A stretch of DNA of 64,000 nucleotides from Bacteroidales bacterium (GCA_028282585.1 JANQHR010000052.1:68571-132570); one strand, 5' to 3'. Counted from the stretch's first letter, positions 1 to 64,000 are shown. The notes: generated by a model from the sequence alone, not told the origin. Numbers and translations are program-made.

Positions 1-1
1 A

Positions 2-850
2 ATTGATATTACTATTTATATTGACCCTGCAACAAGCCAGTCTTTTAAAAATATGGTAATGAGTTCCTTAAAGGAGTTTACTTCACAGCTAGAGATTGAA
101 ATGTTTTTTAAGAACTTTTCGGAAGCCATGGCTCAAATGATGCCAGGCCAAAAACCTATAAAATTTGAAAGCTTTGAAACCATAAAGTACCAGGAAGTTT
201 ATGCTTCAACAACAAAGGATGAAATGCTTCCAAATTCGGTTCAACATAATGTACCTGCATGGACTATGTTCGCAATGTTCTTTATTGTACTGCCACTAGC
301 TGGAAACATTATTAAAGAACGGGATGATGGAAGTGCTTTCCGTTTAAAAACAATGCCAGGGTCTTTTGTTACAGTTATGTTTAGTAAGATTTTTGTATTT
401 CTAGGTGTAGCATTTTTACAGTTTATTTTAATGCTAATGGTTGGTGTTTACATCATGCCACTAATGGGATTGCCACAGTTGGAAATTGGCCCTCATAAAA
501 TTGCATTAGGTGTTATGGCAATTGCTTCCGGGTTAGCCGCAACAGGTTACGGAGTTGCTATTGGAACTATCGCAACTACCCATGAACAAGCAGCCACTTT
601 TGGTGCTGTTTCAATTATCATTTTTGCAGCTTTAGGCGGCATTTGGGTTCCGGTATATGTAATGCCTCATACAATAAGAATTATCAGCCAGTTCTCTCCT
701 CTTCATTGGGGGTTAAATGGCTTTTATGATATATTCCTTCGTGGCGGTGATATTTCTGTAGTAATCGCTGAAACTGCAAAATTGTTGCTGTTTTTTGTAA
801 TCATGCTATTAATAGCAGTTGCTTATAATAAGTACACAAAAACCAAATAA
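2..850 (+). CDS. ABC-2 type transporter permease (5'-partial), flexirubin/APE cluster-associated
   Basis: Frame is open from base 2 (IDITIYIDPATSQSFKNM...). PNSVQHNVPAWTMFAMFF, ERDDG and SPLHW motifs plus several hydrophobic helices. Confidence 0.85.
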   Translation: MDITIYIDPATSQSFKNMVMSSLKEFTSQLEIEMFFKNFSEAMAQMMPGQKPIKFESFETIKYQEVYASTTKDEMLPNSVQHNVPAWTMFAMFFIVLPLAGNIIKERDDGSAFRLKTMPGSFVTVMFSKIFVFLGVAFLQFILMLMVGVYIMPLMGLPQLEIGPHKIALGVMAIASGLAATGYGVAIGTIATTHEQAATFGAVSIIIFAALGGIWVPVYVMPHTIRIISQFSPLHWGLNGFYDIFLRGGDISVVIAETAKLLLFFVIMLLIAVAYNKYTKTK

Positions 851-855
851 ATCCC

Positions 856-891
856 AGGTTCATAGTTTAAAGTACAAAGTTTAAAAGTTTT
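856..891 (+). repeat. Left heptamer array of cassette 1 (consensus AAGTTYA)
   Basis: aggttca tagttta aagtaca aagttta (a) aagtttt read directly from the sequence. Confidence 0.8.
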
Positions 892-898
892 ATATTTA

Positions 899-1288
899 AT
901 GGCAGCATTTACAAAATTTGAAGATATTGAAGCTTGGAGAAAAGCTCGTGAATTATGCAAGCTTATCTTTGAAATAACTGAAAAAGACAAGTTTTCCAGA
1001 GATTTTTCTTTAAAAGACCAAATTAGAAGATCTTCTGGTAGTGTAATGGACAATATTGCTGAAGGCTTTGAAAGAGGTGGAAGAAAAGAATTTATACAAT
1101 TTCTTTTTATTTCAAAATCATCTTGTGCTGAAACAAAATCACAGTTATATCGGGCACTTGATTATAAATATATTGACAAAAATGAATTGAATAAATGGTA
1201 TGAGAAAGCTTGCGAATGCACAAAACTCATTGTTGGATTAATCAATTATCTCAAATCATCTAGTGTTAAAGGCCTAAAGTATTTATAA
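899..1288 (+). CDS. Four helix bundle protein (TIGR02436 / 23S rRNA IVP family)
   Basis: FEDIEAWRKA...LKDQIRRSSGSVMDNIAEGFERG...EFIQFL..S..S..E is the family signature; 129 aa. Confidence 0.92.
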   Translation: MAAFTKFEDIEAWRKARELCKLIFEITEKDKFSRDFSLKDQIRRSSGSVMDNIAEGFERGGRKEFIQFLFISKSSCAETKSQLYRALDYKYIDKNELNKWYEKACECTKLIVGLINYLKSSSVKGLKYL

Positions 1289-1298
1289 AATCACTTTG

Positions 1299-1333
1299 AA
1301 AACTTTGAACTGTAAACTTTGAACTAAGAACTA
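1299..1333 (-). repeat. Right heptamer array of cassette 1, inverted relative to 856-891
   Basis: aaaactt tgaactg taaactt tgaacta agaacta; reverse complement is tagttct tagttca aagttta cagttca aagtttt. Confidence 0.8.
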
Positions 1334-1420
1334 TTAAAACATTGTTAATAATTTAAAACATAATATGCTAACTTTTAATCCATAGAGCTTAATTTAGCAG
1401 TTTGTTAAAAAAATAGAAAA

Positions 1421-1849
1421 TTGGAAAAGAAACCACTAATACATAGAACTGAAATCGTTGTAAGGTTTAGTGAAGTAGATTCGATGGGAATCGTATGGCA
1501 TGGTAATTATGCCAAATACTTTGAAGATGGCCGTGAAGCATTTGGGAAGGCTTTGGGCTTAAGTTACCTGGATGTTTATGCAAACAAGCACCTCACTCCT
1601 CTTGTTAAACTTGATTTTGAGTACAAAACTCCTCTTGAATATGGAGATTCAGCAATTATAGAAACAAGGTATATTGACCATGATGCTGCTAAAATTCATT
1701 TTGAATATACCATATACAACAAAAAAAATAACAAGGTTGCTGCAACCGGAGAAAGCATTCAGGTGTTTTTAAATCTAGAAAGAGAATTGGTTTTAATTGC
1801 TCCTGATTTTTTCCTTGAATGGAAAAGAAAAATGGGACTCCTTGAATAA
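1421..1849 (+). CDS. Acyl-CoA thioesterase (4HBT/YbgC hot-dog family)
   Basis: VRFSEVDSMGIVWHGNYAKYFEDGRE motif; TTG start. Confidence 0.9.
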   Translation: MEKKPLIHRTEIVVRFSEVDSMGIVWHGNYAKYFEDGREAFGKALGLSYLDVYANKHLTPLVKLDFEYKTPLEYGDSAIIETRYIDHDAAKIHFEYTIYNKKNNKVAATGESIQVFLNLERELVLIAPDFFLEWKRKMGLLE

Positions 1850-1885
1850 TGAACATCGATTAACGAATATAGAATTAAGAAATGG
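1844..1885 (+). repeat. Left heptamer array of cassette 2 (GAWnnnn units)
   Basis: gaataat gaacatc gattaac gaatata gaattaa gaaatgg; overlaps the upstream stop (1847-1849) and the downstream ATG (1882). Confidence 0.85.
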
Positions 1886-2265
1886 CAAAGACATTGACAA
1901 AATATGATTTAGAAGAAAGACTGATTAATTTTTCAGTATTGATAATTGATATAGTTAATGAAATGCCAAATACAAAAGCAGCAAATCATCTTTCGGGACA
2001 ACTTGTTCGTTCTGGTACTTCGCCCGCTCTTAATTATGGTGAAGCGCAAAGTGCAGAATCAAGAAAGGATTTCATTCATAAGATGAAGGTTATTCTTAAA
2101 GAATTAAGAGAAACATTTGTGTGTTTGAAGATAATTCATCGATGTAAATTGTTTAAAACAGAAGAAAAAATTATAATAGCTAAAGAAGAAAATAATGAGC
2201 TTATTTCAATATTTGTAAAAAGCATCGAAACAGCAAAAAACAATTTAAATTCCAATAAATCTTAA
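1882..2265 (+). CDS. Four helix bundle protein (TIGR02436 family)
   Basis: DLEERL..F....QLVRSGTSPALNYGEAQSAESRKDFIHKMKVILKELRET signature; 127 aa. Confidence 0.92.
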   Translation: MAKTLTKYDLEERLINFSVLIIDIVNEMPNTKAANHLSGQLVRSGTSPALNYGEAQSAESRKDFIHKMKVILKELRETFVCLKIIHRCKLFKTEEKIIIAKEENNELISIFVKSIETAKNNLNSNKS

Positions 2266-2296
2266 ATCGTTAATCTGTGTTCGATGTTCGATATTC
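2255..2296 (-). repeat. Right heptamer array of cassette 2, inverted relative to 1844-1885
   Basis: ataaatc ttaaatc gttaatc tgtgttc gatgttc gatattc; the reverse complement contains exact gaacatc and gattaac units. Confidence 0.85.
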
Positions 2297-2333
2297 AAAT
2301 AAGAATTGAATATGATTTAAGAAGATTAATAAA

Positions 2334-3494
2334 ATGAATAAAATTTACACAATAGCAGACAACATAATATCATCTTTGGGCTTTACAAGCAAAGAAAACT
2401 TTGAGAACCTTAAGCAAGGCATATCTGGAATCAAACAAACATCAGACCCTAAAATTACACAGGTTCCAATGCAATGTTCTTTAGTTAATACAGAGAAATT
2501 AAATTCGGAATTTGAAAAAATTGGAAAACCTGAAGGATATACACGCCTGGAGAAACTAATGATATTATCTATCGCAGATTGCTTAAAACAATCAGGTGTA
2601 GATTCTACAAGTGAAGACACTTTGTTTATTTTTTCATCGGTTAAAGGAAATATCGATTTAATTGAGGATGAAAACCATCCTTTTGAAGAAGACAGAATAA
2701 ACCTGTGGGCAATATCTGATGCAATTTGTAATTTCTTCAAGGCGAAAAATGAAGCAATTTTTGTATCGAATGCATGCATTTCAGGTGCCACAGCTATCAT
2801 AACGGCAGCCCAATATTTATCCGCTAAAAAATATAAAAATGCCATTGTTTGCGGTGGTGATATTATTTCTGAATTTACACCTTCTGGTTTTCAATCGTTC
2901 AAAGCAGTGAGCGAAGAGCCTTGTAAACCTTTTGATGCAAACAGGAATGGTATCACTTTAGGCGAAGGTGCTGGTACAATTATTTTAACTGCTGATAAAG
3001 ATTTAGTTAAAGAAGAAAATCCAATAGTTTTCAGAGGTGGGGCAAATACAAATGATGCAAACCATATTTCAGGGCCATCGAGAACTGGAGATGGATTATA
3101 TTATGCAATCAGAAATGCACTAAACCAAGCAAATAAAACCAATACTGAAATCGACTACATTTCGGGGCATGGAACGGCAACTCCATACAACGATGAAATG
3201 GAATCGAAAGCCATTTCATGGGCCGGGCTTAAACATGTTCCCGTTAATAGCCTGAAAGGCTACTGGGGGCACACTTTAGGAGCTGCAGGAATCATTGAAA
3301 GTATTGCTGGAATTCATTCTATAAAGGAAAACTGTTTAATAAGAACGAATGGATTTTCTGAACATGGTGTTAGTGAAGCAATTAATGTAATCAATGAATT
3401 TAAGGAAACTGAAGTAAAGAATTTCTTAAAAACAGCTTCTGGTTTTGGTGGTAGTAATGCCGCAGTTTATTTTTCTGAATTAAATGCTGATTAA
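2334..3494 (+). CDS. Beta-ketoacyl-ACP synthase (KAS I/II type)
   Basis: Catalytic motifs NACISG, GHGTAT, GHTLGAAG and C-terminal SGFGGSN. Confidence 0.9.
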   Translation: MNKIYTIADNIISSLGFTSKENFENLKQGISGIKQTSDPKITQVPMQCSLVNTEKLNSEFEKIGKPEGYTRLEKLMILSIADCLKQSGVDSTSEDTLFIFSSVKGNIDLIEDENHPFEEDRINLWAISDAICNFFKAKNEAIFVSNACISGATAIITAAQYLSAKKYKNAIVCGGDIISEFTPSGFQSFKAVSEEPCKPFDANRNGITLGEGAGTIILTADKDLVKEENPIVFRGGANTNDANHISGPSRTGDGLYYAIRNALNQANKTNTEIDYISGHGTATPYNDEMESKAISWAGLKHVPVNSLKGYWGHTLGAAGIIESIAGIHSIKENCLIRTNGFSEHGVSEAINVINEFKETEVKNFLKTASGFGGSNAAVYFSELNAD

Positions 3495-3529
3495 TTAGAA
3501 AATTGAAAATAGAAAATTATTAGAACATT

Positions 3530-3964
3530 ATGTCTTATATTAGAATTTGGTTACATTGTGTTTGGGGAACTAAAAAGCGAATTCCTTTTCTAACAAAAGA
3601 CAATAAATGGGATATTATAAACCATATTAAAGATAATGCAAAGGCAAAAGGCATTTACATAAATTTTATTAATGGAAACAAAGAGCATATTCATTGTATA
3701 ATTTCGCTTAAGGCTGATGAAGCCTTATCTAAAACTATTCAATTAATTAAGGGAGAATCTTCATTTTGGATAAATAAAAACAGTTTATCAAAAGGTAAAT
3801 TTGAATGGGCGGATGAATACTTTGCTGTTTCAATTAGTGAATCTCAAGTGCCTAAAGTAAGGGATTACATAAAGAATCAAGAAGAGCATCATAGCAATAA
3901 AACATGGAAAGAAGAATATGAAGAATTTATACAAAAGTATAATTTCGAAAAGATTAAGGGCTAA
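3530..3964 (+). mobile_element. tnpA: IS200/IS605-family Y1 HUH transposase, probably REP-associated (RAYT-like)
   Basis: HCVWGTKKR, EHIH (HUH), IKGESSFW, W...YFAVS and YIKNQEEHH (catalytic Tyr); no tnpB. Confidence 0.88.
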
Positions 3965-4050
3965 AGCCCTCGTTATTTTGAGGATTTATAACCCCAGCCT
4001 TAAGGCTGGGGTTAAAGAAAATACCCTTGAATGGACTTTAGTCCCTTAAT
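3953..4050. repeat. REP/REPIN-like palindromic element downstream of tnpA
   Basis: attaagggctaaagccct (3953-3970) is inverted against tggactttagtcccttaat (4032-4050). A perfect 26-bp palindrome taaccccagccttaaggctggggtta lies between them (3989-4014). Confidence 0.85.
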
Positions 4051-4069
4051 TTACTTAATTACCACGTTT

Positions 4070-4699
4070 ATGGAAAACATCATATCAAAATATTGCATTA
4101 TACAACCGCATAAGGTTATAGTTGATGGAAAATCAGAATTAATCGATCCTGAGAAAAGCGAATTCGGAGCATTCATGAAATCCATCTATAAACATTACGA
4201 TATAAAGTATCCAAAGTATTTTAAAATGGATAACCTATGCAAGATTGCTTTTATTGCATCCGAAATTGTATTGAAAGGAAATGAACATATCAAGGAATTG
4301 GACCCTACCAAAGTAGGTGTGATTTTACAAAACTCGCATTCATCCATAGATACAGATACTAAATACAACGATACTATTAAGGATAAATCAAACTACTTTC
4401 CAAGCCCGGCAGTATTTGTTTATACCTTGCCCAACGTAATGATTGGCGAAATTTGTATTCGAAATAAGTTTCAAGGTGAAAATACCTGTTTTATAGCCAA
4501 ACAATTCAACCCCGAATTTGTAACTGAATATGTAGGCGAACTGTTAGGTTCTGGCAAGTTAGATGCTTGTATTGCCGGGTGGGCAGATTACATGGATGGA
4601 GAATACAGTTCGATGTTGTTTTTAGTTGAAAAAAATAAGGAAAATAAAAAAGATAGTATTAGTTTTAACCCCCAAATCATAAATGGATTAATTAAGTAA
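4070..4699 (+). CDS. Ketosynthase N-terminal-like / chain length factor protein of flexirubin-type clusters
   Basis: YPKYFKMDNLCK and PSPAVFVYTLPN motifs. Start moved to ATG 4070 because the 4031 start lies inside the REP. Confidence 0.75.
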   Translation: MENIISKYCIIQPHKVIVDGKSELIDPEKSEFGAFMKSIYKHYDIKYPKYFKMDNLCKIAFIASEIVLKGNEHIKELDPTKVGVILQNSHSSIDTDTKYNDTIKDKSNYFPSPAVFVYTLPNVMIGEICIRNKFQGENTCFIAKQFNPEFVTEYVGELLGSGKLDACIAGWADYMDGEYSSMLFLVEKNKENKKDSISFNPQIINGLIK

Positions 4700-4705
4700 A
4701 TAGAA

Positions 4706-4960
4706 ATGGAAGAGTTAATTTTAAAGATTAAAGAACAAGTAATAGAGGTATTGAATTTAGAAGATATTGAGCCAGCAGATATTGATACAGATGCACCATT
4801 ATTTGGTGATGGTTTAGGGCTTGATTCAATTGATGCATTAGAATTGATCGTATTATTAGAAAAACAATATGGAATAAAAATCGAAGACCCAAAAGACGGA
4901 AAAAAGATTTTTTATTCAATTAGGACAATTGCTGAATACATCGAAGAAAAAAAGAAATAA
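4706..4960 (+). CDS. Acyl carrier protein
   Basis: LFGDGLGLDSIDALE phosphopantetheine site; acidic, 84 aa. Confidence 0.95.
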   Translation: MEELILKIKEQVIEVLNLEDIEPADIDTDAPLFGDGLGLDSIDALELIVLLEKQYGIKIEDPKDGKKIFYSIRTIAEYIEEKKK

Positions 4961-4981
4961 TATTTGATAAAGGATTTGTAG

Positions 4982-6181
4982 ATGTCAAAGAGGGTATTTG
5001 TAACAGGCATAGGAATTATATCAGGAATCGGAAATAATGTAGAAGAAACACTTCAATCTCTTAAAGAGAAAAAATCCGGAGTAGAAGATATCAAGTATCT
5101 TCAAACCAACCACAAAGGTGTCATTCCTGTTTCGGAAGTAAAGTTATCTGAAGAAGAATTGATTAAAAGAGCCGGATTGCCTCAAGGTGAACCTTATACT
5201 CGATCGACTCTAATTGGTATAATTGCTGCTGACGAAGCAGTTAAAAATGCTCAGATTAATGATATCAAAGAATGTAAAACCGGATTGATATCCGGAACTA
5301 CTGTTGGTGGAATGGACAAAAGCGAGCTTTATTACAGAGACCTTTTAGAAACTACAAACCATATCGAATATATCGAAACCCACGATTGTGGTGATAGTAC
5401 TGAGCGAATTGCTGATTACATTGGGATTAAGGATTTTGTTTCAACTACAAGTACTGCGTGTTCATCCGCTGCTAATTCAATGATATTAGGAGCCAGAATG
5501 ATCAAAAACGGTTTACTAGACCGTTGTGTTGCAGGTGGAATCGAATCATTAACCAAATACCACATGAATGGCTTTAACACATTAATGATTCTTGACCGTG
5601 AACCGTGTAAACCTTTTGATGAAAACAGAAAAGGTTTAAACCTTGGTGAAGGAGCTGCCTTTCTGGTGTTAGAATCTGAAGAGATGGTTCAAAAATCTGG
5701 TAAAAAAGTGCTTGCTGAATTAACGGGTTATGGAAACTCATGTGAAGCTTTCCATCAAACAGCTTCTACTCCTGAAGGTAAAGGTGCATATGCAGCCATG
5801 AAAGAAGCTTTGGAAAGAAGCGGGTTAAAGCCGGAAGATATTGATTATGTGAATGCTCATGGTACAGGAACAGATAACAATGACCTTTCAGAAGGAAGAG
5901 CTATTGAAAACATTTTTGGTAAGAATATTCCTAAGGTAAGTTCAACTAAATCGTATACCGGGCACACAACAAGTGCTGCAGGTGGTGTTGAAGCAGTTAT
6001 ATCAGTTCTTACCTTACAGCACAACATGATTTTCCCGAACCTGAATTTTAAAGAGCAAATGAAAGAACTTAAATTCAAACCTGTAACTGAAGTTATAGAA
6101 AATGTTAAGGTCGACCATGTACTATCCAATTCTTTTGGTTTCGGAGGTAATAATTCAGCGTTAATTTTCTCAAGATATTAG
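4982..6181 (+). CDS. Beta-ketoacyl-ACP synthase (aryl polyene-type KS)
   Basis: TACSSA, NAHGTGT, GHTTSAAG, NSFGFGGNN. Confidence 0.92.
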   Translation: MSKRVFVTGIGIISGIGNNVEETLQSLKEKKSGVEDIKYLQTNHKGVIPVSEVKLSEEELIKRAGLPQGEPYTRSTLIGIIAADEAVKNAQINDIKECKTGLISGTTVGGMDKSELYYRDLLETTNHIEYIETHDCGDSTERIADYIGIKDFVSTTSTACSSAANSMILGARMIKNGLLDRCVAGGIESLTKYHMNGFNTLMILDREPCKPFDENRKGLNLGEGAAFLVLESEEMVQKSGKKVLAELTGYGNSCEAFHQTASTPEGKGAYAAMKEALERSGLKPEDIDYVNAHGTGTDNNDLSEGRAIENIFGKNIPKVSSTKSYTGHTTSAAGGVEAVISVLTLQHNMIFPNLNFKEQMKELKFKPVTEVIENVKVDHVLSNSFGFGGNNSALIFSRY

Positions 6182-6182
6182 T

Positions 6183-7247
6183 ATGGAAGTTTACATAAAA
6201 GGCATCGGTAATATATCTCCTCAAAATACTACAGATAGCAAAGTATTTTTAGATGAAGTTGTGAATCACGAATCTGATTTTCTTTCTTGTATTGAACCCA
6301 ATTATAAAGAATTTATTAATCCCATTCAGCTTCGCCGAATGAGTAAACTGATAAAAATGGGGATCAGTGCTTCAAAAATTTGTTTGCAGGATGCTGGTGT
6401 TGAAGAACCAGGTGCAATTATTACCGGAACAGGACTGGGGTTGGTTGGTGATACTGAAAAATTCCTGAACCAGGTTTTAGACCATAATGAGGAACTTCTT
6501 GCCCCCACTGCTTTTATTCAATCAACGCACAATACAATTAGCGGGCAGGTTGCAATTGCCTTAAAATGCTTTAAATACAACAATACATACTCGCACCGCG
6601 GTTTTTCCTTTGAAAGTGCGCTTTTAGATGGAATGCTGTTGGTTGAAAATAAGGATGCTGGCCATGTTTTGGTTGGCGGTTTCGATGAAATCACTGGTGA
6701 ACACTATAAAATCATCAAAAAAACAAAGTGGGTAAAAGATGAAACTATAAAAAGCCTTGAACTAATTGATCATAAAACGCAAGGAACCATTGTTGGCGAA
6801 AGTGTTGCTTTCTTTACGTTAACTGGTAAGAAAGATGAAAACACGTACGCAAAAATTCAAGATATTAAGACCATATATAAACCTGAAAACAACCATGAAA
6901 TTGAAACTAAAATCGATGAATTCTTAGCTAAAAATAAGCTAAAAAAGCAAGATATTGATTTGGTGGTTTTAGGTTTAAATGGAAACGTTGACACTGATGA
7001 TGTTTACCTTCATCTAGCAGATAACTATTTCAATACAAATTATGCTTATTTCAAGCACCTTTCCGGTGATTACCACACGGTTGGTTCATTTGCATTATGG
7101 TTTGCTGCAAATTCAATTAAACATCAGAATGTACCAGAAGTAGCTCGTTTCAGAAAAGAAAACTTTACTGAAAAACCAATAAAAAACGTATTGGTATACA
7201 ATCATTTTAGAAAAGTTGACCATTCAATATTTTTATTAACTCAATGA
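6183..7247 (+). CDS. Ketosynthase chain length factor
   Basis: RRMSKLIKMG and PTAFIQSTHNT; lacks the catalytic Cys/His motifs; directly follows the KS. Confidence 0.82.
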   Translation: MEVYIKGIGNISPQNTTDSKVFLDEVVNHESDFLSCIEPNYKEFINPIQLRRMSKLIKMGISASKICLQDAGVEEPGAIITGTGLGLVGDTEKFLNQVLDHNEELLAPTAFIQSTHNTISGQVAIALKCFKYNNTYSHRGFSFESALLDGMLLVENKDAGHVLVGGFDEITGEHYKIIKKTKWVKDETIKSLELIDHKTQGTIVGESVAFFTLTGKKDENTYAKIQDIKTIYKPENNHEIETKIDEFLAKNKLKKQDIDLVVLGLNGNVDTDDVYLHLADNYFNTNYAYFKHLSGDYHTVGSFALWFAANSIKHQNVPEVARFRKENFTEKPIKNVLVYNHFRKVDHSIFLLTQ

Positions 7248-8005
7248 TCAAACCAAGAACTACATTCGTTCTTTACATCATTGTTTTAATCCTGGTTTAT
7301 CTCTTTCTTCCATGGAAAGGGATATTTTTTACTCTATTAACAGTCTTATTTTTAGCTCATTTAGTTTATTGCTCGGTAAATATTTGCTCTCAAGCTTACA
7401 TTAAAACCTTTTGCAAACGCGATACACAAGAAAAAAAGATAGCCATCACTTTTGATGATGGGCCGGATTCAGAAATTACTCCGAAGGTTTTAGAGATATT
7501 AGACGAGTTCGCTGTAAAAGCTACTTTCTTTTGTATCGGAAATCAAATCGAACGCAATAGAGATATCTTAAAAGCGTTAGATTCAAAAGGGCATTTAATT
7601 GGTAATCATAGCTATTCGCACGAGTTTTGGTTCGATTTATACCCGGCAAATAAGATGCAAGAAGATATTAAAAAAACAAATGGACTGATTTTTGAAACAA
7701 TTGGTAAAAAAACGAAGCTGTTCCGCCCTCCTTATGGTGTTACAAACCCTTCTTTAAAGAAAGCTATTAAGGATTTAGGTTTTAATACTATTGGATGGAG
7801 CATACGTTCTTTAGATACTGTAAGCAAAACTGAAAAAACTATTCAACGAATTAAGAAAAAATTATCACCGGGAGATATGATATTATTTCATGATAACAGA
7901 GAACAAATAATTCTAATCTTAAAAGAGTTTATAGATTATACCAAATCCGAAGGATATGAGATTGTTCCTCTCGACGAATTATTAAATATACAAGCTTATG
8001 AATAA
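7244..8005 (+). CDS. Polysaccharide deacetylase (CE4/NodB), membrane anchored
   Basis: TFDDGP, HSYSH, RPPYG, LFHD; N-terminal transmembrane segments. Confidence 0.9.
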   Translation: MIKPRTTFVLYIIVLILVYLFLPWKGIFFTLLTVLFLAHLVYCSVNICSQAYIKTFCKRDTQEKKIAITFDDGPDSEITPKVLEILDEFAVKATFFCIGNQIERNRDILKALDSKGHLIGNHSYSHEFWFDLYPANKMQEDIKKTNGLIFETIGKKTKLFRPPYGVTNPSLKKAIKDLGFNTIGWSIRSLDTVSKTEKTIQRIKKKLSPGDMILFHDNREQIILILKEFIDYTKSEGYEIVPLDELLNIQAYE

Positions 8006-8636
8006 GATATTAAGTACTATAATCAGCCTCTTTTTATTTATTACCATTTTAAATGCTCAGGAAAATGGATTTTCTAAGGTTAAGGATATGGAAAAAACGA
8101 AGTCGGATTTATCAAAATTAACAGAAAACACTTCAGCCATAAAGAGTCAATTTGTACAGGAAAAACATCTAAGTTTTTTAACTGAGAATATAAGGTCAAA
8201 AGGTGAATTTTACTTCAAAAGCCCTAATTCGCTTCGTTGGGAATATTCAGAGCCATTCGAATATATTATCGTATTCAATGATAAAAATATTATGATTAAA
8301 GATGGTGCTAAAATCAGCACATATGATACTGAATCAAACAAAATGTTTAGCGAAATCAATAATATGATGATTGGTACTATTCAGGGCAATTTATTTACAG
8401 ATAACGAACGGTTTGATGTAGAATATTTTGAAAATGCTTCTCAATATTTGCTTGAACTGGATCCCAAATTACCTGAAATGAAAAGTATGCTGAAAACAAT
8501 CAAAATATTCATTGATAAATCAGATATTTCAGTGGCTAAAATTAAAATGATTGAAAGTTCAGATGATTATACCAGTATTGAATTCATAAACAGAAAACTG
8601 AACCAGGAAATAAAAGAATCCATCTTTAAACTATAA
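7998..8636 (+). CDS. LolA-like outer-membrane lipoprotein carrier protein
   Basis: Signal peptide; F.QEKHLSFL...SKG.FYFK.P..LRWEY..P. Confidence 0.85.
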   Translation: MNKILSTIISLFLFITILNAQENGFSKVKDMEKTKSDLSKLTENTSAIKSQFVQEKHLSFLTENIRSKGEFYFKSPNSLRWEYSEPFEYIIVFNDKNIMIKDGAKISTYDTESNKMFSEINNMMIGTIQGNLFTDNERFDVEYFENASQYLLELDPKLPEMKSMLKTIKIFIDKSDISVAKIKMIESSDDYTSIEFINRKLNQEIKESIFKL

Positions 8637-8654
8637 CTATTTTACTTTTTAATA

Positions 8655-9344
8655 ATGAATATTGAACACCGAACACCGAATCTAGAAATAAAACAAATCT
8701 TTCGTATTTCGTCATTCATAATTCGATATTCGGTATTTCTAATTATTGTATTTCTATCAAGTTGTGCCAATCCCCATAAAAATCTGCCAAGTACTGAATT
8801 AAGAGTATCAGAAATTAAAAATATCCCTTATGCCCTTCCTTATACCGATAAAGCAATCATATACAAAACAGATATCAGCTTTTATAAAAATGATATTAGT
8901 GGATTATTGATCATTAAAAGAACAGACGAAAATGTATATCGTATTGCTTTAACCACCCAATTCGGCTTAAAGATATTTGATTTTGAATTGAACCATGGAG
9001 AACTCAAGGTAAAGTATTGTGTTGAATATTTAAATAAAAAAGTAATCCTAAACACATTTGAAACAGATTTCAACCTGCTTTTATTGCAAAACAAATTTGA
9101 TAGCATACAAAGAATACAAAACCAGAAACAAAATCAAACTATCTGGCAATTAAAATCGGGCAAATTAAACTACAACTATATAGAGGATGTAAATTCGCAA
9201 AATGTTGTACGCATTAGCTTTAAGAAGAGAAATTCTGAAAAAATTTCAGTAGGTTTGTATGCGTACCGAGGTGATATTCCAGGAGAAATAAAGTTGGAGC
9301 ATCACAACATAAAACTAAAAATGGATTTAAAATTGATTCAATAA
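8655..9344 (+). CDS. Putative lipoprotein of flexirubin-type clusters
   Basis: Lipobox FLSSC; SGLLIIK...FGLKIFDF; lies between lolA-like and dehydratase genes. The N-terminus is encoded by repeat arrays. Confidence 0.7.
   Translation: MNIEHRTPNLEIKQIFRISSFIIRYSVFLIIVFLSSCANPHKNLPSTELRVSEIKNIPYALPYTDKAIIYKTDISFYKNDISGLLIIKRTDENVYRIALTTQFGLKIFDFELNHGELKVKYCVEYLNKKVILNTFETDFNLLLLQNKFDSIQRIQNQKQNQTIWQLKSGKLNYNYIEDVNSQNVVRISFKKRNSEKISVGLYAYRGDIPGEIKLEHHNIKLKMDLKLIQ
8657..8739. repeat. Gene-less inverted heptamer array pair (empty cassette-2-type element)
   Basis: gaatatt gaacacc gaacacc gaatcta gaaataa, a 5-bp spacer, then atctttc gtatttc gtcattc ataattc gatattc ggtatttc. Confidence 0.8.
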
Positions 9345-9718
9345 TGCTTTTAAAAGATTTTTATACCCTTGCTGAATTAGATAAAAGTGATCAAGAAAAC
9401 TTCAAAGCCATCATCGATCTAAATAAGGATCATGAAGTATACAAGGGCCATTTTCCAGGCAATCCTGTTGTTCCGGGCGTTTGCTTAACGCAATTGATAA
9501 AGGAAATCATGGAGACTGCTGAAAACAAAGAATTGAACCTTGTTTATGCCGATAATATCAAATTTATGTCAGTTGTAAATCCTGAGGTAAACAGCAGGCT
9601 TCAGATCGACTTGAAAGTAAAATACGATGACGAACAAAACCTAATTAAGGTAAATAGTGTTACTCATTTTAACGATCAGGTTTTTTACAAATTTAAAGGT
9701 AACTTTAGGGCAAAGTAA
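9344..9718 (+). CDS. 3-hydroxyacyl-ACP dehydratase (FabZ/ApeI-like)
   Basis: HEVYKGHFPGNPVVPGVC motif. Confidence 0.9.
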   Translation: MLLKDFYTLAELDKSDQENFKAIIDLNKDHEVYKGHFPGNPVVPGVCLTQLIKEIMETAENKELNLVYADNIKFMSVVNPEVNSRLQIDLKVKYDDEQNLIKVNSVTHFNDQVFYKFKGNFRAK

Positions 9719-9730
9719 AATTTTTGGGGA

Positions 9731-10939
9731 ATGGATTTGGAAAAGTACCGCGAGATATTTAGGGAGAAAAAGTGCTGTGTAATTATACCCACTTATAATA
9801 ATGATCAAACCATTGAAAAAGTTGTTTCTGATGTGTTGAAATATACCAATCAGGTTATTGTTGTTAACGATGGATCAACAGACCAAACAGGCGATATTTT
9901 AAGCAAGATCAGTGAAGTTGATGTTGCAAGTTATCCTAAAAACAAAGGAAAAGGGTACGCTTTAAAAACCGGCTTTAAATATGCATGGAAAAGTGGTTAT
10001 GAATATGCAATCACCATTGATTCCGACGGGCAACATTTTGCTTCGGATTTGCCAAAATTTGTAGAAGCCATTAATGAAAATCCAAATTCCATTATAATTG
10101 GAAATAGAAATATGGAACAGGATGGTATTCCTGGGAAAAGTAGTTTTGGAAACCGCTTTTCCAATTTCTGGTTTAAGTTCGAAACTGGAATTTCAATGCC
10201 TGATACCCAATCAGGATACAGGCTTTATCCTTTAAAGCCATTGAGTAAAATGCGCTTGTTCACCAATAAATACGAATTAGAAATAGAAGTTATCGTAAGA
10301 GCAGCCTGGAGAGGTGTTGACGTAACTCATCTTCCAATTCAAATTTATTATGCCCCGAAAGAAACAAGAGTTTCTCATTTTAAACCTTTCATAGATTTTA
10401 CAAGAATAAGTATTTTGAATACGATTTTGGTTATTTATGCATTGCTAGTTGCTAAGCCCTTTGCTTTTGTTAAGAAATTAAATAAAAAGAATATCCAGGA
10501 ATTCTTTAGAGATCAAATATTACAAAATAAGGAACCAAATATCAAGATTACATTTGCCATTATGCTTGGTTTGTTTATGGGTGTTGCACCAGTGTGGGGA
10601 TACCAGATGCTGATTGCTTTTGCTTTAGCGCATATTCTAAAATTGAATAAAGTGATTGTATTAGTTGCTTCTAATATCAGCATCCCTCCTATGATTCCGA
10701 TTGTACTTTTTGCCAGTTTTAAAACAGGAGGATTTTTTGTTGAAGCCAATAAGCTTAACCTGCGCTTTGATTCAAGTATTAGTCTGGATTTAATTAAGGA
10801 CAACCTAACTCAATATGTTGTTGGTAGTCTAGTATTTGGAATTTTACTAGCTTTAACCTTTGGTATTGTTACTTATATTTTACTTCTTATCTTTCGGAAA
10901 AAACCGGTATTACAAAAAGAGTATGTTAAATTAGATTAA
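9731..10939 (+). CDS. GT2 glycosyltransferase with C-terminal DUF2062-like membrane domain
   Basis: IIPTYNN, VNDGSTD, NKGKG, IDSDGQH, DTQSGYRLYPL; hydrophobic C-terminus. Confidence 0.88.
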   Translation: MDLEKYREIFREKKCCVIIPTYNNDQTIEKVVSDVLKYTNQVIVVNDGSTDQTGDILSKISEVDVASYPKNKGKGYALKTGFKYAWKSGYEYAITIDSDGQHFASDLPKFVEAINENPNSIIIGNRNMEQDGIPGKSSFGNRFSNFWFKFETGISMPDTQSGYRLYPLKPLSKMRLFTNKYELEIEVIVRAAWRGVDVTHLPIQIYYAPKETRVSHFKPFIDFTRISILNTILVIYALLVAKPFAFVKKLNKKNIQEFFRDQILQNKEPNIKITFAIMLGLFMGVAPVWGYQMLIAFALAHILKLNKVIVLVASNISIPPMIPIVLFASFKTGGFFVEANKLNLRFDSSISLDLIKDNLTQYVVGSLVFGILLALTFGIVTYILLLIFRKKPVLQKEYVKLD

Positions 10940-10980
10940 GTACTTAAAGTGATCTAAAGTTTATAAGTGTCTAAAGTTAT
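10937..10980 (+). repeat. Left 8-10-mer array of cassette 3 (TAAAGT core)
   Basis: taagtact taaagtgatc taaagttta taagtgtc taaagttat; fills the whole gap from the upstream stop to the ATG. Confidence 0.75.
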
Positions 10981-11349
10981 ATGAATAATAAAGAGTTTAG
11001 CCAAAAATTAGAAACCAGAACCAAAGAATTTGCTAAAAGCATTATTAAACTCTCGGCAAGTCTCGAAAAATCATCAGAAAATAATGTAATTAAAAATCAA
11101 GTTACAAAATCAGGAACAAGTATTGGTGCAAATTATAGAGAAGCAAACCGGTCAAGAAGTCGAGCTGATTTTACGAATAAAATTAAAATTTGTGAAAGCG
11201 AAGCAAATGAAACCGTATACTGGTTAGAAATTATATCAGAAATGAATCTAGTAAAACTCGAAATAATCAGGCCAATTTTGATGGAAGCAAGAGAAATACT
11301 TGCTATTTTTACAACTATTAGCAAAAATGTTAAACTTAAGGCATTTTAG
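10981..11349 (+). CDS. Four helix bundle protein (TIGR02436 family)
   Basis: LETRTKEFA...NQVTKSGTSIGANYREANRSRSRADFTNKIKICESEANETVYWLE; 122 aa. Confidence 0.92.
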   Translation: MNNKEFSQKLETRTKEFAKSIIKLSASLEKSSENNVIKNQVTKSGTSIGANYREANRSRSRADFTNKIKICESEANETVYWLEIISEMNLVKLEIIRPILMEAREILAIFTTISKNVKLKAF

Positions 11350-11370
11350 GCACTTTTAATTTTAGGCAAT
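11331..11370 (-). repeat. Right array of cassette 3, inverted relative to 10937-10980
   Basis: Reverse complement is attgcc taaaatta aaagtgcc taaaatgcc ttaagttta. Confidence 0.72.
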
Positions 11371-11375
11371 TCAAC

Positions 11376-14300
11376 ATGTCAAGTATATTTTATTCCATTT
11401 ATAATCTATTCCGAAAATTTAGAGTTTCATTCATCTTTCTAATCCTATTTATATTTGGCGTTTCAGCCTATTTGGTTACCAAAATCAATTTCGAGGAAGA
11501 TATTACCCGGATGCTTCCTTCTGATAAAAATATCCAAAGAATTAGCGAAGTCTCACAGAATATCAATTTTATGGATAGGATCATAATTAACCTTTCCTTA
11601 TCAGATACTTCAATATCAGATCCAAACAAACTAATTGAATGTGCCGATATCCTTAATGAAGAACTCAAAAAACACCAACCGGAACTAATAAAAAATATGG
11701 ATTACCAGGTTTCCGAACAGGTAATGAACGAGGTTTATGATGTTTTTTTTAATAACCTGCCTATCTTTTTAGAAGAAAGAGATTATCAAAAGATCGATAG
11801 TTTACTGGATAAATCCTCCATCGAAAATTCAATTAAGAATAACTTTAAAACACTGATATCTCCGGCAAGTATGGTTCTGAAACAATATGTAATGAAGGAT
11901 CCACTTCATTTAACACCCATTGTTTTAAAACGATTAAATAGTTTCCAGGTTGGAGATAACTATGAAATATACAATAGCCGGATTTTCACTAAAGATAAAA
12001 AGAACCTTAGCTTATTTTTAACTTCCGCATATCCATCTGGAGAAACCAAAAAAAATGGTAAGTTAATTTCGATTATAGATCAAAACATCGATAGCCTGGC
12101 ACTACAATTTAACCAGGAAATTAGTATACAGTATTATGGTGCAGCTGCAGTGGCCGTTGGAAATGCCAATCGTATAAAAAGCGATATTCAGCTTACTGTT
12201 ACTATAGCTCTCATAATTTTATTAATTTTTATGAGCCTGTTTTTCAGAAAGAAAAGCATATTCCTGATTTTATTCCTTCCTGCTGTTTTTGGTGGTAGTT
12301 TATCATTAGCTATTCTCTTCCTGATTAAAGGCAAAATATCGGCTATTTCACTTGGAATAGGATCTGTTTTACTAGGTATTACTGTAGATTATTCCTTACA
12401 CCTTTTTACGCACTACCGAAGTATTGGCGATGTAAAAAAAGTATTGAAAGATATCTCCACCCCCGTTTTAATGAGTACGCTAACAACAGCCTCAGCTTTT
12501 TTATGTTTACTTTTCGTTAGTTCCAAAGCACTGCAGGATCTGGGTTTATTTGCAGCCATTAGCGTAGTGGTAGCTGCATTATTTTCTTTGATTGTTCTAC
12601 CTCACTTCTTGCGAAGAAAAGATTATGAAAAAGTACACCAAAGGGAACAAAAATCTTTAATTGAGAAAATTACTTCTTACCCTTACGAGAAAAACAAGTA
12701 CTTAATTCTTGTAATAGTTGCATTTACCATTGTTTCTTTTTTCTTTTCAAGAAAAACATCATTCGATGGAGATATGGATAAAATGAGTTACCTATCGCCT
12801 GAATTGAAAGAAGCCGAAGACAATCTTAATAAAATAGCCAATGTAACCTTAAAATCGGTTTACCTGATAAGTACCGGTGAAAATTTACAAGACGCTTTAG
12901 CCAATAACGAAAGAGCAATTCCAAAGCTGGAAAATTTAAAGAATAAGGGAATTGTTAACCAGTACACCAATATAAGTGCTGTTTTAATTTCAGATTCATT
13001 GCAAAAAGAAAGAATAAAAAGGTGGAACATATTTTGGACCAAAGAAAAAACTGAAAAATTAAAGCAGAATCTCCAAAAGTCAGGCGAAAAATTCAAGTTC
13101 CGGCCCAATGCTTTTTCTTCTTTTTATCAATTATTAGATAAGGAATTCAATGCTGTTCAGCAAGAAGATTTAAAAGGATTACGGGAATTATTTGTTGATG
13201 ATTTTATCACTGAAAAGGAAAATATAACCACGGTTATAAGCATTCTAAAAGCAGATGAGTTGGATAAACCAACTATCTACGAAACTTTTTCTGAAAATAA
13301 TGACCTGGTAGTTTTCGATAAAAAGTACATGGCCGATAACCTGGTTCGCATATTGAAGGGTGATTTCAACTTACTTGTTAAGGTATCATTAGGAATCGTA
13401 TTTTTAATCCTGCTATTATCATTTGGCAGAATAGAATTAGCATTGTTAACTTTTATTCCAATGTCAGTTTCTTGGATATGGACTCTTGGTATAATGGGAA
13501 TTCTAGGCATTAAATTCACCATCTTCAACATTATTATTTCTACATTCATTTTCGGGTTAGGAATTGATTATTCCATTTTCATTATGCGGGGATTATTACA
13601 AGAATACAAATATGGAATTAAAAACTTGGATTCATACAAAACATCTATCTTCCTTTCCGGAGTTACCACCATTACAGGAATTGGTGTTTTAATTTTTGCA
13701 CAGCACCCTGCTTTAAAATCCATGGCTGTTTTATCCATTATTGGTATACTTTCTGTGATTATTATATCCTATACGTTGGAACCTGCACTGTTTAACTTAT
13801 TTCTCTTAAATCGAAAGAAAAAAGGTAAAATAGCCTATACTTTTCAAGAGTTTTTAAGCTCTCTTTTAGCATGGTCTATATTTATCATTGGTTCGATATA
13901 TACAACGTTTGTAGGCTTTATTTTATTCAGGGTATTACAAATTAAAAATAAGAAAGTACAGCTGTTTTTTAATTACTCCATGGTTTTTTCATCTTCTGCG
14001 CTCTTTTATGGAATGCTTAATATTCAAAAGAGAATTCTTAATCCAAATAAAGAAGATTTTAAAAAGCCATGTGTGATTATATGTAACCATCAATCGTATA
14101 TCGACCTTATTTACAATATGTCTATTAATCCAAAAATTATTATTCTAACAAACGATTGGGTTCAAAAAAATAAGATATATGGCAGGTTGGTTCAGATGGC
14201 TGATTTTTATCCTGTTTCGGAAGGTTACGAGGCTATTCTTCCTAAATTAAGGGCTAAAGTTGAAAGCGGTTTTTCCATATTGGTTTACCCTGAAGGTACC

Positions 14301-15245
14301 AGGTCTGTAAATTTTAAAATGAAAAGGTTCCATAAAGGAGCTTTCTATATCGCTGAAAAATTAAACCTTGATATTCTTCCAATTGTACTGCATGGAACCG
14401 GTTTTTGCATGACTAAAGGAGATGATTTATTACTAAAAAATGGAACCGTAACAGCTAAATACCTTGATAGGATAAGCCCTGATAATAAAGAATATGGCGA
14501 AAACTATTCGAAACGTGCAAAAGGCATTGGCAAGTACTTTAGGGAAGAATATAATAAGCTACGCTTTGAACTCGAGGATACTAAATACTATAAAAACCAA
14601 CTAATAAAAAATTACATTTTTAAAGGCCCCGTATTAGAATGGTACTTGCGTATTAAATTAAGAATGGAAAAGAACTACGAATTATTTAATTCTTTAATTC
14701 CACGTGCCGCTAAAATATACGATATTGGTTGCGGTTATGGTTACCTTTCTTATATGTTGCATTTTGTATCGGAAGAACGAAAGATAACAGGTGTAGATTA
14801 TGATAATGAAAAGATTCAAGTGGCAAAAAATTGTAATTCTAAAAACGAATACATTCATTTTGATTGTGCGGATATAACACAATATAATTTTGAACCTGCA
14901 GATGTTTTTATTTTAAGTGATGTATTGCATTACTTTCCTAAAGAAGGGCAGGAAATAGTTGTTGCCAACTGCATTCAAAACCTGAATGATGGCGGAATGG
15001 TAATTATACGCGATGCAAATACAAATTTAAAGGGGCGGCATAAAGGAACTAAATTTTCGGAGTTTCTTTCAACAAAAATTATTGGGTTTAATAAAACAAA
15101 AGATGAGTCAAAACAGTTATACTTTCTTTCATCAGATGATATTTTAGGTATGTTCAGCAAGCATAATATGGAAGTAGAAATTGTCGACCAAACTAAATTA
15201 ACGTCGAATGTAGTTTATATAATTAGAAAGAACCAAACTAATTAA
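11376..15245 (+). CDS. Trifunctional MMPL exporter / PlsC acyltransferase / class I SAM methyltransferase
   Basis: Two transmembrane bundles with GITVDYSLH and GLGIDYSIF; NHQSYID and PEGTRS acyltransferase motifs; DIGCGYG SAM motif. Confidence 0.9.
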   Translation: MSSIFYSIYNLFRKFRVSFIFLILFIFGVSAYLVTKINFEEDITRMLPSDKNIQRISEVSQNINFMDRIIINLSLSDTSISDPNKLIECADILNEELKKHQPELIKNMDYQVSEQVMNEVYDVFFNNLPIFLEERDYQKIDSLLDKSSIENSIKNNFKTLISPASMVLKQYVMKDPLHLTPIVLKRLNSFQVGDNYEIYNSRIFTKDKKNLSLFLTSAYPSGETKKNGKLISIIDQNIDSLALQFNQEISIQYYGAAAVAVGNANRIKSDIQLTVTIALIILLIFMSLFFRKKSIFLILFLPAVFGGSLSLAILFLIKGKISAISLGIGSVLLGITVDYSLHLFTHYRSIGDVKKVLKDISTPVLMSTLTTASAFLCLLFVSSKALQDLGLFAAISVVVAALFSLIVLPHFLRRKDYEKVHQREQKSLIEKITSYPYEKNKYLILVIVAFTIVSFFFSRKTSFDGDMDKMSYLSPELKEAEDNLNKIANVTLKSVYLISTGENLQDALANNERAIPKLENLKNKGIVNQYTNISAVLISDSLQKERIKRWNIFWTKEKTEKLKQNLQKSGEKFKFRPNAFSSFYQLLDKEFNAVQQEDLKGLRELFVDDFITEKENITTVISILKADELDKPTIYETFSENNDLVVFDKKYMADNLVRILKGDFNLLVKVSLGIVFLILLLSFGRIELALLTFIPMSVSWIWTLGIMGILGIKFTIFNIIISTFIFGLGIDYSIFIMRGLLQEYKYGIKNLDSYKTSIFLSGVTTITGIGVLIFAQHPALKSMAVLSIIGILSVIIISYTLEPALFNLFLLNRKKKGKIAYTFQEFLSSLLAWSIFIIGSIYTTFVGFILFRVLQIKNKKVQLFFNYSMVFSSSALFYGMLNIQKRILNPNKEDFKKPCVIICNHQSYIDLIYNMSINPKIIILTNDWVQKNKIYGRLVQMADFYPVSEGYEAILPKLRAKVESGFSILVYPEGTRSVNFKMKRFHKGAFYIAEKLNLDILPIVLHGTGFCMTKGDDLLLKNGTVTAKYLDRISPDNKEYGENYSKRAKGIGKYFREEYNKLRFELEDTKYYKNQLIKNYIFKGPVLEWYLRIKLRMEKNYELFNSLIPRAAKIYDIGCGYGYLSYMLHFVSEERKITGVDYDNEKIQVAKNCNSKNEYIHFDCADITQYNFEPADVFILSDVLHYFPKEGQEIVVANCIQNLNDGGMVIIRDANTNLKGRHKGTKFSEFLSTKIIGFNKTKDESKQLYFLSSDDILGMFSKHNMEVEIVDQTKLTSNVVYIIRKNQTN

Positions 15246-15246
15246 T

Positions 15247-16737
15247 ATGCCAAAATACGATGTTGTTATTATAGGAAGCGGTTTAGGAGGGCTTTTTTGC
15301 GGCAATATACTTAGCAAGGAAGGGTTGAATGTTTGTGTATTGGAGAAACAGAAACATTTGGGTGGAAATTTGCAAACTTTTAAGCGTGATGGAAAGATAT
15401 TCGATACTGGAGTACATTACGTTGGGGGATTGGGGAAAGGGCAAAATTTACATCAATATTTCAAGTATGCAGGCATTGTTGATGATTTAAACCTGAAAAG
15501 GCTTGATATGGATGCCTTTGATAAAATCAACTTTCAGGGGAAAACATATTCATATGCGCAGGGGTACAGCAATTTTATTGAAACATTAGCACAAGATTTT
15601 CCGAAAGAAGAAGAAGCATTAAAAAACTATGAAGCCCAGGTTAAAAGAATATGCAATGAATTTCCTTTGTACAATGTCCGCCCAAATCTTGGCCAGGATA
15701 ATGAACATGTTTATTATGAAAGAAATGTTGGGGATTTCTTAAAAGCTATTACACCAAACGAAAAATTGCAAAATGTATTAGCAGGAAATAATTTATTGTA
15801 CGCAGGTATACCTAATAAAACTCCTGTTGCTATTCATGCTTTAATTACCAATTCATTAATTGAAGGTGCTTACCGTTTTAAAGATGGCAGCCAACAAGTA
15901 GCTAATTTGCTTGTTGAATCCATACAAAGAAATGGTGGTACATTGCTCACGGACAGTGAAGTTGTAAAATTAAATTTTGAAAACAAAAAGATTGAATCTG
16001 CAGAATTAAAAAATGGAGAATTAATTGAAGCCAACAGCTTTATTTCCGCCATACACCCTACTCTTACTCTTGCTATGACGGATAGTAAATTACTTAGAAG
16101 GCCATACAGAACGAGAATAAACGAAATAGAAGAAACAATATCCGTATTTGCTATTTATATTTCATTTAAACCGGAAAGTTTTCCATACTTAAATTATAAT
16201 TATTACCACTTTAATGAAGATTCAGTTTGGAGTATCCCGAATTATAACCCCAAAAAATGGCCTCAAGAATACCTTTTCTTAACATTGCCATCCAGCAAAT
16301 CAAAGAAATATGCGCAAACAGCAACTGCGATGACATATATGAAATACGATGAAGTAGGGCATTGGAGAAACTCAAGTATTGGCAACAGAGGGGATGATTA
16401 TGAAAGTTTTAAAAAGTATAAAGCTGAATTATTGATTGATCAGATAGGCAAACAGTATCCAGGCTTTAAATCGAGTATTTCAAATTATTACACTTCTACC
16501 CCTCTTTCAATGGAAGCGTATACAGGCACCCGAAACGGTTCAATATATGGTATATTGCATGACAGTAATGAACCGTTAAAATCACGAATTGCCCCGAAAA
16601 CTAAAATTCCCAATTTATTTTTAAGTGGGCAGAATATTAATATTCATGGAGTATTAGGAGTAACCGTCAGTGCAGTGCTAACCTGCACAGAATTAGTAGG
16701 AATGAAATATTTATTAGATAAGATTCAAAATGCATAG
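15247..16737 (+). CDS. FAD-dependent oxidoreductase (phytoene desaturase / retinol saturase-like)
   Basis: IIGSGLGG, FDTGVHY, GSIYG, LSGQNINIHGVLG. Confidence 0.87.
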   Translation: MPKYDVVIIGSGLGGLFCGNILSKEGLNVCVLEKQKHLGGNLQTFKRDGKIFDTGVHYVGGLGKGQNLHQYFKYAGIVDDLNLKRLDMDAFDKINFQGKTYSYAQGYSNFIETLAQDFPKEEEALKNYEAQVKRICNEFPLYNVRPNLGQDNEHVYYERNVGDFLKAITPNEKLQNVLAGNNLLYAGIPNKTPVAIHALITNSLIEGAYRFKDGSQQVANLLVESIQRNGGTLLTDSEVVKLNFENKKIESAELKNGELIEANSFISAIHPTLTLAMTDSKLLRRPYRTRINEIEETISVFAIYISFKPESFPYLNYNYYHFNEDSVWSIPNYNPKKWPQEYLFLTLPSSKSKKYAQTATAMTYMKYDEVGHWRNSSIGNRGDDYESFKKYKAELLIDQIGKQYPGFKSSISNYYTSTPLSMEAYTGTRNGSIYGILHDSNEPLKSRIAPKTKIPNLFLSGQNINIHGVLGVTVSAVLTCTELVGMKYLLDKIQNA

Positions 16738-18418
16738 GTTCAAGGAAATACTTAAAAAGTTCGGAAAGGTGGCCGTGTGGTTAACCGCTATAATTACGAT
16801 ACTTATTATTTTATTCAAAATCACAACAAGAATAAACCCGCCCGAGGTAAGTAATACTAAAATAGAGAATTTGCAAGTAAGAACTATGGATTCTAATTTC
16901 AGGGAAATGAAGGGAAACTGGCTGCAAAAAAATAATCTGGGCCTTTGGGAAATGTATATAAAGGGCGAAGCTTATCAACGAGGAATTATTAATGGTAAAC
17001 TGTCTGAAGATTTGATTTATAAACAGGAAAAAGCTTTTGTAAATCAAATTAAGGAAATGATTCCATCTGAATCATACCTGAAATTCTTAAAAAGTTTTAT
17101 CGCCTTTTTCAACAGAAACATTGATAAACATATTATTGAAGAATATCAAAAAGAAATTTATGGAATCTCTCAATCTGCCTCAGAAAAATTTGATTTTATC
17201 GGGCCTAATTACCACCGAATTTTAAATTACCATGCTGCTCACGACATTGGGCATGCTTTGCAAAATATGAACCTGGTAGCTTGCACAGCTTTTTCTGGGT
17301 GGGGTTCGAAGTCTGCAGATAGTTCATTAATTATAGGGCGCAACTTTGATTTTTACGTGGGTGATGAATTTGCCGAAGATAAAATCATTATGTTCTGCGA
17401 GCCCCGGAAAGGGTACCCATTTATGATTGTTACCTGGGGAGGAATGATAGGCGCAACATCCGGAATGAACAATCAAGGATTAACCGTAACATTAAATGCC
17501 GCTAAATCAGATATTCCTTTTAGCGCCGCAACGCCGGTATCATTAGTAGCGCGTGAAATTCTTCAGTATGCATCAACCATTGAGCAAGCATACGAAATTG
17601 CTAAAAAAAGAAAAATGTTTGTTGCCGAGTCCATTATGGTAGGTTCTGCGAAAGATGGAAAAACTGCCACCATAGAAAAATCACCGGATCACCTTGCTTT
17701 GTATAAAACAGAAAAGGATTACATGATTTGCAGTAATCATTTCCAAAGTGTTGAAATGCAAAAGGAAGAATTTGCACATGCAAATTTATATGATTATGCC
17801 ACAACATATCGCCTGGAAAGAGTAGAAGAATTGCTGGCCAAAAATCCAAAATTAGATGTAAACAACGTTGCTGAAATATTACGCAACCAAAAAGGGCTTA
17901 ATGGCAAAAATATTGGAATGGGAAATGAAAAATCTGTAAATCAGCTCATTGCTCACCATTCAATTATTTTTAAGCCCGAAGAGCTGAAAGTTTGGGTTTC
18001 CTCCTCTCCTTTCCAGTTGGGCGAATACGCCTGTTATGATTTAAATAAGGTTTTCGGAAAAGTTGAACATATCACAAAACCTACAATAATTTATGAAGAA
18101 GGCCAGAGTATTCCTGCCGATGCATTTTTACATTCAAAAGATTATAAGAACTTCATCCGTTTTAAAGAAATCAGAACACAAATTCAAGCAGCAATAAAAT
18201 CAGGCGTTAAAATTGTTGAAGATGATTACCTTTTCAATGAAATCATTGGATTGAACCCGGAGTTCTTTGAAACCTATGTGTATATTGGAAATTATTTTAA
18301 ACATTTTAATAAACCGGAGAAGTCAATATTAGCTTATCAAAAAGCATTAACAAAAGAAATTCCTAATATTTACCAGAGAGAAAATATAGTAGAGAAAATA
18401 AACCAATTAAAAAAATAG
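16730..18418 (+). CDS. C45 family autoproteolytic acyltransferase/hydrolase (Ntn)
   Basis: HDIGHALQ...ACTAF (nucleophile Cys), GRNFDF, SGMN; TPR-like C-terminus. Confidence 0.85.
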   Translation: MHRFKEILKKFGKVAVWLTAIITILIILFKITTRINPPEVSNTKIENLQVRTMDSNFREMKGNWLQKNNLGLWEMYIKGEAYQRGIINGKLSEDLIYKQEKAFVNQIKEMIPSESYLKFLKSFIAFFNRNIDKHIIEEYQKEIYGISQSASEKFDFIGPNYHRILNYHAAHDIGHALQNMNLVACTAFSGWGSKSADSSLIIGRNFDFYVGDEFAEDKIIMFCEPRKGYPFMIVTWGGMIGATSGMNNQGLTVTLNAAKSDIPFSAATPVSLVAREILQYASTIEQAYEIAKKRKMFVAESIMVGSAKDGKTATIEKSPDHLALYKTEKDYMICSNHFQSVEMQKEEFAHANLYDYATTYRLERVEELLAKNPKLDVNNVAEILRNQKGLNGKNIGMGNEKSVNQLIAHHSIIFKPEELKVWVSSSPFQLGEYACYDLNKVFGKVEHITKPTIIYEEGQSIPADAFLHSKDYKNFIRFKEIRTQIQAAIKSGVKIVEDDYLFNEIIGLNPEFFETYVYIGNYFKHFNKPEKSILAYQKALTKEIPNIYQRENIVEKINQLKK

Positions 18419-18447
18419 CATAAGCCCATCACTTTAAAAACGTTTAC

Positions 18448-20109
18448 ATGCCCGAACCAAAATCAACCCAAGTTTATGATATAGCCATTATTGGCGGAGG
18501 CGTAAGCGGATTAACCGCAGGAGCTATTGCCGCCAAATTTGGGTTAAAATGTTGTATTCTCGAAAAACAACCCCATTTAGGCGGTTATATTGCAGGATTT
18601 GATAAGGAAGGGTTTAAAATTGATACCGCCATTCATTGGTTAAATCAATGCAGCAAAAATGAAATGGCCGGTAGGATTTTCAGTTTAATTGGCAATGATT
18701 CGCCAGAATTAAAACCACTGGATAAAATACACCGGTTTAAAGGAGATTCTTACGATTATGTTTTAAGCAATAAGCCTGATGAATTGAAGGAAAAATTAAT
18801 CGAGGATTTTCCGCACGAAAAGAAAGGCATTCAGAAATTCTTTCGGGTAGCAAAAGGAATGGGTAAAGGGACCCTTGCATATGCCAAGCTGTTTAGAACT
18901 GATGAAAGTATGGCTTTTTTTGAAAGTATGTATTTCAAAATTAAGTTGCTCAGGTTTTATTTTCCTTTAATTAAATACATTTTTTATAGTGGTGATGGTG
19001 TTACGAAAGGATTAAATAAATTTTTTAAGGATAAAAACCTGCATAAGCTATATAGCTCCGAAAAGGATTTATTATCTTGTTTGTTTCCAATAGCATGGGC
19101 TTATAACAATGGTTACCAAATACCAAAAAAAGGTGGAGCAAGGGTTTTTATACAATGGTTAAAACATGTTAATGAATTTTATAAAAATGATATCATTACA
19201 AATTCAGAGGTAAAGCGCCTACATATTCAAAATAACAATTGCGAACGTATAGAATACACACAGGCTGGCGAAACTATTTTTATAAAAAGTAAACATGTCA
19301 TTTCAACCAATGACATCGAAACGCTCTATACTAAACAATTGTCAAAAAATGTAGTTAGCAATAAATTTAAAGAACGGTTAAACCATGCAGTTTTGTATAG
19401 TTCGGCATTCACAGTAAATATTGCGCTAAACTGTACAGCAGAATCATTGGGCATTGGCGAGGAATTAATAAGCATTGCCAAAGAAGGTATCCAACGAAAA
19501 GAACATGACGGAGGCAATCCATTAATAAGCGATATAAGTGTTTTAGCCCCATCTGCAAGAGATAAAACACTGGTGCCTGGAGGTAAGGGGTTAATTACCC
19601 TATATATGGCTGCATATATGGGTTATAAAAATAATTGGAGTACTGAAAAAGGCGAGAATGGTAATTTTATCCGCGGTGAGAGATATAACCAACTAAAAAA
19701 TGAAGTGGCAGAAATATTAATTAAACGAGTAGAGAAAGAGCTTGGTATTGGATTAAAGAAACACATTCAATTCTACGATGTATCCACTCCAATTACTTAC
19801 TACCGGTATACGGGAAATAAAGACGGAACCATGATGGGAGCCCGCCATGGAAAGGCAAACATGCAGGCAAAAATAGCACACCACCAAACAAAAGTTAAAA
19901 ATTTAATTATTGGCGGGCAATGGGCTGATTTGGGAGGCGGGGTTCCTATTGCCGTAAAATCCGCAACAAATGCAGTTTTACTTACACTAAAAAAAGAAAA
20001 TAAACAATCCTTTAAACTCTTAGCAAATTATATGGATGGAGAAATTTCTGTTGAGCAATTAAATTCATATGAGCCTGTAAAACCGTATGACAATTCCTGG
20101 AAAGCCTAA
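18448..20109 (+). CDS. Second FAD-dependent oxidoreductase (phytoene desaturase-like)
   Basis: IIGGGVSG, TPITYYRYTGN..G.MMG, GQWADLGGGVP. Confidence 0.82.
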   Translation: MPEPKSTQVYDIAIIGGGVSGLTAGAIAAKFGLKCCILEKQPHLGGYIAGFDKEGFKIDTAIHWLNQCSKNEMAGRIFSLIGNDSPELKPLDKIHRFKGDSYDYVLSNKPDELKEKLIEDFPHEKKGIQKFFRVAKGMGKGTLAYAKLFRTDESMAFFESMYFKIKLLRFYFPLIKYIFYSGDGVTKGLNKFFKDKNLHKLYSSEKDLLSCLFPIAWAYNNGYQIPKKGGARVFIQWLKHVNEFYKNDIITNSEVKRLHIQNNNCERIEYTQAGETIFIKSKHVISTNDIETLYTKQLSKNVVSNKFKERLNHAVLYSSAFTVNIALNCTAESLGIGEELISIAKEGIQRKEHDGGNPLISDISVLAPSARDKTLVPGGKGLITLYMAAYMGYKNNWSTEKGENGNFIRGERYNQLKNEVAEILIKRVEKELGIGLKKHIQFYDVSTPITYYRYTGNKDGTMMGARHGKANMQAKIAHHQTKVKNLIIGGQWADLGGGVPIAVKSATNAVLLTLKKENKQSFKLLANYMDGEISVEQLNSYEPVKPYDNSWKA

Positions 20110-20816
20110 TTAGTTCGGCATTTTAAGCAAAGGTTTTTTCTTGTGAGTTTTAACTTCCATTCTTCCACTTCTTCATTCTCAAATTGCCCAATGTACTTAA
20201 CATGGTGGTTTAAATTATTTAATGGCCTATATTGCTGTAAATAATAATTTCCCATTAAACCCTTTGATATTTCCTTTATCGTTTCAAGTGAATGGTACGG
20301 TTTTACCAAAGTTGTCCTAAATTCAAATTTAAGCCCCGTCTTTTTAATTAAATTTATCGATTCTTTAACCCTGTCCAATTCCATCACATTAAATTGTTCT
20401 CCAACAATAGCTTTATAATTATTTATTTCTAAAGCTGACTTTACATCCATGGCAATATAGTTAATCAACTTTTTGTCAATCAAATATTTCACCATTTCAG
20501 GGTTGGTTCCATTGGTATCTAACTTTACCAATAAATTAAGCTCTTTTATCTTTTTGATAAAGTTTGGCAAATTCCTATGAATAGTCGGTTCTCCACCAGT
20601 AATTACTACTGCATCCAGCAAGAGTTTATTTTTTGACAGGTAATCGAAAATATCAGGTTCTTCAATTAATCGGTTTTCCTTTATTCGTTCAGGTAAAACC
20701 AAATCAGGGTTATGGCAATAAAAGCACCTGAAATTACAACCCGAAGTAAAAACCACAGATGCTATATTGCCGGGAAAATCAATAAAACTTTGTTTAAGAA
20801 AACCTCCTATTTTCAT
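20106..20816 (-). CDS. nrdG: Anaerobic ribonucleotide reductase activating radical SAM protein
   Basis: SFIDFPG, GCNFRCFYCHNP (CxxxCxxC), TGGEPT, LDTNG, EFRTT; lies downstream of nrdD. Confidence 0.92.
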   Translation of the reverse strand: MKIGGFLKQSFIDFPGNIASVVFTSGCNFRCFYCHNPDLVLPERIKENRLIEEPDIFDYLSKNKLLLDAVVITGGEPTIHRNLPNFIKKIKELNLLVKLDTNGTNPEMVKYLIDKKLINYIAMDVKSALEINNYKAIVGEQFNVMELDRVKESINLIKKTGLKFEFRTTLVKPYHSLETIKEISKGLMGNYYLQQYRPLNNLNHHVKYIGQFENEEVEEWKLKLTRKNLCLKCRTN

Positions 20817-21277
20817 GTAAGTTCTTCAATTTCTATTCGAACAATCCTGTACCCTTTTAAAGATTCATTAGCTGCATAAACAATCCCGATAAAAACTGAG
20901 ATCATACCTATCAGGAAAAAAACAAGGCTTAAAAATTCTACTTCATTGGACCTCGTATATAAATTAATCCCAATACACAAAGATGCGATGATAAAACATG
21001 CTACTGCAAAAGAATACGCGAATACAGCATTTCGTACCATTCTTACACGTTCATTCAGGCGGTCAATCTGAATTCTTATGATATTTTCTCTTCGAATGTC
21101 ATCATCAATTTTCTTATCTAAATGAAGAAGTTTTCTCTTCTCATCATTTAATAAACGAATCCTGTTTACTACAATTGAATATTTATTATTCATCCCAAGA
21201 ATTAATAAACCGCAGGCTGATATCATCAACCCCGGAGCCAGCATGGCTTGTATGATTTTAACTATTGAATAATCCAT
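20813..21277 (-). CDS. DUF2721-like membrane protein
   Basis: QAMLAPGLMISACGLLIL...RIRLL; three hydrophobic segments. Confidence 0.7.
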   Translation of the reverse strand: MDYSIVKIIQAMLAPGLMISACGLLILGMNNKYSIVVNRIRLLNDEKRKLLHLDKKIDDDIRRENIIRIQIDRLNERVRMVRNAVFAYSFAVACFIIASLCIGINLYTRSNEVEFLSLVFFLIGMISVFIGIVYAANESLKGYRIVRIEIEELT

Positions 21278-21287
21278 GATAGTAAAT

Positions 21288-23465
21288 TTAATTAAACAAC
21301 TGTTTTTCTTCTACTTTATGTTCTATCTCAATTTCTTCAACCTTGGGCTTCCCATCAAATAATTTACGGTCTTTAAATTCAGCTGCTTTTCCGTCATTCC
21401 ATTGTTTAACAGGGCGTAAATAACCAACAATCCGAGAGTATACCGTACATTCCTGTTCTTTCCCTTTTTCCATGCATTTTGGGCAGGTTTTGTACTCACC
21501 GTATAAATATCCATGCTCGGGGCAAATACTAAACGTAGGCGAAAGTGTGATGTAAGGAAGCTTAAAATTATGTGTTATCTTTTTAATGATTTGTTTTACA
21601 GATGATGTTGACAATTGCTTTTCACCTAAAAAGGTATGGAAAACCGTACCTCCTGTGTATTTAGTTTGAAGGCCATCCTGTAAACGCAATGCTTCGAATA
21701 AGTCATCTGTAAAATTAACAGGCAACTGTGTTGAATTGGTATAATAGGGCTCTGCCCCTTTTTTTACAGCCTGTTCATTGGCTACCATAATATCAGGGTA
21801 TTGCATTTTATCAATTCTTGCCAAGCGGTATGTAGTTCCCTCAGCAGGTGTTGCTTCCAGGTTATAAATATGCCCTGTTTCTACCTGAAATTCTTCTAAT
21901 TTCTTTCGCATAAACAACATCACTTTTTCTCCAAAGGCATGGCCCTCATTTTCTCCAATCCCTGCACCGATAAAATTGATACAACATTCGTTCATTCCAA
22001 CAATTCCTATGGTAGAAAAATGGTTATCCCAGTACCTTTTATTCTTTTTATATAAATTTCTTAAATAGAACTTCGAATAAGGGTATAAGCCATTTTCAGT
22101 ATATCTTTCAATAAGCTTTCGTTTAATTTCCAGGCTATTTTTTGCCAGTTCCATTAACCTTGTTAACCGTTGAAAGAATTCTTCCTCACCACTGGATTCA
22201 TATCCCAGTTTAGGTAAGTTCAGTGTTACAACACCAATTGACCCCGTTAGCGGGTTTGCCCCAAATAAACCTCCTCCCCGGTTTTTCAACTCACGTTTAT
22301 CTAACCTTAACCTACAACACATACTCCTTACGTCATCAGGGCTCATATCAGAATTTACAAAATTTGAAAAATATGGGATGCCATATTTCGAAGCCATTTC
22401 CCATATCGGTTCGTATTGTGGGTTGTCCCAGTCAAAATCCTTTGTAATGTTGTAAGTTGGTATCGGAAAAGAAAACACACTGCCGTTTGCATCTCCTTCG
22501 AGCATAACCTCTGCCAGTGCCTGGTTAAATACATCCATCTCCTCCTGGAATTCACCATATGTTTTTTCTTGAATTTCCCCACCGATAATTACCGGTTGGC
22601 TTTTTAAATTACCGGGGACTTTTAAATCAATTGTAACATTGGTAAAAGGAGTTTGAAAACCAACGCGTGTAGGAACATTTATATTAAAAAAGAACTCTTG
22701 CAAACATTGTTTAACTTGCTGATAAGTTAACTTATCATACCGAATGAACGGAGCCAGGTATGTATCGAAGCTTGAAAAAGCCTGTGCACCGGCAGCTTCT
22801 CCTTGCATGGTATAAAAGAAGTTAACAATTTGCCCTAAGGCCGTTCTTAAATGCTTTGGGGGTAAACTTTGTGTTTTTCCTTCAACACCTTTAAACCCGG
22901 TTAAAAGTAAATCTTCTAAATCCCACCCCACGCAATAAACACTTAAAAATCCAAGGTCATGAATATGCAAGTTGCCTTTCTTATGTGCTTCTGCAATTTC
23001 GTTTGGATAAATCTGGTTCAACCAATATTGAGAACTTAGAATCGTAGAAACATGCTGGTTTAGGCCTTGCAGAGAGTAAGTTGAATTTGCACTTTCTTTA
23101 ATCCTCCAATCATTTAACGAAATGTAATTTTCTATGATATCAATGTTAGAAAATATCTCCTTTGTTTCGCGAATATTTTGATGCTGGTACCTATAAATAA
23201 TATAGGCTTTAGCGGCTTCAAAGCCACGATTTTCAAACAGTACTTTTTCAACTAAATCCTGGACTATTTCAACGGTTGGAGTATTGTTTGAATTAAAGTT
23301 AATCTTCTCAACCACTTGCCCTGTTAACTTGTTTGCTAAATCACGGTTTGGTTTGCCCACCGCCCTCAATGCCCTGAAAATCGCAAAAGAAATTTTATCC
23401 TGGTCGAAAGGTGCAATTCTTCCATCACGTTTAATAATTGATTTTTTTTCTAAAGTTGCATTCAT
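21288..23465 (-). CDS. nrdD: Class III anaerobic ribonucleoside-triphosphate reductase with ATP cone
   Basis: IIKRDG ATP cone, HIHDL, SMCCRL, CPEHG/CPKC, YSRIVGYLRP glycyl-radical motif. Confidence 0.95.
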   Translation of the reverse strand: MNATLEKKSIIKRDGRIAPFDQDKISFAIFRALRAVGKPNRDLANKLTGQVVEKINFNSNNTPTVEIVQDLVEKVLFENRGFEAAKAYIIYRYQHQNIRETKEIFSNIDIIENYISLNDWRIKESANSTYSLQGLNQHVSTILSSQYWLNQIYPNEIAEAHKKGNLHIHDLGFLSVYCVGWDLEDLLLTGFKGVEGKTQSLPPKHLRTALGQIVNFFYTMQGEAAGAQAFSSFDTYLAPFIRYDKLTYQQVKQCLQEFFFNINVPTRVGFQTPFTNVTIDLKVPGNLKSQPVIIGGEIQEKTYGEFQEEMDVFNQALAEVMLEGDANGSVFSFPIPTYNITKDFDWDNPQYEPIWEMASKYGIPYFSNFVNSDMSPDDVRSMCCRLRLDKRELKNRGGGLFGANPLTGSIGVVTLNLPKLGYESSGEEEFFQRLTRLMELAKNSLEIKRKLIERYTENGLYPYSKFYLRNLYKKNKRYWDNHFSTIGIVGMNECCINFIGAGIGENEGHAFGEKVMLFMRKKLEEFQVETGHIYNLEATPAEGTTYRLARIDKMQYPDIMVANEQAVKKGAEPYYTNSTQLPVNFTDDLFEALRLQDGLQTKYTGGTVFHTFLGEKQLSTSSVKQIIKKITHNFKLPYITLSPTFSICPEHGYLYGEYKTCPKCMEKGKEQECTVYSRIVGYLRPVKQWNDGKAAEFKDRKLFDGKPKVEEIEIEHKVEEKQLFN

Positions 23466-23537
23466 TTTAAAAAAATTTAAGCGTTAATAATACAACTTCG
23501 GATATCAGTAAAGGAAGGAAAGTAATTACCTGCCTTT

Positions 23538-23805
23538 GCTTTTCACCCGAAAGCTACAGTTTAATATTGGCAGGTCTTCTGGCTTGTTCCGTGCTTTTTA
23601 CCTTCTCACACTTTTTAACTAGTGTAATGGTATTTGTAAAAACATTTTGGGATCCCGGTGAATAATTCTTATTACCGGGATTCTATTTTAGTAATCTTTT
23701 TCTTTCATAATTTGAAAAAGCTAACTAAAATTAGAACTTACAGCTGCGGGGACAGCTCCTGATTTAAACAGGATTCCCTCTTAATTCGCATTTGAAACCA
23801 ATACG
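23538..23805 (-). ncRNA. Cobalamin (B12) riboswitch upstream of nrdD
   Basis: Minus strand reads AAGAGGGAATCCTG-TTTAAATCAGG-AGCTGTCCCCGCAGCTGTAAG ... GAGAAGG ... AAGCCAGAAGACCTGCC (B12 box). A downstream GCTTTCGGGTGAAAAGC hairpin has CGGG able to kiss the CCCG loop. Confidence 0.92.
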
Positions 23806-24005
23806 GGAACAATTTTAAACAGAATTAACGTAGGCTTAAAATTGAGTTTTGAACAATTACACCGAATATGGGAATTAATAACCTATTAATTCAAGCATTT
23901 CGAATTGTTAATAACATTTGCAGATTTAGATCGCTGTCAAATGAAATATGGCTGATTTAGCAATTTATACATCAAAATTTCATTTTAAAGAACCAAAATT
24001 TATCT

Positions 24006-24013
24006 TAATTTTG
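24006..24013 (+). promoter_or_regulatory. Bacteroidota -7 promoter box
   Basis: TAATTTTG (TAnnTTTG) 24 bp upstream of ATG 24038. Confidence 0.55.
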
Positions 24014-24037
24014 TCCACCTTACAAAACAAGAAAATC

Positions 24038-24913
24038 ATGAAATTATCTAATATTCTAAAGCTTTTTGTTGCAATAATACTATTGCATTCATGCGCTGTT
24101 TCAAAATTAACACAGGAAGGAAATACAGCTTACGAAGCAAGTAATTACGAAGAAGCCCTTTCAAAATACAGCCAAATAATTGAGAGTGCCGAAAATTCAG
24201 GCAAAAAAGCTAAAGCCCCTGTGTATGTAAATGCAGGAATCTCAGCATTGGAACTGGAGCAAATAGATAAAGCAAGAAAATACCTTGAATCTGCTAAAGA
24301 ATTACAATTCGCATCTCCCGGATTGTATGCAGCGCTTGCAAAAGTATATAAATCTATTGATAACCTATCTAAAGAAATAACAGCACTAGAGGCATACCAT
24401 AAAAATTTTCCACAGGGAAAAGAAATTAATGAAATAAATGCCCGCTTGGTTGAAACATATGTAGAAAGTGAAAATTGGGATTATGCGGTAGATTTATGGC
24501 CTACAGTTGAAGCACAAGCTCAATCGGATGTTCGTATGCTAGCAAACTATTTAACCGTACACAAAAATTTGAAAAATAATGAAACCTCCGAGCAATTAGC
24601 CAAGCAAATTGAAAAATTGGATAAAAACAACATTACCTTGCTTGAATACAAAGCAGAGAAATATTTTTGGCTGGCCGAAAACCTTTACGTAAGTGAAATG
24701 AAAGCATATAAAAAGAAAAAGACCAGAAGCCAGTATAACAAATTGCTAAAAGCATTGGACAGGGTATGGCCTAATTTTAAAATTTCCCGGGACTTGTACC
24801 TGAAATTGTATAAAATAGACCCAAAACCAGAATATGCCAAATTTTTAGCACAAATTTATACCCGTTACGACGATAAGCAAAAGGCCGCTTACTACGAAAA
24901 AAGGTCGAAATAA
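24038..24913 (+). CDS. TPR-repeat lipoprotein
   Basis: MKLSNILK...LLHSC lipobox from ATG 24038; helical TPR-like pattern. Confidence 0.72.
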   Translation: MKLSNILKLFVAIILLHSCAVSKLTQEGNTAYEASNYEEALSKYSQIIESAENSGKKAKAPVYVNAGISALELEQIDKARKYLESAKELQFASPGLYAALAKVYKSIDNLSKEITALEAYHKNFPQGKEINEINARLVETYVESENWDYAVDLWPTVEAQAQSDVRMLANYLTVHKNLKNNETSEQLAKQIEKLDKNNITLLEYKAEKYFWLAENLYVSEMKAYKKKKTRSQYNKLLKALDRVWPNFKISRDLYLKLYKIDPKPEYAKFLAQIYTRYDDKQKAAYYEKRSK

Positions 24914-24927
24914 AGCAAAATATGGTT

Positions 24928-24956
24928 ACGGGGGTTAAAATTAGCTCCCGTTTTTT
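24928..24956 (+). terminator. Rho-independent terminator
   Basis: acgggggttaa-aa-ttagctcccgt stem followed by a T run. Confidence 0.7.
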
Positions 24957-25004
24957 ATTCTTTTAAGTTTAAGATGTTAAATTTGAGGTTCCTAAAATTT
25001 ACTG

Positions 25005-26315
25005 ATGATGAAGAATTTTCCGGAAGATATTGACCAGCGTTCCAAAGAAGAAATAAAAAAGTACCAGGAAGCGCAGTTGCAAGAACTACTTCAATATGTA
25101 AATAAGAACTCAAAATTTTATTCAGGGCAATTTAAAGAGTTTAACATTGATGTAAACCAAATTAAATCGCTAGAGGCGCTTCAAAAACTTCCTTTTACTA
25201 CAAAAGATGACCTGTACGAACAAAACGATGATTTTATTTGTGTTGATAAACAAAAGATTGTTGATTACATCACAACTTCAGGAACATTGGGCGACCCTGT
25301 TACATTTGCTATGACAGATGCCGATTTGGAAAGGTTAGCTTACAACGAATACATATCATTTAAATGCTCCAATGGAACAAAAGACGATATTTACCAGTTA
25401 ATGGTAACACTTGACAGGAGGTTTATGGCAGGCCTTGCCTATTTTTTAGGAATTAAAAGGCTGGGTGCAGGAATGGTCCGCGTTGGAAACGGAATGATTG
25501 AATTGCAGTGGGACACCATCCGCAGAATAAAACCGAATGCTTTGGTCGCTGTGCCTTCGTTTATCCTTAAGCTCATTGAATATGCCGAAGCCAACGGAAT
25601 TGACTATAGAAACTCAAGTATTAAAAAAGCAATATGTATTGGCGAAGCCTTAAGAAATCCTGATTTTACCTTAAATACCTTGGGCCAACGAATAAAAGAT
25701 AAATGGGATATTAAATTATATTCAACCTATGCATCCACTGAAATGGGAGCTGCTTTTGCCGAATGCGAAAATGGAATTGGAGGTCACCATAGGCCTGAAT
25801 TACTTATTACTGAATTTGTGGATGAATACAATAACCCGGTTCAAGATGGGCAGCCGGGTGAACTAGTAATTACAACTCTGGGAGTTGAAGGCATGCCTTT
25901 GATACGGTTTAAAACGGGCGACATTGTTGAATATCATGCTGAACCATGCAAATGCGGGCGCAATTCGGTGCGGTTAGGGCCTGTTATTGGCCGTAAAAAC
26001 GAAATGATCAAGTACAAAGGAACTACCCTCTACCCTCCAGCTTTATACGATATTCTGAATAATATGAAGGGAATTGAAAATTATATCATCGAAGTATCAA
26101 CCAATCAGATTGGTACAGACGAAATTTTAATTCGTATTGCAACCAATGGTAACAAACCTGATAATTTTGAAAAACTCATAAAAGACCATTTCAGGGCAAA
26201 GCTAAGGGTTGCCCCAACCATTCAATTCGAATCTAAAGAATCAATAAACAAGGTAAAGTTCCCTGAATTAAAGCGTAAACCGGTTGTTTTTATTGATAAG
26301 AGGAAGAAGAAGTAA
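25005..26315 (+). CDS. Phenylacetate-CoA ligase family AMP-binding enzyme (probable aryl starter CoA/ACP ligase)
   Basis: LPFTTKDDL, TTSGTLG, YASTEMG, FKTGD, CKCGR. Confidence 0.85.
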   Translation: MMKNFPEDIDQRSKEEIKKYQEAQLQELLQYVNKNSKFYSGQFKEFNIDVNQIKSLEALQKLPFTTKDDLYEQNDDFICVDKQKIVDYITTSGTLGDPVTFAMTDADLERLAYNEYISFKCSNGTKDDIYQLMVTLDRRFMAGLAYFLGIKRLGAGMVRVGNGMIELQWDTIRRIKPNALVAVPSFILKLIEYAEANGIDYRNSSIKKAICIGEALRNPDFTLNTLGQRIKDKWDIKLYSTYASTEMGAAFAECENGIGGHHRPELLITEFVDEYNNPVQDGQPGELVITTLGVEGMPLIRFKTGDIVEYHAEPCKCGRNSVRLGPVIGRKNEMIKYKGTTLYPPALYDILNNMKGIENYIIEVSTNQIGTDEILIRIATNGNKPDNFEKLIKDHFRAKLRVAPTIQFESKESINKVKFPELKRKPVVFIDKRKKK

Positions 26316-26650
26316 AATTTTATATAGTAAAAGATTATAAATCAAAACCTACTGGTATTTCACTTGCAGTTTTTTATTATAAGACTATTATCTTATTATT
26401 CACTTTTATAAGGTTTTAATTTTATTTTTATTTAAAAAGAATGATCAGCTAATTAACATTTATGAAATAATCCTTCCTTTCCTATTTTTTCTTACAAAAC
26501 ATTACCTCTGTTTTCATTGTTATAATATGTCATTTTAGTCAAACCAATATATGTAAGATACATGTAAAAGTATATTTGGGACATGTATATATATTTCTAT
26601 TGACAACCAATAAATAAATTAATACCTTGTGGGCAACTCTAGTTTATTCT

Positions 26651-27070
26651 ATGAAAACCGAGTATCAAATAATTAATGAGGAAAAACTTTTATTACTAAA
26701 GTTTATTGGAGCCTGGTCTTTGGACGATTATAAAAAATCACTGGAAAAATTTCTTCAAATGGAAAATCTTGAATCAATAAATAAAATATTGTCAGATTTT
26801 AGAGAAGTATCTTCTGAACAGGCGATAGGGCAAGTAAAAGAATTAGTCGAAATAAGAGAAAAAATCATCAAAAAGAAGTATACTCATGTACGTATTGTGA
26901 ACAATCCATTAATAACCGGGCTTGCACATCTTTACCGTGAGGAGTTAAATAAAAAAGGGTATTTGGATAATTATTGTTCCACTATAGAACGTGCTATCAC
27001 TATATTAAATCTGAATATTGAAACTAAGAAAGTGGAAAATTTACTTAATAATCTGGAAAATAATATATAA
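26651..27070 (+). CDS. Hypothetical protein (STAS/SpoIIAA-like small alpha/beta)
   Basis: ORF with ATG 26651; ILSDFRE segment; the fold call is tentative. Confidence 0.5.
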   Translation: MKTEYQIINEEKLLLLKFIGAWSLDDYKKSLEKFLQMENLESINKILSDFREVSSEQAIGQVKELVEIREKIIKKKYTHVRIVNNPLITGLAHLYREELNKKGYLDNYCSTIERAITILNLNIETKKVENLLNNLENNI

Positions 27071-27193
27071 TCCCTCTCTTAAGATTGCAGATTATCAGTA
27101 AAAATGAACAAACAACAAAATATTGAGTTTAAATAGAAATTATAAGAACCAAAAAGTAATTATAACTTATGTTGGGTGGAAAAATAAACTGAT

Positions 27194-28108
27194 ATGAAAA
27201 ATAATCAAAATTGGCCGAATTTGGAATTTTCCCGATTGAAAGATACTTTGGAAACATTGCACCAGTGGATCCAGATTGTTGGTAAAATCAGACTGAAGAC
27301 GATGCCATGGCAAAACCATTCTTGGCATACAACTCTTTATATTACAACCAACGGATTTTCAACGCATAGCATTCCTTATCAAGGACGTGCCTTTCAGATT
27401 GATTTTGATTTCAAGATACACAAACTTTTTATACGTTGCTCAAACACAGAATCATTAGAAATGGAACTTCAATCAAGAACTGTGGTTGATTTTTATAAAG
27501 AGTTATTCGAGAAATTATCATTTCTTGAGTTAAATGTAAATATACACCCTTGTCCAAATGAAATAGAACCTGCAATTCCATTTTATGAAAATACAGTAAA
27601 TAAATATTATGATCCAAATGAGGCTAATGCACTTTGGCAAGCAATGCTAAAAACAAATGAAGTGTTTAATCAATTTAGATCGCGGTTCATTGGCAAAGCA
27701 AGTCCTGTTCATCTTTTCTGGGGAGCATTTGACTTAGCAGTAACCCGATTTTCAGGTAAACCGGCTCCTCTTCATCAAGGAGGAATGCCAAATATGCCTT
27801 TGGATGTAATGCAGGAAGCCTACTCACAAGAAGTTAGTAGCGCTGGATTCTGGCCAGGTTCAAAAGATTTTCCTGTTCCTATATTTTACTCATATGCCTA
27901 CCCCGCAACATCAAACTTCGCGGAGCAGAAAATAATACCTAAACAAGCATATTATAGTCAAGAAATGGGAGAATTCATTTTGAAATATGATGATGTAAGA
28001 AACTCCGAAAATCCTGAAAAAACATTGTATAAATTTTTACAAACTACTTATGAGGCAGCTGCCAACACTTCTAATTGGAATAGAAATAAATTAGAAATGA
28101 AGTATTAA
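27194..28108 (+). CDS. DUF5996 family protein
   Basis: LHQWIQIVGKIRL, NHSWH, FIGKASPVHLFWGAFDLAVTRFSG, SAGFWPG, FYSYAYP. Confidence 0.82.
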   Translation: MKNNQNWPNLEFSRLKDTLETLHQWIQIVGKIRLKTMPWQNHSWHTTLYITTNGFSTHSIPYQGRAFQIDFDFKIHKLFIRCSNTESLEMELQSRTVVDFYKELFEKLSFLELNVNIHPCPNEIEPAIPFYENTVNKYYDPNEANALWQAMLKTNEVFNQFRSRFIGKASPVHLFWGAFDLAVTRFSGKPAPLHQGGMPNMPLDVMQEAYSQEVSSAGFWPGSKDFPVPIFYSYAYPATSNFAEQKIIPKQAYYSQEMGEFILKYDDVRNSENPEKTLYKFLQTTYEAAANTSNWNRNKLEMKY

Positions 28109-28365
28109 GCAAAACGTAGAACTATGCAAAGGATAAGTATAGTTCAGCGGACAAAAAATACTCACTTTACGAACCAAGTTTTTCATAATTGCATTAATCA
28201 ATATGAGGGTATCATGGTATAAGTTGTTATATTTCAAGCATAAGTATTAATTTTTTTGTAATTTGTAAAAGTAAAGATTAGGTAATGTTAAAAATGAAAA
28301 TAAGATACTTAACTATAATAAACTGATAATGAAAAGGTAAAGTCAAATTTTAGATAGGAGTCCAA

Positions 28366-31300
28366 ATGAAAAATATACTCGATTTAATAGATTTTAATAA
28401 AATTGAAACTCTTTTAGAAGGCCATTATAAATCGACAGGTTTTGTTGTTGGAATTTTAGATTTGGAAGGAAATATTCTTGCTACTTCAAGTTGGAATAAG
28501 ATATGCAAAGACTTTCACAGAGCAAACCAAAATAGCTGCAAGCGTTGTATTGAAAGCGATATTGAACTAGGAAGTAAAAAGATTTCGGGAAATAAATATG
28601 ATTCTTATAAATGCTTAAACGGTTTAGTAGATGTTGTTGCCCCTGTTATTATAGGCAATACTCATGTAGCGAATTTATATTGTGGTCAATTTGTCTATGA
28701 AAAGCCGGATCGTAATTTTTTTATCAAACAAGCCGAAAAATTTGGTTTTGATAAAGAAAAGTATCTTGGGGTACTTAAACAGGTTCCAATCGTTTCTAAA
28801 GAAAAAGTTAAGGATGTAATGGCTTTTTTAACAAATCTTATACAGCACATTAGTGAAATGGCCATGCAGAAAGTTGAGCAGGAAAATCTCCTTACTAAAA
28901 TTAAAGAGAACGAAGCGAAATATATTGACCTTTACGAAAATTCTCCAGTTATGATGGTTAATGTTGACCATAAAACAGGAAAAATATTAGACTGCAACGC
29001 TACATTATGTAAAAAAACAGGCTATTCAAAACAGGAAATTATTGGTAAGCATGTACTTGAAAGATACTATTCCAAAAAAGAAGCCGAAATTACGTTTAAC
29101 GAATTCTTAAAAACAGGAATAATCAAAAGTGCCGAATTAAAACTCAAGAAAAAACATGGAGGCTACATAGATGTATTACTCAAAGTAACAACGGTAAAAG
29201 ATCAAAATGGTAATTTACTCTATAGCCGATCTGTATGGCAAGACATAACCGAACAAAAAAATGCTAAGATTACACTTGAAAAAAATGAAGCACGTTTAAA
29301 AGAGGCTCAGTCAATAGCCAAAGTAGGAAACTTTAATCATGATTTTAAAAAAGATACTCTATGGTGGTCGGATGAAACATTTAAAATACTTGGCTTCGAT
29401 AAGACAGATATCCCCCCGAATTACGCAACTTTTATTAAACGTTTACCTGATGAAGATAAAGAAAAACTAAACGCTTTGGTTGATAAGGCTGAAAAATACG
29501 GTGAAGATTATTCTACCACTTATCGTTATCAAATTCCAGGAGCTGATTTAAAATATATTTATGTAAAAGCTCAGGTAGAATATAATAATGAAGGAAAGCC
29601 TAAAGGGTTAATAGGAACGGTTCAAAATATAACTGAACGAAAAAAAGCGGAGGAAGAATTAAAACAGAGCGAAAAGAGATTGAATGAAGCTCAGGAGTTA
29701 GCGCACATTGGCAGTTGGGAATATACTATTGACCCGGATACTGTAGTTTGGTCAAAAGAATTGTTCAATATTTTTGAACTTTCTAGTAACTTACCCGCCC
29801 CAAAATATTCTGAACAACCACCCTTTTACACAGAGGAAAGTTTTGCCAAACTAGACAGGGCGGTTCAGGAATGTGTCCAGCATGGAATCCCTTATGAAAT
29901 AGAATTAGATATCATTACATCAAGCGGTTCTATAAAGCAAATAATTTCAATTGGGACAGCCAAAAAGGATTCAAATAATAAAATAATCGGCTGTTATGGA
30001 ATAGCACAAGACATTACAGAGAAAAAGAAAGCAGAACAAGAAATTCATTATCATGCATCTTTAATAAAGCAAGTAGACAGTGCCATCATAACAATAAATT
30101 TTGAAAATAAAATACTTTCCTGGAATGAGCATGCAGAGATATTGTATCAATGGAAGAAAGAAGAAGCTTTAGGTAAAAATATAATTGAATTACTTGCACC
30201 GGAAGAGCTCAAAGATGAAACATTTAAAAATTTTGAAGACCTTAACAAGGATGGCCATTGGGAAGGAGATTATGATGTAAAAAGAAAAGACGGTACTACA
30301 ATCCCGGTACATATTGTAAATACCTATTTAAAGGATCATGAAGGTAAAAACATTGGATTTATTGGCGTAAGTACAGATATTACTTTACGTAAAAAAACCG
30401 AACAAATATTACGTGAAAGCGAAGCATTTAAAGAAACTTTATTAAATATAACTCCTGATATAATTTATATCTACGACCTTATTGAAAAGAAGAATCTATA
30501 TAGTAACGATGGAATTATTAAAATATTAAGTTATGACATTGAAGAAATTCAGCAAATGGGCGATAAGATTATTCCAATGTTAATGCACCCGGATGATTTC
30601 AAAACCTATGTTAATGAAACTGTACCAAAATATCAGAAACTCAAAGATAATGAGCTCCTCGAACATGTGTATCGAATGAAACATAAAAATGGAGGTTGGC
30701 ACTGGCTCGAATCCAGAGAGAGTATTTATGAGCGCTCGGAAAGTGGTGTTCCAGCTAAAATTTTCGGTATTATCACAGATATAACAGAACGCAGAATAGC
30801 AGAACAAGCTTTAGTACAAAGCGAAGAAAAATTTCGCGAAATCTATGAACAATCACCTGTAGCTATACAATATTACGATAAAGACGGAAACCTTATTGAC
30901 GTAAATAAAAAAACACTTGAATTATTTGGTATTAATAGTAGTGATGAAATTGCACCTTATAACTTTTGGCAAGATTCAAAACTTTCAGAACAGAATGAAA
31001 AAGATTTAAGGAATGGTATCCAAGTATCACTTTCAGACACCTTAGATTTTGATGAGGTGAAAAAACACAAGTTATTTAAAACCAAAAAATCTGGTTTTAT
31101 CGATGTAGAAATGCTTGTTGCTCCTATCCTTGATCAAAATAATACTATCGGTTATCTTGTACACCTTTTTGATGTAACAGTCCGAAAAAAAGCTGAAGAA
31201 CAAATCATAAACCAAAATGCAGAGTATGAAGCTTTAAATGAAGAATTGAGACAAACTAACGAAGAATTATATATTGCCAAAAGAAAAGCAGAAGAATCGG

Positions 31301-32412
31301 ACCGCTTAAAATCTGCATTTTTAGCAAATATGAGTCACGAAATTCGAACCCCTTTGAACGGAATAAAAGGTTTTATCAATTTACTTGAAAAACCTGAGTT
31401 AAGCGAAGAAAAGAGAAAGCATTACACCCAGGTTATTCATAAAAGTAGCGATAGGTTAATAACTACCATCAATAACATTATTGATATTTCTAAGATAGAA
31501 GCCGGGCAAGTTCAAATTACAAATGAAGTGTTAAATTTAAACGAATTACTTCGCGAAATAGAAGAGTTTTTCGAACCACAAGCTAAAAGCTTAGGCCTAA
31601 ATTTTAATTTTAATTACCCCCTTTCTGATGACGATTCTTTTATTATTACCGATAATGAATTACTCTACGGTATTATAACAAACCTTGTAAAAAATGCTAT
31701 CAAGTTTACCGAAGAAGGAAGTATAAGCGTTGGTTACAGGATTAATAAAAGTTTAGGCTCTTACGTGCTTGAAGTTTATGTAAAAGACACGGGCGTGGGT
31801 ATACCAAAAGATAAATTAGATTTAATATTTAAACGTTTTGTAAAAGCCGATATAGAAGAAAAAAATGCTATTCAAGGGTCTGGGCTTGGGTTAGCCATTT
31901 GTAAAGCATACGTTGATTTTTTAAGTGGCGAAATTTATGTCGAATCTCAAGAAGGAAAAGGTTCAACTTTTCGTTTCTCGATCAAGTGCAGCAAACCAAA
32001 TAAAACTAAAGACAAACTATCTTCTGATAATAGTTTTGAATTACCTGCAAATTTAAAAATCTTAATTGTTGAAGATGATTTGGTGAGCTATGACTTACTG
32101 GAAAATTTATTTTCCGAATACGATGTTAAAATTCTACATGCTTTAAATGGTAAAGAAGCAATAGAAATATATAATGCAAATCCTGATATTGATGTCATTT
32201 TAATGGATATGGAGCTGCCGATAATGGATGGATATCAAGCCACAAGGGAAATTAGAAAGTTAAGCCCGAATACCATTATAATTGCTCAAACTGCTTTTGC
32301 AATGGAAGGGGATTCGGAAAAATCAATCAAAGCTGGTTGCAACGACCATTTAACTAAACCAATTGATGAAGATGTCTTGATAAAAACAATCATCAAACAT
32401 TTATCAAAATAG
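28366..32412 (+). CDS. Cytoplasmic hybrid sensor histidine kinase (PocR + multiple PAS + HisKA/HATPase + REC)
   Basis: ICKDFHR...CIESD...YKCLNGL (PocR); repeated PAC ends (QDITE); FLANMSHEIRTPL; DTGVGI; GSGLGLAI; LMDMELP. Confidence 0.92.
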   Translation: MKNILDLIDFNKIETLLEGHYKSTGFVVGILDLEGNILATSSWNKICKDFHRANQNSCKRCIESDIELGSKKISGNKYDSYKCLNGLVDVVAPVIIGNTHVANLYCGQFVYEKPDRNFFIKQAEKFGFDKEKYLGVLKQVPIVSKEKVKDVMAFLTNLIQHISEMAMQKVEQENLLTKIKENEAKYIDLYENSPVMMVNVDHKTGKILDCNATLCKKTGYSKQEIIGKHVLERYYSKKEAEITFNEFLKTGIIKSAELKLKKKHGGYIDVLLKVTTVKDQNGNLLYSRSVWQDITEQKNAKITLEKNEARLKEAQSIAKVGNFNHDFKKDTLWWSDETFKILGFDKTDIPPNYATFIKRLPDEDKEKLNALVDKAEKYGEDYSTTYRYQIPGADLKYIYVKAQVEYNNEGKPKGLIGTVQNITERKKAEEELKQSEKRLNEAQELAHIGSWEYTIDPDTVVWSKELFNIFELSSNLPAPKYSEQPPFYTEESFAKLDRAVQECVQHGIPYEIELDIITSSGSIKQIISIGTAKKDSNNKIIGCYGIAQDITEKKKAEQEIHYHASLIKQVDSAIITINFENKILSWNEHAEILYQWKKEEALGKNIIELLAPEELKDETFKNFEDLNKDGHWEGDYDVKRKDGTTIPVHIVNTYLKDHEGKNIGFIGVSTDITLRKKTEQILRESEAFKETLLNITPDIIYIYDLIEKKNLYSNDGIIKILSYDIEEIQQMGDKIIPMLMHPDDFKTYVNETVPKYQKLKDNELLEHVYRMKHKNGGWHWLESRESIYERSESGVPAKIFGIITDITERRIAEQALVQSEEKFREIYEQSPVAIQYYDKDGNLIDVNKKTLELFGINSSDEIAPYNFWQDSKLSEQNEKDLRNGIQVSLSDTLDFDEVKKHKLFKTKKSGFIDVEMLVAPILDQNNTIGYLVHLFDVTVRKKAEEQIINQNAEYEALNEELRQTNEELYIAKRKAEESDRLKSAFLANMSHEIRTPLNGIKGFINLLEKPELSEEKRKHYTQVIHKSSDRLITTINNIIDISKIEAGQVQITNEVLNLNELLREIEEFFEPQAKSLGLNFNFNYPLSDDDSFIITDNELLYGIITNLVKNAIKFTEEGSISVGYRINKSLGSYVLEVYVKDTGVGIPKDKLDLIFKRFVKADIEEKNAIQGSGLGLAICKAYVDFLSGEIYVESQEGKGSTFRFSIKCSKPNKTKDKLSSDNSFELPANLKILIVEDDLVSYDLLENLFSEYDVKILHALNGKEAIEIYNANPDIDVILMDMELPIMDGYQATREIRKLSPNTIIIAQTAFAMEGDSEKSIKAGCNDHLTKPIDEDVLIKTIIKHLSK

Positions 32413-32597
32413 ATCTATCTAAAGCCTGAAAGAAGAAGAATATTCAGTTGCAAAGATTGCCGTAAAAGTAACATCCAATTACATGGAGTTTTAGCAGTAA
32501 AAATGAAAAACTAAGCGTGTAACGAATAAAAGTTTTGGTGTACTCTTAATAAAAAATACCAAATTAAAACTTACTCCGGTTTAATAATTCTACCATT

Positions 32598-32663
32598 AAA
32601 ACCCGATACATTTTTCATCTACTCCGAGAAGTTTTGATTACACCAAATTTTGAAATAATTTTG
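32598..32663 (+). promoter_or_regulatory. Putative LytTR-binding direct repeat plus -7 box (copy 1)
   Basis: aaaacccgataca...tactccg with the two CCG 21 bp apart; TAATTTTG at 32656-32663. Confidence 0.65.
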
Positions 32664-32669
32664 TTCATA

Positions 32670-33656
32670 ATGCAAAAATTAACCATATACAATATATTAA
32701 AACACATAGCGCTCTGGATAATATATTTAATCTTACCAATTATTATTATTCCTCGTCCGGAAGGTAATTATATAGAAAGAAGCCAATTTGTTCTGTTACA
32801 TTATCTATTTTCCAGTTTGTATTCCATCCTGTTTTTTTACGCTAATTTTTACTGGACAATTCCCGGTCTATTATATAAAAACAAAAAATGGAAATATATT
32901 TTAGTAATCACTTTATTTGTTCTTTTATGCTTAGCCGTTTACAGAATTTTACCGAAAATTATCAACTTTGAAGCCAACAGGAATATTTTCTTTTTATTTT
33001 TTGCAACTCTTGTAAAGCTTATATTTATGTTTATTGTTGCCTGGATTATTGTTTTATATAAAAGAAATAAAGAGCAGGCCATAGCAAAAAATCAAGCTGA
33101 ACTTGCTTACTTAAAAGCACAGGTTAACCCTCATTTTTTATTTAATGTACTAAACAGCCTGTATGCATTGGCTATAAAAAAATCCGACAAAGTTGTGGAA
33201 GCCATATCACAACTATCCGATATCATGAGATACAATATAAACGAATCTCAAAAGAATCTGGTATCACTTACACATGAATTGGAATACCTCGAAGATTACA
33301 TTGATATACAAAAATTAAGGCTAACAACGAAAACTAAAGTTATATACGAGGTTAGAGGAGATCCTGAAAATAAAGAGATTGAACCCCTATTACTAATAAC
33401 TTTTATCGAAAATGCTTTTAAATATGGAGTTAGCACCGAAAAAAAATCTGAGATAGTTATTAAAATTGAAATTGTTGAAAATAATTTAAACCTTTTTGTT
33501 CAGAACGATAAGGTTAAGAAACTTTTGGATACAAGTGGGACGGGTTTAAAAAATACAATTAAACGGCTAAACTACACGTATAAAAACAATTATTATTTAA
33601 ATATAACAAATAAAGAAATGTATTACAGGGTGCAATTAATAATGAAATTAAAATGA
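32670..33656 (+). CDS. LytS/YehU-type membrane sensor histidine kinase
   Basis: N-terminal transmembrane helices; LKAQVNPHFLFNVLN; IENAFKYG; GTGLKN. ATG 32670 preferred over TTG 32634. Confidence 0.9.
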   Translation: MQKLTIYNILKHIALWIIYLILPIIIIPRPEGNYIERSQFVLLHYLFSSLYSILFFYANFYWTIPGLLYKNKKWKYILVITLFVLLCLAVYRILPKIINFEANRNIFFLFFATLVKLIFMFIVAWIIVLYKRNKEQAIAKNQAELAYLKAQVNPHFLFNVLNSLYALAIKKSDKVVEAISQLSDIMRYNINESQKNLVSLTHELEYLEDYIDIQKLRLTTKTKVIYEVRGDPENKEIEPLLLITFIENAFKYGVSTEKKSEIVIKIEIVENNLNLFVQNDKVKKLLDTSGTGLKNTIKRLNYTYKNNYYLNITNKEMYYRVQLIMKLK

Positions 33657-34354
33657 TTAAAGCAATTGCTATAGATGATGAACCTTTAGCTTTGGATGTG
33701 ATAACATCTATGGTAAATGGAATCAACTTTATTGAGTTAAAAAGAACTTTCACCCAAGCTTCAAATGCAATTCGTTATTTAAAAAAGTTCCCCGTTGATT
33801 TACTGTTTTTGGATATTCAAATGCCTGATTTTAATGGAATTGAACTGTATAAATCGATAAAACAAGACGTGATGGTAATATTTACTACAGCATTTAGCGA
33901 ATATGCAGTAGAGGGTTTTGAATTAAACGCAATAGATTACTTGCTTAAACCAATAAAGCACAAAAGGTTTGAAATGGCATGCTTAAAAGCATTGGACTTT
34001 TTTGAGTATAAGAAACAAAAAGACGTTAAGGATAATAACTCCATATATGTCAGGTCCGAATATTCTCTTGTAAAAATACCTTTACAGGATATTCTCTTTT
34101 TTGAAACCATGGACGATTATATCAAAATTCATCGTACTAATTCAAAGCCCATACTAACATTAATGAGTATGAAGAAATTACTTCAAATGCTTCCTAAAAA
34201 AGATTTTATTCGTATTCACCGCTCATACGTCGTCTCCTCACAAAAAATTGAAGCTGTAAGGGCTAAAAAAGTTATACTTAAAAATCATGAATTACCCATA
34301 GGAACCACTTTTGAAAAAGGCTTTTTAGATACTTACCTCCCCAATAATTCTTAA
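33653..34354 (+). CDS. LytTR family response regulator
   Basis: IAIDDEP, FLDIQMP, DYLLKP, FIRIHRSYVV. Confidence 0.93.
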   Translation: MIKAIAIDDEPLALDVITSMVNGINFIELKRTFTQASNAIRYLKKFPVDLLFLDIQMPDFNGIELYKSIKQDVMVIFTTAFSEYAVEGFELNAIDYLLKPIKHKRFEMACLKALDFFEYKKQKDVKDNNSIYVRSEYSLVKIPLQDILFFETMDDYIKIHRTNSKPILTLMSMKKLLQMLPKKDFIRIHRSYVVSSQKIEAVRAKKVILKNHELPIGTTFEKGFLDTYLPNNS

Positions 34355-34419
34355 ACCCCGATTCAATCATACCGTACTCCGACTAAATTTTTAAGCCCTA
34401 ACCGTCTGGCTTACCTTAG
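34353..34419 (+). promoter_or_regulatory. Putative LytTR-binding direct repeat plus -7 box (copy 2)
   Basis: aaaccccgattcaat...tactccg with the two CCG 21 bp apart; TACCTTAG at 34412-34419. Confidence 0.65.
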
Positions 34420-34447
34420 CTGCATGTTTAACCTAAAATGAAGTTTT

Positions 34448-35326
34448 ATGAAAAGTAATATTAAACACTTTTTCAAACAATCAATAATTCCAATAGCAAT
34501 AATGCTATTCGGAATTATTTTACATTCTTCTTGCGAGCTGGAAGAAGACACATTAGATGAACCTATAGAATGTGAAGAAAGCATCTCAGTTGCAGAAGAT
34601 GACACCTACGCATCTGAAACATTTGATGAGGTTGAGGATATAGCTGATGAAGCTGCAGATGAAAATAACCTGAAAAATTCAGAAAACTCTATTGAAGGCA
34701 CCATAATAACAAATTGTGCAACAGTTACAATTGATGGTGATTCCGACGAAACTACTATGATTGTTGATTTTGGAAGCGAAAATTGCGAATGTGAAGATGG
34801 AAGGTATAGAAGGGGAAAAATTATAGTAGTTTATTCAGGCGATTATTGGAATGATAGTACATTCATTAATTACAGTTTTGATAACTATTTTGTTGATGAC
34901 AACCAAGTTACAGGTATAAAGACAATAACACGTTTTGCAAGCAACATCAATAGAAACATGGGTAGCCATACATTAGTGGATGGTGTAATAATTTTAGCGG
35001 ATGGTGAGGGTACAATAACCTGGAAGTCCAACAGGACAAGAGAAGTTATTAAAGGTTCTAAAACCTTAAGCCGCATGGATGATATCTATCAAATAACTGG
35101 TTCATCTGAAGGTATTTCAAGCAATGGAGAAAGTTTTTCTTCAGAAATTCAATCTCCACTTGTAAGAAGGATGGATTATGGATGCCGAAGGAATTATGTA
35201 GAAGGTATCCTTGAAATTAATCAGGTGGATGGAGATATTTATAACATTGACTATGGCGAAGGTATTTGTAATCGTTGGGCCACGGTTACAGTCAATGGCG
35301 AAGTATGTAAGGTTTATTTACGATAG
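34448..35326 (+). CDS. Acidic beta-rich lipoprotein of unknown function
   Basis: LHSSC lipobox; VDFG..NC...DG..RRGKI and IDYG.G.C motifs common in Bacteroidota lipoproteins. Confidence 0.7.
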   Translation: MKSNIKHFFKQSIIPIAIMLFGIILHSSCELEEDTLDEPIECEESISVAEDDTYASETFDEVEDIADEAADENNLKNSENSIEGTIITNCATVTIDGDSDETTMIVDFGSENCECEDGRYRRGKIIVVYSGDYWNDSTFINYSFDNYFVDDNQVTGIKTITRFASNINRNMGSHTLVDGVIILADGEGTITWKSNRTREVIKGSKTLSRMDDIYQITGSSEGISSNGESFSSEIQSPLVRRMDYGCRRNYVEGILEINQVDGDIYNIDYGEGICNRWATVTVNGEVCKVYLR

Positions 35327-35456
35327 TATAAAATAATCTTTATTGCAAGGAAAATTTATTTTTTATAGTGAGTAATCTTATACACTATTCACCTACCTCA
35401 AACCAAGATTAATAAATCGCCTTGCATTTTTAATCAATTTTTAAAAAAATAATATC

Positions 35457-36038
35457 ATGAAAAAGACGAATTTAAAATTAATATTATTTCTGTTGTTTAT
35501 CGCACTATTTGCAACAGTTGAAACACAAGCACAAAGAAGAGTTGTGGTAAGGCGTCCTTCTAAAACAGTTGTTGTAACCAGGGTACCAAGAAGCAGAGTT
35601 GTTTATGTTAACCGCCCTGCCCCCTACCGCAGAAATGTTGTAGTAAGAGCTTTAGCACCAGCTAGATTAAGGCTGGTGCATCGCGGAGTAACCCTATATT
35701 ATCATGCTGGTATTTACTATAGAACACATGCAAACGGTTACGTTGTTGTAGTACCTCCTCCAGGGTTTGTAATTCCGGTACTGCCAGTTAATTATGCGCG
35801 AGTTGCGCTTACCTGGGGAACCTTCTTTTATTTCAACGGAGTTTTTTACCAGGAGGTTGATGATGGTTATAAAGTTGTAAAAGCGCCTGAAGGTGCTATA
35901 ATAAAAACACTTCCAGAAGATGCCAGTAAAGTAACTATTGATGGTAAAATATTTTACGAACATAACGGAACTCTTTACAAAAAGGTTGAAACTGAGGACG
36001 GTTTTGCCTATGAGGTCTCCGGTGAAATAACGGAATAA
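35457..36038 (+). CDS. DUF6515-like exported protein
   Basis: Signal peptide, Arg/Val-rich N-terminus, repeated YY..G.YY...GY.VV.PP.G units. Confidence 0.7.
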   Translation: MKKTNLKLILFLLFIALFATVETQAQRRVVVRRPSKTVVVTRVPRSRVVYVNRPAPYRRNVVVRALAPARLRLVHRGVTLYYHAGIYYRTHANGYVVVVPPPGFVIPVLPVNYARVALTWGTFFYFNGVFYQEVDDGYKVVKAPEGAIIKTLPEDASKVTIDGKIFYEHNGTLYKKVETEDGFAYEVSGEITE

Positions 36039-36049
36039 AATAAACTTCT

Positions 36050-36724
36050 ATGAAGACTAGATATTTAATAATTTCAATAGTATTCACATGGATAAGCTAT
36101 TTTAAAGCTTATCCATATGAATTTTCCAATATAAACAATCAACCTTCTTCGGAATTAGATGCGCAAAAGCCAAACCTACTGAAAGTTGGTGCAAATATTA
36201 GTTATCTTAATACGTATAACTACATCCCAAAATTTAGGTTTTATATTGGAATAGCACCTACTTTATCCTTATCCGGCAAAACCTATGTAAAACCTGAACT
36301 AGCACTCTCTTTTAAAGGCGGCCATGTAAATTACAATGAGCCATTCTTTGATGGGTATGCTTCTTATAATCTGAACTATTTAGAACTCCCCCTCGTATTC
36401 GGATTTAAACCTACCGATAAGGTATCTTTTGAAATTGGGGGATATGGAGCGTTGTTGTTGTTAAGTAATTTCAGGTTTGATGGAGATTTTTTCTATGGTT
36501 ATGGTTCTTTTGGTCAAGGTGAAATCAGTACACTGGATTATGGATTAGTTAGCGGGATTGTTTTTAATACCAACAGGTTGAATATTGGAATAAGGTATCA
36601 ATACGGTTTAGAAAAAGTAGCAAAAGGAAATACGGCTCAAACATTTCTCGGAAATGCTCTTAATCAAACCATTCAAATTACTTTTCAAAGAAATAGAGTG
36701 CTTGGAAAGCTTATTTCGAATTAG
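36050..36724 (+). CDS. Outer-membrane beta-barrel (porin family) protein
   Basis: KVGAN, PEL..S.KG, LNYLELP, DYGL..G, RYQYGL. Confidence 0.75.
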   Translation: MKTRYLIISIVFTWISYFKAYPYEFSNINNQPSSELDAQKPNLLKVGANISYLNTYNYIPKFRFYIGIAPTLSLSGKTYVKPELALSFKGGHVNYNEPFFDGYASYNLNYLELPLVFGFKPTDKVSFEIGGYGALLLLSNFRFDGDFFYGYGSFGQGEISTLDYGLVSGIVFNTNRLNIGIRYQYGLEKVAKGNTAQTFLGNALNQTIQITFQRNRVLGKLISN

Positions 36725-36745
36725 TACGGTTTAATAAAAAAATTC

Positions 36746-36812
36746 AAACTCCGATTCAATTGCCCAATACTCCGGCAGAATTTTAAGAACATAGTAAGGA
36801 GCTATAGTTTTG
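36746..36812 (+). promoter_or_regulatory. Putative LytTR-binding direct repeat plus -7 box (copy 3)
   Basis: aaactccgattcaat...tactccg with the two CCG 21 bp apart; TAGTTTTG at 36805-36812. Confidence 0.65.
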
Positions 36813-36842
36813 TCTCATGTTTAAAATTAAAAATCAAAAACC

Positions 36843-37223
36843 ATGAAACCTTGGAAGTTATTTATAAACATTCTTACTTTTTTAATTCTATTTACCAATG
36901 GAATGGCGCAAGTCACTTATTCAAATGGTAAAACACCGGAGGAAAGGGCTAAAAACCAAACAGAGTGGATGAAAACTGAATTAAGCCTGGACTCTATCCA
37001 AGTTGAAAAAGTTCACAGCATCAATTTAGAATATGCAACTAAAATGGAAAGTATTAAAAATACTAGTGGAGAAAGGAGGCAAAAAATTCAAATGCTAAGG
37101 TCATTATCTTCAGATAAAGATAGTGAACTTAAAAAAATATTTACAAAAGAGCAATATAAGGCTTACCAGAGAAAAAAAGATGATATACGTACTGAGGCTA
37201 AGAGTAGGTATCGAGGAAGATAG
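36843..37223 (+). CDS. Periplasmic helical protein (DUF4890 / Spy-CpxP-like)
   Basis: Signal peptide; TPEERA...M..EL.L...Q and ELKKIFTKEQYKAY. Confidence 0.68.
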   Translation: MKPWKLFINILTFLILFTNGMAQVTYSNGKTPEERAKNQTEWMKTELSLDSIQVEKVHSINLEYATKMESIKNTSGERRQKIQMLRSLSSDKDSELKKIFTKEQYKAYQRKKDDIRTEAKSRYRGR

Positions 37224-37242
37224 ATTTCAACCCAATCGAATC

Positions 37243-39684
37243 ATGCACAACAAATTAAACATTTTAATATTACTAAATTTTTTATGTTTTCCAGTATTTA
37301 AAACGTATAGCCAGAATTTTCCGGATGAAATTAAAATCATTGGTAAAATTTATGGCCAGGTTGTAAATAAGAATAATGGCAATCCTGTAGAATTTGCATC
37401 GGTAGCACTTTATAGTTTAGCTGATACGAATACTGTCTTTGGAACTATTACAAATGTAAATGGTGATTATGCTATAAAAGAGATTCCATTAGGAATATAC
37501 AACCTGGAAATAAGCTTTATTGGTTTCAAAAAAACCAGAATTAACAATGTATTTATTAGACCCAAAGAAAACGAAATATTCTTTGGTAAGGTAGAACTTG
37601 AACCTGTATTTTTTAACCTTGATGAAGTAAGTATTACAGCAGAAAAAAGCCAATTTGAATATAAGGTCGATAAAAAAGTAATCAATATTGACCAGGACAT
37701 TATTGTAAAAGGCGGCTCCGTTGTTGAAGCACTTGAAAATATGCCTTCAATAAAAACAGATATGGAAGGCAATTTAACACTTCGTGGCAGTTCAAATTAT
37801 AAGGTACTTATTAACGGTCGCCCTTCTGTTTTGCAAGGGAGCGATGCTTTACAACAAATACCCGCAAACACGGTAAAAAGTGTTGAAATAATTACCAATC
37901 CTTCCGCGAAATTTAATCCCGAAGGAGAAGTAGGCATAATCAATGTAATTACAAAGAAATCATTATCCGAAGGTTTTTCCGGAATACTTAATGGTTCTTT
38001 AGGTTCGCTTGGCAAATATGGTTCCGAAGCAATCTTAGGTTACAGCATCAGGAAATTTGCAATTAATGGTAGTTTTAACATAAGTGAGAACCCTATAAAA
38101 GGAAATGCTTTAAGATACACTGAAACAGACACGGATGACAACTTCTTATCAAGAGATAGCGATGGAGGTATGAGTATTAGCAGGCAACTGCTCAATACCA
38201 GTTTAGGATTGAACTATACACCTAATGAACGTAATTATTTTAACGTTGAAACCAACCTGGGTAAACAAACATTTAAAAGAAACTCCTATTCAGAAATAAT
38301 AAGTAATACGGATAGCATTGCATATATTTTAGCAGATTCGGATGATAAAAAAATCACTCAGTTTATTTCCGCATCCTTTGATTATCAGCATCTATTTAAT
38401 CTAAGTGGGCATAAGCTGGATGCATCAATATTTTACTCCTCTTCAGCCATAGATCAAAAGAATTTATTGATTGAAGATTTTTCGGATATTAACTGGCAGT
38501 TCCAATCTAGTTCAATTCAACAATACTCTTTTCAAGATGGGGTTAACACAGAACTTCAATTAAATATTGACTATGTTAAACCCTTTGATAACAGCAATAA
38601 ATTGGAATTAGGCTACCAGGGGAATATAAATGGTAATTACCTTAACCAAAATTTCGAATTGTACGAGACTCATTCGGAAAATTATTTAAAAAATACCGGA
38701 GAAATTGAAATTACCAAATACACGCAAGCATTTTACAGCCTATACTCCGGTAAATTTCACAACTTCTCATATAAAATAGGATTAAGAACAGAAAGTAATC
38801 AAAAACAAATAATACAAAAAACTGAAGATAGTAGCTTTAGTTATGAAAATTTAGATTTATTCCCATCTTTCCATTTTAGTTATTCTCAAAACAGAAGAAA
38901 CCAGATGCAGTTGAGCTATAGCAGGAGGTTGAATACTCCAACCATAGCAAGGTTAAATCCATATACAGACTATATTGACAATAAAACCTATCGCCAAGGT
39001 AACCCCAATTTAGAACCTGAATTCATTAATTCATTTGAGGTAAATTATGCCAGAAGGTTCTTCATGTCATTTATATCTGCCGAATTATTTTATCGAGAAA
39101 CAGTTAATAAAATCACTCCTGTTTGGGCTCCTCAGGATGATGGCTCTTTATTAATAAGCTATGAAAATTTCGATAAAGATAATTCTATTGGATTGGAGTT
39201 TATGGCAAGTTTAAATTTAATAGAATGGTGGAGTATAATGTTAAGTACAAGCCTTTATCAATATAATATTCAGGGTGATGAATTGGGTTATGATATAAAT
39301 AACTCTTCTAACTCACTAAATGCACGCCTCAGCTCACGTTTTAAAATAAAAAAAACCAGCACTCAATTACAAATAAATGGCATTTATAATGGAGCTAAGG
39401 CAAGTGTTCAAGGTAGCAGAGACAGCTTTTTTATAACTGTTTTAGGTATAAATCAGAATATCATAAAAAATAAATTATCTGCAACCTTTCAAATCAGAGA
39501 TATCTTTAATACAATGAAATTTGATACGTATCATGAAAGTGAATACTATATAAATAGTTTAACGTTTACTCCATCAACTCCATTTGTTTCTTTCAGCTTG
39601 AGTTTCAAATTTAATAATTATAAAAAACCATCACGCCAATTAGGCAATATTAACGAATTTGATTTTGAAGAAACCATTTATTAA
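37243..39684 (+). CDS. TonB-dependent receptor-like outer membrane beta-barrel protein
   Basis: Carboxypeptidase-regulatory-like N-domain, plug (LRGS...INGRPS...EIITNPSAK), GNPNLEPE. ATG 37243 avoids overlap with the upstream gene. Confidence 0.87.
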   Translation: MHNKLNILILLNFLCFPVFKTYSQNFPDEIKIIGKIYGQVVNKNNGNPVEFASVALYSLADTNTVFGTITNVNGDYAIKEIPLGIYNLEISFIGFKKTRINNVFIRPKENEIFFGKVELEPVFFNLDEVSITAEKSQFEYKVDKKVINIDQDIIVKGGSVVEALENMPSIKTDMEGNLTLRGSSNYKVLINGRPSVLQGSDALQQIPANTVKSVEIITNPSAKFNPEGEVGIINVITKKSLSEGFSGILNGSLGSLGKYGSEAILGYSIRKFAINGSFNISENPIKGNALRYTETDTDDNFLSRDSDGGMSISRQLLNTSLGLNYTPNERNYFNVETNLGKQTFKRNSYSEIISNTDSIAYILADSDDKKITQFISASFDYQHLFNLSGHKLDASIFYSSSAIDQKNLLIEDFSDINWQFQSSSIQQYSFQDGVNTELQLNIDYVKPFDNSNKLELGYQGNINGNYLNQNFELYETHSENYLKNTGEIEITKYTQAFYSLYSGKFHNFSYKIGLRTESNQKQIIQKTEDSSFSYENLDLFPSFHFSYSQNRRNQMQLSYSRRLNTPTIARLNPYTDYIDNKTYRQGNPNLEPEFINSFEVNYARRFFMSFISAELFYRETVNKITPVWAPQDDGSLLISYENFDKDNSIGLEFMASLNLIEWWSIMLSTSLYQYNIQGDELGYDINNSSNSLNARLSSRFKIKKTSTQLQINGIYNGAKASVQGSRDSFFITVLGINQNIIKNKLSATFQIRDIFNTMKFDTYHESEYYINSLTFTPSTPFVSFSLSFKFNNYKKPSRQLGNINEFDFEETIY

Positions 39685-39702
39685 TAAAATAAGATTTTAA
39701 AT

Positions 39703-42618
39703 ATGAAAAGAATATTAGCTTTTTTAGTAATAGCTTTAAGTTATAAAGGGGTTGTGCAATCCCAGCAAAAATACAAGATTTATGGTGGTAATGAATGTAC
39801 TTTTGAGTATTTGGTTTATTCCCCGGAAGGTAATGTTGATAAGACAAAACCAAAAATTATTCAGTTGGGCGAACATAAAAAAGATATCTATGAATGCTTC
39901 GAAAATGATTCCTTACGCAAACTTACTGAATTTAAAGAGTATATTTTCTATTATATACCAAATACACGCCAAACAAACAGCGAAAGATTACAATGCTTAA
40001 AACTGGTGCGCAACCAGGCCACTTTTAGCACTAATTTAGCTGATAAAAAAGTTTTAGAACGTAACTTATTTTTATTTGTTAATGACCAATCAATATCAAA
40101 AGCTGATATTAAAGCAAGTAATCTTGAGCCTGAATTCTCTAACATTATTCTAGCCTCTGATATTAAGAAAAATACAGTTGACAATAGCATAAGTAATTTA
40201 GATTACAACGCCGTTTTACAGGCTTTTCGTAAAAAAGAAGAAGGAGAAAAAAACCAAGTCAATTATACGGGTCCACCTCAAAACTTTAATTTTACCTTAT
40301 CCGGAATCATTAAAGACTCCGAAACAGGGGAATCCTTACCATTTGCTACGATACAAGTTAACGGAACGTCCAATGGGACAACTACAAATATGGATGGTTA
40401 CTTTACGTTGCATAACGTCCCTACCGATACATCTACCTTGCTTACCAGTTATATAGGTTACAAAAGGGCTAAATTAAAACTGAATCCATCCAATTCTAAA
40501 TCTGGTTTAATAATTGAAATTGAACCAACATCACAAACATTAGAAGAAGTGGTTGTAACAGCAGAACGTGAAGATATTCTGCAGGTAGCTTCTGAAAATA
40601 TAAGTACGATAAAAATGACACCTAAAAAACTGGATCAACTACCAAACCTAGGTGAACAAGACATAATGAGATCATTTCAGTTAATGCCTGGTATTTCCGC
40701 AAGCAATGAATCATCATCAGGAATGTATGTCAGGGGAGGTACACCCGATCAGAATTTAATTGTATACGATGGATTTACTATTTATCATGTGGATCACCTT
40801 TATGGTTTTTACAGTGCTTTTAATTCCAACGCAATTAAAGATGTGCAACTTTATAAAGGAGGGTTTGAATCTCGTTTTGGAGGGCGCTTATCTAGTGTTA
40901 CCGAAATAACCGGTAAAGATGGTAATCAAAATAATTTTAATATAGGTGCAAGCTTAAGTCTACTCAATGTAAATGCTTATGCGGAAGTTCCAATTGGTGA
41001 AAAATTTACTTCTATCTTTGCATTCCGAAGGTCATATAAAGGACCCATTTATAATACAATTTTTGACCAGTTTAATGAAGATAATAATACAACTACATCC
41101 CAGCTAGAAGACCGTTTTGCAACAAGCGTAAGCTCTTATTTTTATGACCTTAATGGTAAATTTACTTTTAAACCTACCGATAAAGATATTATTTCTCTTA
41201 GCATTTTTAATGGTACTGATGACCTTGATAATGGTTATCAATTAAATACCCCCCAAAGATTACTGGATATGGGCATAGATTTTAACCTTGACATATCTGA
41301 CCTAACTAATTATGGAAATTTCGCAACAGGCATTAAATGGTCGAGAAGATGGACACCAAAGCTTTATGGAAACACCGTAATCAGCTATTCAAATTATTAT
41401 AGCGACCGAGAGGTAGGTCGCGACGGAACCGTTACTAACCAAGATGAATCGCAGGATATTACGGGTGGGTTTATTGAAGATAACAACTTAAAAGATTATA
41501 GTGTAAAATCGGATTACCAATGGGACCTATCGCAATTAGCCCAAATAAAATATGGTGTATTTGGAACCTCATATGATATTAAATATGACTATATTCAAAA
41601 CGACACAGTAACGGTTATTAATAAAAAAGATAAAGGTTTAATAGTAGGTGGTTATTTGCAAACGCATTTTAAACTATGGGATGATAAATTAAAATTAGTC
41701 CCGGGTCTTAGGCTTACGTCTTATGATGTAACAAATAAAATATATTGGGAACCTAGGATCTCTGCTAATTACTCCTTTTCCGAAAAATTAAAATTAAAGT
41801 TGGCGTGGGGTAAATATTATCAATTTGCGAACCGAATTACCCGCGAAGATATATCTTCAGGCAGCAAAGATTTTTGGGCATTATCAAACGGTGAAGATAT
41901 AGCTGTAAGTTCATCATTGCATTATGTTGCCGGTTTGTCTTATGAAACTTCGAAATACCTGTTTAGTTTAGAAGGCTATTACAAAGATTTAAATGGATTA
42001 TCAGAATATTCGCAACGTTTTGAGAGTAGTTTAGACGGTATCAATTATGAAGAAAACTTCTTTTCCGGCATCGGTTATTCAAAAGGCCTTGAGTTTCTTG
42101 TTCAAAAAAAGGCTGGCCGGCTGAATGGTTGGATAAGTTATACGTTAGGTGAAGCAAAAAACAAATTTAATATATATGGCGAAAAATACTTTTCTGCTAG
42201 CCAGGATGTAACACATGAAATTAAATGGGTTGGGATTTTTAATTATAAGCGGTGGGATTTTTCAGCTACCTGGGTATATGCAACAGGCAGGCCTTATACA
42301 GCACCGTCGGGGGCATATTCCATTACACTTCCGGATGGTAGTATGCAAAACTACTATACAGTAACAGCAAAGAATAGCCTTCGTTTACCTGAGTATCACA
42401 GGCTTGATATTGCGCTGAATTATAAATTGTATGGTAAATTTAAAGGAGAATCAAAAAAGCGGGAGATCGGCCACCTAGGTTTTTCAATTTTCAATCTCTA
42501 TGACCGCACAAATACCTGGTATAACCAGTATGAAATAATCGAAGGAGAAATAATTGAAACGAATATAAACTATCTTGGTATCATGCCAAATGTAACATTA
42601 TCATTAAAACTTAGATAA
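39703..42618 (+). CDS. TonB-dependent receptor with N-terminal extension
   Basis: GIIKDSETGESLPFA, VRGGTPDQNL, KGGF..RFGGRLSSV, RLPEYHRLD. Confidence 0.88.
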   Translation: MKRILAFLVIALSYKGVVQSQQKYKIYGGNECTFEYLVYSPEGNVDKTKPKIIQLGEHKKDIYECFENDSLRKLTEFKEYIFYYIPNTRQTNSERLQCLKLVRNQATFSTNLADKKVLERNLFLFVNDQSISKADIKASNLEPEFSNIILASDIKKNTVDNSISNLDYNAVLQAFRKKEEGEKNQVNYTGPPQNFNFTLSGIIKDSETGESLPFATIQVNGTSNGTTTNMDGYFTLHNVPTDTSTLLTSYIGYKRAKLKLNPSNSKSGLIIEIEPTSQTLEEVVVTAEREDILQVASENISTIKMTPKKLDQLPNLGEQDIMRSFQLMPGISASNESSSGMYVRGGTPDQNLIVYDGFTIYHVDHLYGFYSAFNSNAIKDVQLYKGGFESRFGGRLSSVTEITGKDGNQNNFNIGASLSLLNVNAYAEVPIGEKFTSIFAFRRSYKGPIYNTIFDQFNEDNNTTTSQLEDRFATSVSSYFYDLNGKFTFKPTDKDIISLSIFNGTDDLDNGYQLNTPQRLLDMGIDFNLDISDLTNYGNFATGIKWSRRWTPKLYGNTVISYSNYYSDREVGRDGTVTNQDESQDITGGFIEDNNLKDYSVKSDYQWDLSQLAQIKYGVFGTSYDIKYDYIQNDTVTVINKKDKGLIVGGYLQTHFKLWDDKLKLVPGLRLTSYDVTNKIYWEPRISANYSFSEKLKLKLAWGKYYQFANRITREDISSGSKDFWALSNGEDIAVSSSLHYVAGLSYETSKYLFSLEGYYKDLNGLSEYSQRFESSLDGINYEENFFSGIGYSKGLEFLVQKKAGRLNGWISYTLGEAKNKFNIYGEKYFSASQDVTHEIKWVGIFNYKRWDFSATWVYATGRPYTAPSGAYSITLPDGSMQNYYTVTAKNSLRLPEYHRLDIALNYKLYGKFKGESKKREIGHLGFSIFNLYDRTNTWYNQYEIIEGEIIETNINYLGIMPNVTLSLKLR

Positions 42619-42619
42619 A

Positions 42620-43417
42620 ATGAAGAACAAATTATATTATATTGCAATGGTTATTTTAATTGGATTTAAATTTTCGGCATGTACAACAGATGAAAATAAT
42701 CCAGTTTTTGAAGATATTCCGGTTGTGGAAGCGTATCTTAATGTAGGACAACCTTTTGAAGTAAAGGTATCAAGACAGATTCCATATTCTGAGAATGCAG
42801 TTTTTTCATCTGATGATCTAGATGCTTTAGAAGTGTCAATTTTTGATGGTACATTTTATTATAACTTAACTTCATCTGGCGGTGGTATTTACAAAGACAC
42901 GTTAAATATGGTTGAACAATCAGGCACGTATGAATTGGAGTTTCTTTATAACAATTCAACAATATATGCAAGTACTTCCATTCCGTCAAAACCCATAAAC
43001 TTTAATTCCTCGGTCACTGAAGCATTCATAAGTAATGATTTTTTCACGGAAAGCGATCCTGATGAAATAGAATTATCCTGGAATAATACGAATGGTTCAT
43101 ACCATGTCATATTTATAGAAAATATTGAATCAAACCCTGATGCTATATATGATTTTGATGGAAATACACGAGATAAACAGTTCAGCATACCTCCTACTCA
43201 AACTAATAATTATAGTTTAAGGGTAAGGCGTTTTTCCTATTATGGCAATCATAGAGTAATACTTTTTCATGTAAATCCAGATTATGCTGCTTTGTTCAAT
43301 TCCACTGAGACTACCTCACAAAACCTTACAAATCCTCCAACAGAAATAGAAAATGGCTACGGAATTTTTACAGGTTTAGATAGCGACACGTTATTCATTA
43401 ATGTTAAGCCTATGTAG
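42620..43417 (+). CDS. DUF4249 family lipoprotein
   Basis: FSAC lipobox, VVEAYL, C-terminal PTEIENGYGIFTG; follows a TonB receptor. Confidence 0.8.
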   Translation: MKNKLYYIAMVILIGFKFSACTTDENNPVFEDIPVVEAYLNVGQPFEVKVSRQIPYSENAVFSSDDLDALEVSIFDGTFYYNLTSSGGGIYKDTLNMVEQSGTYELEFLYNNSTIYASTSIPSKPINFNSSVTEAFISNDFFTESDPDEIELSWNNTNGSYHVIFIENIESNPDAIYDFDGNTRDKQFSIPPTQTNNYSLRVRRFSYYGNHRVILFHVNPDYAALFNSTETTSQNLTNPPTEIENGYGIFTGLDSDTLFINVKPM

Positions 43418-43860
43418 TTTAAATAGAATGTGCGTATAGTTATTAATACACGAGTACAAACATTTATTGTACTCGTTTTAAAGGATATAAGTATATTGAA
43501 AAGGCTTTTTGAGAATATTTCATTACATTGAAATTTAAATGGATACTGCATTATTAATTTTTCACTAATTGTTACATTATCGGATATTCGTTGCTTGCTT
43601 TTATTTAAATGAAAAAAACAACCATATGGTTTTATATTAAATTTTCAAAATCAATTATTCATGATTGTTCTGCTTTTCAACATTAACATAAAATATTAAT
43701 TTACTGTTCGTACAATTTCTTGATTTTACCTACAGCAAATTTATTTATTAGCTTACTATTTTCATTTTCTAGCAGTTAAGGCAGAAGTATTTTGATCTTT
43801 CATTGTCATATAAATAATGCTATCTTTAGGATTTTGTACAAGCAACATAAAATTAATATC

Positions 43861-45018
43861 ATGAAAAAATCCACTTTAATCTTAGTTTTCTTATTATCCA
43901 CTACTTTAATTTGGGGGCAAACAAAATATTATTATCCTGATAAAAATTCAAATTGGGAAGTTAAATCAGCTTCAGATTTCAATATAAATCAAAAATTGTT
44001 TAACGATGCAATTGAATTTGCAAAAAATAGTCCTAATAACGATACCAGGGATTTAAGACAAGCTATTCTCAAGGGTTTTGAACATGAACCATATCATAAG
44101 ATACTTGGCCCGACGAAAAAAAGAGGTGGTTCATCCGGAATTATTCTAAAAAATGGATATATCATTGCTCAATGGGGCGATGTAAACCGAGTTGATATGA
44201 CTTTTAGCGTTACAAAAAGTTATTTATCGACCGTTGCTGGATTAGCTTTAGACAGAAAGTTAATTGGCGATGTTAATGAACCGATTACAAACTACGTTTG
44301 GAACAGAAAATTTGAAAGTGAACATAATTCTAAAGTAACCTGGGATCATTTATTAAATCAATCATCTGATTGGAGTGGCGAACTTTGGGACTGCTACGAT
44401 TGGGCTGACAGACCTCCAAAGGAAGGTGGAATTGATGATTGGAAGTTAAGAGAGTTATATGAGCCTGGCACAAAATACGAATACAATGATGTTCGCGTAA
44501 ATATTTTAGCATACAGCCTGTTGGAAATATGGAGAAAACCTTTACCTGGAGTATTAAAGAAATATGTGATGGACCCGATTGGTGCTTCAACAACATGGAG
44601 ATGGTACGGATATGAAAACTCTTGGGTGAATATAGACGGTTTAAAAGTTCAATCTGTTAGTGGTGGCGGGCATTCTGGTGGTGGATTATTTATCAATACA
44701 TATGATCATGCACGTTTTGGACTATTGTTCTTAAGCAATGGTTCCTGGAATGGCAGTAAGATTATTTCAAAGGATTGGATAAAAAAGGCTATTACACCTT
44801 CAAAACCTAATGAAAACTATGGTTACATGTGGTGGTTAAATCCAAACGGAAATAATTCAAGAATGTTAAGCTTATCTAAAAATGCTTATTATGCAGCCGG
44901 ATTTGGCGGAAATTATATAATAATTGAACCAGATTATGACTTGGTTATTGTTCTAAGATGGTTTGATAACCAAAAAACCAATGAATTCTTAAAACTTCTT
45001 TTAGAGTCTATGAACTAA
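43861..45018 (+). CDS. Serine hydrolase (beta-lactamase class C / 6-aminohexanoate-dimer hydrolase-like), exported
   Basis: FSVTKS (SxxK), YEYND, YGYMWW, AAGFGGN; signal peptide from ATG 43861. Confidence 0.87.
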   Translation: MKKSTLILVFLLSTTLIWGQTKYYYPDKNSNWEVKSASDFNINQKLFNDAIEFAKNSPNNDTRDLRQAILKGFEHEPYHKILGPTKKRGGSSGIILKNGYIIAQWGDVNRVDMTFSVTKSYLSTVAGLALDRKLIGDVNEPITNYVWNRKFESEHNSKVTWDHLLNQSSDWSGELWDCYDWADRPPKEGGIDDWKLRELYEPGTKYEYNDVRVNILAYSLLEIWRKPLPGVLKKYVMDPIGASTTWRWYGYENSWVNIDGLKVQSVSGGGHSGGGLFINTYDHARFGLLFLSNGSWNGSKIISKDWIKKAITPSKPNENYGYMWWLNPNGNNSRMLSLSKNAYYAAGFGGNYIIIEPDYDLVIVLRWFDNQKTNEFLKLLLESMN

Positions 45019-46231
45019 TATATTTTCTAAAAATCAGGGTGGCATTATGTCCACCAAAAGCAAATGAATTGCTTAATGCAACATTAACGTTTTGTTTTCT
45101 TGCTTTGTTTGGTACGTAATCCAAATCCAGTTCCGGATCAGGCTCATCAAGGTTTATAGTTGGAGGTAATATACCATCTCTAATAGCTAAAATACTTATA
45201 ACACCTTCGATTACACCTGCCGCGCCAATAGTATGGCCAATCATAGATTTCGTCGAAGATACCGGAATTTGATGTGCTTTTTCGCCAAACACCTTTTTTA
45301 TGGCTTGAGTTTCGAACATATCATTTAGCATGGTAGAGGTTCCATGTGCATTGATATAGCCAACATCATCTTTATCTATTTCTGCTTTTTGTAAAGCTAA
45401 CTCCATTGTATCTGCCATACCTTCTCCGTCAGGTTTTGGGGCCATTATGTTATACGATTCATTGGTAAAAGTATAATCAACCATCTCAGCATAAATTTTT
45501 GCACCTCGAGCTTTAGCTGATTCTTCTGATTCTAAAATTAAAATTCCAGCACCCTCTCCTATTACAAAACCATCACGATTTTTAGAAAACGGACAACTCG
45601 CTTTTTCGGGTTTATCATTTTGCACCGACAGTGCATAAATCTCATTAAATCCTTCTATTTCTTCCCTGTTAATAATTGAATCAGCCCCACCAACGATCAT
45701 CATATCCACACGGCCGGCTTTTATGGCATCATAACCTAAACCAATCGCAAATGCCGAAGAAGAACAAGCCGAAGAAGTTGTGTAGTTAGGGCCTTCAATA
45801 TTATAACGCATACCAATCCAAGCTGACATGGCGTTGTTCATGCGTTTTATAATCATATTTTTTGAATTAGTCTCCTTTTCCGTACTAGAGTCACCTGTAT
45901 TTACAACACCCATTATAACTCCGATACGCTTTTTATTCATACTTTCAAAGTCGATTTTGTTTTTTTCAATGGCATCTATAGCACACACATATGACATTTG
46001 AGTTACACGAGTCATTTGCCTCGATATTCGCTTTTTGATCATTTCTTTAGATAAATCATCAAATTCAGCTGGAAGTTCAGCTGCAATTTGCGTTTGATTA
46101 TTAGAAGTATCAAACAAAGAAATTTTCTTAACTCCGCTTTTCCCAGCCTGAATATTTTTCCATGTCTCTTCCCAGCCCAGACCTAATGCTGTTAGCATAT
46201 TTATGCCGGTAATAACAACCTTGTTAGCCAT
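45008..46231 (-). CDS. fabF: Beta-ketoacyl-ACP synthase II (FabF-like)
   Basis: SACSSS, INAHGTST, TKSMIGHTIGAAG, NSFAFGGHN. Confidence 0.85.
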   Translation of the reverse strand: MANKVVITGINMLTALGLGWEETWKNIQAGKSGVKKISLFDTSNNQTQIAAELPAEFDDLSKEMIKKRISRQMTRVTQMSYVCAIDAIEKNKIDFESMNKKRIGVIMGVVNTGDSSTEKETNSKNMIIKRMNNAMSAWIGMRYNIEGPNYTTSSACSSSAFAIGLGYDAIKAGRVDMMIVGGADSIINREEIEGFNEIYALSVQNDKPEKASCPFSKNRDGFVIGEGAGILILESEESAKARGAKIYAEMVDYTFTNESYNIMAPKPDGEGMADTMELALQKAEIDKDDVGYINAHGTSTMLNDMFETQAIKKVFGEKAHQIPVSSTKSMIGHTIGAAGVIEGVISILAIRDGILPPTINLDEPDPELDLDYVPNKARKQNVNVALSNSFAFGGHNATLIFRKYISS

Positions 46232-46325
46232 TTAATGTTAAACGTTTATTGAAAAGGTGATTCAAAATTCAAAATTAACAAAATAAATAACAAGTTTTGT
46301 GCCGATAGTATTCAGTTTAACAGTT

Positions 46326-47321
46326 TTATAACATAATTCCACAGAACTCTTCTAAACCTTTCTTTAAACTAAACAGGTTAATCTGAAATTTCTCAGAATA
46401 AATTTGAAGGTATTGATTCGCAGTAATATTTAACTCTTTTAAAATATGCCTTTCTATTTCCGGACTTATATCACCAACTTCATCTTCTATTTCAACAAAT
46501 AGATGACTTCCTGTATCTTTTTTCCTTCCGTGAAGTTCATTTAGTATAGATTCATATTTCTTTTTATTTAAATCCATCCTTGAATAATTCAAAATTGCAT
46601 TATACATGGTATAATGTCCAACATGATCTATCATTTCAAATAATCCAAACTCAGTAATGATTTTTTTAGCAATCAGATCCATCTGAGTAAAATTTAACTC
46701 ATGTTTATTCATCAATTCAAGTGCTCTAATTTGAAGTTGTAATAAAAATCTGTTTAAAATAAATGCATTGTGTTCTTTCTGAACAATATAGAATCTTTTT
46801 ATTTCCTCAAGAAAGATTTTTGTTTTTTCAATAGTAATTTCATCCGTAAACTCCGACGAAATTACTTCTACCACATTTTTAAAAGTAATGGGATAAAAAA
46901 AATGAATACCCAAAATTCTATTTCTAGTTTTAATATCTGTAGATATTTCCGATGGTAAAATTGATGAAGAACTAGATGCAAGAATACATGATGACTTTAC
47001 TAGTTTTTCTATTTTCTGAAATAACTCAACTTTTACGTCAACATCCTCAATGATTGATTCAACTATTAAGTCGCAGTTAGCAAAATCTTTTAAATTATCG
47101 GTTATCTGATAATCGCTTTTTAAATCAAACATTTCATTGCTAATAATACCATGTTTTAATTGACGTTTAATCTTTTTATGAAATGTCCTTTTTAAAGTAT
47201 CCTGATGTTCTTTATTTCTAGTATACCATATCAAATGGAATTTAAAATCAGATAAATAATTAAACAAATCTGAACCCATCTTTCCACTACCTATAATTCC
47301 AATTGTTTTAATTTCATTCAT
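46326..47321 (-). CDS. 3-hydroxyacyl-CoA dehydrogenase family protein
   Basis: GIIGSGKMG, DLIVESIIED...K, ASSSSSI, GIHFFYP, FILNR. Confidence 0.85.
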   Translation of the reverse strand: MNEIKTIGIIGSGKMGSDLFNYLSDFKFHLIWYTRNKEHQDTLKRTFHKKIKRQLKHGIISNEMFDLKSDYQITDNLKDFANCDLIVESIIEDVDVKVELFQKIEKLVKSSCILASSSSSILPSEISTDIKTRNRILGIHFFYPITFKNVVEVISSEFTDEITIEKTKIFLEEIKRFYIVQKEHNAFILNRFLLQLQIRALELMNKHELNFTQMDLIAKKIITEFGLFEMIDHVGHYTMYNAILNYSRMDLNKKKYESILNELHGRKKDTGSHLFVEIEDEVGDISPEIERHILKELNITANQYLQIYSEKFQINLFSLKKGLEEFCGIML

Positions 47322-47426
47322 AACAGTTTAAAATAAAATGCAATAGTCAACCTTCATTATTCATAAATACCAGAAAATGTACCATTTATGAATACGTCAG
47401 GTTAAAGTTACTGCATCTTTTTTAAT

Positions 47427-47454
47427 AAAAAAAGAGCTGCTCTTTGAGCAACTC
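47427..47454 (-). terminator. Rho-independent terminator after the beta-barrel gene
   Basis: gagctgctc-ttt-gagcaactc stem preceded on + by an A run (U tail on the minus strand). Confidence 0.65.
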
Positions 47455-47502
47455 CTTTAACTTAGCACTTTATATACTTACTATTCTTATGAAAAGAATC
47501 TC

Positions 47503-48171
47503 TTAAAAGAATCCAAATTTTAAAGAAGCGTTGTATGATAAATCTGAAAGGTCCCCGTCGTCAATTCCTTCTAACATCGGATCATCGAAACTGGTTCCTG
47601 ACACATATCGATATGATACTCCGGCACTAAATCTAAAATATTTGAATAAATTTAACTCTAGATTAACTCCAGGTTCTGCAATAAATGCTGCAGACGTTTC
47701 AATATCATAAAAATTATCACCCAATAAATCTCCATCATCTTCGTAGAAAGTAAATCCACCTACTCCAATCAAAACAGGAACTGAAAAATGAACTTTCTTT
47801 TCACCAAAAATTGTATACTCCAATGCTAAACCACCGTAACCCATTCCTATTCTAATAGGTTGAACTGGTCCGGATGTTGGAATATAATCAAAACTACTTT
47901 TAGTTACTAGTCCATAACCTCCCAACCCTATTGTAAATTTATCGTTAAAAGTTGCTCCCATTCTACCGCCGATCAATAAACCTTCATCATCATAAATGTT
48001 GCTTACTTTTAATTCAGGTCCTATGAAACCTCCGGTAAACTTTAGATTATCTTCGTTGAAAATAGTATTTATATCACTTTCTCTTCTTTTTTTCTTTTCT
48101 TCTTCCTCTTCCTGTGCAAATGATACTTGTACTACTAATGCCAGTAATAATAATGTAATAATTTTTTTCAT
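47503..48171 (-). CDS. Outer-membrane beta-barrel protein
   Basis: Signal peptide (SFA-Q), alternating Gly/aromatic strands, C-terminal Phe. Confidence 0.75.
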   Translation of the reverse strand: MKKIITLLLLALVVQVSFAQEEEEEKKKRRESDINTIFNEDNLKFTGGFIGPELKVSNIYDDEGLLIGGRMGATFNDKFTIGLGGYGLVTKSSFDYIPTSGPVQPIRIGMGYGGLALEYTIFGEKKVHFSVPVLIGVGGFTFYEDDGDLLGDNFYDIETSAAFIAEPGVNLELNLFKYFRFSAGVSYRYVSGTSFDDPMLEGIDDGDLSDLSYNASLKFGFF

Positions 48172-48264
48172 AACCCTATCTATTAAATAATTAGTAATTG
48201 TTTGTTCATACTTTAATATACATTTTTAATTAAATATGGTTCAAATTACATAAACCATGCCAAA

Positions 48265-49392
48265 CTAAAAATACTTTAAGACATATCCTGCCTGCATAAA
48301 TTTACTAACCTCTGTAACAAAACTCAATATCAAATCATTAGGTTTAAGTTTTTCTTCGGAAATAATTCTATCTATGGATATAAATGCCATTGGTGGACCT
48401 GCATATCCCATTGAGGCCATTTTTGAATAAAGTGTATTACGATCAATTCCAAGTTGTTCACATTCATCCATAACCAACTCAGAAATGTGTTTTGAAGGGA
48501 AATTTACCTGAAAGAATGTTAAATCATTTATATTAATCGGGTATTTCTCTAGCATTCTTTTCAAACCCTTCAGGAAAACACTTCCGTCCTCATCATGAAA
48601 ATGTGTTCTTAATTGTTCGTTGAACATTTGTGCCAGGTGGTGATATCCTAACTCATATTCTTCCTTTGGATTCATCCAATATGCTGGTCGTTGATTTTTC
48701 ATTGCTGAAGGCTTTTTCCCTCCAACAGATTCCATATATGTATGTTCAACAAAAAGTCCGTTATTCTTTTCATCTTCAGCTTGTAAAACTAAAGCTCCTG
48801 CTCCGTCGCTCAAAAAGTAGCGAAGAAATAACTCTTCTTTTTTTACCAATTCCTGATTATAGTATTCAGACCTTAGTTCTGATGAAGACATACTTGATGA
48901 TATAACCAATGCGTTCTTGTAACGTCCAGATCTTATAAAATCACTTGCTATTAAAAGTGCTTTATAGGCAGAAGTACAATTTGCGTGTATAGATATTTCA
49001 CCACATTGCTCAATTCCGAGTGCCTCTTGTATTCGAACCGATGCTGTAGGCATTTGATCCTGATGAGCACTTCCATAAACAATTAAATCAATGTCAATAG
49101 GATTGAGTTCTGCATTCTTTAATGCTTTTTGAGCTGCTTTAACAGACATGGTAATATTATCATCTGTAAATTCTCTTGTTTCCGGATCTATAGCAAAATG
49201 ATAATATTCAACCTCCAACATTTCTTTCATCAAATCCCTCATTCGTATCAACCACTTCTGTAATTTTTTTGGAATATTTGTAAGCTCACCCAAATACATA
49301 TCAACCCTATCAATTGGTATTGGCTTCCCTGGTAAATAGGACCCCGATCCAATAAGCTTTACATAGATATCTGAATTTACTTTCTTCATCAA
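48265..49392 (-). CDS. KAS III (FabH)-like thiolase-fold enzyme, non-canonical
   Basis: GSGSYLPG, IDLIVYGS, ANCTS (Cys), LSDGAGALVL; lacks HQAN and GNT. Confidence 0.78.
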   Translation of the reverse strand: MMKKVNSDIYVKLIGSGSYLPGKPIPIDRVDMYLGELTNIPKKLQKWLIRMRDLMKEMLEVEYYHFAIDPETREFTDDNITMSVKAAQKALKNAELNPIDIDLIVYGSAHQDQMPTASVRIQEALGIEQCGEISIHANCTSAYKALLIASDFIRSGRYKNALVISSSMSSSELRSEYYNQELVKKEELFLRYFLSDGAGALVLQAEDEKNNGLFVEHTYMESVGGKKPSAMKNQRPAYWMNPKEEYELGYHHLAQMFNEQLRTHFHDEDGSVFLKGLKRMLEKYPININDLTFFQVNFPSKHISELVMDECEQLGIDRNTLYSKMASMGYAGPPMAFISIDRIISEEKLKPNDLILSFVTEVSKFMQAGYVLKYF

Positions 49393-49393
49393 A

Positions 49394-50044
49394 CTAAATA
49401 GATTTAAATATTTGATTAAAGTTTTTAACTAACTTTTTAGCGACTAATTTCGCTTCTACTAAAACTTCTTTTGTTGAAACAATCTCGTGAATTATTCCCC
49501 ATTCTTTTGCTTGAAAAGGAGAAAAAGTATCTCCAGTTAAAATGAGCTCAATAGCTAAAGATTTACCCACTAATTTTGGGAGAATATATGTTCCAGTACA
49601 ACCCGGAATTAAACCAAAAGTAGTTTCCGGTAAACCAAGAACTGCTTTTTCACCACAAATAATATAATCGCAACATAATGCTAACTCGAACGCAGAACCC
49701 AAACATACACCCCTAACGGCAGCTATAACAGGGATTTTTAATTCTTTTAAAGAGTAAAAAATCTGGCTGTTTTTATTTAAGAATTTGCTAATTTTATCGA
49801 TATCGCCTTCCTGAGTATGACTACGACTAATTATTCCAAGCAGATCGTTTAATACTGCCCCGGAAGAAAAGTGTCTTCCTTTACCATGTATAATTAATGC
49901 TTCGATATCTTTTTCTTCAACAATCTCAGTCCTCCACCAATAAAATTCCTCAAAAAAAACAGGATCCATTGGGTTTGAAGGAGGGTTGTTTAATTCCAAA
50001 AAGCCAATTCGATCTTTTATATACCAATGAAGAACTTTAAACAT
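49394..50044 (-). CDS. Enoyl-CoA hydratase/isomerase family protein
   Basis: FSSGA, PVIAAVRGVCLGSAFELALCCD, GLPETTFGLIPG. Confidence 0.88.
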   Translation of the reverse strand: MFKVLHWYIKDRIGFLELNNPPSNPMDPVFFEEFYWWRTEIVEEKDIEALIIHGKGRHFSSGAVLNDLLGIISRSHTQEGDIDKISKFLNKNSQIFYSLKELKIPVIAAVRGVCLGSAFELALCCDYIICGEKAVLGLPETTFGLIPGCTGTYILPKLVGKSLAIELILTGDTFSPFQAKEWGIIHEIVSTKEVLVEAKLVAKKLVKNFNQIFKSI

Positions 50045-50391
50045 TATTCAATAATTACTAATGTAGCAACATAGTTTCTTGAGTGTGAAATGGAAACCTG
50101 AACATTCTTAATGTTCTTTTGCTTTATTTTTTCTTCAACAATACCTTGAAATGAAATTACAGGTTTGCCGCTTTCTTCATTATCAATTTCAATATCATTG
50201 AATTCATCTCTCAGATCCAAGTAATCTAATATCGATTTCTTAATCAAATACCTCGCCCCCAGTCTTTTAACCGTATTCTTGTGTTCAAGTGATTTTAAAC
50301 CTTGATCAATAACGTGATAATCATCAGAATGTTTAAACAATACTTCCTCTATTTCTTCAAATGATCTTACCTGCTCAATTTCCTTATACAT
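50044..50391 (-). CDS. AcpS-like 4'-phosphopantetheinyl transferase fold protein (degenerate)
   Basis: DIEIDNEESGKP and VSISHS..Y.A are present; the N-terminal GxD and KEA motifs are not seen. Confidence 0.65.
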   Translation of the reverse strand: MYKEIEQVRSFEEIEEVLFKHSDDYHVIDQGLKSLEHKNTVKRLGARYLIKKSILDYLDLRDEFNDIEIDNEESGKPVISFQGIVEEKIKQKNIKNVQVSISHSRNYVATLVIIE

Positions 50392-50398
50392 CTTATAA

Positions 50399-51133
50399 TT
50401 ATTGAAGAGGTTTTACATTTACAGCTAATTTGCAAAACAATTCTGTTTCTGATTTTAGCGCTTCGTTCTTATTCAGTTTTTTTGAGTTTCTAACTGCCTT
50501 CATCACCGAATGAATAACTTCAGTGGAACGATCTTTTATCATATTTTCGAGTTTTTCAATTGCTAGATGTAGTGCATCTTTCTCGTTAGAAATATAATCG
50601 ATCAAACCGATCTCCTTTGCCTTCTCTGCATTTATCATATCTCCATTTAGCAATATTTCATAAGTTCCTTTCTTAACCAGTTGAGTTAATCGATAAATTC
50701 CCCCTAATCCTGGAATTATTTGATGATTTATTTCAGGAAAAGCAAATAAAGCTTTTGAAGAACATAATCGCATATGAGCAGCCAATGCAATTTCCAGTCC
50801 TCCTCCAAAACAAATACCATTTATAGCTGCAATAACAGGAATATCTAAATCTTCCATAAAATCAAGAATTGCTATTCCTTCACTCATCCTTTTATTCAGG
50901 TTATGTTTATCCTTAGCCAGTTGACTAAGTATTTCCATATCTGCTCCCGCTGAGAAGTTTCGTCCTACTCCTGTAATGATAATTCCTTTAAGCTTATTTT
51001 CTGAGGTCCATTTTTTCAGATCATCCAGATTTAGGAAGTCAGGAGTATTCAAATAATTTTCCTTTCCATTGGATATGGATAAAACTCCAATTTCGCCCTT
51101 GCGCTTCCAGTTTACAATATTTGATTTCTCCAT
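50399..51133 (-). CDS. Enoyl-CoA hydratase/isomerase family protein
   Basis: FSAGAD, PVIAAINGICFGGGLEIALA, FPE...IIPG. Confidence 0.9.
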   Translation of the reverse strand: MEKSNIVNWKRKGEIGVLSISNGKENYLNTPDFLNLDDLKKWTSENKLKGIIITGVGRNFSAGADMEILSQLAKDKHNLNKRMSEGIAILDFMEDLDIPVIAAINGICFGGGLEIALAAHMRLCSSKALFAFPEINHQIIPGLGGIYRLTQLVKKGTYEILLNGDMINAEKAKEIGLIDYISNEKDALHLAIEKLENMIKDRSTEVIHSVMKAVRNSKKLNKNEALKSETELFCKLAVNVKPLQ

Positions 51134-51143
51134 TTAATTCTAA

Positions 51144-51527
51144 TTAAATTATTGCTAATAACTTTTCCGGAATGTCTTGCGGAACACGTTCCCGGTCAAT
51201 TAACAAAGTTTTTACTTCGGCTTTAGCCGCTTTTACATTAGCCGTTGAGTTCAGAATGTTATGTTGAAAAATAAGGTAAGGGGCATCAAAACTTATTTGA
51301 GTTTCAACTTTAACATTATCAAATAGTTTGAGTTCGCGTATATAACGGATATTCGTTTCTATAACAACTAATAACAAATTGTTCGATAAAAAAGATTCTA
51401 ACAAACCTGCATTTTTAAGAATTTCCCACCTTGCCTGCTCTGTATAATTTATATAGATAGCATTATTTAGGTGACCGTAAGAATCCAGTTCGTAGCCCCG
51501 TACTTCTGTTTCGAAGGTATATTTCAT
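51144..51527 (-). CDS. Acyl-CoA thioesterase (hot-dog)
   Basis: VRGYELDSYGHLNNAIYINYTEQAR. Confidence 0.9.
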   Translation of the reverse strand: MKYTFETEVRGYELDSYGHLNNAIYINYTEQARWEILKNAGLLESFLSNNLLLVVIETNIRYIRELKLFDNVKVETQISFDAPYLIFQHNILNSTANVKAAKAEVKTLLIDRERVPQDIPEKLLAII

Positions 51528-51651
51528 ATCCGTATTTAAAATGACAGGTAAAATTAATTAGAAAATTGGAGTTTTTTCTAATTTTAATCAAATCTACGGC
51601 CGATTTTATCGAAAAAAGTTTTCTATTTTTATCCAACTAAACATAATTCTG

Positions 51652-52746
51652 ATGCAAAAAAATAGAATCCCAAAATATCCACCTGCAAAAATCCTGAAGT
51701 TATTTGAACGTTTTAGATACTTTTTGGTTCGATTATCTCGTAAGCTTACCCCTGCTAATGTCGCTATAATAGAAATGGTACAAGGGTTTTATGTAACAAA
51801 AGCTATTGGTGTAATTGCCGATCTTAATGTCGCTGATTTTTTAAGTGAAGGAACAAAATCAATATCTGAGATAGCAAAATTAACTGATTCTCATGAGGAA
51901 TCTCTATATCGAATAATGCGAATGCTTGCAAGTCAAGGTGTGTTTGTAGAAAAAAGAAATAGTTTATTTGCAAATAATAGGTTGTCAGAATCTTTGCTTG
52001 ATAAGCGAGATTCTGTGAGGCACATGGTAATTCATCAAGTGAACGGAATTAATTGGAAAATGTTCGAAAAGTTGGATCATGTTGTAAAAACAGGAAATAA
52101 TGCTGCACATGAAATTTTAGGTATGGATGTTTTCGAGTATTTGGAAAAAAATCCGGATAAAAATGAGATTTATAATCAAGCAATGACCAATAACTCTTTG
52201 ATGCTAAGTTATGCGATTCTATCTGAATATGATTTTAGTAAGGCTAAAACCATAATAGATATAGGCGGTGGACAAGGGATTTTACTATCGATGATCTTAT
52301 CAAAGTATAATCATATTCAAGGAAAAGTTTTTGATTTACTCCATGTAGTTAAAGGTGCAAAAAAGATTGCAGAAGAATATAAAGTTTCCGATAGAATAGA
52401 ACTGATTTCAGGCAATTTTTTTGAAAATATCCCGCAAGGTGGTGATATTTATTTATTAAAAAGTATCATACACAATCTTTCGGATAATCAATGCTTAGAG
52501 CTTCTCAAGAAGTTAAAAGATGTTCTGCTGCAAAATGGAAAAATTTTAATTATTGAACCTATTATTGAAAATAATAATCGTTACTCCTTTGCCAAGCTTT
52601 ATGATATTCAAATGTTGGTTAGCCGACAAGGCGGAAAAGAAAGAACAAAAGAAGATTTTAAAGAACTTATTTCAAAGGCTAACTTGAGAATAAATAAGAT
52701 CATTCAAACTGCTGCTCCATTTTCAATCATAGAAATAACTAAATAA
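51652..52746 (+). CDS. O-methyltransferase family 2 (dimerisation + SAM domain)
   Basis: Winged-helix N-terminal part (LYRIMRMLAS.G), DIGGGQG, GNFF...P, KSIIHN, GGKERT. Confidence 0.9.
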   Translation: MQKNRIPKYPPAKILKLFERFRYFLVRLSRKLTPANVAIIEMVQGFYVTKAIGVIADLNVADFLSEGTKSISEIAKLTDSHEESLYRIMRMLASQGVFVEKRNSLFANNRLSESLLDKRDSVRHMVIHQVNGINWKMFEKLDHVVKTGNNAAHEILGMDVFEYLEKNPDKNEIYNQAMTNNSLMLSYAILSEYDFSKAKTIIDIGGGQGILLSMILSKYNHIQGKVFDLLHVVKGAKKIAEEYKVSDRIELISGNFFENIPQGGDIYLLKSIIHNLSDNQCLELLKKLKDVLLQNGKILIIEPIIENNNRYSFAKLYDIQMLVSRQGGKERTKEDFKELISKANLRINKIIQTAAPFSIIEITK

Positions 52747-52778
52747 AAAGCCTGATTTATAAATCAGGCCCTATTTTT
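52745..52778. terminator. Probable bidirectional terminator between convergent genes
   Basis: Perfect palindrome gcctgatttataaatcaggc (52750-52769) flanked by A and T runs. Confidence 0.7.
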
Positions 52779-53172
52779 AAACTGTTGTTGCGTATACTTC
52801 AAATTGCGGAGGTTGCTGCAAATGACGTTTTACAGCACAAAGGTTTGCTGAGTTAATCACTGCATCTTTGTATTTATCAGGAAAACTTTCTGGTAATTGG
52901 ATTTCCAAATCAATCTTATTAATTAACCTCGTTGCAGGATCGGCACTCATTTTTTGTATTATTTTTATATTATCCGAAGATAAACCTCTTTGATCACAAA
53001 AACCTTTTACATAGATCCCTGCGCAAGTTCCCAAGGAAGCCAAAAATAAGTCAAATGGTGTTGGGGCAGTTCCTTCTCCACCTCCTTGAGTTGGTTGGTC
53101 AGTTTTAATAATATTGCCATTCCAATTAGCATTTACTTTCTTATTTCCATCAAAATAAATTTCCATTTCCAT
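52777..53172 (-). CDS. OsmC family protein
   Basis: TDQP..GGG....PTP.DLFLASLGTC and a second Cys in LCAVK. Confidence 0.88.
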   Translation of the reverse strand: MEMEIYFDGNKKVNANWNGNIIKTDQPTQGGGEGTAPTPFDLFLASLGTCAGIYVKGFCDQRGLSSDNIKIIQKMSADPATRLINKIDLEIQLPESFPDKYKDAVINSANLCAVKRHLQQPPQFEVYATTV

Positions 53173-53290
53173 AATAATATTCTTTTAAAAAATTTAACGT
53201 ATATACATATTTAGATTCTTTATTTTACAAAATTGCTGCCAAAGTGAAATAATTCTTTTTCATGCCATACTGACGGTCAATAAAATGAAT

Positions 53291-53334
53291 AAAACAAAAA
53301 ATCCCTGCCAATTTTACTTAACAGGGATTTCTTT
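53291..53334 (-). terminator. Rho-independent terminator
   Basis: aaatccctg...cagggattt stem with an A run, just downstream of the gene ending at 53348. Confidence 0.65.
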
Positions 53335-53347
53335 GTTAAGAAATTAA

Positions 53348-56300
53348 CTATGGTAAGGGTTGCCCCATTATCCATGGAGCACCGAATTCCATTAATTCTT
53401 TTTCAATTGCCGGTATTTTATCTTCCATGATTTCAATTAAATGTGCTCTTAATTCAATGAATTCTTTTTGTGCAATTTCAAGACTTCGTTTGTGCGTTGG
53501 AGTAGGCCCGTAGGTTGAATTCATAGTTCCCATTTGTGCCACGCTAATACGTCTATAAATAGTAGGGTCATCTCTTTCTCCAACCTCATTCTTTGCTTTA
53601 CTTCCAAAAAATTTAATTTCCATTCTTGCTAATTCCATCTTTACATTATGAATTTTTGTATTAAGAACTGTTGGATCTACTTCTGTTCTTGAAAGTGCTT
53701 TTTCCATTAACTTAATTTTATCTTTTGTTTCATCGAGAGCCATAGAAACAGCACTTAATTTTCTTTGCAGTTCTTCAATTTCTTTCCAGAAAGCAACTAC
53801 TTCACTTACGCTTGCTCCTTCTAACGCTCCTTTTCTCATTTCAGCCACCTCGAACTCCATTGGTTCAGATAGGTTAGTCACAACTCCATCAATTTGTTTT
53901 GATAATGTAACAGTATATATACCAGGTTCAACCATATAACCTTGTGGAAACCAACCGGGATTCCCTCCATTTTCACGAATTGCTCTTTTTGATGCTGTTC
54001 TTAAATCCCAACTTACACGATGAAAACCTTTCTTTGCCGGCCCTTTCACTTTTCTAACAACATTCCCATCCATATCCTTTACAGTTAAGATAATTTTAGG
54101 TTTTTCCTGCATTTTCTCTTCATCTAACTTTTCCCACCCAGGAAATGGTATATTTTTATTCTCCTTGGAAAGTGCCTTTTCTTTTTCCTTTCTTATTTCC
54201 GCTATTGTTTTATATTCTTTACCAATATAATAAGTAAATACCGCTCCAAATGGAGGATTAGGTGCCGTATACAGTTGCGCTCCCATAGAACCTTTTTCGC
54301 CACGACCTAAAGGAGATCGTTGCATGTACCACCATGCCTTACGCGTAGGAAATAATGTTGCTTCCTGCTTTAATTGTGTTTCAGAAACTTCGCGAAGCAC
54401 CGAATAATCATCAAACACATAAAAACTCCTTCCAAATGAAGCACCAACTAAGTCATTTTCACGTTTCTGGATAGCCAGATCTCTAAATGAAATTGTTGGA
54501 ATTCCTCCTTTAAATTTAATCCATTTTGATCCGCCATTTATTGTAAAATAGATTCCAAATTCAGTAGCAAGAAACATTAAATCAGGTTTTACGTGATCCT
54601 GAACAATCCTCCATAAAAGCGTTTTATCCGGCATATTACCTTTGATTGATCTCCATGATTTTCCTTTATCCGTGCTTTTATATAAGTAAGGATTTAAATC
54701 TCCAAATTTGTGATTATCCAACACAACGTAAACGGTGTTAACATCAAACATATCTGCTTTAATATCATTAACAAATGCTGTAGAAGGAACTCCCGGTAAA
54801 CTGCCAACTTCTATCTTTCTCCAGTTAGCTCCACCATCTTCGGTTACTTGAATGATCCCATCATCCGTTCCTGCATAAATTAACCCTTCTTGTACTGGTG
54901 ACTCTGCTATAGATGTAATCGTATTATAAACTGACATTGCATCTATATCCCAAGGAGAATCGTAGCTCCAGGTTTTTTCCATTATAGGAAGCTCTATCCT
55001 ATTTTGATTTCGGGTTAAATCGCCGGAAATAGCTGTCCAGGAATCACCGCGATCTTCAGATCTCCAAACCCTTTGTGAAGCAAAATATATTCTGGTCGGT
55101 TTATGCGGGCTTACAAGTATTGGTGCATCCCAATTGAAACGTTCGTACACTTCACCTTCTTCCGGTTGAGGTTGAATATATACTATTTCACCTGTTGTTC
55201 TGTCCGCACGAACTAAATTTCCTTGCTGCCATTCAGCATAAACAATATCAGGATTTCCAGGTTCTGTAGCTGGTTGATGTCCATCTGCGAATAATACAAC
55301 ATCCCAGTCAGAGTTTCTTATGCCACTTAAGTTATCAGTACGCGATGGACCTCCTTGGGTATTATTATCTTGCGTTCCTCCATAGATATTATAAAATGGT
55401 TCGGCATCATCAACAGCTACTTTATAAAATTGAGTTAAAGGTAGGTTAGGAATATATTTCCAGTTTTCCGTAAAATCAAAAGTTTCGTAAATGCCACCAT
55501 CCGTTCCAACCAATAAATAATTAGGATCATCTTTTCTAAAAGTCAAAGAGTGATTATCAGAATGTTTAAACTGTTCTTTCATTCTTTTGAAAGTTTTACC
55601 TCCATCTTCCGAAACTTGCATTCGTACATCAGCTAAATAAATACGATCAAATTGATGCGGACATGCATAAAGTTCCTGATAATAATGAGGTCCTGTAGCT
55701 CCAGAAACAGCATCAGATTGCTTTGCCCATGAAGCTCCACGATCTGTAGATTTATAAACTCCTCCTGTTCTTCTATCAAGTTCTATTGCCGCATAAATAA
55801 CATTCGGTTTTTGGGGAGAAATTGCCAAACCAATTTTACCCATATTCGAGGTTGGTAATCCTTTAGTCAGTTTTTGCCAGGTTTCACCTCCATCTTCTGA
55901 CTTATAAATTGCCGTACCCGGACCTCCTCCCATATATGCAGCTACATTTCTATGTCGTTGCCAGGTTGCTGCATACAATCTGTTTGCATTTCTAGGATCA
56001 ATAACAATATCTGTTACTCCTACCCATTCCGAATCTCCTAAAGTTCTTTTCCAAGTTTTTCCTCCATCAACGGATTTATAAAAACCTCGTTCTCCCCCCT
56101 TTGACCATAAAGGACCTTGAGCTGCCACCCAAATAATATTAGAATTTTCAGGATGAATAATTATTTTTGAAATATGATGAGATTCTTTTAATCCCATATT
56201 TTTCCAACTTGCACCAGCATCTTTACTCAAATAAATTCCATCCCCATAACCAACATGTCGTCCTCCAATGTTTTCGCCTGTTCCAACCCAAACAACATTG

Positions 56301-56611
56301 GGATTATTCTCATCAATGGTCACACAACCAATAGAGTATGATTTTTGTCCATCGAAAATTGGTTTCCATGTAGTACCTGAATTCACTGTTTTCCACACTC
56401 CACCAGAACCAACAGCCACATACCAAATATTATTATTCTCTGGGTGAATAGCAATGTCAGCAATTCTACCTGACATAAATGCAGGTCCGATGTTTCTAAA
56501 TTTTAATCCGGCAAAGTTTGATTCAGAAAATACATCTTTGTCTTTTTTTTCTTGAGCATTTGTTACAATAAAGCAAAGAAATGCAAGAAGAATTAGGGTT
56601 AGTTTTTTCAT
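53348..56611 (-). CDS. VPS10/BNR (Asp-box) repeat beta-propeller protein, glycosyl hydrolase-like
   Basis: Signal peptide; RNIGP...GRI; many S.DGG.TW Asp-box repeats; GGTQDN. Confidence 0.88.
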   Translation of the reverse strand: MKKLTLILLAFLCFIVTNAQEKKDKDVFSESNFAGLKFRNIGPAFMSGRIADIAIHPENNNIWYVAVGSGGVWKTVNSGTTWKPIFDGQKSYSIGCVTIDENNPNVVWVGTGENIGGRHVGYGDGIYLSKDAGASWKNMGLKESHHISKIIIHPENSNIIWVAAQGPLWSKGGERGFYKSVDGGKTWKRTLGDSEWVGVTDIVIDPRNANRLYAATWQRHRNVAAYMGGGPGTAIYKSEDGGETWQKLTKGLPTSNMGKIGLAISPQKPNVIYAAIELDRRTGGVYKSTDRGASWAKQSDAVSGATGPHYYQELYACPHQFDRIYLADVRMQVSEDGGKTFKRMKEQFKHSDNHSLTFRKDDPNYLLVGTDGGIYETFDFTENWKYIPNLPLTQFYKVAVDDAEPFYNIYGGTQDNNTQGGPSRTDNLSGIRNSDWDVVLFADGHQPATEPGNPDIVYAEWQQGNLVRADRTTGEIVYIQPQPEEGEVYERFNWDAPILVSPHKPTRIYFASQRVWRSEDRGDSWTAISGDLTRNQNRIELPIMEKTWSYDSPWDIDAMSVYNTITSIAESPVQEGLIYAGTDDGIIQVTEDGGANWRKIEVGSLPGVPSTAFVNDIKADMFDVNTVYVVLDNHKFGDLNPYLYKSTDKGKSWRSIKGNMPDKTLLWRIVQDHVKPDLMFLATEFGIYFTINGGSKWIKFKGGIPTISFRDLAIQKRENDLVGASFGRSFYVFDDYSVLREVSETQLKQEATLFPTRKAWWYMQRSPLGRGEKGSMGAQLYTAPNPPFGAVFTYYIGKEYKTIAEIRKEKEKALSKENKNIPFPGWEKLDEEKMQEKPKIILTVKDMDGNVVRKVKGPAKKGFHRVSWDLRTASKRAIRENGGNPGWFPQGYMVEPGIYTVTLSKQIDGVVTNLSEPMEFEVAEMRKGALEGASVSEVVAFWKEIEELQRKLSAVSMALDETKDKIKLMEKALSRTEVDPTVLNTKIHNVKMELARMEIKFFGSKAKNEVGERDDPTIYRRISVAQMGTMNSTYGPTPTHKRSLEIAQKEFIELRAHLIEIMEDKIPAIEKELMEFGAPWIMGQPLP

Positions 56612-56769
56612 CTTGAAGTATTTTAGTTAGGTAAAAAGTTAATTAAAAATAAGCTTTTATGCTCTTAAGACATGATATAATTCCAAAAGTTTAATTAGTA
56701 ACTTACAAATATGCAGCAATTTCAATCTTTTACCGTCATTCAAACAATTACATATAAAAACATATTATT

Positions 56770-57774
56770 ATGAAAAAATTTAGCACGTTATTATTCGCTA
56801 TTTTCCTTTTAACCCTAGGTCTGACAAGTTTCGCGCAAAAGGAAGTAAATAAAACTTTTTCTCCAAAAGAAAAAATATCAATTTCTACCGTTAGTGGAGA
56901 TTGTATTATCAAAAAAGGAGATAACGATCAAATAAAAGTTAACTTAATTTATACTTATTCGGACGATTGTTTTGAATATGATTTTACGGAAAGTGTTAAT
57001 TCGTTGATTATTAGAGAAGATTTTAGAGGTAAAAATTGTAAAGGAGAATCGGAATGGATAATTACAACTCCAAGTAATGTAGAGATTAAATTTAATACAG
57101 CTTCCGGTGATTTGGAGTTAAATAGTATTGATAACGATGTTTCTGCAAGCACTGCTTCAGGAGATATGGAATTTAAAAATGTTGGAAAAGAAGTTGATGT
57201 ATCAACGGCAAGCGGAGATATTAAGCTAGACAATATAAATGGTAACTTAACTATTAGTACTGCTTCAGGAAATATTACTGCTAAAAACTGTAAGAATGGT
57301 ATTAAATTATCAACGGCAAGCGGAAATATTAATTTGGAGGATATTAATGGAAAAATTAATTTATCAGCAGCTTCAGGTAATATTACAATCATAAACGCAT
57401 CTGGAGAATTTAAAGTAAAAACGGCAAGCGGAAATATTGATGCCAGAAACATAGAGTTAAATGATAAAAGTTACTTGGGCGCAGCATCCGGGGATGTTTT
57501 GACATCTCTTTCAAAATCTGCGGCATATGACTTAACAATTTCATCGGCTTCGGGAAATTCAATTCTTGATTATAATGGAAATGATATCAAAGGTTTTTTC
57601 GAATTTTCAGCCAGAAAAGACGATGGCACCATTATTTCTCCAATCAAATTTGATAAAGAAGAAGTTGTAGAAAAAAATGGGAAAGATTATGATGTTAAAT
57701 CATTCACAGCAAAAAGCGATAACCCGGTAATTATTATAAAAACCTCATCTGGCAAGGCCCAACTAAAAAAATAA
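56770..57774 (+). CDS. DUF4097 family beta-strand repeat protein
   Basis: Signal peptide; repeated (S)TASG(D/N)I units about every 19 aa. Confidence 0.85.
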   Translation: MKKFSTLLFAIFLLTLGLTSFAQKEVNKTFSPKEKISISTVSGDCIIKKGDNDQIKVNLIYTYSDDCFEYDFTESVNSLIIREDFRGKNCKGESEWIITTPSNVEIKFNTASGDLELNSIDNDVSASTASGDMEFKNVGKEVDVSTASGDIKLDNINGNLTISTASGNITAKNCKNGIKLSTASGNINLEDINGKINLSAASGNITIINASGEFKVKTASGNIDARNIELNDKSYLGAASGDVLTSLSKSAAYDLTISSASGNSILDYNGNDIKGFFEFSARKDDGTIISPIKFDKEEVVEKNGKDYDVKSFTAKSDNPVIIIKTSSGKAQLKK

Positions 57775-57781
57775 ATCAATT

Positions 57782-57811
57782 AAAAAGCCTTGATATTTTA
57801 CCAAGGCTTTT
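57782..57811. terminator. Bidirectional terminator
   Basis: aaaagccttg...caaggctttt between convergent genes. Confidence 0.72.
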
Positions 57812-59144
57812 ATACTCTTTTATTTTTCCAATTTCCATAACGCAAATAAAAATAAGATAAAACACCTATAAGGATACCATAATATATTTCTATGGTCCAA
57901 ACATATACAATTTTGGCATTATCAATATTTGCTAAAACATAAGCCAAAGCTACATAAAAAACTATCACCGAAGTCTCAATTATAAAAGAAACCTTTGTCA
58001 TTCCAGTTCCTGAAACACCACTAAATAAAATAAATCCTGACGTTAAGAATATTGCTGCTACTGTAACCACTCTTAGTGACGGAAGTGAATCTTGAATCAA
58101 ATCTTTATTGTTGGTATAAATTGATAAAACTTTCTCCGGTATTATTAAATTTACCAGAACCAAACAAACAACGCAAGTAATACCTAATTTCAACACTTTA
58201 AAAACAATAGAGATTACCTCATTTGTTCTTTCCCTTCCAATTGCGTAGCTTACCAAAGTATTGGTTGCAGAATTAAATCCCCAAATAGGTATAAGCATAA
58301 CCACAAAAATACTTCGAATAATATTTGATATAGCTAAAGGTCTTTCTCCCATTTTCTCAACAAATAAAAAAAAGAAAAACCAACCCGCTAATGATATAAA
58401 ATTTTGCATCATCATTGGGAATGATATTTTTATTATCCTCCTAAATAATCTAAAACTGAAACTTCTGAATTCAAATAATCCAAAATATCTAAGATCGATG
58501 AATTTTAAAGTATAAATAATAAAGAATATACAAGCGGCAACTTCAGCTAATACTGAAGCTATAGCCGCTCCTGCTATTCCATATTCAGGAAATCCAAGAT
58601 TTCCAAATATCAAAGCGTAATCCAAAAATATATTGGTTATAGCCATAAAAACTGTAGTCCAGGTAATAACTTTGGTTCGCGCTATTCCTATATAAAAAGC
58701 TCTAAAACCAAAATTTATGCATGCAAAAAACAACCCCCAGATTCTATAAGTAAGATATTCATTTGTCGCGTTTTTTACTTGTTCCGAATCTAATACATTA
58801 TCAAAAATGAATGGCATAAGACCTCTCATTAAGAATATAAGTACTATTGAGAGAACAATTAAAAAATAATGAGAATGCTCAATTGTTTTTCCAATTTCAT
58901 TTTGTTTATTTTCTCCATGACGACGTGCTACGATAATCTGCGTACCTATTGAGAATCCAAACCCTAACATAATTAATGTAATATAAAATACACCACCAAT
59001 AGCTGCTGCTCCTAACTCAATTTCACCAACACGTCCTAGAAATGCAGTATCTGTTACACTAATTATATTTTGAACTATACTACCAAGTATAATTGGGTAT
59101 GCAATCCTCCATATTTCTTTATATGTAACCGAAGTTTTAACCAT
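57810..59144 (-). CDS. MATE family efflux transporter
   Basis: IAYPIIL, DTAFLGRVG..ELGA, NIFLDY.LIFG..G.P..GIAGAAIAS; about 12 transmembrane segments. Confidence 0.92.
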   Translation of the reverse strand: MVKTSVTYKEIWRIAYPIILGSIVQNIISVTDTAFLGRVGEIELGAAAIGGVFYITLIMLGFGFSIGTQIIVARRHGENKQNEIGKTIEHSHYFLIVLSIVLIFLMRGLMPFIFDNVLDSEQVKNATNEYLTYRIWGLFFACINFGFRAFYIGIARTKVITWTTVFMAITNIFLDYALIFGNLGFPEYGIAGAAIASVLAEVAACIFFIIYTLKFIDLRYFGLFEFRSFSFRLFRRIIKISFPMMMQNFISLAGWFFFFLFVEKMGERPLAISNIIRSIFVVMLIPIWGFNSATNTLVSYAIGRERTNEVISIVFKVLKLGITCVVCLVLVNLIIPEKVLSIYTNNKDLIQDSLPSLRVVTVAAIFLTSGFILFSGVSGTGMTKVSFIIETSVIVFYVALAYVLANIDNAKIVYVWTIEIYYGILIGVLSYFYLRYGNWKNKRV

Positions 59145-59380
59145 AGCATTTTACTAAACGCACAAAAGTAATGTAATTTCAATGATAAATACTTGACATA
59201 AGTTAAATTCATTATGAAATACGTATGAATAATCATCCTAATTGATTCTTTTATCAACTAAATGGGAAAATTTAACAAAATGTAGACAGAATAGATAAAA
59301 GCTTGTATTAATCTTCGTATATTTGATATTTTGTTAAATTTTACGTTAATTTACTAAACTGGCAAACCCTTAATCAACTT

Positions 59381-60286
59381 ATGTTGAATAGATTACTAAT
59401 CACTCAAAAGTTATTCGTTATTTTATTTGCAAGTAGTATTGTTTTATCTTGTTCTTCAAATAAAGAAAAACAGGCAGAAGAAGAAAGAATACCTATTAAA
59501 GAAATTGATACAACAGCGGTACTTCTTAAAATAAATAATACTTTATTTACTTTACCTTCACCCTATCAAGCTACTTATTCAATTAAGAACAGTGAGATTG
59601 AATTTGATAAGTCTTTATTAAATCCGCCTGATAACGTATCAAACTATACAACCAATTTTCAACAAGCAATTAATTTGGGAATATATGGAACGGATCTTGG
59701 ATATTTAAATGTTTATGATCAAATTCCTGATGTAATTTCTTATTTTACCGTTATTAAAAAGTTAAGTCAAGAATTGGGGATACATAATGCTTTGCAAGTA
59801 GACCTTATTGATAAAATCGAAAATAACATTGACAATCAAGATTCCCTTTTATACTATCTAACTGGCACTTACAGACAATTTGATTCTTATCTTAAATCGA
59901 ATAACAGGAAGGATATTGGCGTTTTAATTATTACTGGAGGCTGGATAGAAAGTATTTATATTCTTTCTAATAATGCCGTTAACAGTAAAAATCGTCAATT
60001 AATTAATAGGCTTGGAGAACAAAAGCATCCGTTAGATAATTTGATTGAAATCTTATCTCCATTTTATTATAAATCAAAAGAATTTTCTGTTTTGATTGAT
60101 AATTTAGTTGATTTAGCTTATGAATTTGATGGTATTATTTTTAGCTATTCTTATTCTGGTTTAGAAGTTCAGGAAGATAAACAACACACTTTGGTTAATA
60201 GTCAATCAAACGTAATTATATCAGAATATCATTTAGAAACAATAGCAAATAAAATTTCATCAATCAGAAATAAGATAATTTATTAA
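59381..60286 (+). CDS. Helical lipoprotein of unknown function
   Basis: VLSC lipobox; LPSP, AINLGIYGTDL.Y, GGWIES.Y motifs. Confidence 0.7.
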   Translation: MLNRLLITQKLFVILFASSIVLSCSSNKEKQAEEERIPIKEIDTTAVLLKINNTLFTLPSPYQATYSIKNSEIEFDKSLLNPPDNVSNYTTNFQQAINLGIYGTDLGYLNVYDQIPDVISYFTVIKKLSQELGIHNALQVDLIDKIENNIDNQDSLLYYLTGTYRQFDSYLKSNNRKDIGVLIITGGWIESIYILSNNAVNSKNRQLINRLGEQKHPLDNLIEILSPFYYKSKEFSVLIDNLVDLAYEFDGIIFSYSYSGLEVQEDKQHTLVNSQSNVIISEYHLETIANKISSIRNKIIY

Positions 60287-60295
60287 AATCAATCT

Positions 60296-60721
60296 ATGAA
60301 ATTAATATCCCTCAAGTTTATATTCTTTTTTATTTTAATAGTTTCTTTAAATAAAAATGTTGCAGCACAAAATAATTCATTAGTAAATTGTGCAAGTTTT
60401 CTTACCTCTGGATTTGTATCGGATGGTCAGGAATATCTTGCGAACCTTGATGAAAACAATATTGCTAAGTTCTATACAACTTTCTACGGTGGAAGTAAAT
60501 ACCGAATTATTGCTTGCACCGATATAAATAACATTCCTTTAATATTAACAGTTTACGATACAGAAAAAAATTTACTATTTTGCAATAAGGATCACAACTT
60601 TATAAATTATTGGAATTTTACATTTACATCGACAGTTGATTGCATTATTGAAATTGAATTTGATGTTGAAGATCACATTAAAGATGAAGTAATGCTGTTA
60701 ATTGGTTTTAAAGAAAAATAA
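60296..60721 (+). CDS. Small exported beta-sandwich protein of unknown function
   Basis: Signal peptide; SDGQEY, TFYGG..YRI.AC. Confidence 0.62.
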   Translation: MKLISLKFIFFFILIVSLNKNVAAQNNSLVNCASFLTSGFVSDGQEYLANLDENNIAKFYTTFYGGSKYRIIACTDINNIPLILTVYDTEKNLLFCNKDHNFINYWNFTFTSTVDCIIEIEFDVEDHIKDEVMLLIGFKEK

Positions 60722-60770
60722 TCGTATTTTCGTTTGAATCAAGTTGTCCGTTCGTTACAAATAGAATCCT

Positions 60771-63700
60771 ATGAGTGAACAGATTTTAAAAGCTTTAATG
60801 CAATTATTTGCAATTATCGCACACCCTACGAGCGATGCTAAAGATCGCAGAGCTATTGTTGAGTCTTTCTTAAAAAGACAGTTAAATCAAGAGACTGTTA
60901 AAACTTATTTAAAAGTATTTAATGATTATTATTCTGTTCATCAGGAAAAACTAAGTGAAAAAAGCAAACGTAAAAAGAGGTTCTCATCCAGTTCTGTTCG
61001 TGTCCTTAAAATCTGCACTCAAATAAACGAAGAACTTACTCAACGGCAGAAAAATGTTGTACTCGTTCAGTTATTAGAATTCGTAAAATCCGGTGGAGAA
61101 ATTACTGAACAAGAAATGGCATTTGTTACGACTGTAGCAGAAAGTTTTTATATTGAAAACGAAGAATACAAAGAAATTGAAGACTTTGTGTTTTTTGGTG
61201 AAGACAAATTACCTGATACTAAAAAGCTTTTAATAATTGATAGTAATGAAGATGTTGAAAATGAAAATATTTATCATCTCTCTAATCCTTCTTTATCAGG
61301 ACAATTAAGAGTATTGGAGGTTACTTCTGCAAACATGTATTACATAAAATACATGGGAAAAAGTGAGCTTTATCTTAACGGACAGTTACTCGAACAAGAA
61401 AAGGTTTATGTATTAAATAATGGTGCTTCCATTAGAAACCCAAAAATAAAACCAATTTATTACGGTGATATCATAAGCCAGTTCAATGTTGATAGAATTA
61501 AATCGCGAATAGTTTTTGAAGCTAGAGAAATTGGCTATAAATTTAAAACTGGTGCAATAGGATTGCATACAATGAGTTTTTCAGAAGAATCCGGAAAATT
61601 GATTGGCATAATGGGAGCTAGCGGAGCTGGGAAATCAACTTTACTAAATGTATTAAATGGAAGTTCTGCACCTACTGCGGGTGAAGTTCTGGTTAATGGT
61701 ATTAATATTCATTCCGAAAAAGATCAAATTGAAGGTCTTATAGGTCATGTATCACAAGATGATTTATTAATTGAAGAACTTACTGTTTACCAAAATTTAT
61801 ATTATAATGCGAAACTTTGTTTTGATAATTACACTGAACAAGAACTGCAGGATACTGTTTTAGAAGTACTGGAAAACCTTGGCCTTTATGAAATTAGAGA
61901 CATTGAGGTTGGAAGCCCATTGAATAAAAAGATTAGCGGTGGACAAAGAAAAAGATTAAATATTGCACTCGAACTAATAAGAGAACCTGCTGTACTTTTC
62001 TTAGATGAACCTACTTCCGGATTATCTTCAAGGGATTCTGAAAATATACTTGACTTATTAAAAGAGTTAACATTAAAAGGAAAGCTTGTATTTGTAGTTA
62101 TTCATCAACCGTCTTCAGATATTTTCAAAATGTTCGATAAATTACTTATCCTTGATACCGGAGGATTTTTAATTTATAATGGTGATCCAATTGATTCAAT
62201 AATATACTTTAAATCAAGTATACAGCATGCTAACTGGAGTGAAAGCGAATGTCACTGTTGTGGTAATGTTAATCCGGAACAAATATTCAATATAATAGAA
62301 ACCAAGGTATTGGATGAATACGGTAATTTTACCAATGATAGAAAAATAATACCAACGGAATGGCGTGAAAATTTTGAAAACCAAAAAGACGAAGCTGAAG
62401 AAAAGGCAAATAAGAAACTACCATCTTCAGATAAAACAGTACCTGAAATTTCATTCAAAACACCCAATGGATTTAGGCAATTTTTGGTATTTGTAAAACG
62501 TGATGTTTTATCGAAGCTAGCTAATACGCAATATCTTGTTATAAACTTTTTAGAGGCACCACTGTTAGCATTCTTATTGGCTTATATTATTAAATACTAT
62601 AATGTTAATGTTAGTAACGAACTAGGATATACGTTAAGTGAGAATAGTAATTTACCGGTTTTTATATTCATGTCGGTTATAGTTGCACTATTCATTGGTT
62701 TGACAGTTAGCGCGGAAGAAATTATTAAAGACCGGAAAATTCTTAAACGCGAGAAGTTCTTAAATTTAAGTTGGACCAGTTATTTATTTTCGAAAATTGC
62801 AGTGCAATTCTCATTATCGGCCATTCAAGCATTCCTTTTTGTCATTATTGGTAATTCAATTATGGAAATCCGGGGAATGTATCTAGAATATTGGTTAGTT
62901 CTTTTTAGTGCCTGGTGTGCTGCCAATATTATGGGGTTAGTTATATCCGATAGTTTTAAAACTGTAATTACAATTTATATATTAATACCATTTCTTATAA
63001 TTCCTCAACTGATTTTGAGTGGGATTATTGTGAAATTCGAAAAATTGAATCCCAATATATCCAGCCCAAGAGATATTCCTTTTTATGGTGAAATTATTAC
63101 AGCCCGTTGGGCTTATGAGGCTTTAGCAGTTTATCAGTTTAAAGAAAATAAATACGAAAAGCAGTTTTATAATTACAATAAGGCAATGAGTATTTCCGAT
63201 TTTAAGAAAAACTATTGGATCAGGACTTTAAATAATAAAGTTGCCTTTATTGAGCGAAATTTTGATAACGCCGAGCGGCTTGATGAACTTAAGCAAAATT
63301 TAGAGGTTTTACGTAATGAAATTGAAAAAGAATTAAATTCTGAATCTGGTCGTATTGTTAAGTTTGATTACTTGAACCAGTTATATTTCGATAAAATAAA
63401 TCCAGAAACGGTAAGAGCTCTAAAGAGTTATTTAGATATCTTAAACAGGTATTATATCAAACTATATAATAAAGCAAACGGTTTAAAAGACAAAACAATC
63501 TCCTCACTTCAGAAAACACCAGAGGATCGAGAAGAATTCATGAGTTTGAAACAAAAACATTATAATGAAAATCTTACCGATCTGGTACGAAATTCAAACG
63601 AAATGAACAGAATTATTGAATATAAGGGAGAATTATTTCAAAAAATCGATCCCGTATTTCTGGATCCTCAGAGTAAATTTATTAAAGCACATTTCTACGC

Positions 63701-63854
63701 TCCAAGAAAGCAGGTGTTTGGAAATTACTACGACACTTTCTGGGTAAACATAATAGTTATATGGGTAATGACAATTATGTTATACTTTATCCTGCGATAC
63801 AGATTACTTAGAAGATTACTAGATTATATCGAAGCGCGAAAATTCAAAAATTAA
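60771..63854 (+). CDS. ABCG-like fused ABC transporter (N-terminal TerB-like/FHA-like region + ATPase + ABC-2 membrane domain)
   Basis: GASGAGKST, ISGGQRKR, FLDEPTSGL, VIHQPS; C-terminal transmembrane helices. The N-terminal domain calls are tentative. Confidence 0.87.
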   Translation: MSEQILKALMQLFAIIAHPTSDAKDRRAIVESFLKRQLNQETVKTYLKVFNDYYSVHQEKLSEKSKRKKRFSSSSVRVLKICTQINEELTQRQKNVVLVQLLEFVKSGGEITEQEMAFVTTVAESFYIENEEYKEIEDFVFFGEDKLPDTKKLLIIDSNEDVENENIYHLSNPSLSGQLRVLEVTSANMYYIKYMGKSELYLNGQLLEQEKVYVLNNGASIRNPKIKPIYYGDIISQFNVDRIKSRIVFEAREIGYKFKTGAIGLHTMSFSEESGKLIGIMGASGAGKSTLLNVLNGSSAPTAGEVLVNGINIHSEKDQIEGLIGHVSQDDLLIEELTVYQNLYYNAKLCFDNYTEQELQDTVLEVLENLGLYEIRDIEVGSPLNKKISGGQRKRLNIALELIREPAVLFLDEPTSGLSSRDSENILDLLKELTLKGKLVFVVIHQPSSDIFKMFDKLLILDTGGFLIYNGDPIDSIIYFKSSIQHANWSESECHCCGNVNPEQIFNIIETKVLDEYGNFTNDRKIIPTEWRENFENQKDEAEEKANKKLPSSDKTVPEISFKTPNGFRQFLVFVKRDVLSKLANTQYLVINFLEAPLLAFLLAYIIKYYNVNVSNELGYTLSENSNLPVFIFMSVIVALFIGLTVSAEEIIKDRKILKREKFLNLSWTSYLFSKIAVQFSLSAIQAFLFVIIGNSIMEIRGMYLEYWLVLFSAWCAANIMGLVISDSFKTVITIYILIPFLIIPQLILSGIIVKFEKLNPNISSPRDIPFYGEIITARWAYEALAVYQFKENKYEKQFYNYNKAMSISDFKKNYWIRTLNNKVAFIERNFDNAERLDELKQNLEVLRNEIEKELNSESGRIVKFDYLNQLYFDKINPETVRALKSYLDILNRYYIKLYNKANGLKDKTISSLQKTPEDREEFMSLKQKHYNENLTDLVRNSNEMNRIIEYKGELFQKIDPVFLDPQSKFIKAHFYAPRKQVFGNYYDTFWVNIIVIWVMTIMLYFILRYRLLRRLLDYIEARKFKN

Positions 63855-63859
63855 ATAAA

Positions 63860-63883
63860 ATACCCATCAATAATGATGGGTAT
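63860..63883 (+). terminator. Stem-loop / probable terminator
   Basis: atacccatca-ataa-tgatgggtat directly after the stop codon; weak T tail. Confidence 0.55.
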
Positions 63884-64000
63884 AATTATATTTTAAAAGT
63901 TATTAGGCAATTTCAGAAGTAAGTAAACTATAAAAATTGAGAAGCTGTAGATTAAGTTTTACAGCTACTTTTTTATAAAAATCTTTTGGATTTATACTTT

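Follow-up and report, generated by a model that had tools for sequence, protein, structure and literature searches.

Gene content of the locus

The window is a 64,000-nt stretch of DNA from a Bacteroidales bacterium, of which positions 856-11370 are the focus here. This part holds three four-helix-bundle cassettes on the same (+) strand, with the following features.

53-850, + strand: ABC-2 permease, preceding cassette 1
857-898, + strand: cassette 1 5′ arm; about 5 degenerate 7-nt GTTYAWA-type units, filling the spacer 3′ of the permease stop
899-1288, + strand: cassette 1 ORF; 129 aa, TIGR02436/PF05635 four-helix-bundle family (Avd/S23p-like)
1280-1337, + strand: cassette 1 3′ arm; reverse-complement AACTTTG-type units, starting within the last codons of the ORF
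1421-1849, + strand: 4HBT thioesterase, between cassettes 1 and 2
1842-1880, + strand: cassette 2 5′ arm; GAAnnnn/GATTAAC-type 7-nt units, overlapping the thioesterase stop codon
1882-2265, + strand: cassette 2 ORF; 127 aa, TIGR02436/PF05635
2260-2298, + strand: cassette 2 3′ arm; TTCGATG type, overlapping the ORF stop codon
2334-3494, + strand: ketoacyl synthase, 3′ of cassette 2
3530-3964: IS200-like Y1 transposase gene, in the same gene string as the cassettes
9731-10939, + strand: GT2/DUF2062, preceding cassette 3
10928-10980, + strand: cassette 3 5′ arm; TCTAAAGT-core units at 8-10 nt spacing, directly 3′ of the GT2 stop
10981-11349, + strand: cassette 3 ORF; 122 aa, TIGR02436/PF05635
11311-11372, + strand: cassette 3 3′ arm; ATTTTAGGCA-type units, from inside the ORF to 4 nt 5′ of the next ATG
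11376-15245, + strand: MMPL-acyltransferase-methyltransferase, 3′ of cassette 3

The three ORFs are co-directional with a lipid-synthesis gene string. The first-pass annotation had placed three TIGR02436-type genes at gene junctions in the operon's direction, and this is borne out by profile scores of 112.8, 74.9 and 84.5 bits for cassettes 1, 2 and 3 (curated cut-off 24), by PF05635 scores of 117.5, 46 and 69.3 (cut-off 33.8) and by the + strand throughout. The proteins are indeed as divergent as they had appeared, with 23-28% pairwise identity. The cassette 1 protein matches PDB 2gsc (E 3.6e-10), deposited with 5 chains, and the PHROG entry “Avd protein of DGR” (E 1.7e-4). Likeness to 2gsc and 2rld, with 5 chains each, suggests a homopentameric four-helix bundle for the cassette proteins. 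Together with the description of Avd as a homologous pentameric four-helix-bundle family, PF05635 (PMC10053308), these matches agree with the kinship to this DGR protein proposed earlier.

An Rfam search found no rRNA in positions 1-16000 of the window, and a location within an rRNA gene is ruled out for the window copies, all three of which lie between protein-coding ORFs. No transposase lies inside the arrays, as had been remarked, the Y1 gene being elsewhere in the string. A search for a promoter signal of the cassette's own found none.

Inverted arrays around each ORF

In cassette 1, an inverted repeat joins 858-882 to 1300-1324 (25 nt, 88% complementary) and the minimum free energy (MFE) stem pairs 857-898 with 1280-1325 through 36 pairs. 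In cassette 2, the inverted repeat spans 1842-1880 and 2260-2298 (39 nt, 74% complementary), and the MFE fold places 31 long-range pairs around the ORF. In cassette 3, all inverted matches at the DNA level are short (15 nt at 73%; 10 nt at 90%); its arms carry direct repeats (10953-10961 and 10970-10978 in the 5′ arm, 11343-11355 and 11359-11371 in the 3′ arm) and its MFE stem pairs 10928-10980 with 11311-11362 through 41 pairs, including G.U. Whole cassettes of 461-501 nt were folded, and flank duplex energies were compared with 300 shuffles. The energy was reached by 0, 0 and 3 shuffles for cassettes 1, 2 and 3 (z −6.5, −4.3 and −2.6); cassette 3 therefore has the weakest stem of the three, a marginal one. 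When 3747 other ORFs of the genome serve as the reference, these flank duplexes rank at percentiles 1.0, 0.7 and 1.7.

Tandem Repeats Finder (TRF) reported the downstream arrays of cassette 1 (1301-1325, period 7, 3.6 copies) and cassette 2 (2278-2296, period 7, 2.7 copies). At score 30 it reported no array for cassette 3, whose units measure 8-10 nt, and missed the upstream arrays of the other two, where the heptamers 5′ of the start codon were read by eye. The earlier description of 5-6 tandem repeats upstream of each ORF, with their reverse complement downstream, thus holds for the inverted arrangement but was generous in its count, the arrays being degenerate. Around every ORF the folds predict a long-range stem of 31-41 bp whose short tandem units are degenerate.

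A family-wide architecture

The survey took in 114 cassettes. Most belong to the 31 related genomes of one genus and many are orthologues of one another, so that P values overstate the significance. Matches to the TIGR02436/PF05635 family occur in all 31 genomes of the genus, 1-19 in each. A flank-to-flank inverted repeat with z > 3 was found in 72 of the 114 cassettes (63%), against 2.9% of 684 control genes from the same genome. A lag of 7 nt was the best upstream in 71/114 cassettes and 123/789 controls, and downstream in 74/114 and 105/789, i.e., 62-65% against 13-16%. In the genome that we label G000, TRF arrays adjoin 8 of 18 four-helix loci but only 217 of 3787 other genes. By each of these measures such arrays are commoner around four-helix genes than elsewhere, as had been anticipated. 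Among the 71 cassettes whose inverted repeat is significant, the arms measure a median 33 nt with 79% identity; 12 nt separate the 5′ arm from the ATG, and the start of the 3′ arm falls inside the ORF in 40 of the 71.

The pattern extends to other phyla: in five such genomes, 19 of 20 cassettes have an inverted repeat with z > 3, and Chloroflexi and Verrucomicrobia genomes show the pattern even though their G+C is high. Of the cassettes from other phyla, L148 is located inside a 16S rRNA gene and has arrays of the same type, and L152 has a cassette-2-type arm. The hairpin-array build is a trait of the family rather than a local oddity.

Repeat type also tracks protein type, as the first-pass annotation had suspected: the cassette-2 arm type is common to two G000 paralogues (C91 and C4), and array 6-mer overlap climbs from 0.024 to 0.08-0.09 with protein identity in non-orthologous contexts. 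Both neighbours are co-directional in 86 of 102 cassettes and the downstream neighbour in 99 of 102. The median dN/dS of 0.11 over 144 pairs indicates purifying selection on the four-helix ORFs.

Insertion polymorphism and decay

Among 18 congeneric loci, the cassette 1 junction holds an ORF in two, an ORF-less array hairpin in three and a remnant in one. In the tree of the flanking proteins, all of these forms fall within one 10-genome clade, with hairpin forms as sisters of ORF forms at support values of 93/93 and 99/98; the junction is empty in 8/8 outgroups. Cassette 2 is absent from its junction in 18/18 congeneric loci, while metagenome contigs of ~90% identity include both filled and empty versions; a related metagenome contig skips 10930-11388 at cassette 3. 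Contigs of relatives thus provide filled and empty versions of all three sites. The cassettes are non-fixed operon members, as had been supposed: each is gained or lost as a unit, and decay leaves first an array hairpin lacking the ORF and finally an empty junction. In G000, 6 of 18 four-helix loci are broken by stops or splits.

The annotation had also seen no target-site duplication, and we saw none either, at the filled and empty junctions of congeners or among the aligned G000 paralogues. A MITE or terminal-inverted-repeat transposon was rejected on this ground and because the aligned paralogues are diverged rather than near-identical.

Pairing in RNA or in DNA

Mismatches within the aligned arms comprise 106 G.U, 101 A.C and 447 transversions, close to the ratio of 1:2 expected at random; there is no wobble excess in the stem mismatches. 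No significant difference separates the sense from the antisense duplex energy (−26.1 and −23.9 kcal/mol; n = 16, p = 0.27). Since the energies are alike and G.U is not in excess, complementarity looks maintained at the DNA level. This bears on the proposal that the cassettes are a modular element class whose arrays fold to loop out the ORF: the predicted fold, the gain and loss as a unit and the pairing of array type with protein type agree with it, but neither the mismatches nor the duplex energies carry a signature of pairing in RNA.

Relation to known systems

The closest relatives are the rRNA intervening sequences (IVS) of Coxiella burnetii (S23p) and Leptospira, and the 23S_rRNA_IVP ORFs in 16S/23S insertions described in a CPR preprint, whose loop protein belongs to the same family; the 16S cassette L148 is itself an example of this kind. 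In the Coxiella 23S IVS, tandem heptamers of variable copy number precede the S23p ATG, the ends form a stem of 28 bp, RNase III excises the element, and the ORF is described as decaying (PMC4990558). Heptamers just 5′ of the start codon, complementary termini (28 bp there, median arms of 33 nt here), sporadic distribution and ORF decay are common to both. The window's three copies differ in lying between protein-coding genes instead of within rRNA genes, and RNase III excision, known for Coxiella, would here be extrapolated. The surveyed ORFs, unlike the Coxiella ORF, are also under strong purifying selection, and this selection could be a sign of host function. The first-pass annotation had known of no description of the architecture. 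This needs qualification given the Coxiella precedent; the IVS literature consulted mentions heptamers only upstream and in one species, and does not present inverted heptamer arrays as a rule of the whole family.

Intergenic heptamer arrays are described in two further papers: TAACTGA arrays in Beggiatoaceae, Cyanobacteria and Bacteroidetes (PMC4679880), and GGGAATC arrays in Xanthomonas, mostly of four units, with 70-75 convergent inverted pairs per genome (PMC4692102). They resemble the cassettes in period 7, few units, ends often a few nucleotides from a start codon and lengths that differ among close relatives. A term search of both papers for “23S”, “S23”, “intervening” and “four-helix” returned nothing that would link the arrays to this family.

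Avd, the accessory protein of diversity-generating retroelements, binds to stem-loops in RNA, and the template is framed by a distal duplex (bioRxiv 10.1101/2023.10.23.563531). The families are homologous, but the cassettes are dispersed singly and no template/variable repeat pair was seen. We rejected a diversity-generating retroelement since G000 (98% complete) has 0 RVT_1 (reverse transcriptase) matches and the cassettes' neighbours are lipid-synthesis genes. Integron gene cassettes, with a single downstream attC and arrayed beside an integrase, differ from these units, which have repeats on both sides and copies dispersed across contigs.

Proposed selfish cassettes of the intervening-sequence type

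We hypothesize, at a probability of roughly 60%, that these array–ORF–inverted array units are selfish cassettes of the class of ORF-bearing rRNA IVS, residing in spacers between protein-coding genes. A gene for a ~120-aa Avd/S23p-family protein fills the loop of a predicted hairpin. Each arm measures ~33 nt (4-5 heptamer units), one lying against the start codon and the other running over the stop codon. With sense orientation and no promoter found of its own, the cassette would ride on host transcription. By analogy with rRNA IVS, which RNase III excises without religation, the arms may pair in the transcript and form a double-stranded stem cut by this enzyme. Such a cut would free the RNA of the ORF and divide the host transcript harmlessly. 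Replication slippage may drive fast evolution of the arrays, a DNA-level process may keep the two arms alike, and the presumed pentamer may bind its own repeat RNA or DNA. Besides the lack of a wobble excess and the similar duplex energies, further observations count against this reading: 42 of 114 cassettes have no significant inverted repeat by the z > 3 criterion, the arms match only to ~79%, cassette 3 is marginal, no target duplication was seen, and the aligned G000 paralogues are too diverged to indicate recent movement.

An alternative that we judge unlikely is a REPIN- or MITE-like hairpin element acting at the DNA level, in which the inverted arrays are terminal repeats for a trans-acting enzyme, e.g., a Y1/HUH transposase that works on single-stranded hairpins. 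The four-helix gene would then be cargo, or would help in cis, and pairing in RNA would be incidental. Short hairpin inverted repeats in spacers and ORF-less copies are also features of REPIN-RAYT (Y1) and MITE systems, and G000 has a Y1_Tnp gene. The symmetry of G.U and A.C mismatches fits this explanation, as do the ORF-less array hairpins at the cassette 1 junction and elsewhere in G000, among them C45:2380 with cassette-2-type arms ~30 nt apart (by eye). The cassettes' own gene string also includes a polymorphic Y1_Tnp gene that is preceded by a heptamer array. However, the other full-length Y1_Tnp copy of G000 (C9) is flanked by GC-rich palindromes and not by heptamer arrays. The ~150-aa Y1_Tnp type was not found in 4 of 31 genomes carrying four-helix genes, namely G008 (15 four-helix matches), G042 (9), G004 (11; 86% complete) and G044; in some genomes, e.g., G008, there were distant matches only. 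The cassette arms do not repeat one conserved palindrome but are built of tandem heptamers, the arrays varying among copies. No conserved terminal motif or target duplication was seen, and a symmetric element alone leaves the downstream co-orientation unaccounted for.

The selection on the ORFs, the almost constant placement within co-directional gene strings, the enclosure of start and stop regions by the stem and the RNA stem-loop binding of Avd-family proteins would also suit a post-transcriptional module serving the host, whose protein would bind the stem formed by its own repeats within the operon mRNA and thereby set processing, stability or translation of neighbouring cistrons. We consider this quite improbable: presence varies between genomes whose flanking proteins are ~90% identical, host contexts are unrelated, a third of the G000 loci are broken, and the same array-ORF unit also sits in rRNA genes. 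It is conceivable, finally, that there is no element at all, and that slippage-prone AT-rich spacers yield heptamer arrays everywhere, linked to these genes by chance or alignment artefact. TRF at its loosest setting reports 323 short-period arrays in G000, most of them away from four-helix genes, and when inverted partners of arrays were sought across the whole genome, in two scans, the outcome was no better than with shuffled controls. Yet this explanation is contradicted by the same-genome controls, for both the inverted repeat and the 7-nt lag, and by the recurrence in high-G+C genomes of other phyla; we regard it as very improbable.

Implications

Genes of the four-helix family rank with the most common small genes of unexplained role, and the fixed, testable build found here (a 7-nt array hairpin around a sense-oriented ORF, gained and lost at operon junctions) is a first handle on what they do. 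The architecture connects these genes with the intervening sequences of rRNA, for which the question of origin dates from 1990, and makes the cassettes a candidate source of the intergenic heptamer arrays that earlier papers left unexplained. A broader and doubtful extension of the selfish-cassette reading is that PF05635 genes and heptamer-array hairpins form one pan-bacterial selfish class. It would lie behind the ORF-bearing rRNA IVS, the “four helix bundle protein” genes scattered through operons and, at least in part, the heptamer excess and convergent pairs of Xanthomonas, Beggiatoaceae and cyanobacteria; its pentameric Avd-like protein would read 4-5 units of its own arm and promote copying or retention, and the ORF-less hairpins would be non-autonomous or decayed derivatives. 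As within-operon insertion polymorphisms and possible RNA-processing sites, the cassettes should be recognised in operon prediction and comparative annotation.

The cassettes in the window

Within the window of the 4.9-Mb source genome (173 contigs), three ORFs of the TIGR02436/PF05635 four-helix-bundle family lie on the + strand amid + strand genes, and their proteins share pairwise identities of just 23–28%. Together with an array arm on the 5′ side and an inverted array arm on the 3′ side, each ORF forms what we call a cassette.

Features of the window around the three cassettes (arms from the repeat search)
858-882 / 1300-1324: arms of cassette 1, 25 nt, 88%
899-1288, +: cassette 1 ORF, above the curated cut-offs of TIGR02436 and PF05635
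1842-1880 / 2260-2298: arms of cassette 2, 39 nt, 74%
1882-2265, +: cassette 2 ORF, above the same two cut-offs
3530-3964: IS200-like Y1 transposase ORF within the lipid gene string, 87.4 bits
10981-11349, +: cassette 3 ORF, above the same two cut-offs; short arm matches only
Neighbour genes, +: ABC-2 permease; 4HBT thioesterase; three ketoacyl-synthase-like genes; acyl carrier protein; FabA-like; LolA-like; polysaccharide-deacetylase-like; GT2/DUF2062; MMPL-acyltransferase-methyltransferase fusion of 1289 aa

On reading the sequence, degenerate short tandem units occupy the upstream spacer of each cassette ORF, and reverse-complement units start at or before its stop codon. The tandem arrays that the first-pass annotation described on both sides of the three ORFs are thus present, although looser than claimed, since TRF at score 30 detects two of the six. 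Whole-cassette folds predict 36, 31 and 41 long-range pairs enclosing the ORF in cassettes 1, 2 and 3, and the duplex between the flanks is stronger than in 300/300, 300/300 and 297/300 shuffles, respectively.

Inverted arrays at four-helix genes

In the source genome, 20 matches to the four-helix family merge into 18 loci, six of which are broken by stops or splits. Compared with a crude control set of 3800 ORFs, the flank duplex averages −23.6 kcal/mol in 12 four-helix genes versus −16.0 in 3747 others (P = 3.5e-5), and TRF arrays adjoin 8/18 four-helix loci versus 217/3787 other genes. We then considered 114 distinct cassettes with 100-nt flanks, drawn from the source genome, 30 congeners and 16 loci of other taxa. 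A flank-to-flank inverted repeat with z > 3 against shuffles is found in 63% of them versus 2.9% of 684 control genes. P values from this set are overstated, because it comes mostly from one genus and many of its members are orthologous. A lag of 7 nt gives the best autocorrelation in 71/114 upstream flanks (123/789 in controls) and in 74/114 downstream flanks (105/789). The sense strand is G-rich upstream in 86 and C-rich downstream in 80 of the 114, with no skew in controls. Among 71 cassettes that reached z > 3 in a separate run, arms are 33 nt long at the median, or about 4.7 units, and 79% identical; the 5′ arm stops 12 nt short of the ATG, and in 40 the 3′ arm begins within the ORF.

An independent sample of five genomes from other phyla (Enterovibrio, Chloroflexi, Verrucomicrobia, Parcubacteria and Neomarinimicrobiota) gave inverted repeats with z > 3 in 19/20 cassettes, and lag 7 was best in 13/20 upstream and 14/20 downstream flanks, high G+C included. 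The proposal that such arrays are commoner at four-helix genes than at other genes is therefore upheld: the inverted-array build around these genes is real and general.

The Neomarinimicrobiota locus L152 encodes a protein near that of cassette 2 (HMM E 3.7e-41) between arms of the cassette 2 type (GAACAnnGATTAACGA / TCGTTAATC), and each flank also contains additional hairpin insertions. The resemblance is a hint that the unit has passed as a whole from one phylum to another. A variant build occurs at the Chloroflexi loci L138/L040, where a full hairpin of TCAGTTn / ACTGAAA arrays stands upstream of the ATG and an additional same-sense ACTGAAA array spans the stop codon.

Other copies exist on the contig that contains the window (C116, of which the window is 68571-132570). 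Some 3 kb ahead of the window start there is a fourth intact cassette (C116:65145-65528), whose arrays are of an 8-nt AATGATTA type, and at 32 kb ahead of the window start there is a copy with a frameshift (C116:35994-36301). By eye, we also found intergenic hairpins made of inverted 6–7-nt arrays alone; several are of a TTTCAGR type whose matching four-helix gene is absent from the source genome.

Hairpins lacking an ORF in the source genome (contig:position)
C14:20980
C15:4628
C101:78770
C117:43399-43507
C90:1170
C92:60538-60634
C81:4614-4688
C45:2380, cassette-2-type arms about 30 nt apart (by eye)

A scan for such hairpins across the source genome was too strict (3/299), and a second scan of it for inverted array partners, with 62 versus 70 for shuffled units, did no better than shuffled.

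Insertion, loss and travel of the unit

The orthologous permease-thioesterase-synthase stretch was compared in 18 congeners. Cassette 2 is present at the thioesterase/synthase junction in 0/18; the junction measures 6–24 nt in 16 of them and 81–85 nt, with a one-sided heptamer array, in the other two. At the permease/thioesterase junction, two congeners hold an orthologous cassette whose arrays are unlike those of the window and yet pair, three hold ORF-less hairpins of the same unit kind, one holds a remnant and the remaining ones are empty. In a phylogeny of the three flanking proteins, the filled, hairpin and remnant states all fall in one 10-genome clade (support 100/99), the ORF forms are sister to the hairpin forms (93/93 and 99/98), and the outgroups are empty in 8/8 cases. 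Such a distribution fits a single insertion followed by loss of the ORF and then by full loss; alternatively, the junction may have received insertions repeatedly. At the same junction, the spacer of congener locus L014 measures 267 nt and includes a duplicated block as well as a long, GC-rich hairpin that is unrelated to the heptamer arrays.

The stretch of about 80 nt that separates cassette 1 from the start of the thioesterase gene (1338-1420, a ...ttgttaataa...aatttagc... block) also occurs at the empty sites of relatives, which indicates that cassette 1 was inserted directly behind the permease stop codon, ahead of a conserved spacer in which the thioesterase promoter may lie. Among metagenome contigs from organisms about 90% identical, one lacks 849-1408 while retaining cassette 2 and one lacks 10930-11388, and a single metagenome run contains a filled contig as well as an empty one (without 1837-2333).

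Three cassette-2-type paralogues of the source genome resemble one another from about 40 nt ahead of the ATG until about 15–40 nt past the stop, and are unlike outside these limits. When all pairs with strictly unrelated contexts are compared, the overlap of upstream 6-mers increases from 0.024 at <50% protein identity to 0.084–0.094 at ≥65%, and pairs with overlap above 0.1 go from 2% to 33–38% as identity rises, under a context filter that passed at least one orthologous pair. Both expectations formulated at first reading hold here: the cassette genes are not fixed operon members, and repeat type goes with protein type. That the cassettes constitute an element is well supported.

Candidate carriers and level of selection

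Neither retro-mobility (no RVT_1 in the source genome) nor a defence system (no PADLOC match) was recognised, and window positions 1-16000 contain no known RNA family, a snoRNA match at E 0.5 being a chance hit. Ahead of the Y1 transposase ORF stand 7-nt units (AATTAGA, AAATTGA and AAATAGA), and behind it a pair of GC-rich palindromes (3955-3971 and 3991-4014; whole region 3486-4014). Related metagenome contigs lack 3499-4070 or 3494-3916, so this gene too is an insertion polymorphism. It is an attractive candidate for the mobiliser of the cassettes, a role that is not supported: a second full-length copy in the source genome has no heptamer arrays, and this transposase type was not found in several carriers of many four-helix genes. 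In relatives, a perfect GC-rich palindrome of 19–20 nt is inserted straight after the cassette 2 stop (window 2268) and after 4002, and a similar one breaks the 3′ arm of a source-genome paralogue on contig C4, past the end of its ORF at 12542. The palindrome resembles an independent, REP-like mini-element that inserts into these spacers.

For intact ORFs, dN/dS is 0.11 at the median of 144 pairs with 70–95% identity. Both neighbours are co-directional in 86/102 cassettes, the downstream gene is opposed in just 3/102, and the upstream stop lies a median of 50 nt from the ATG. Mismatches within aligned arms (106 G.U-type, 101 A.C-type and 447 transversions) equal random expectation, and sense and antisense flank duplexes do not differ significantly in energy. 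Selection at the RNA level thus finds no support in the strand signals; given this symmetry, arm complementarity looks to be maintained by a process at the DNA level. A role tied to transcription, suggested only by orientation bias, strand skew and precedent, is the weak point of our interpretation. A sigma-70 promoter and terminator scan, whose consensus may not suit this organism, returned fewer promoter-like sites than shuffles and none at cassettes.

Relation to rRNA intervening sequences

The precedent comes from intervening sequences of rRNA genes. That of Coxiella is described with an S23p ORF, a 28-bp terminal stem, excision by RNase III and, ahead of the start codon, three GACAGAT heptamers in tandem, their number varying by strain; mobility of these sequences is an old proposal (PMC4990558). 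23S_rRNA_IVP ORFs are reported in 16S and 23S insertions of CPR, and a term search of the CPR preprint returned no mention of inverted or tandem repeats. The Avd family, accessory to diversity-generating retroelements, corresponds to PF05635 (PMC10053308), and Avd is reported to bind RNA stem-loops (bioRxiv 10.1101/2023.10.23.563531). We infer that RNase III would process the cassette stems and that the cassette protein would recognise the repeats.

Unexplained intergenic heptamer arrays, some abutting start codons, have been described (PMC4679880, PMC4692102), with 70–75 convergent heptamer pairs per Xanthomonas genome (PMC4692102); by term search, neither paper mentions the PF05635 family. 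In the openly searchable full-text literature, we found no description of PF05635 genes flanked by inverted heptamer arrays at sites other than rRNA.

One cassette does lie within rRNA: that of the Parcubacteria locus L148 is inside a 16S gene (Rfam SSU match), with the conserved 16S 5′ end recognised by eye upstream of it. This cassette has the same array build, with CTGGAnn / TCCAGnn heptamers, and lies near the 5′ end of the gene, which also contains a group I intron matched by Rfam Intron_gpI at 175-412 (58.9 bits). The window cassettes share the other features of intervening sequences that could be tested and differ in lying outside rRNA, the location that defines the class; they are therefore a variant related to rRNA intervening sequences rather than members of them.
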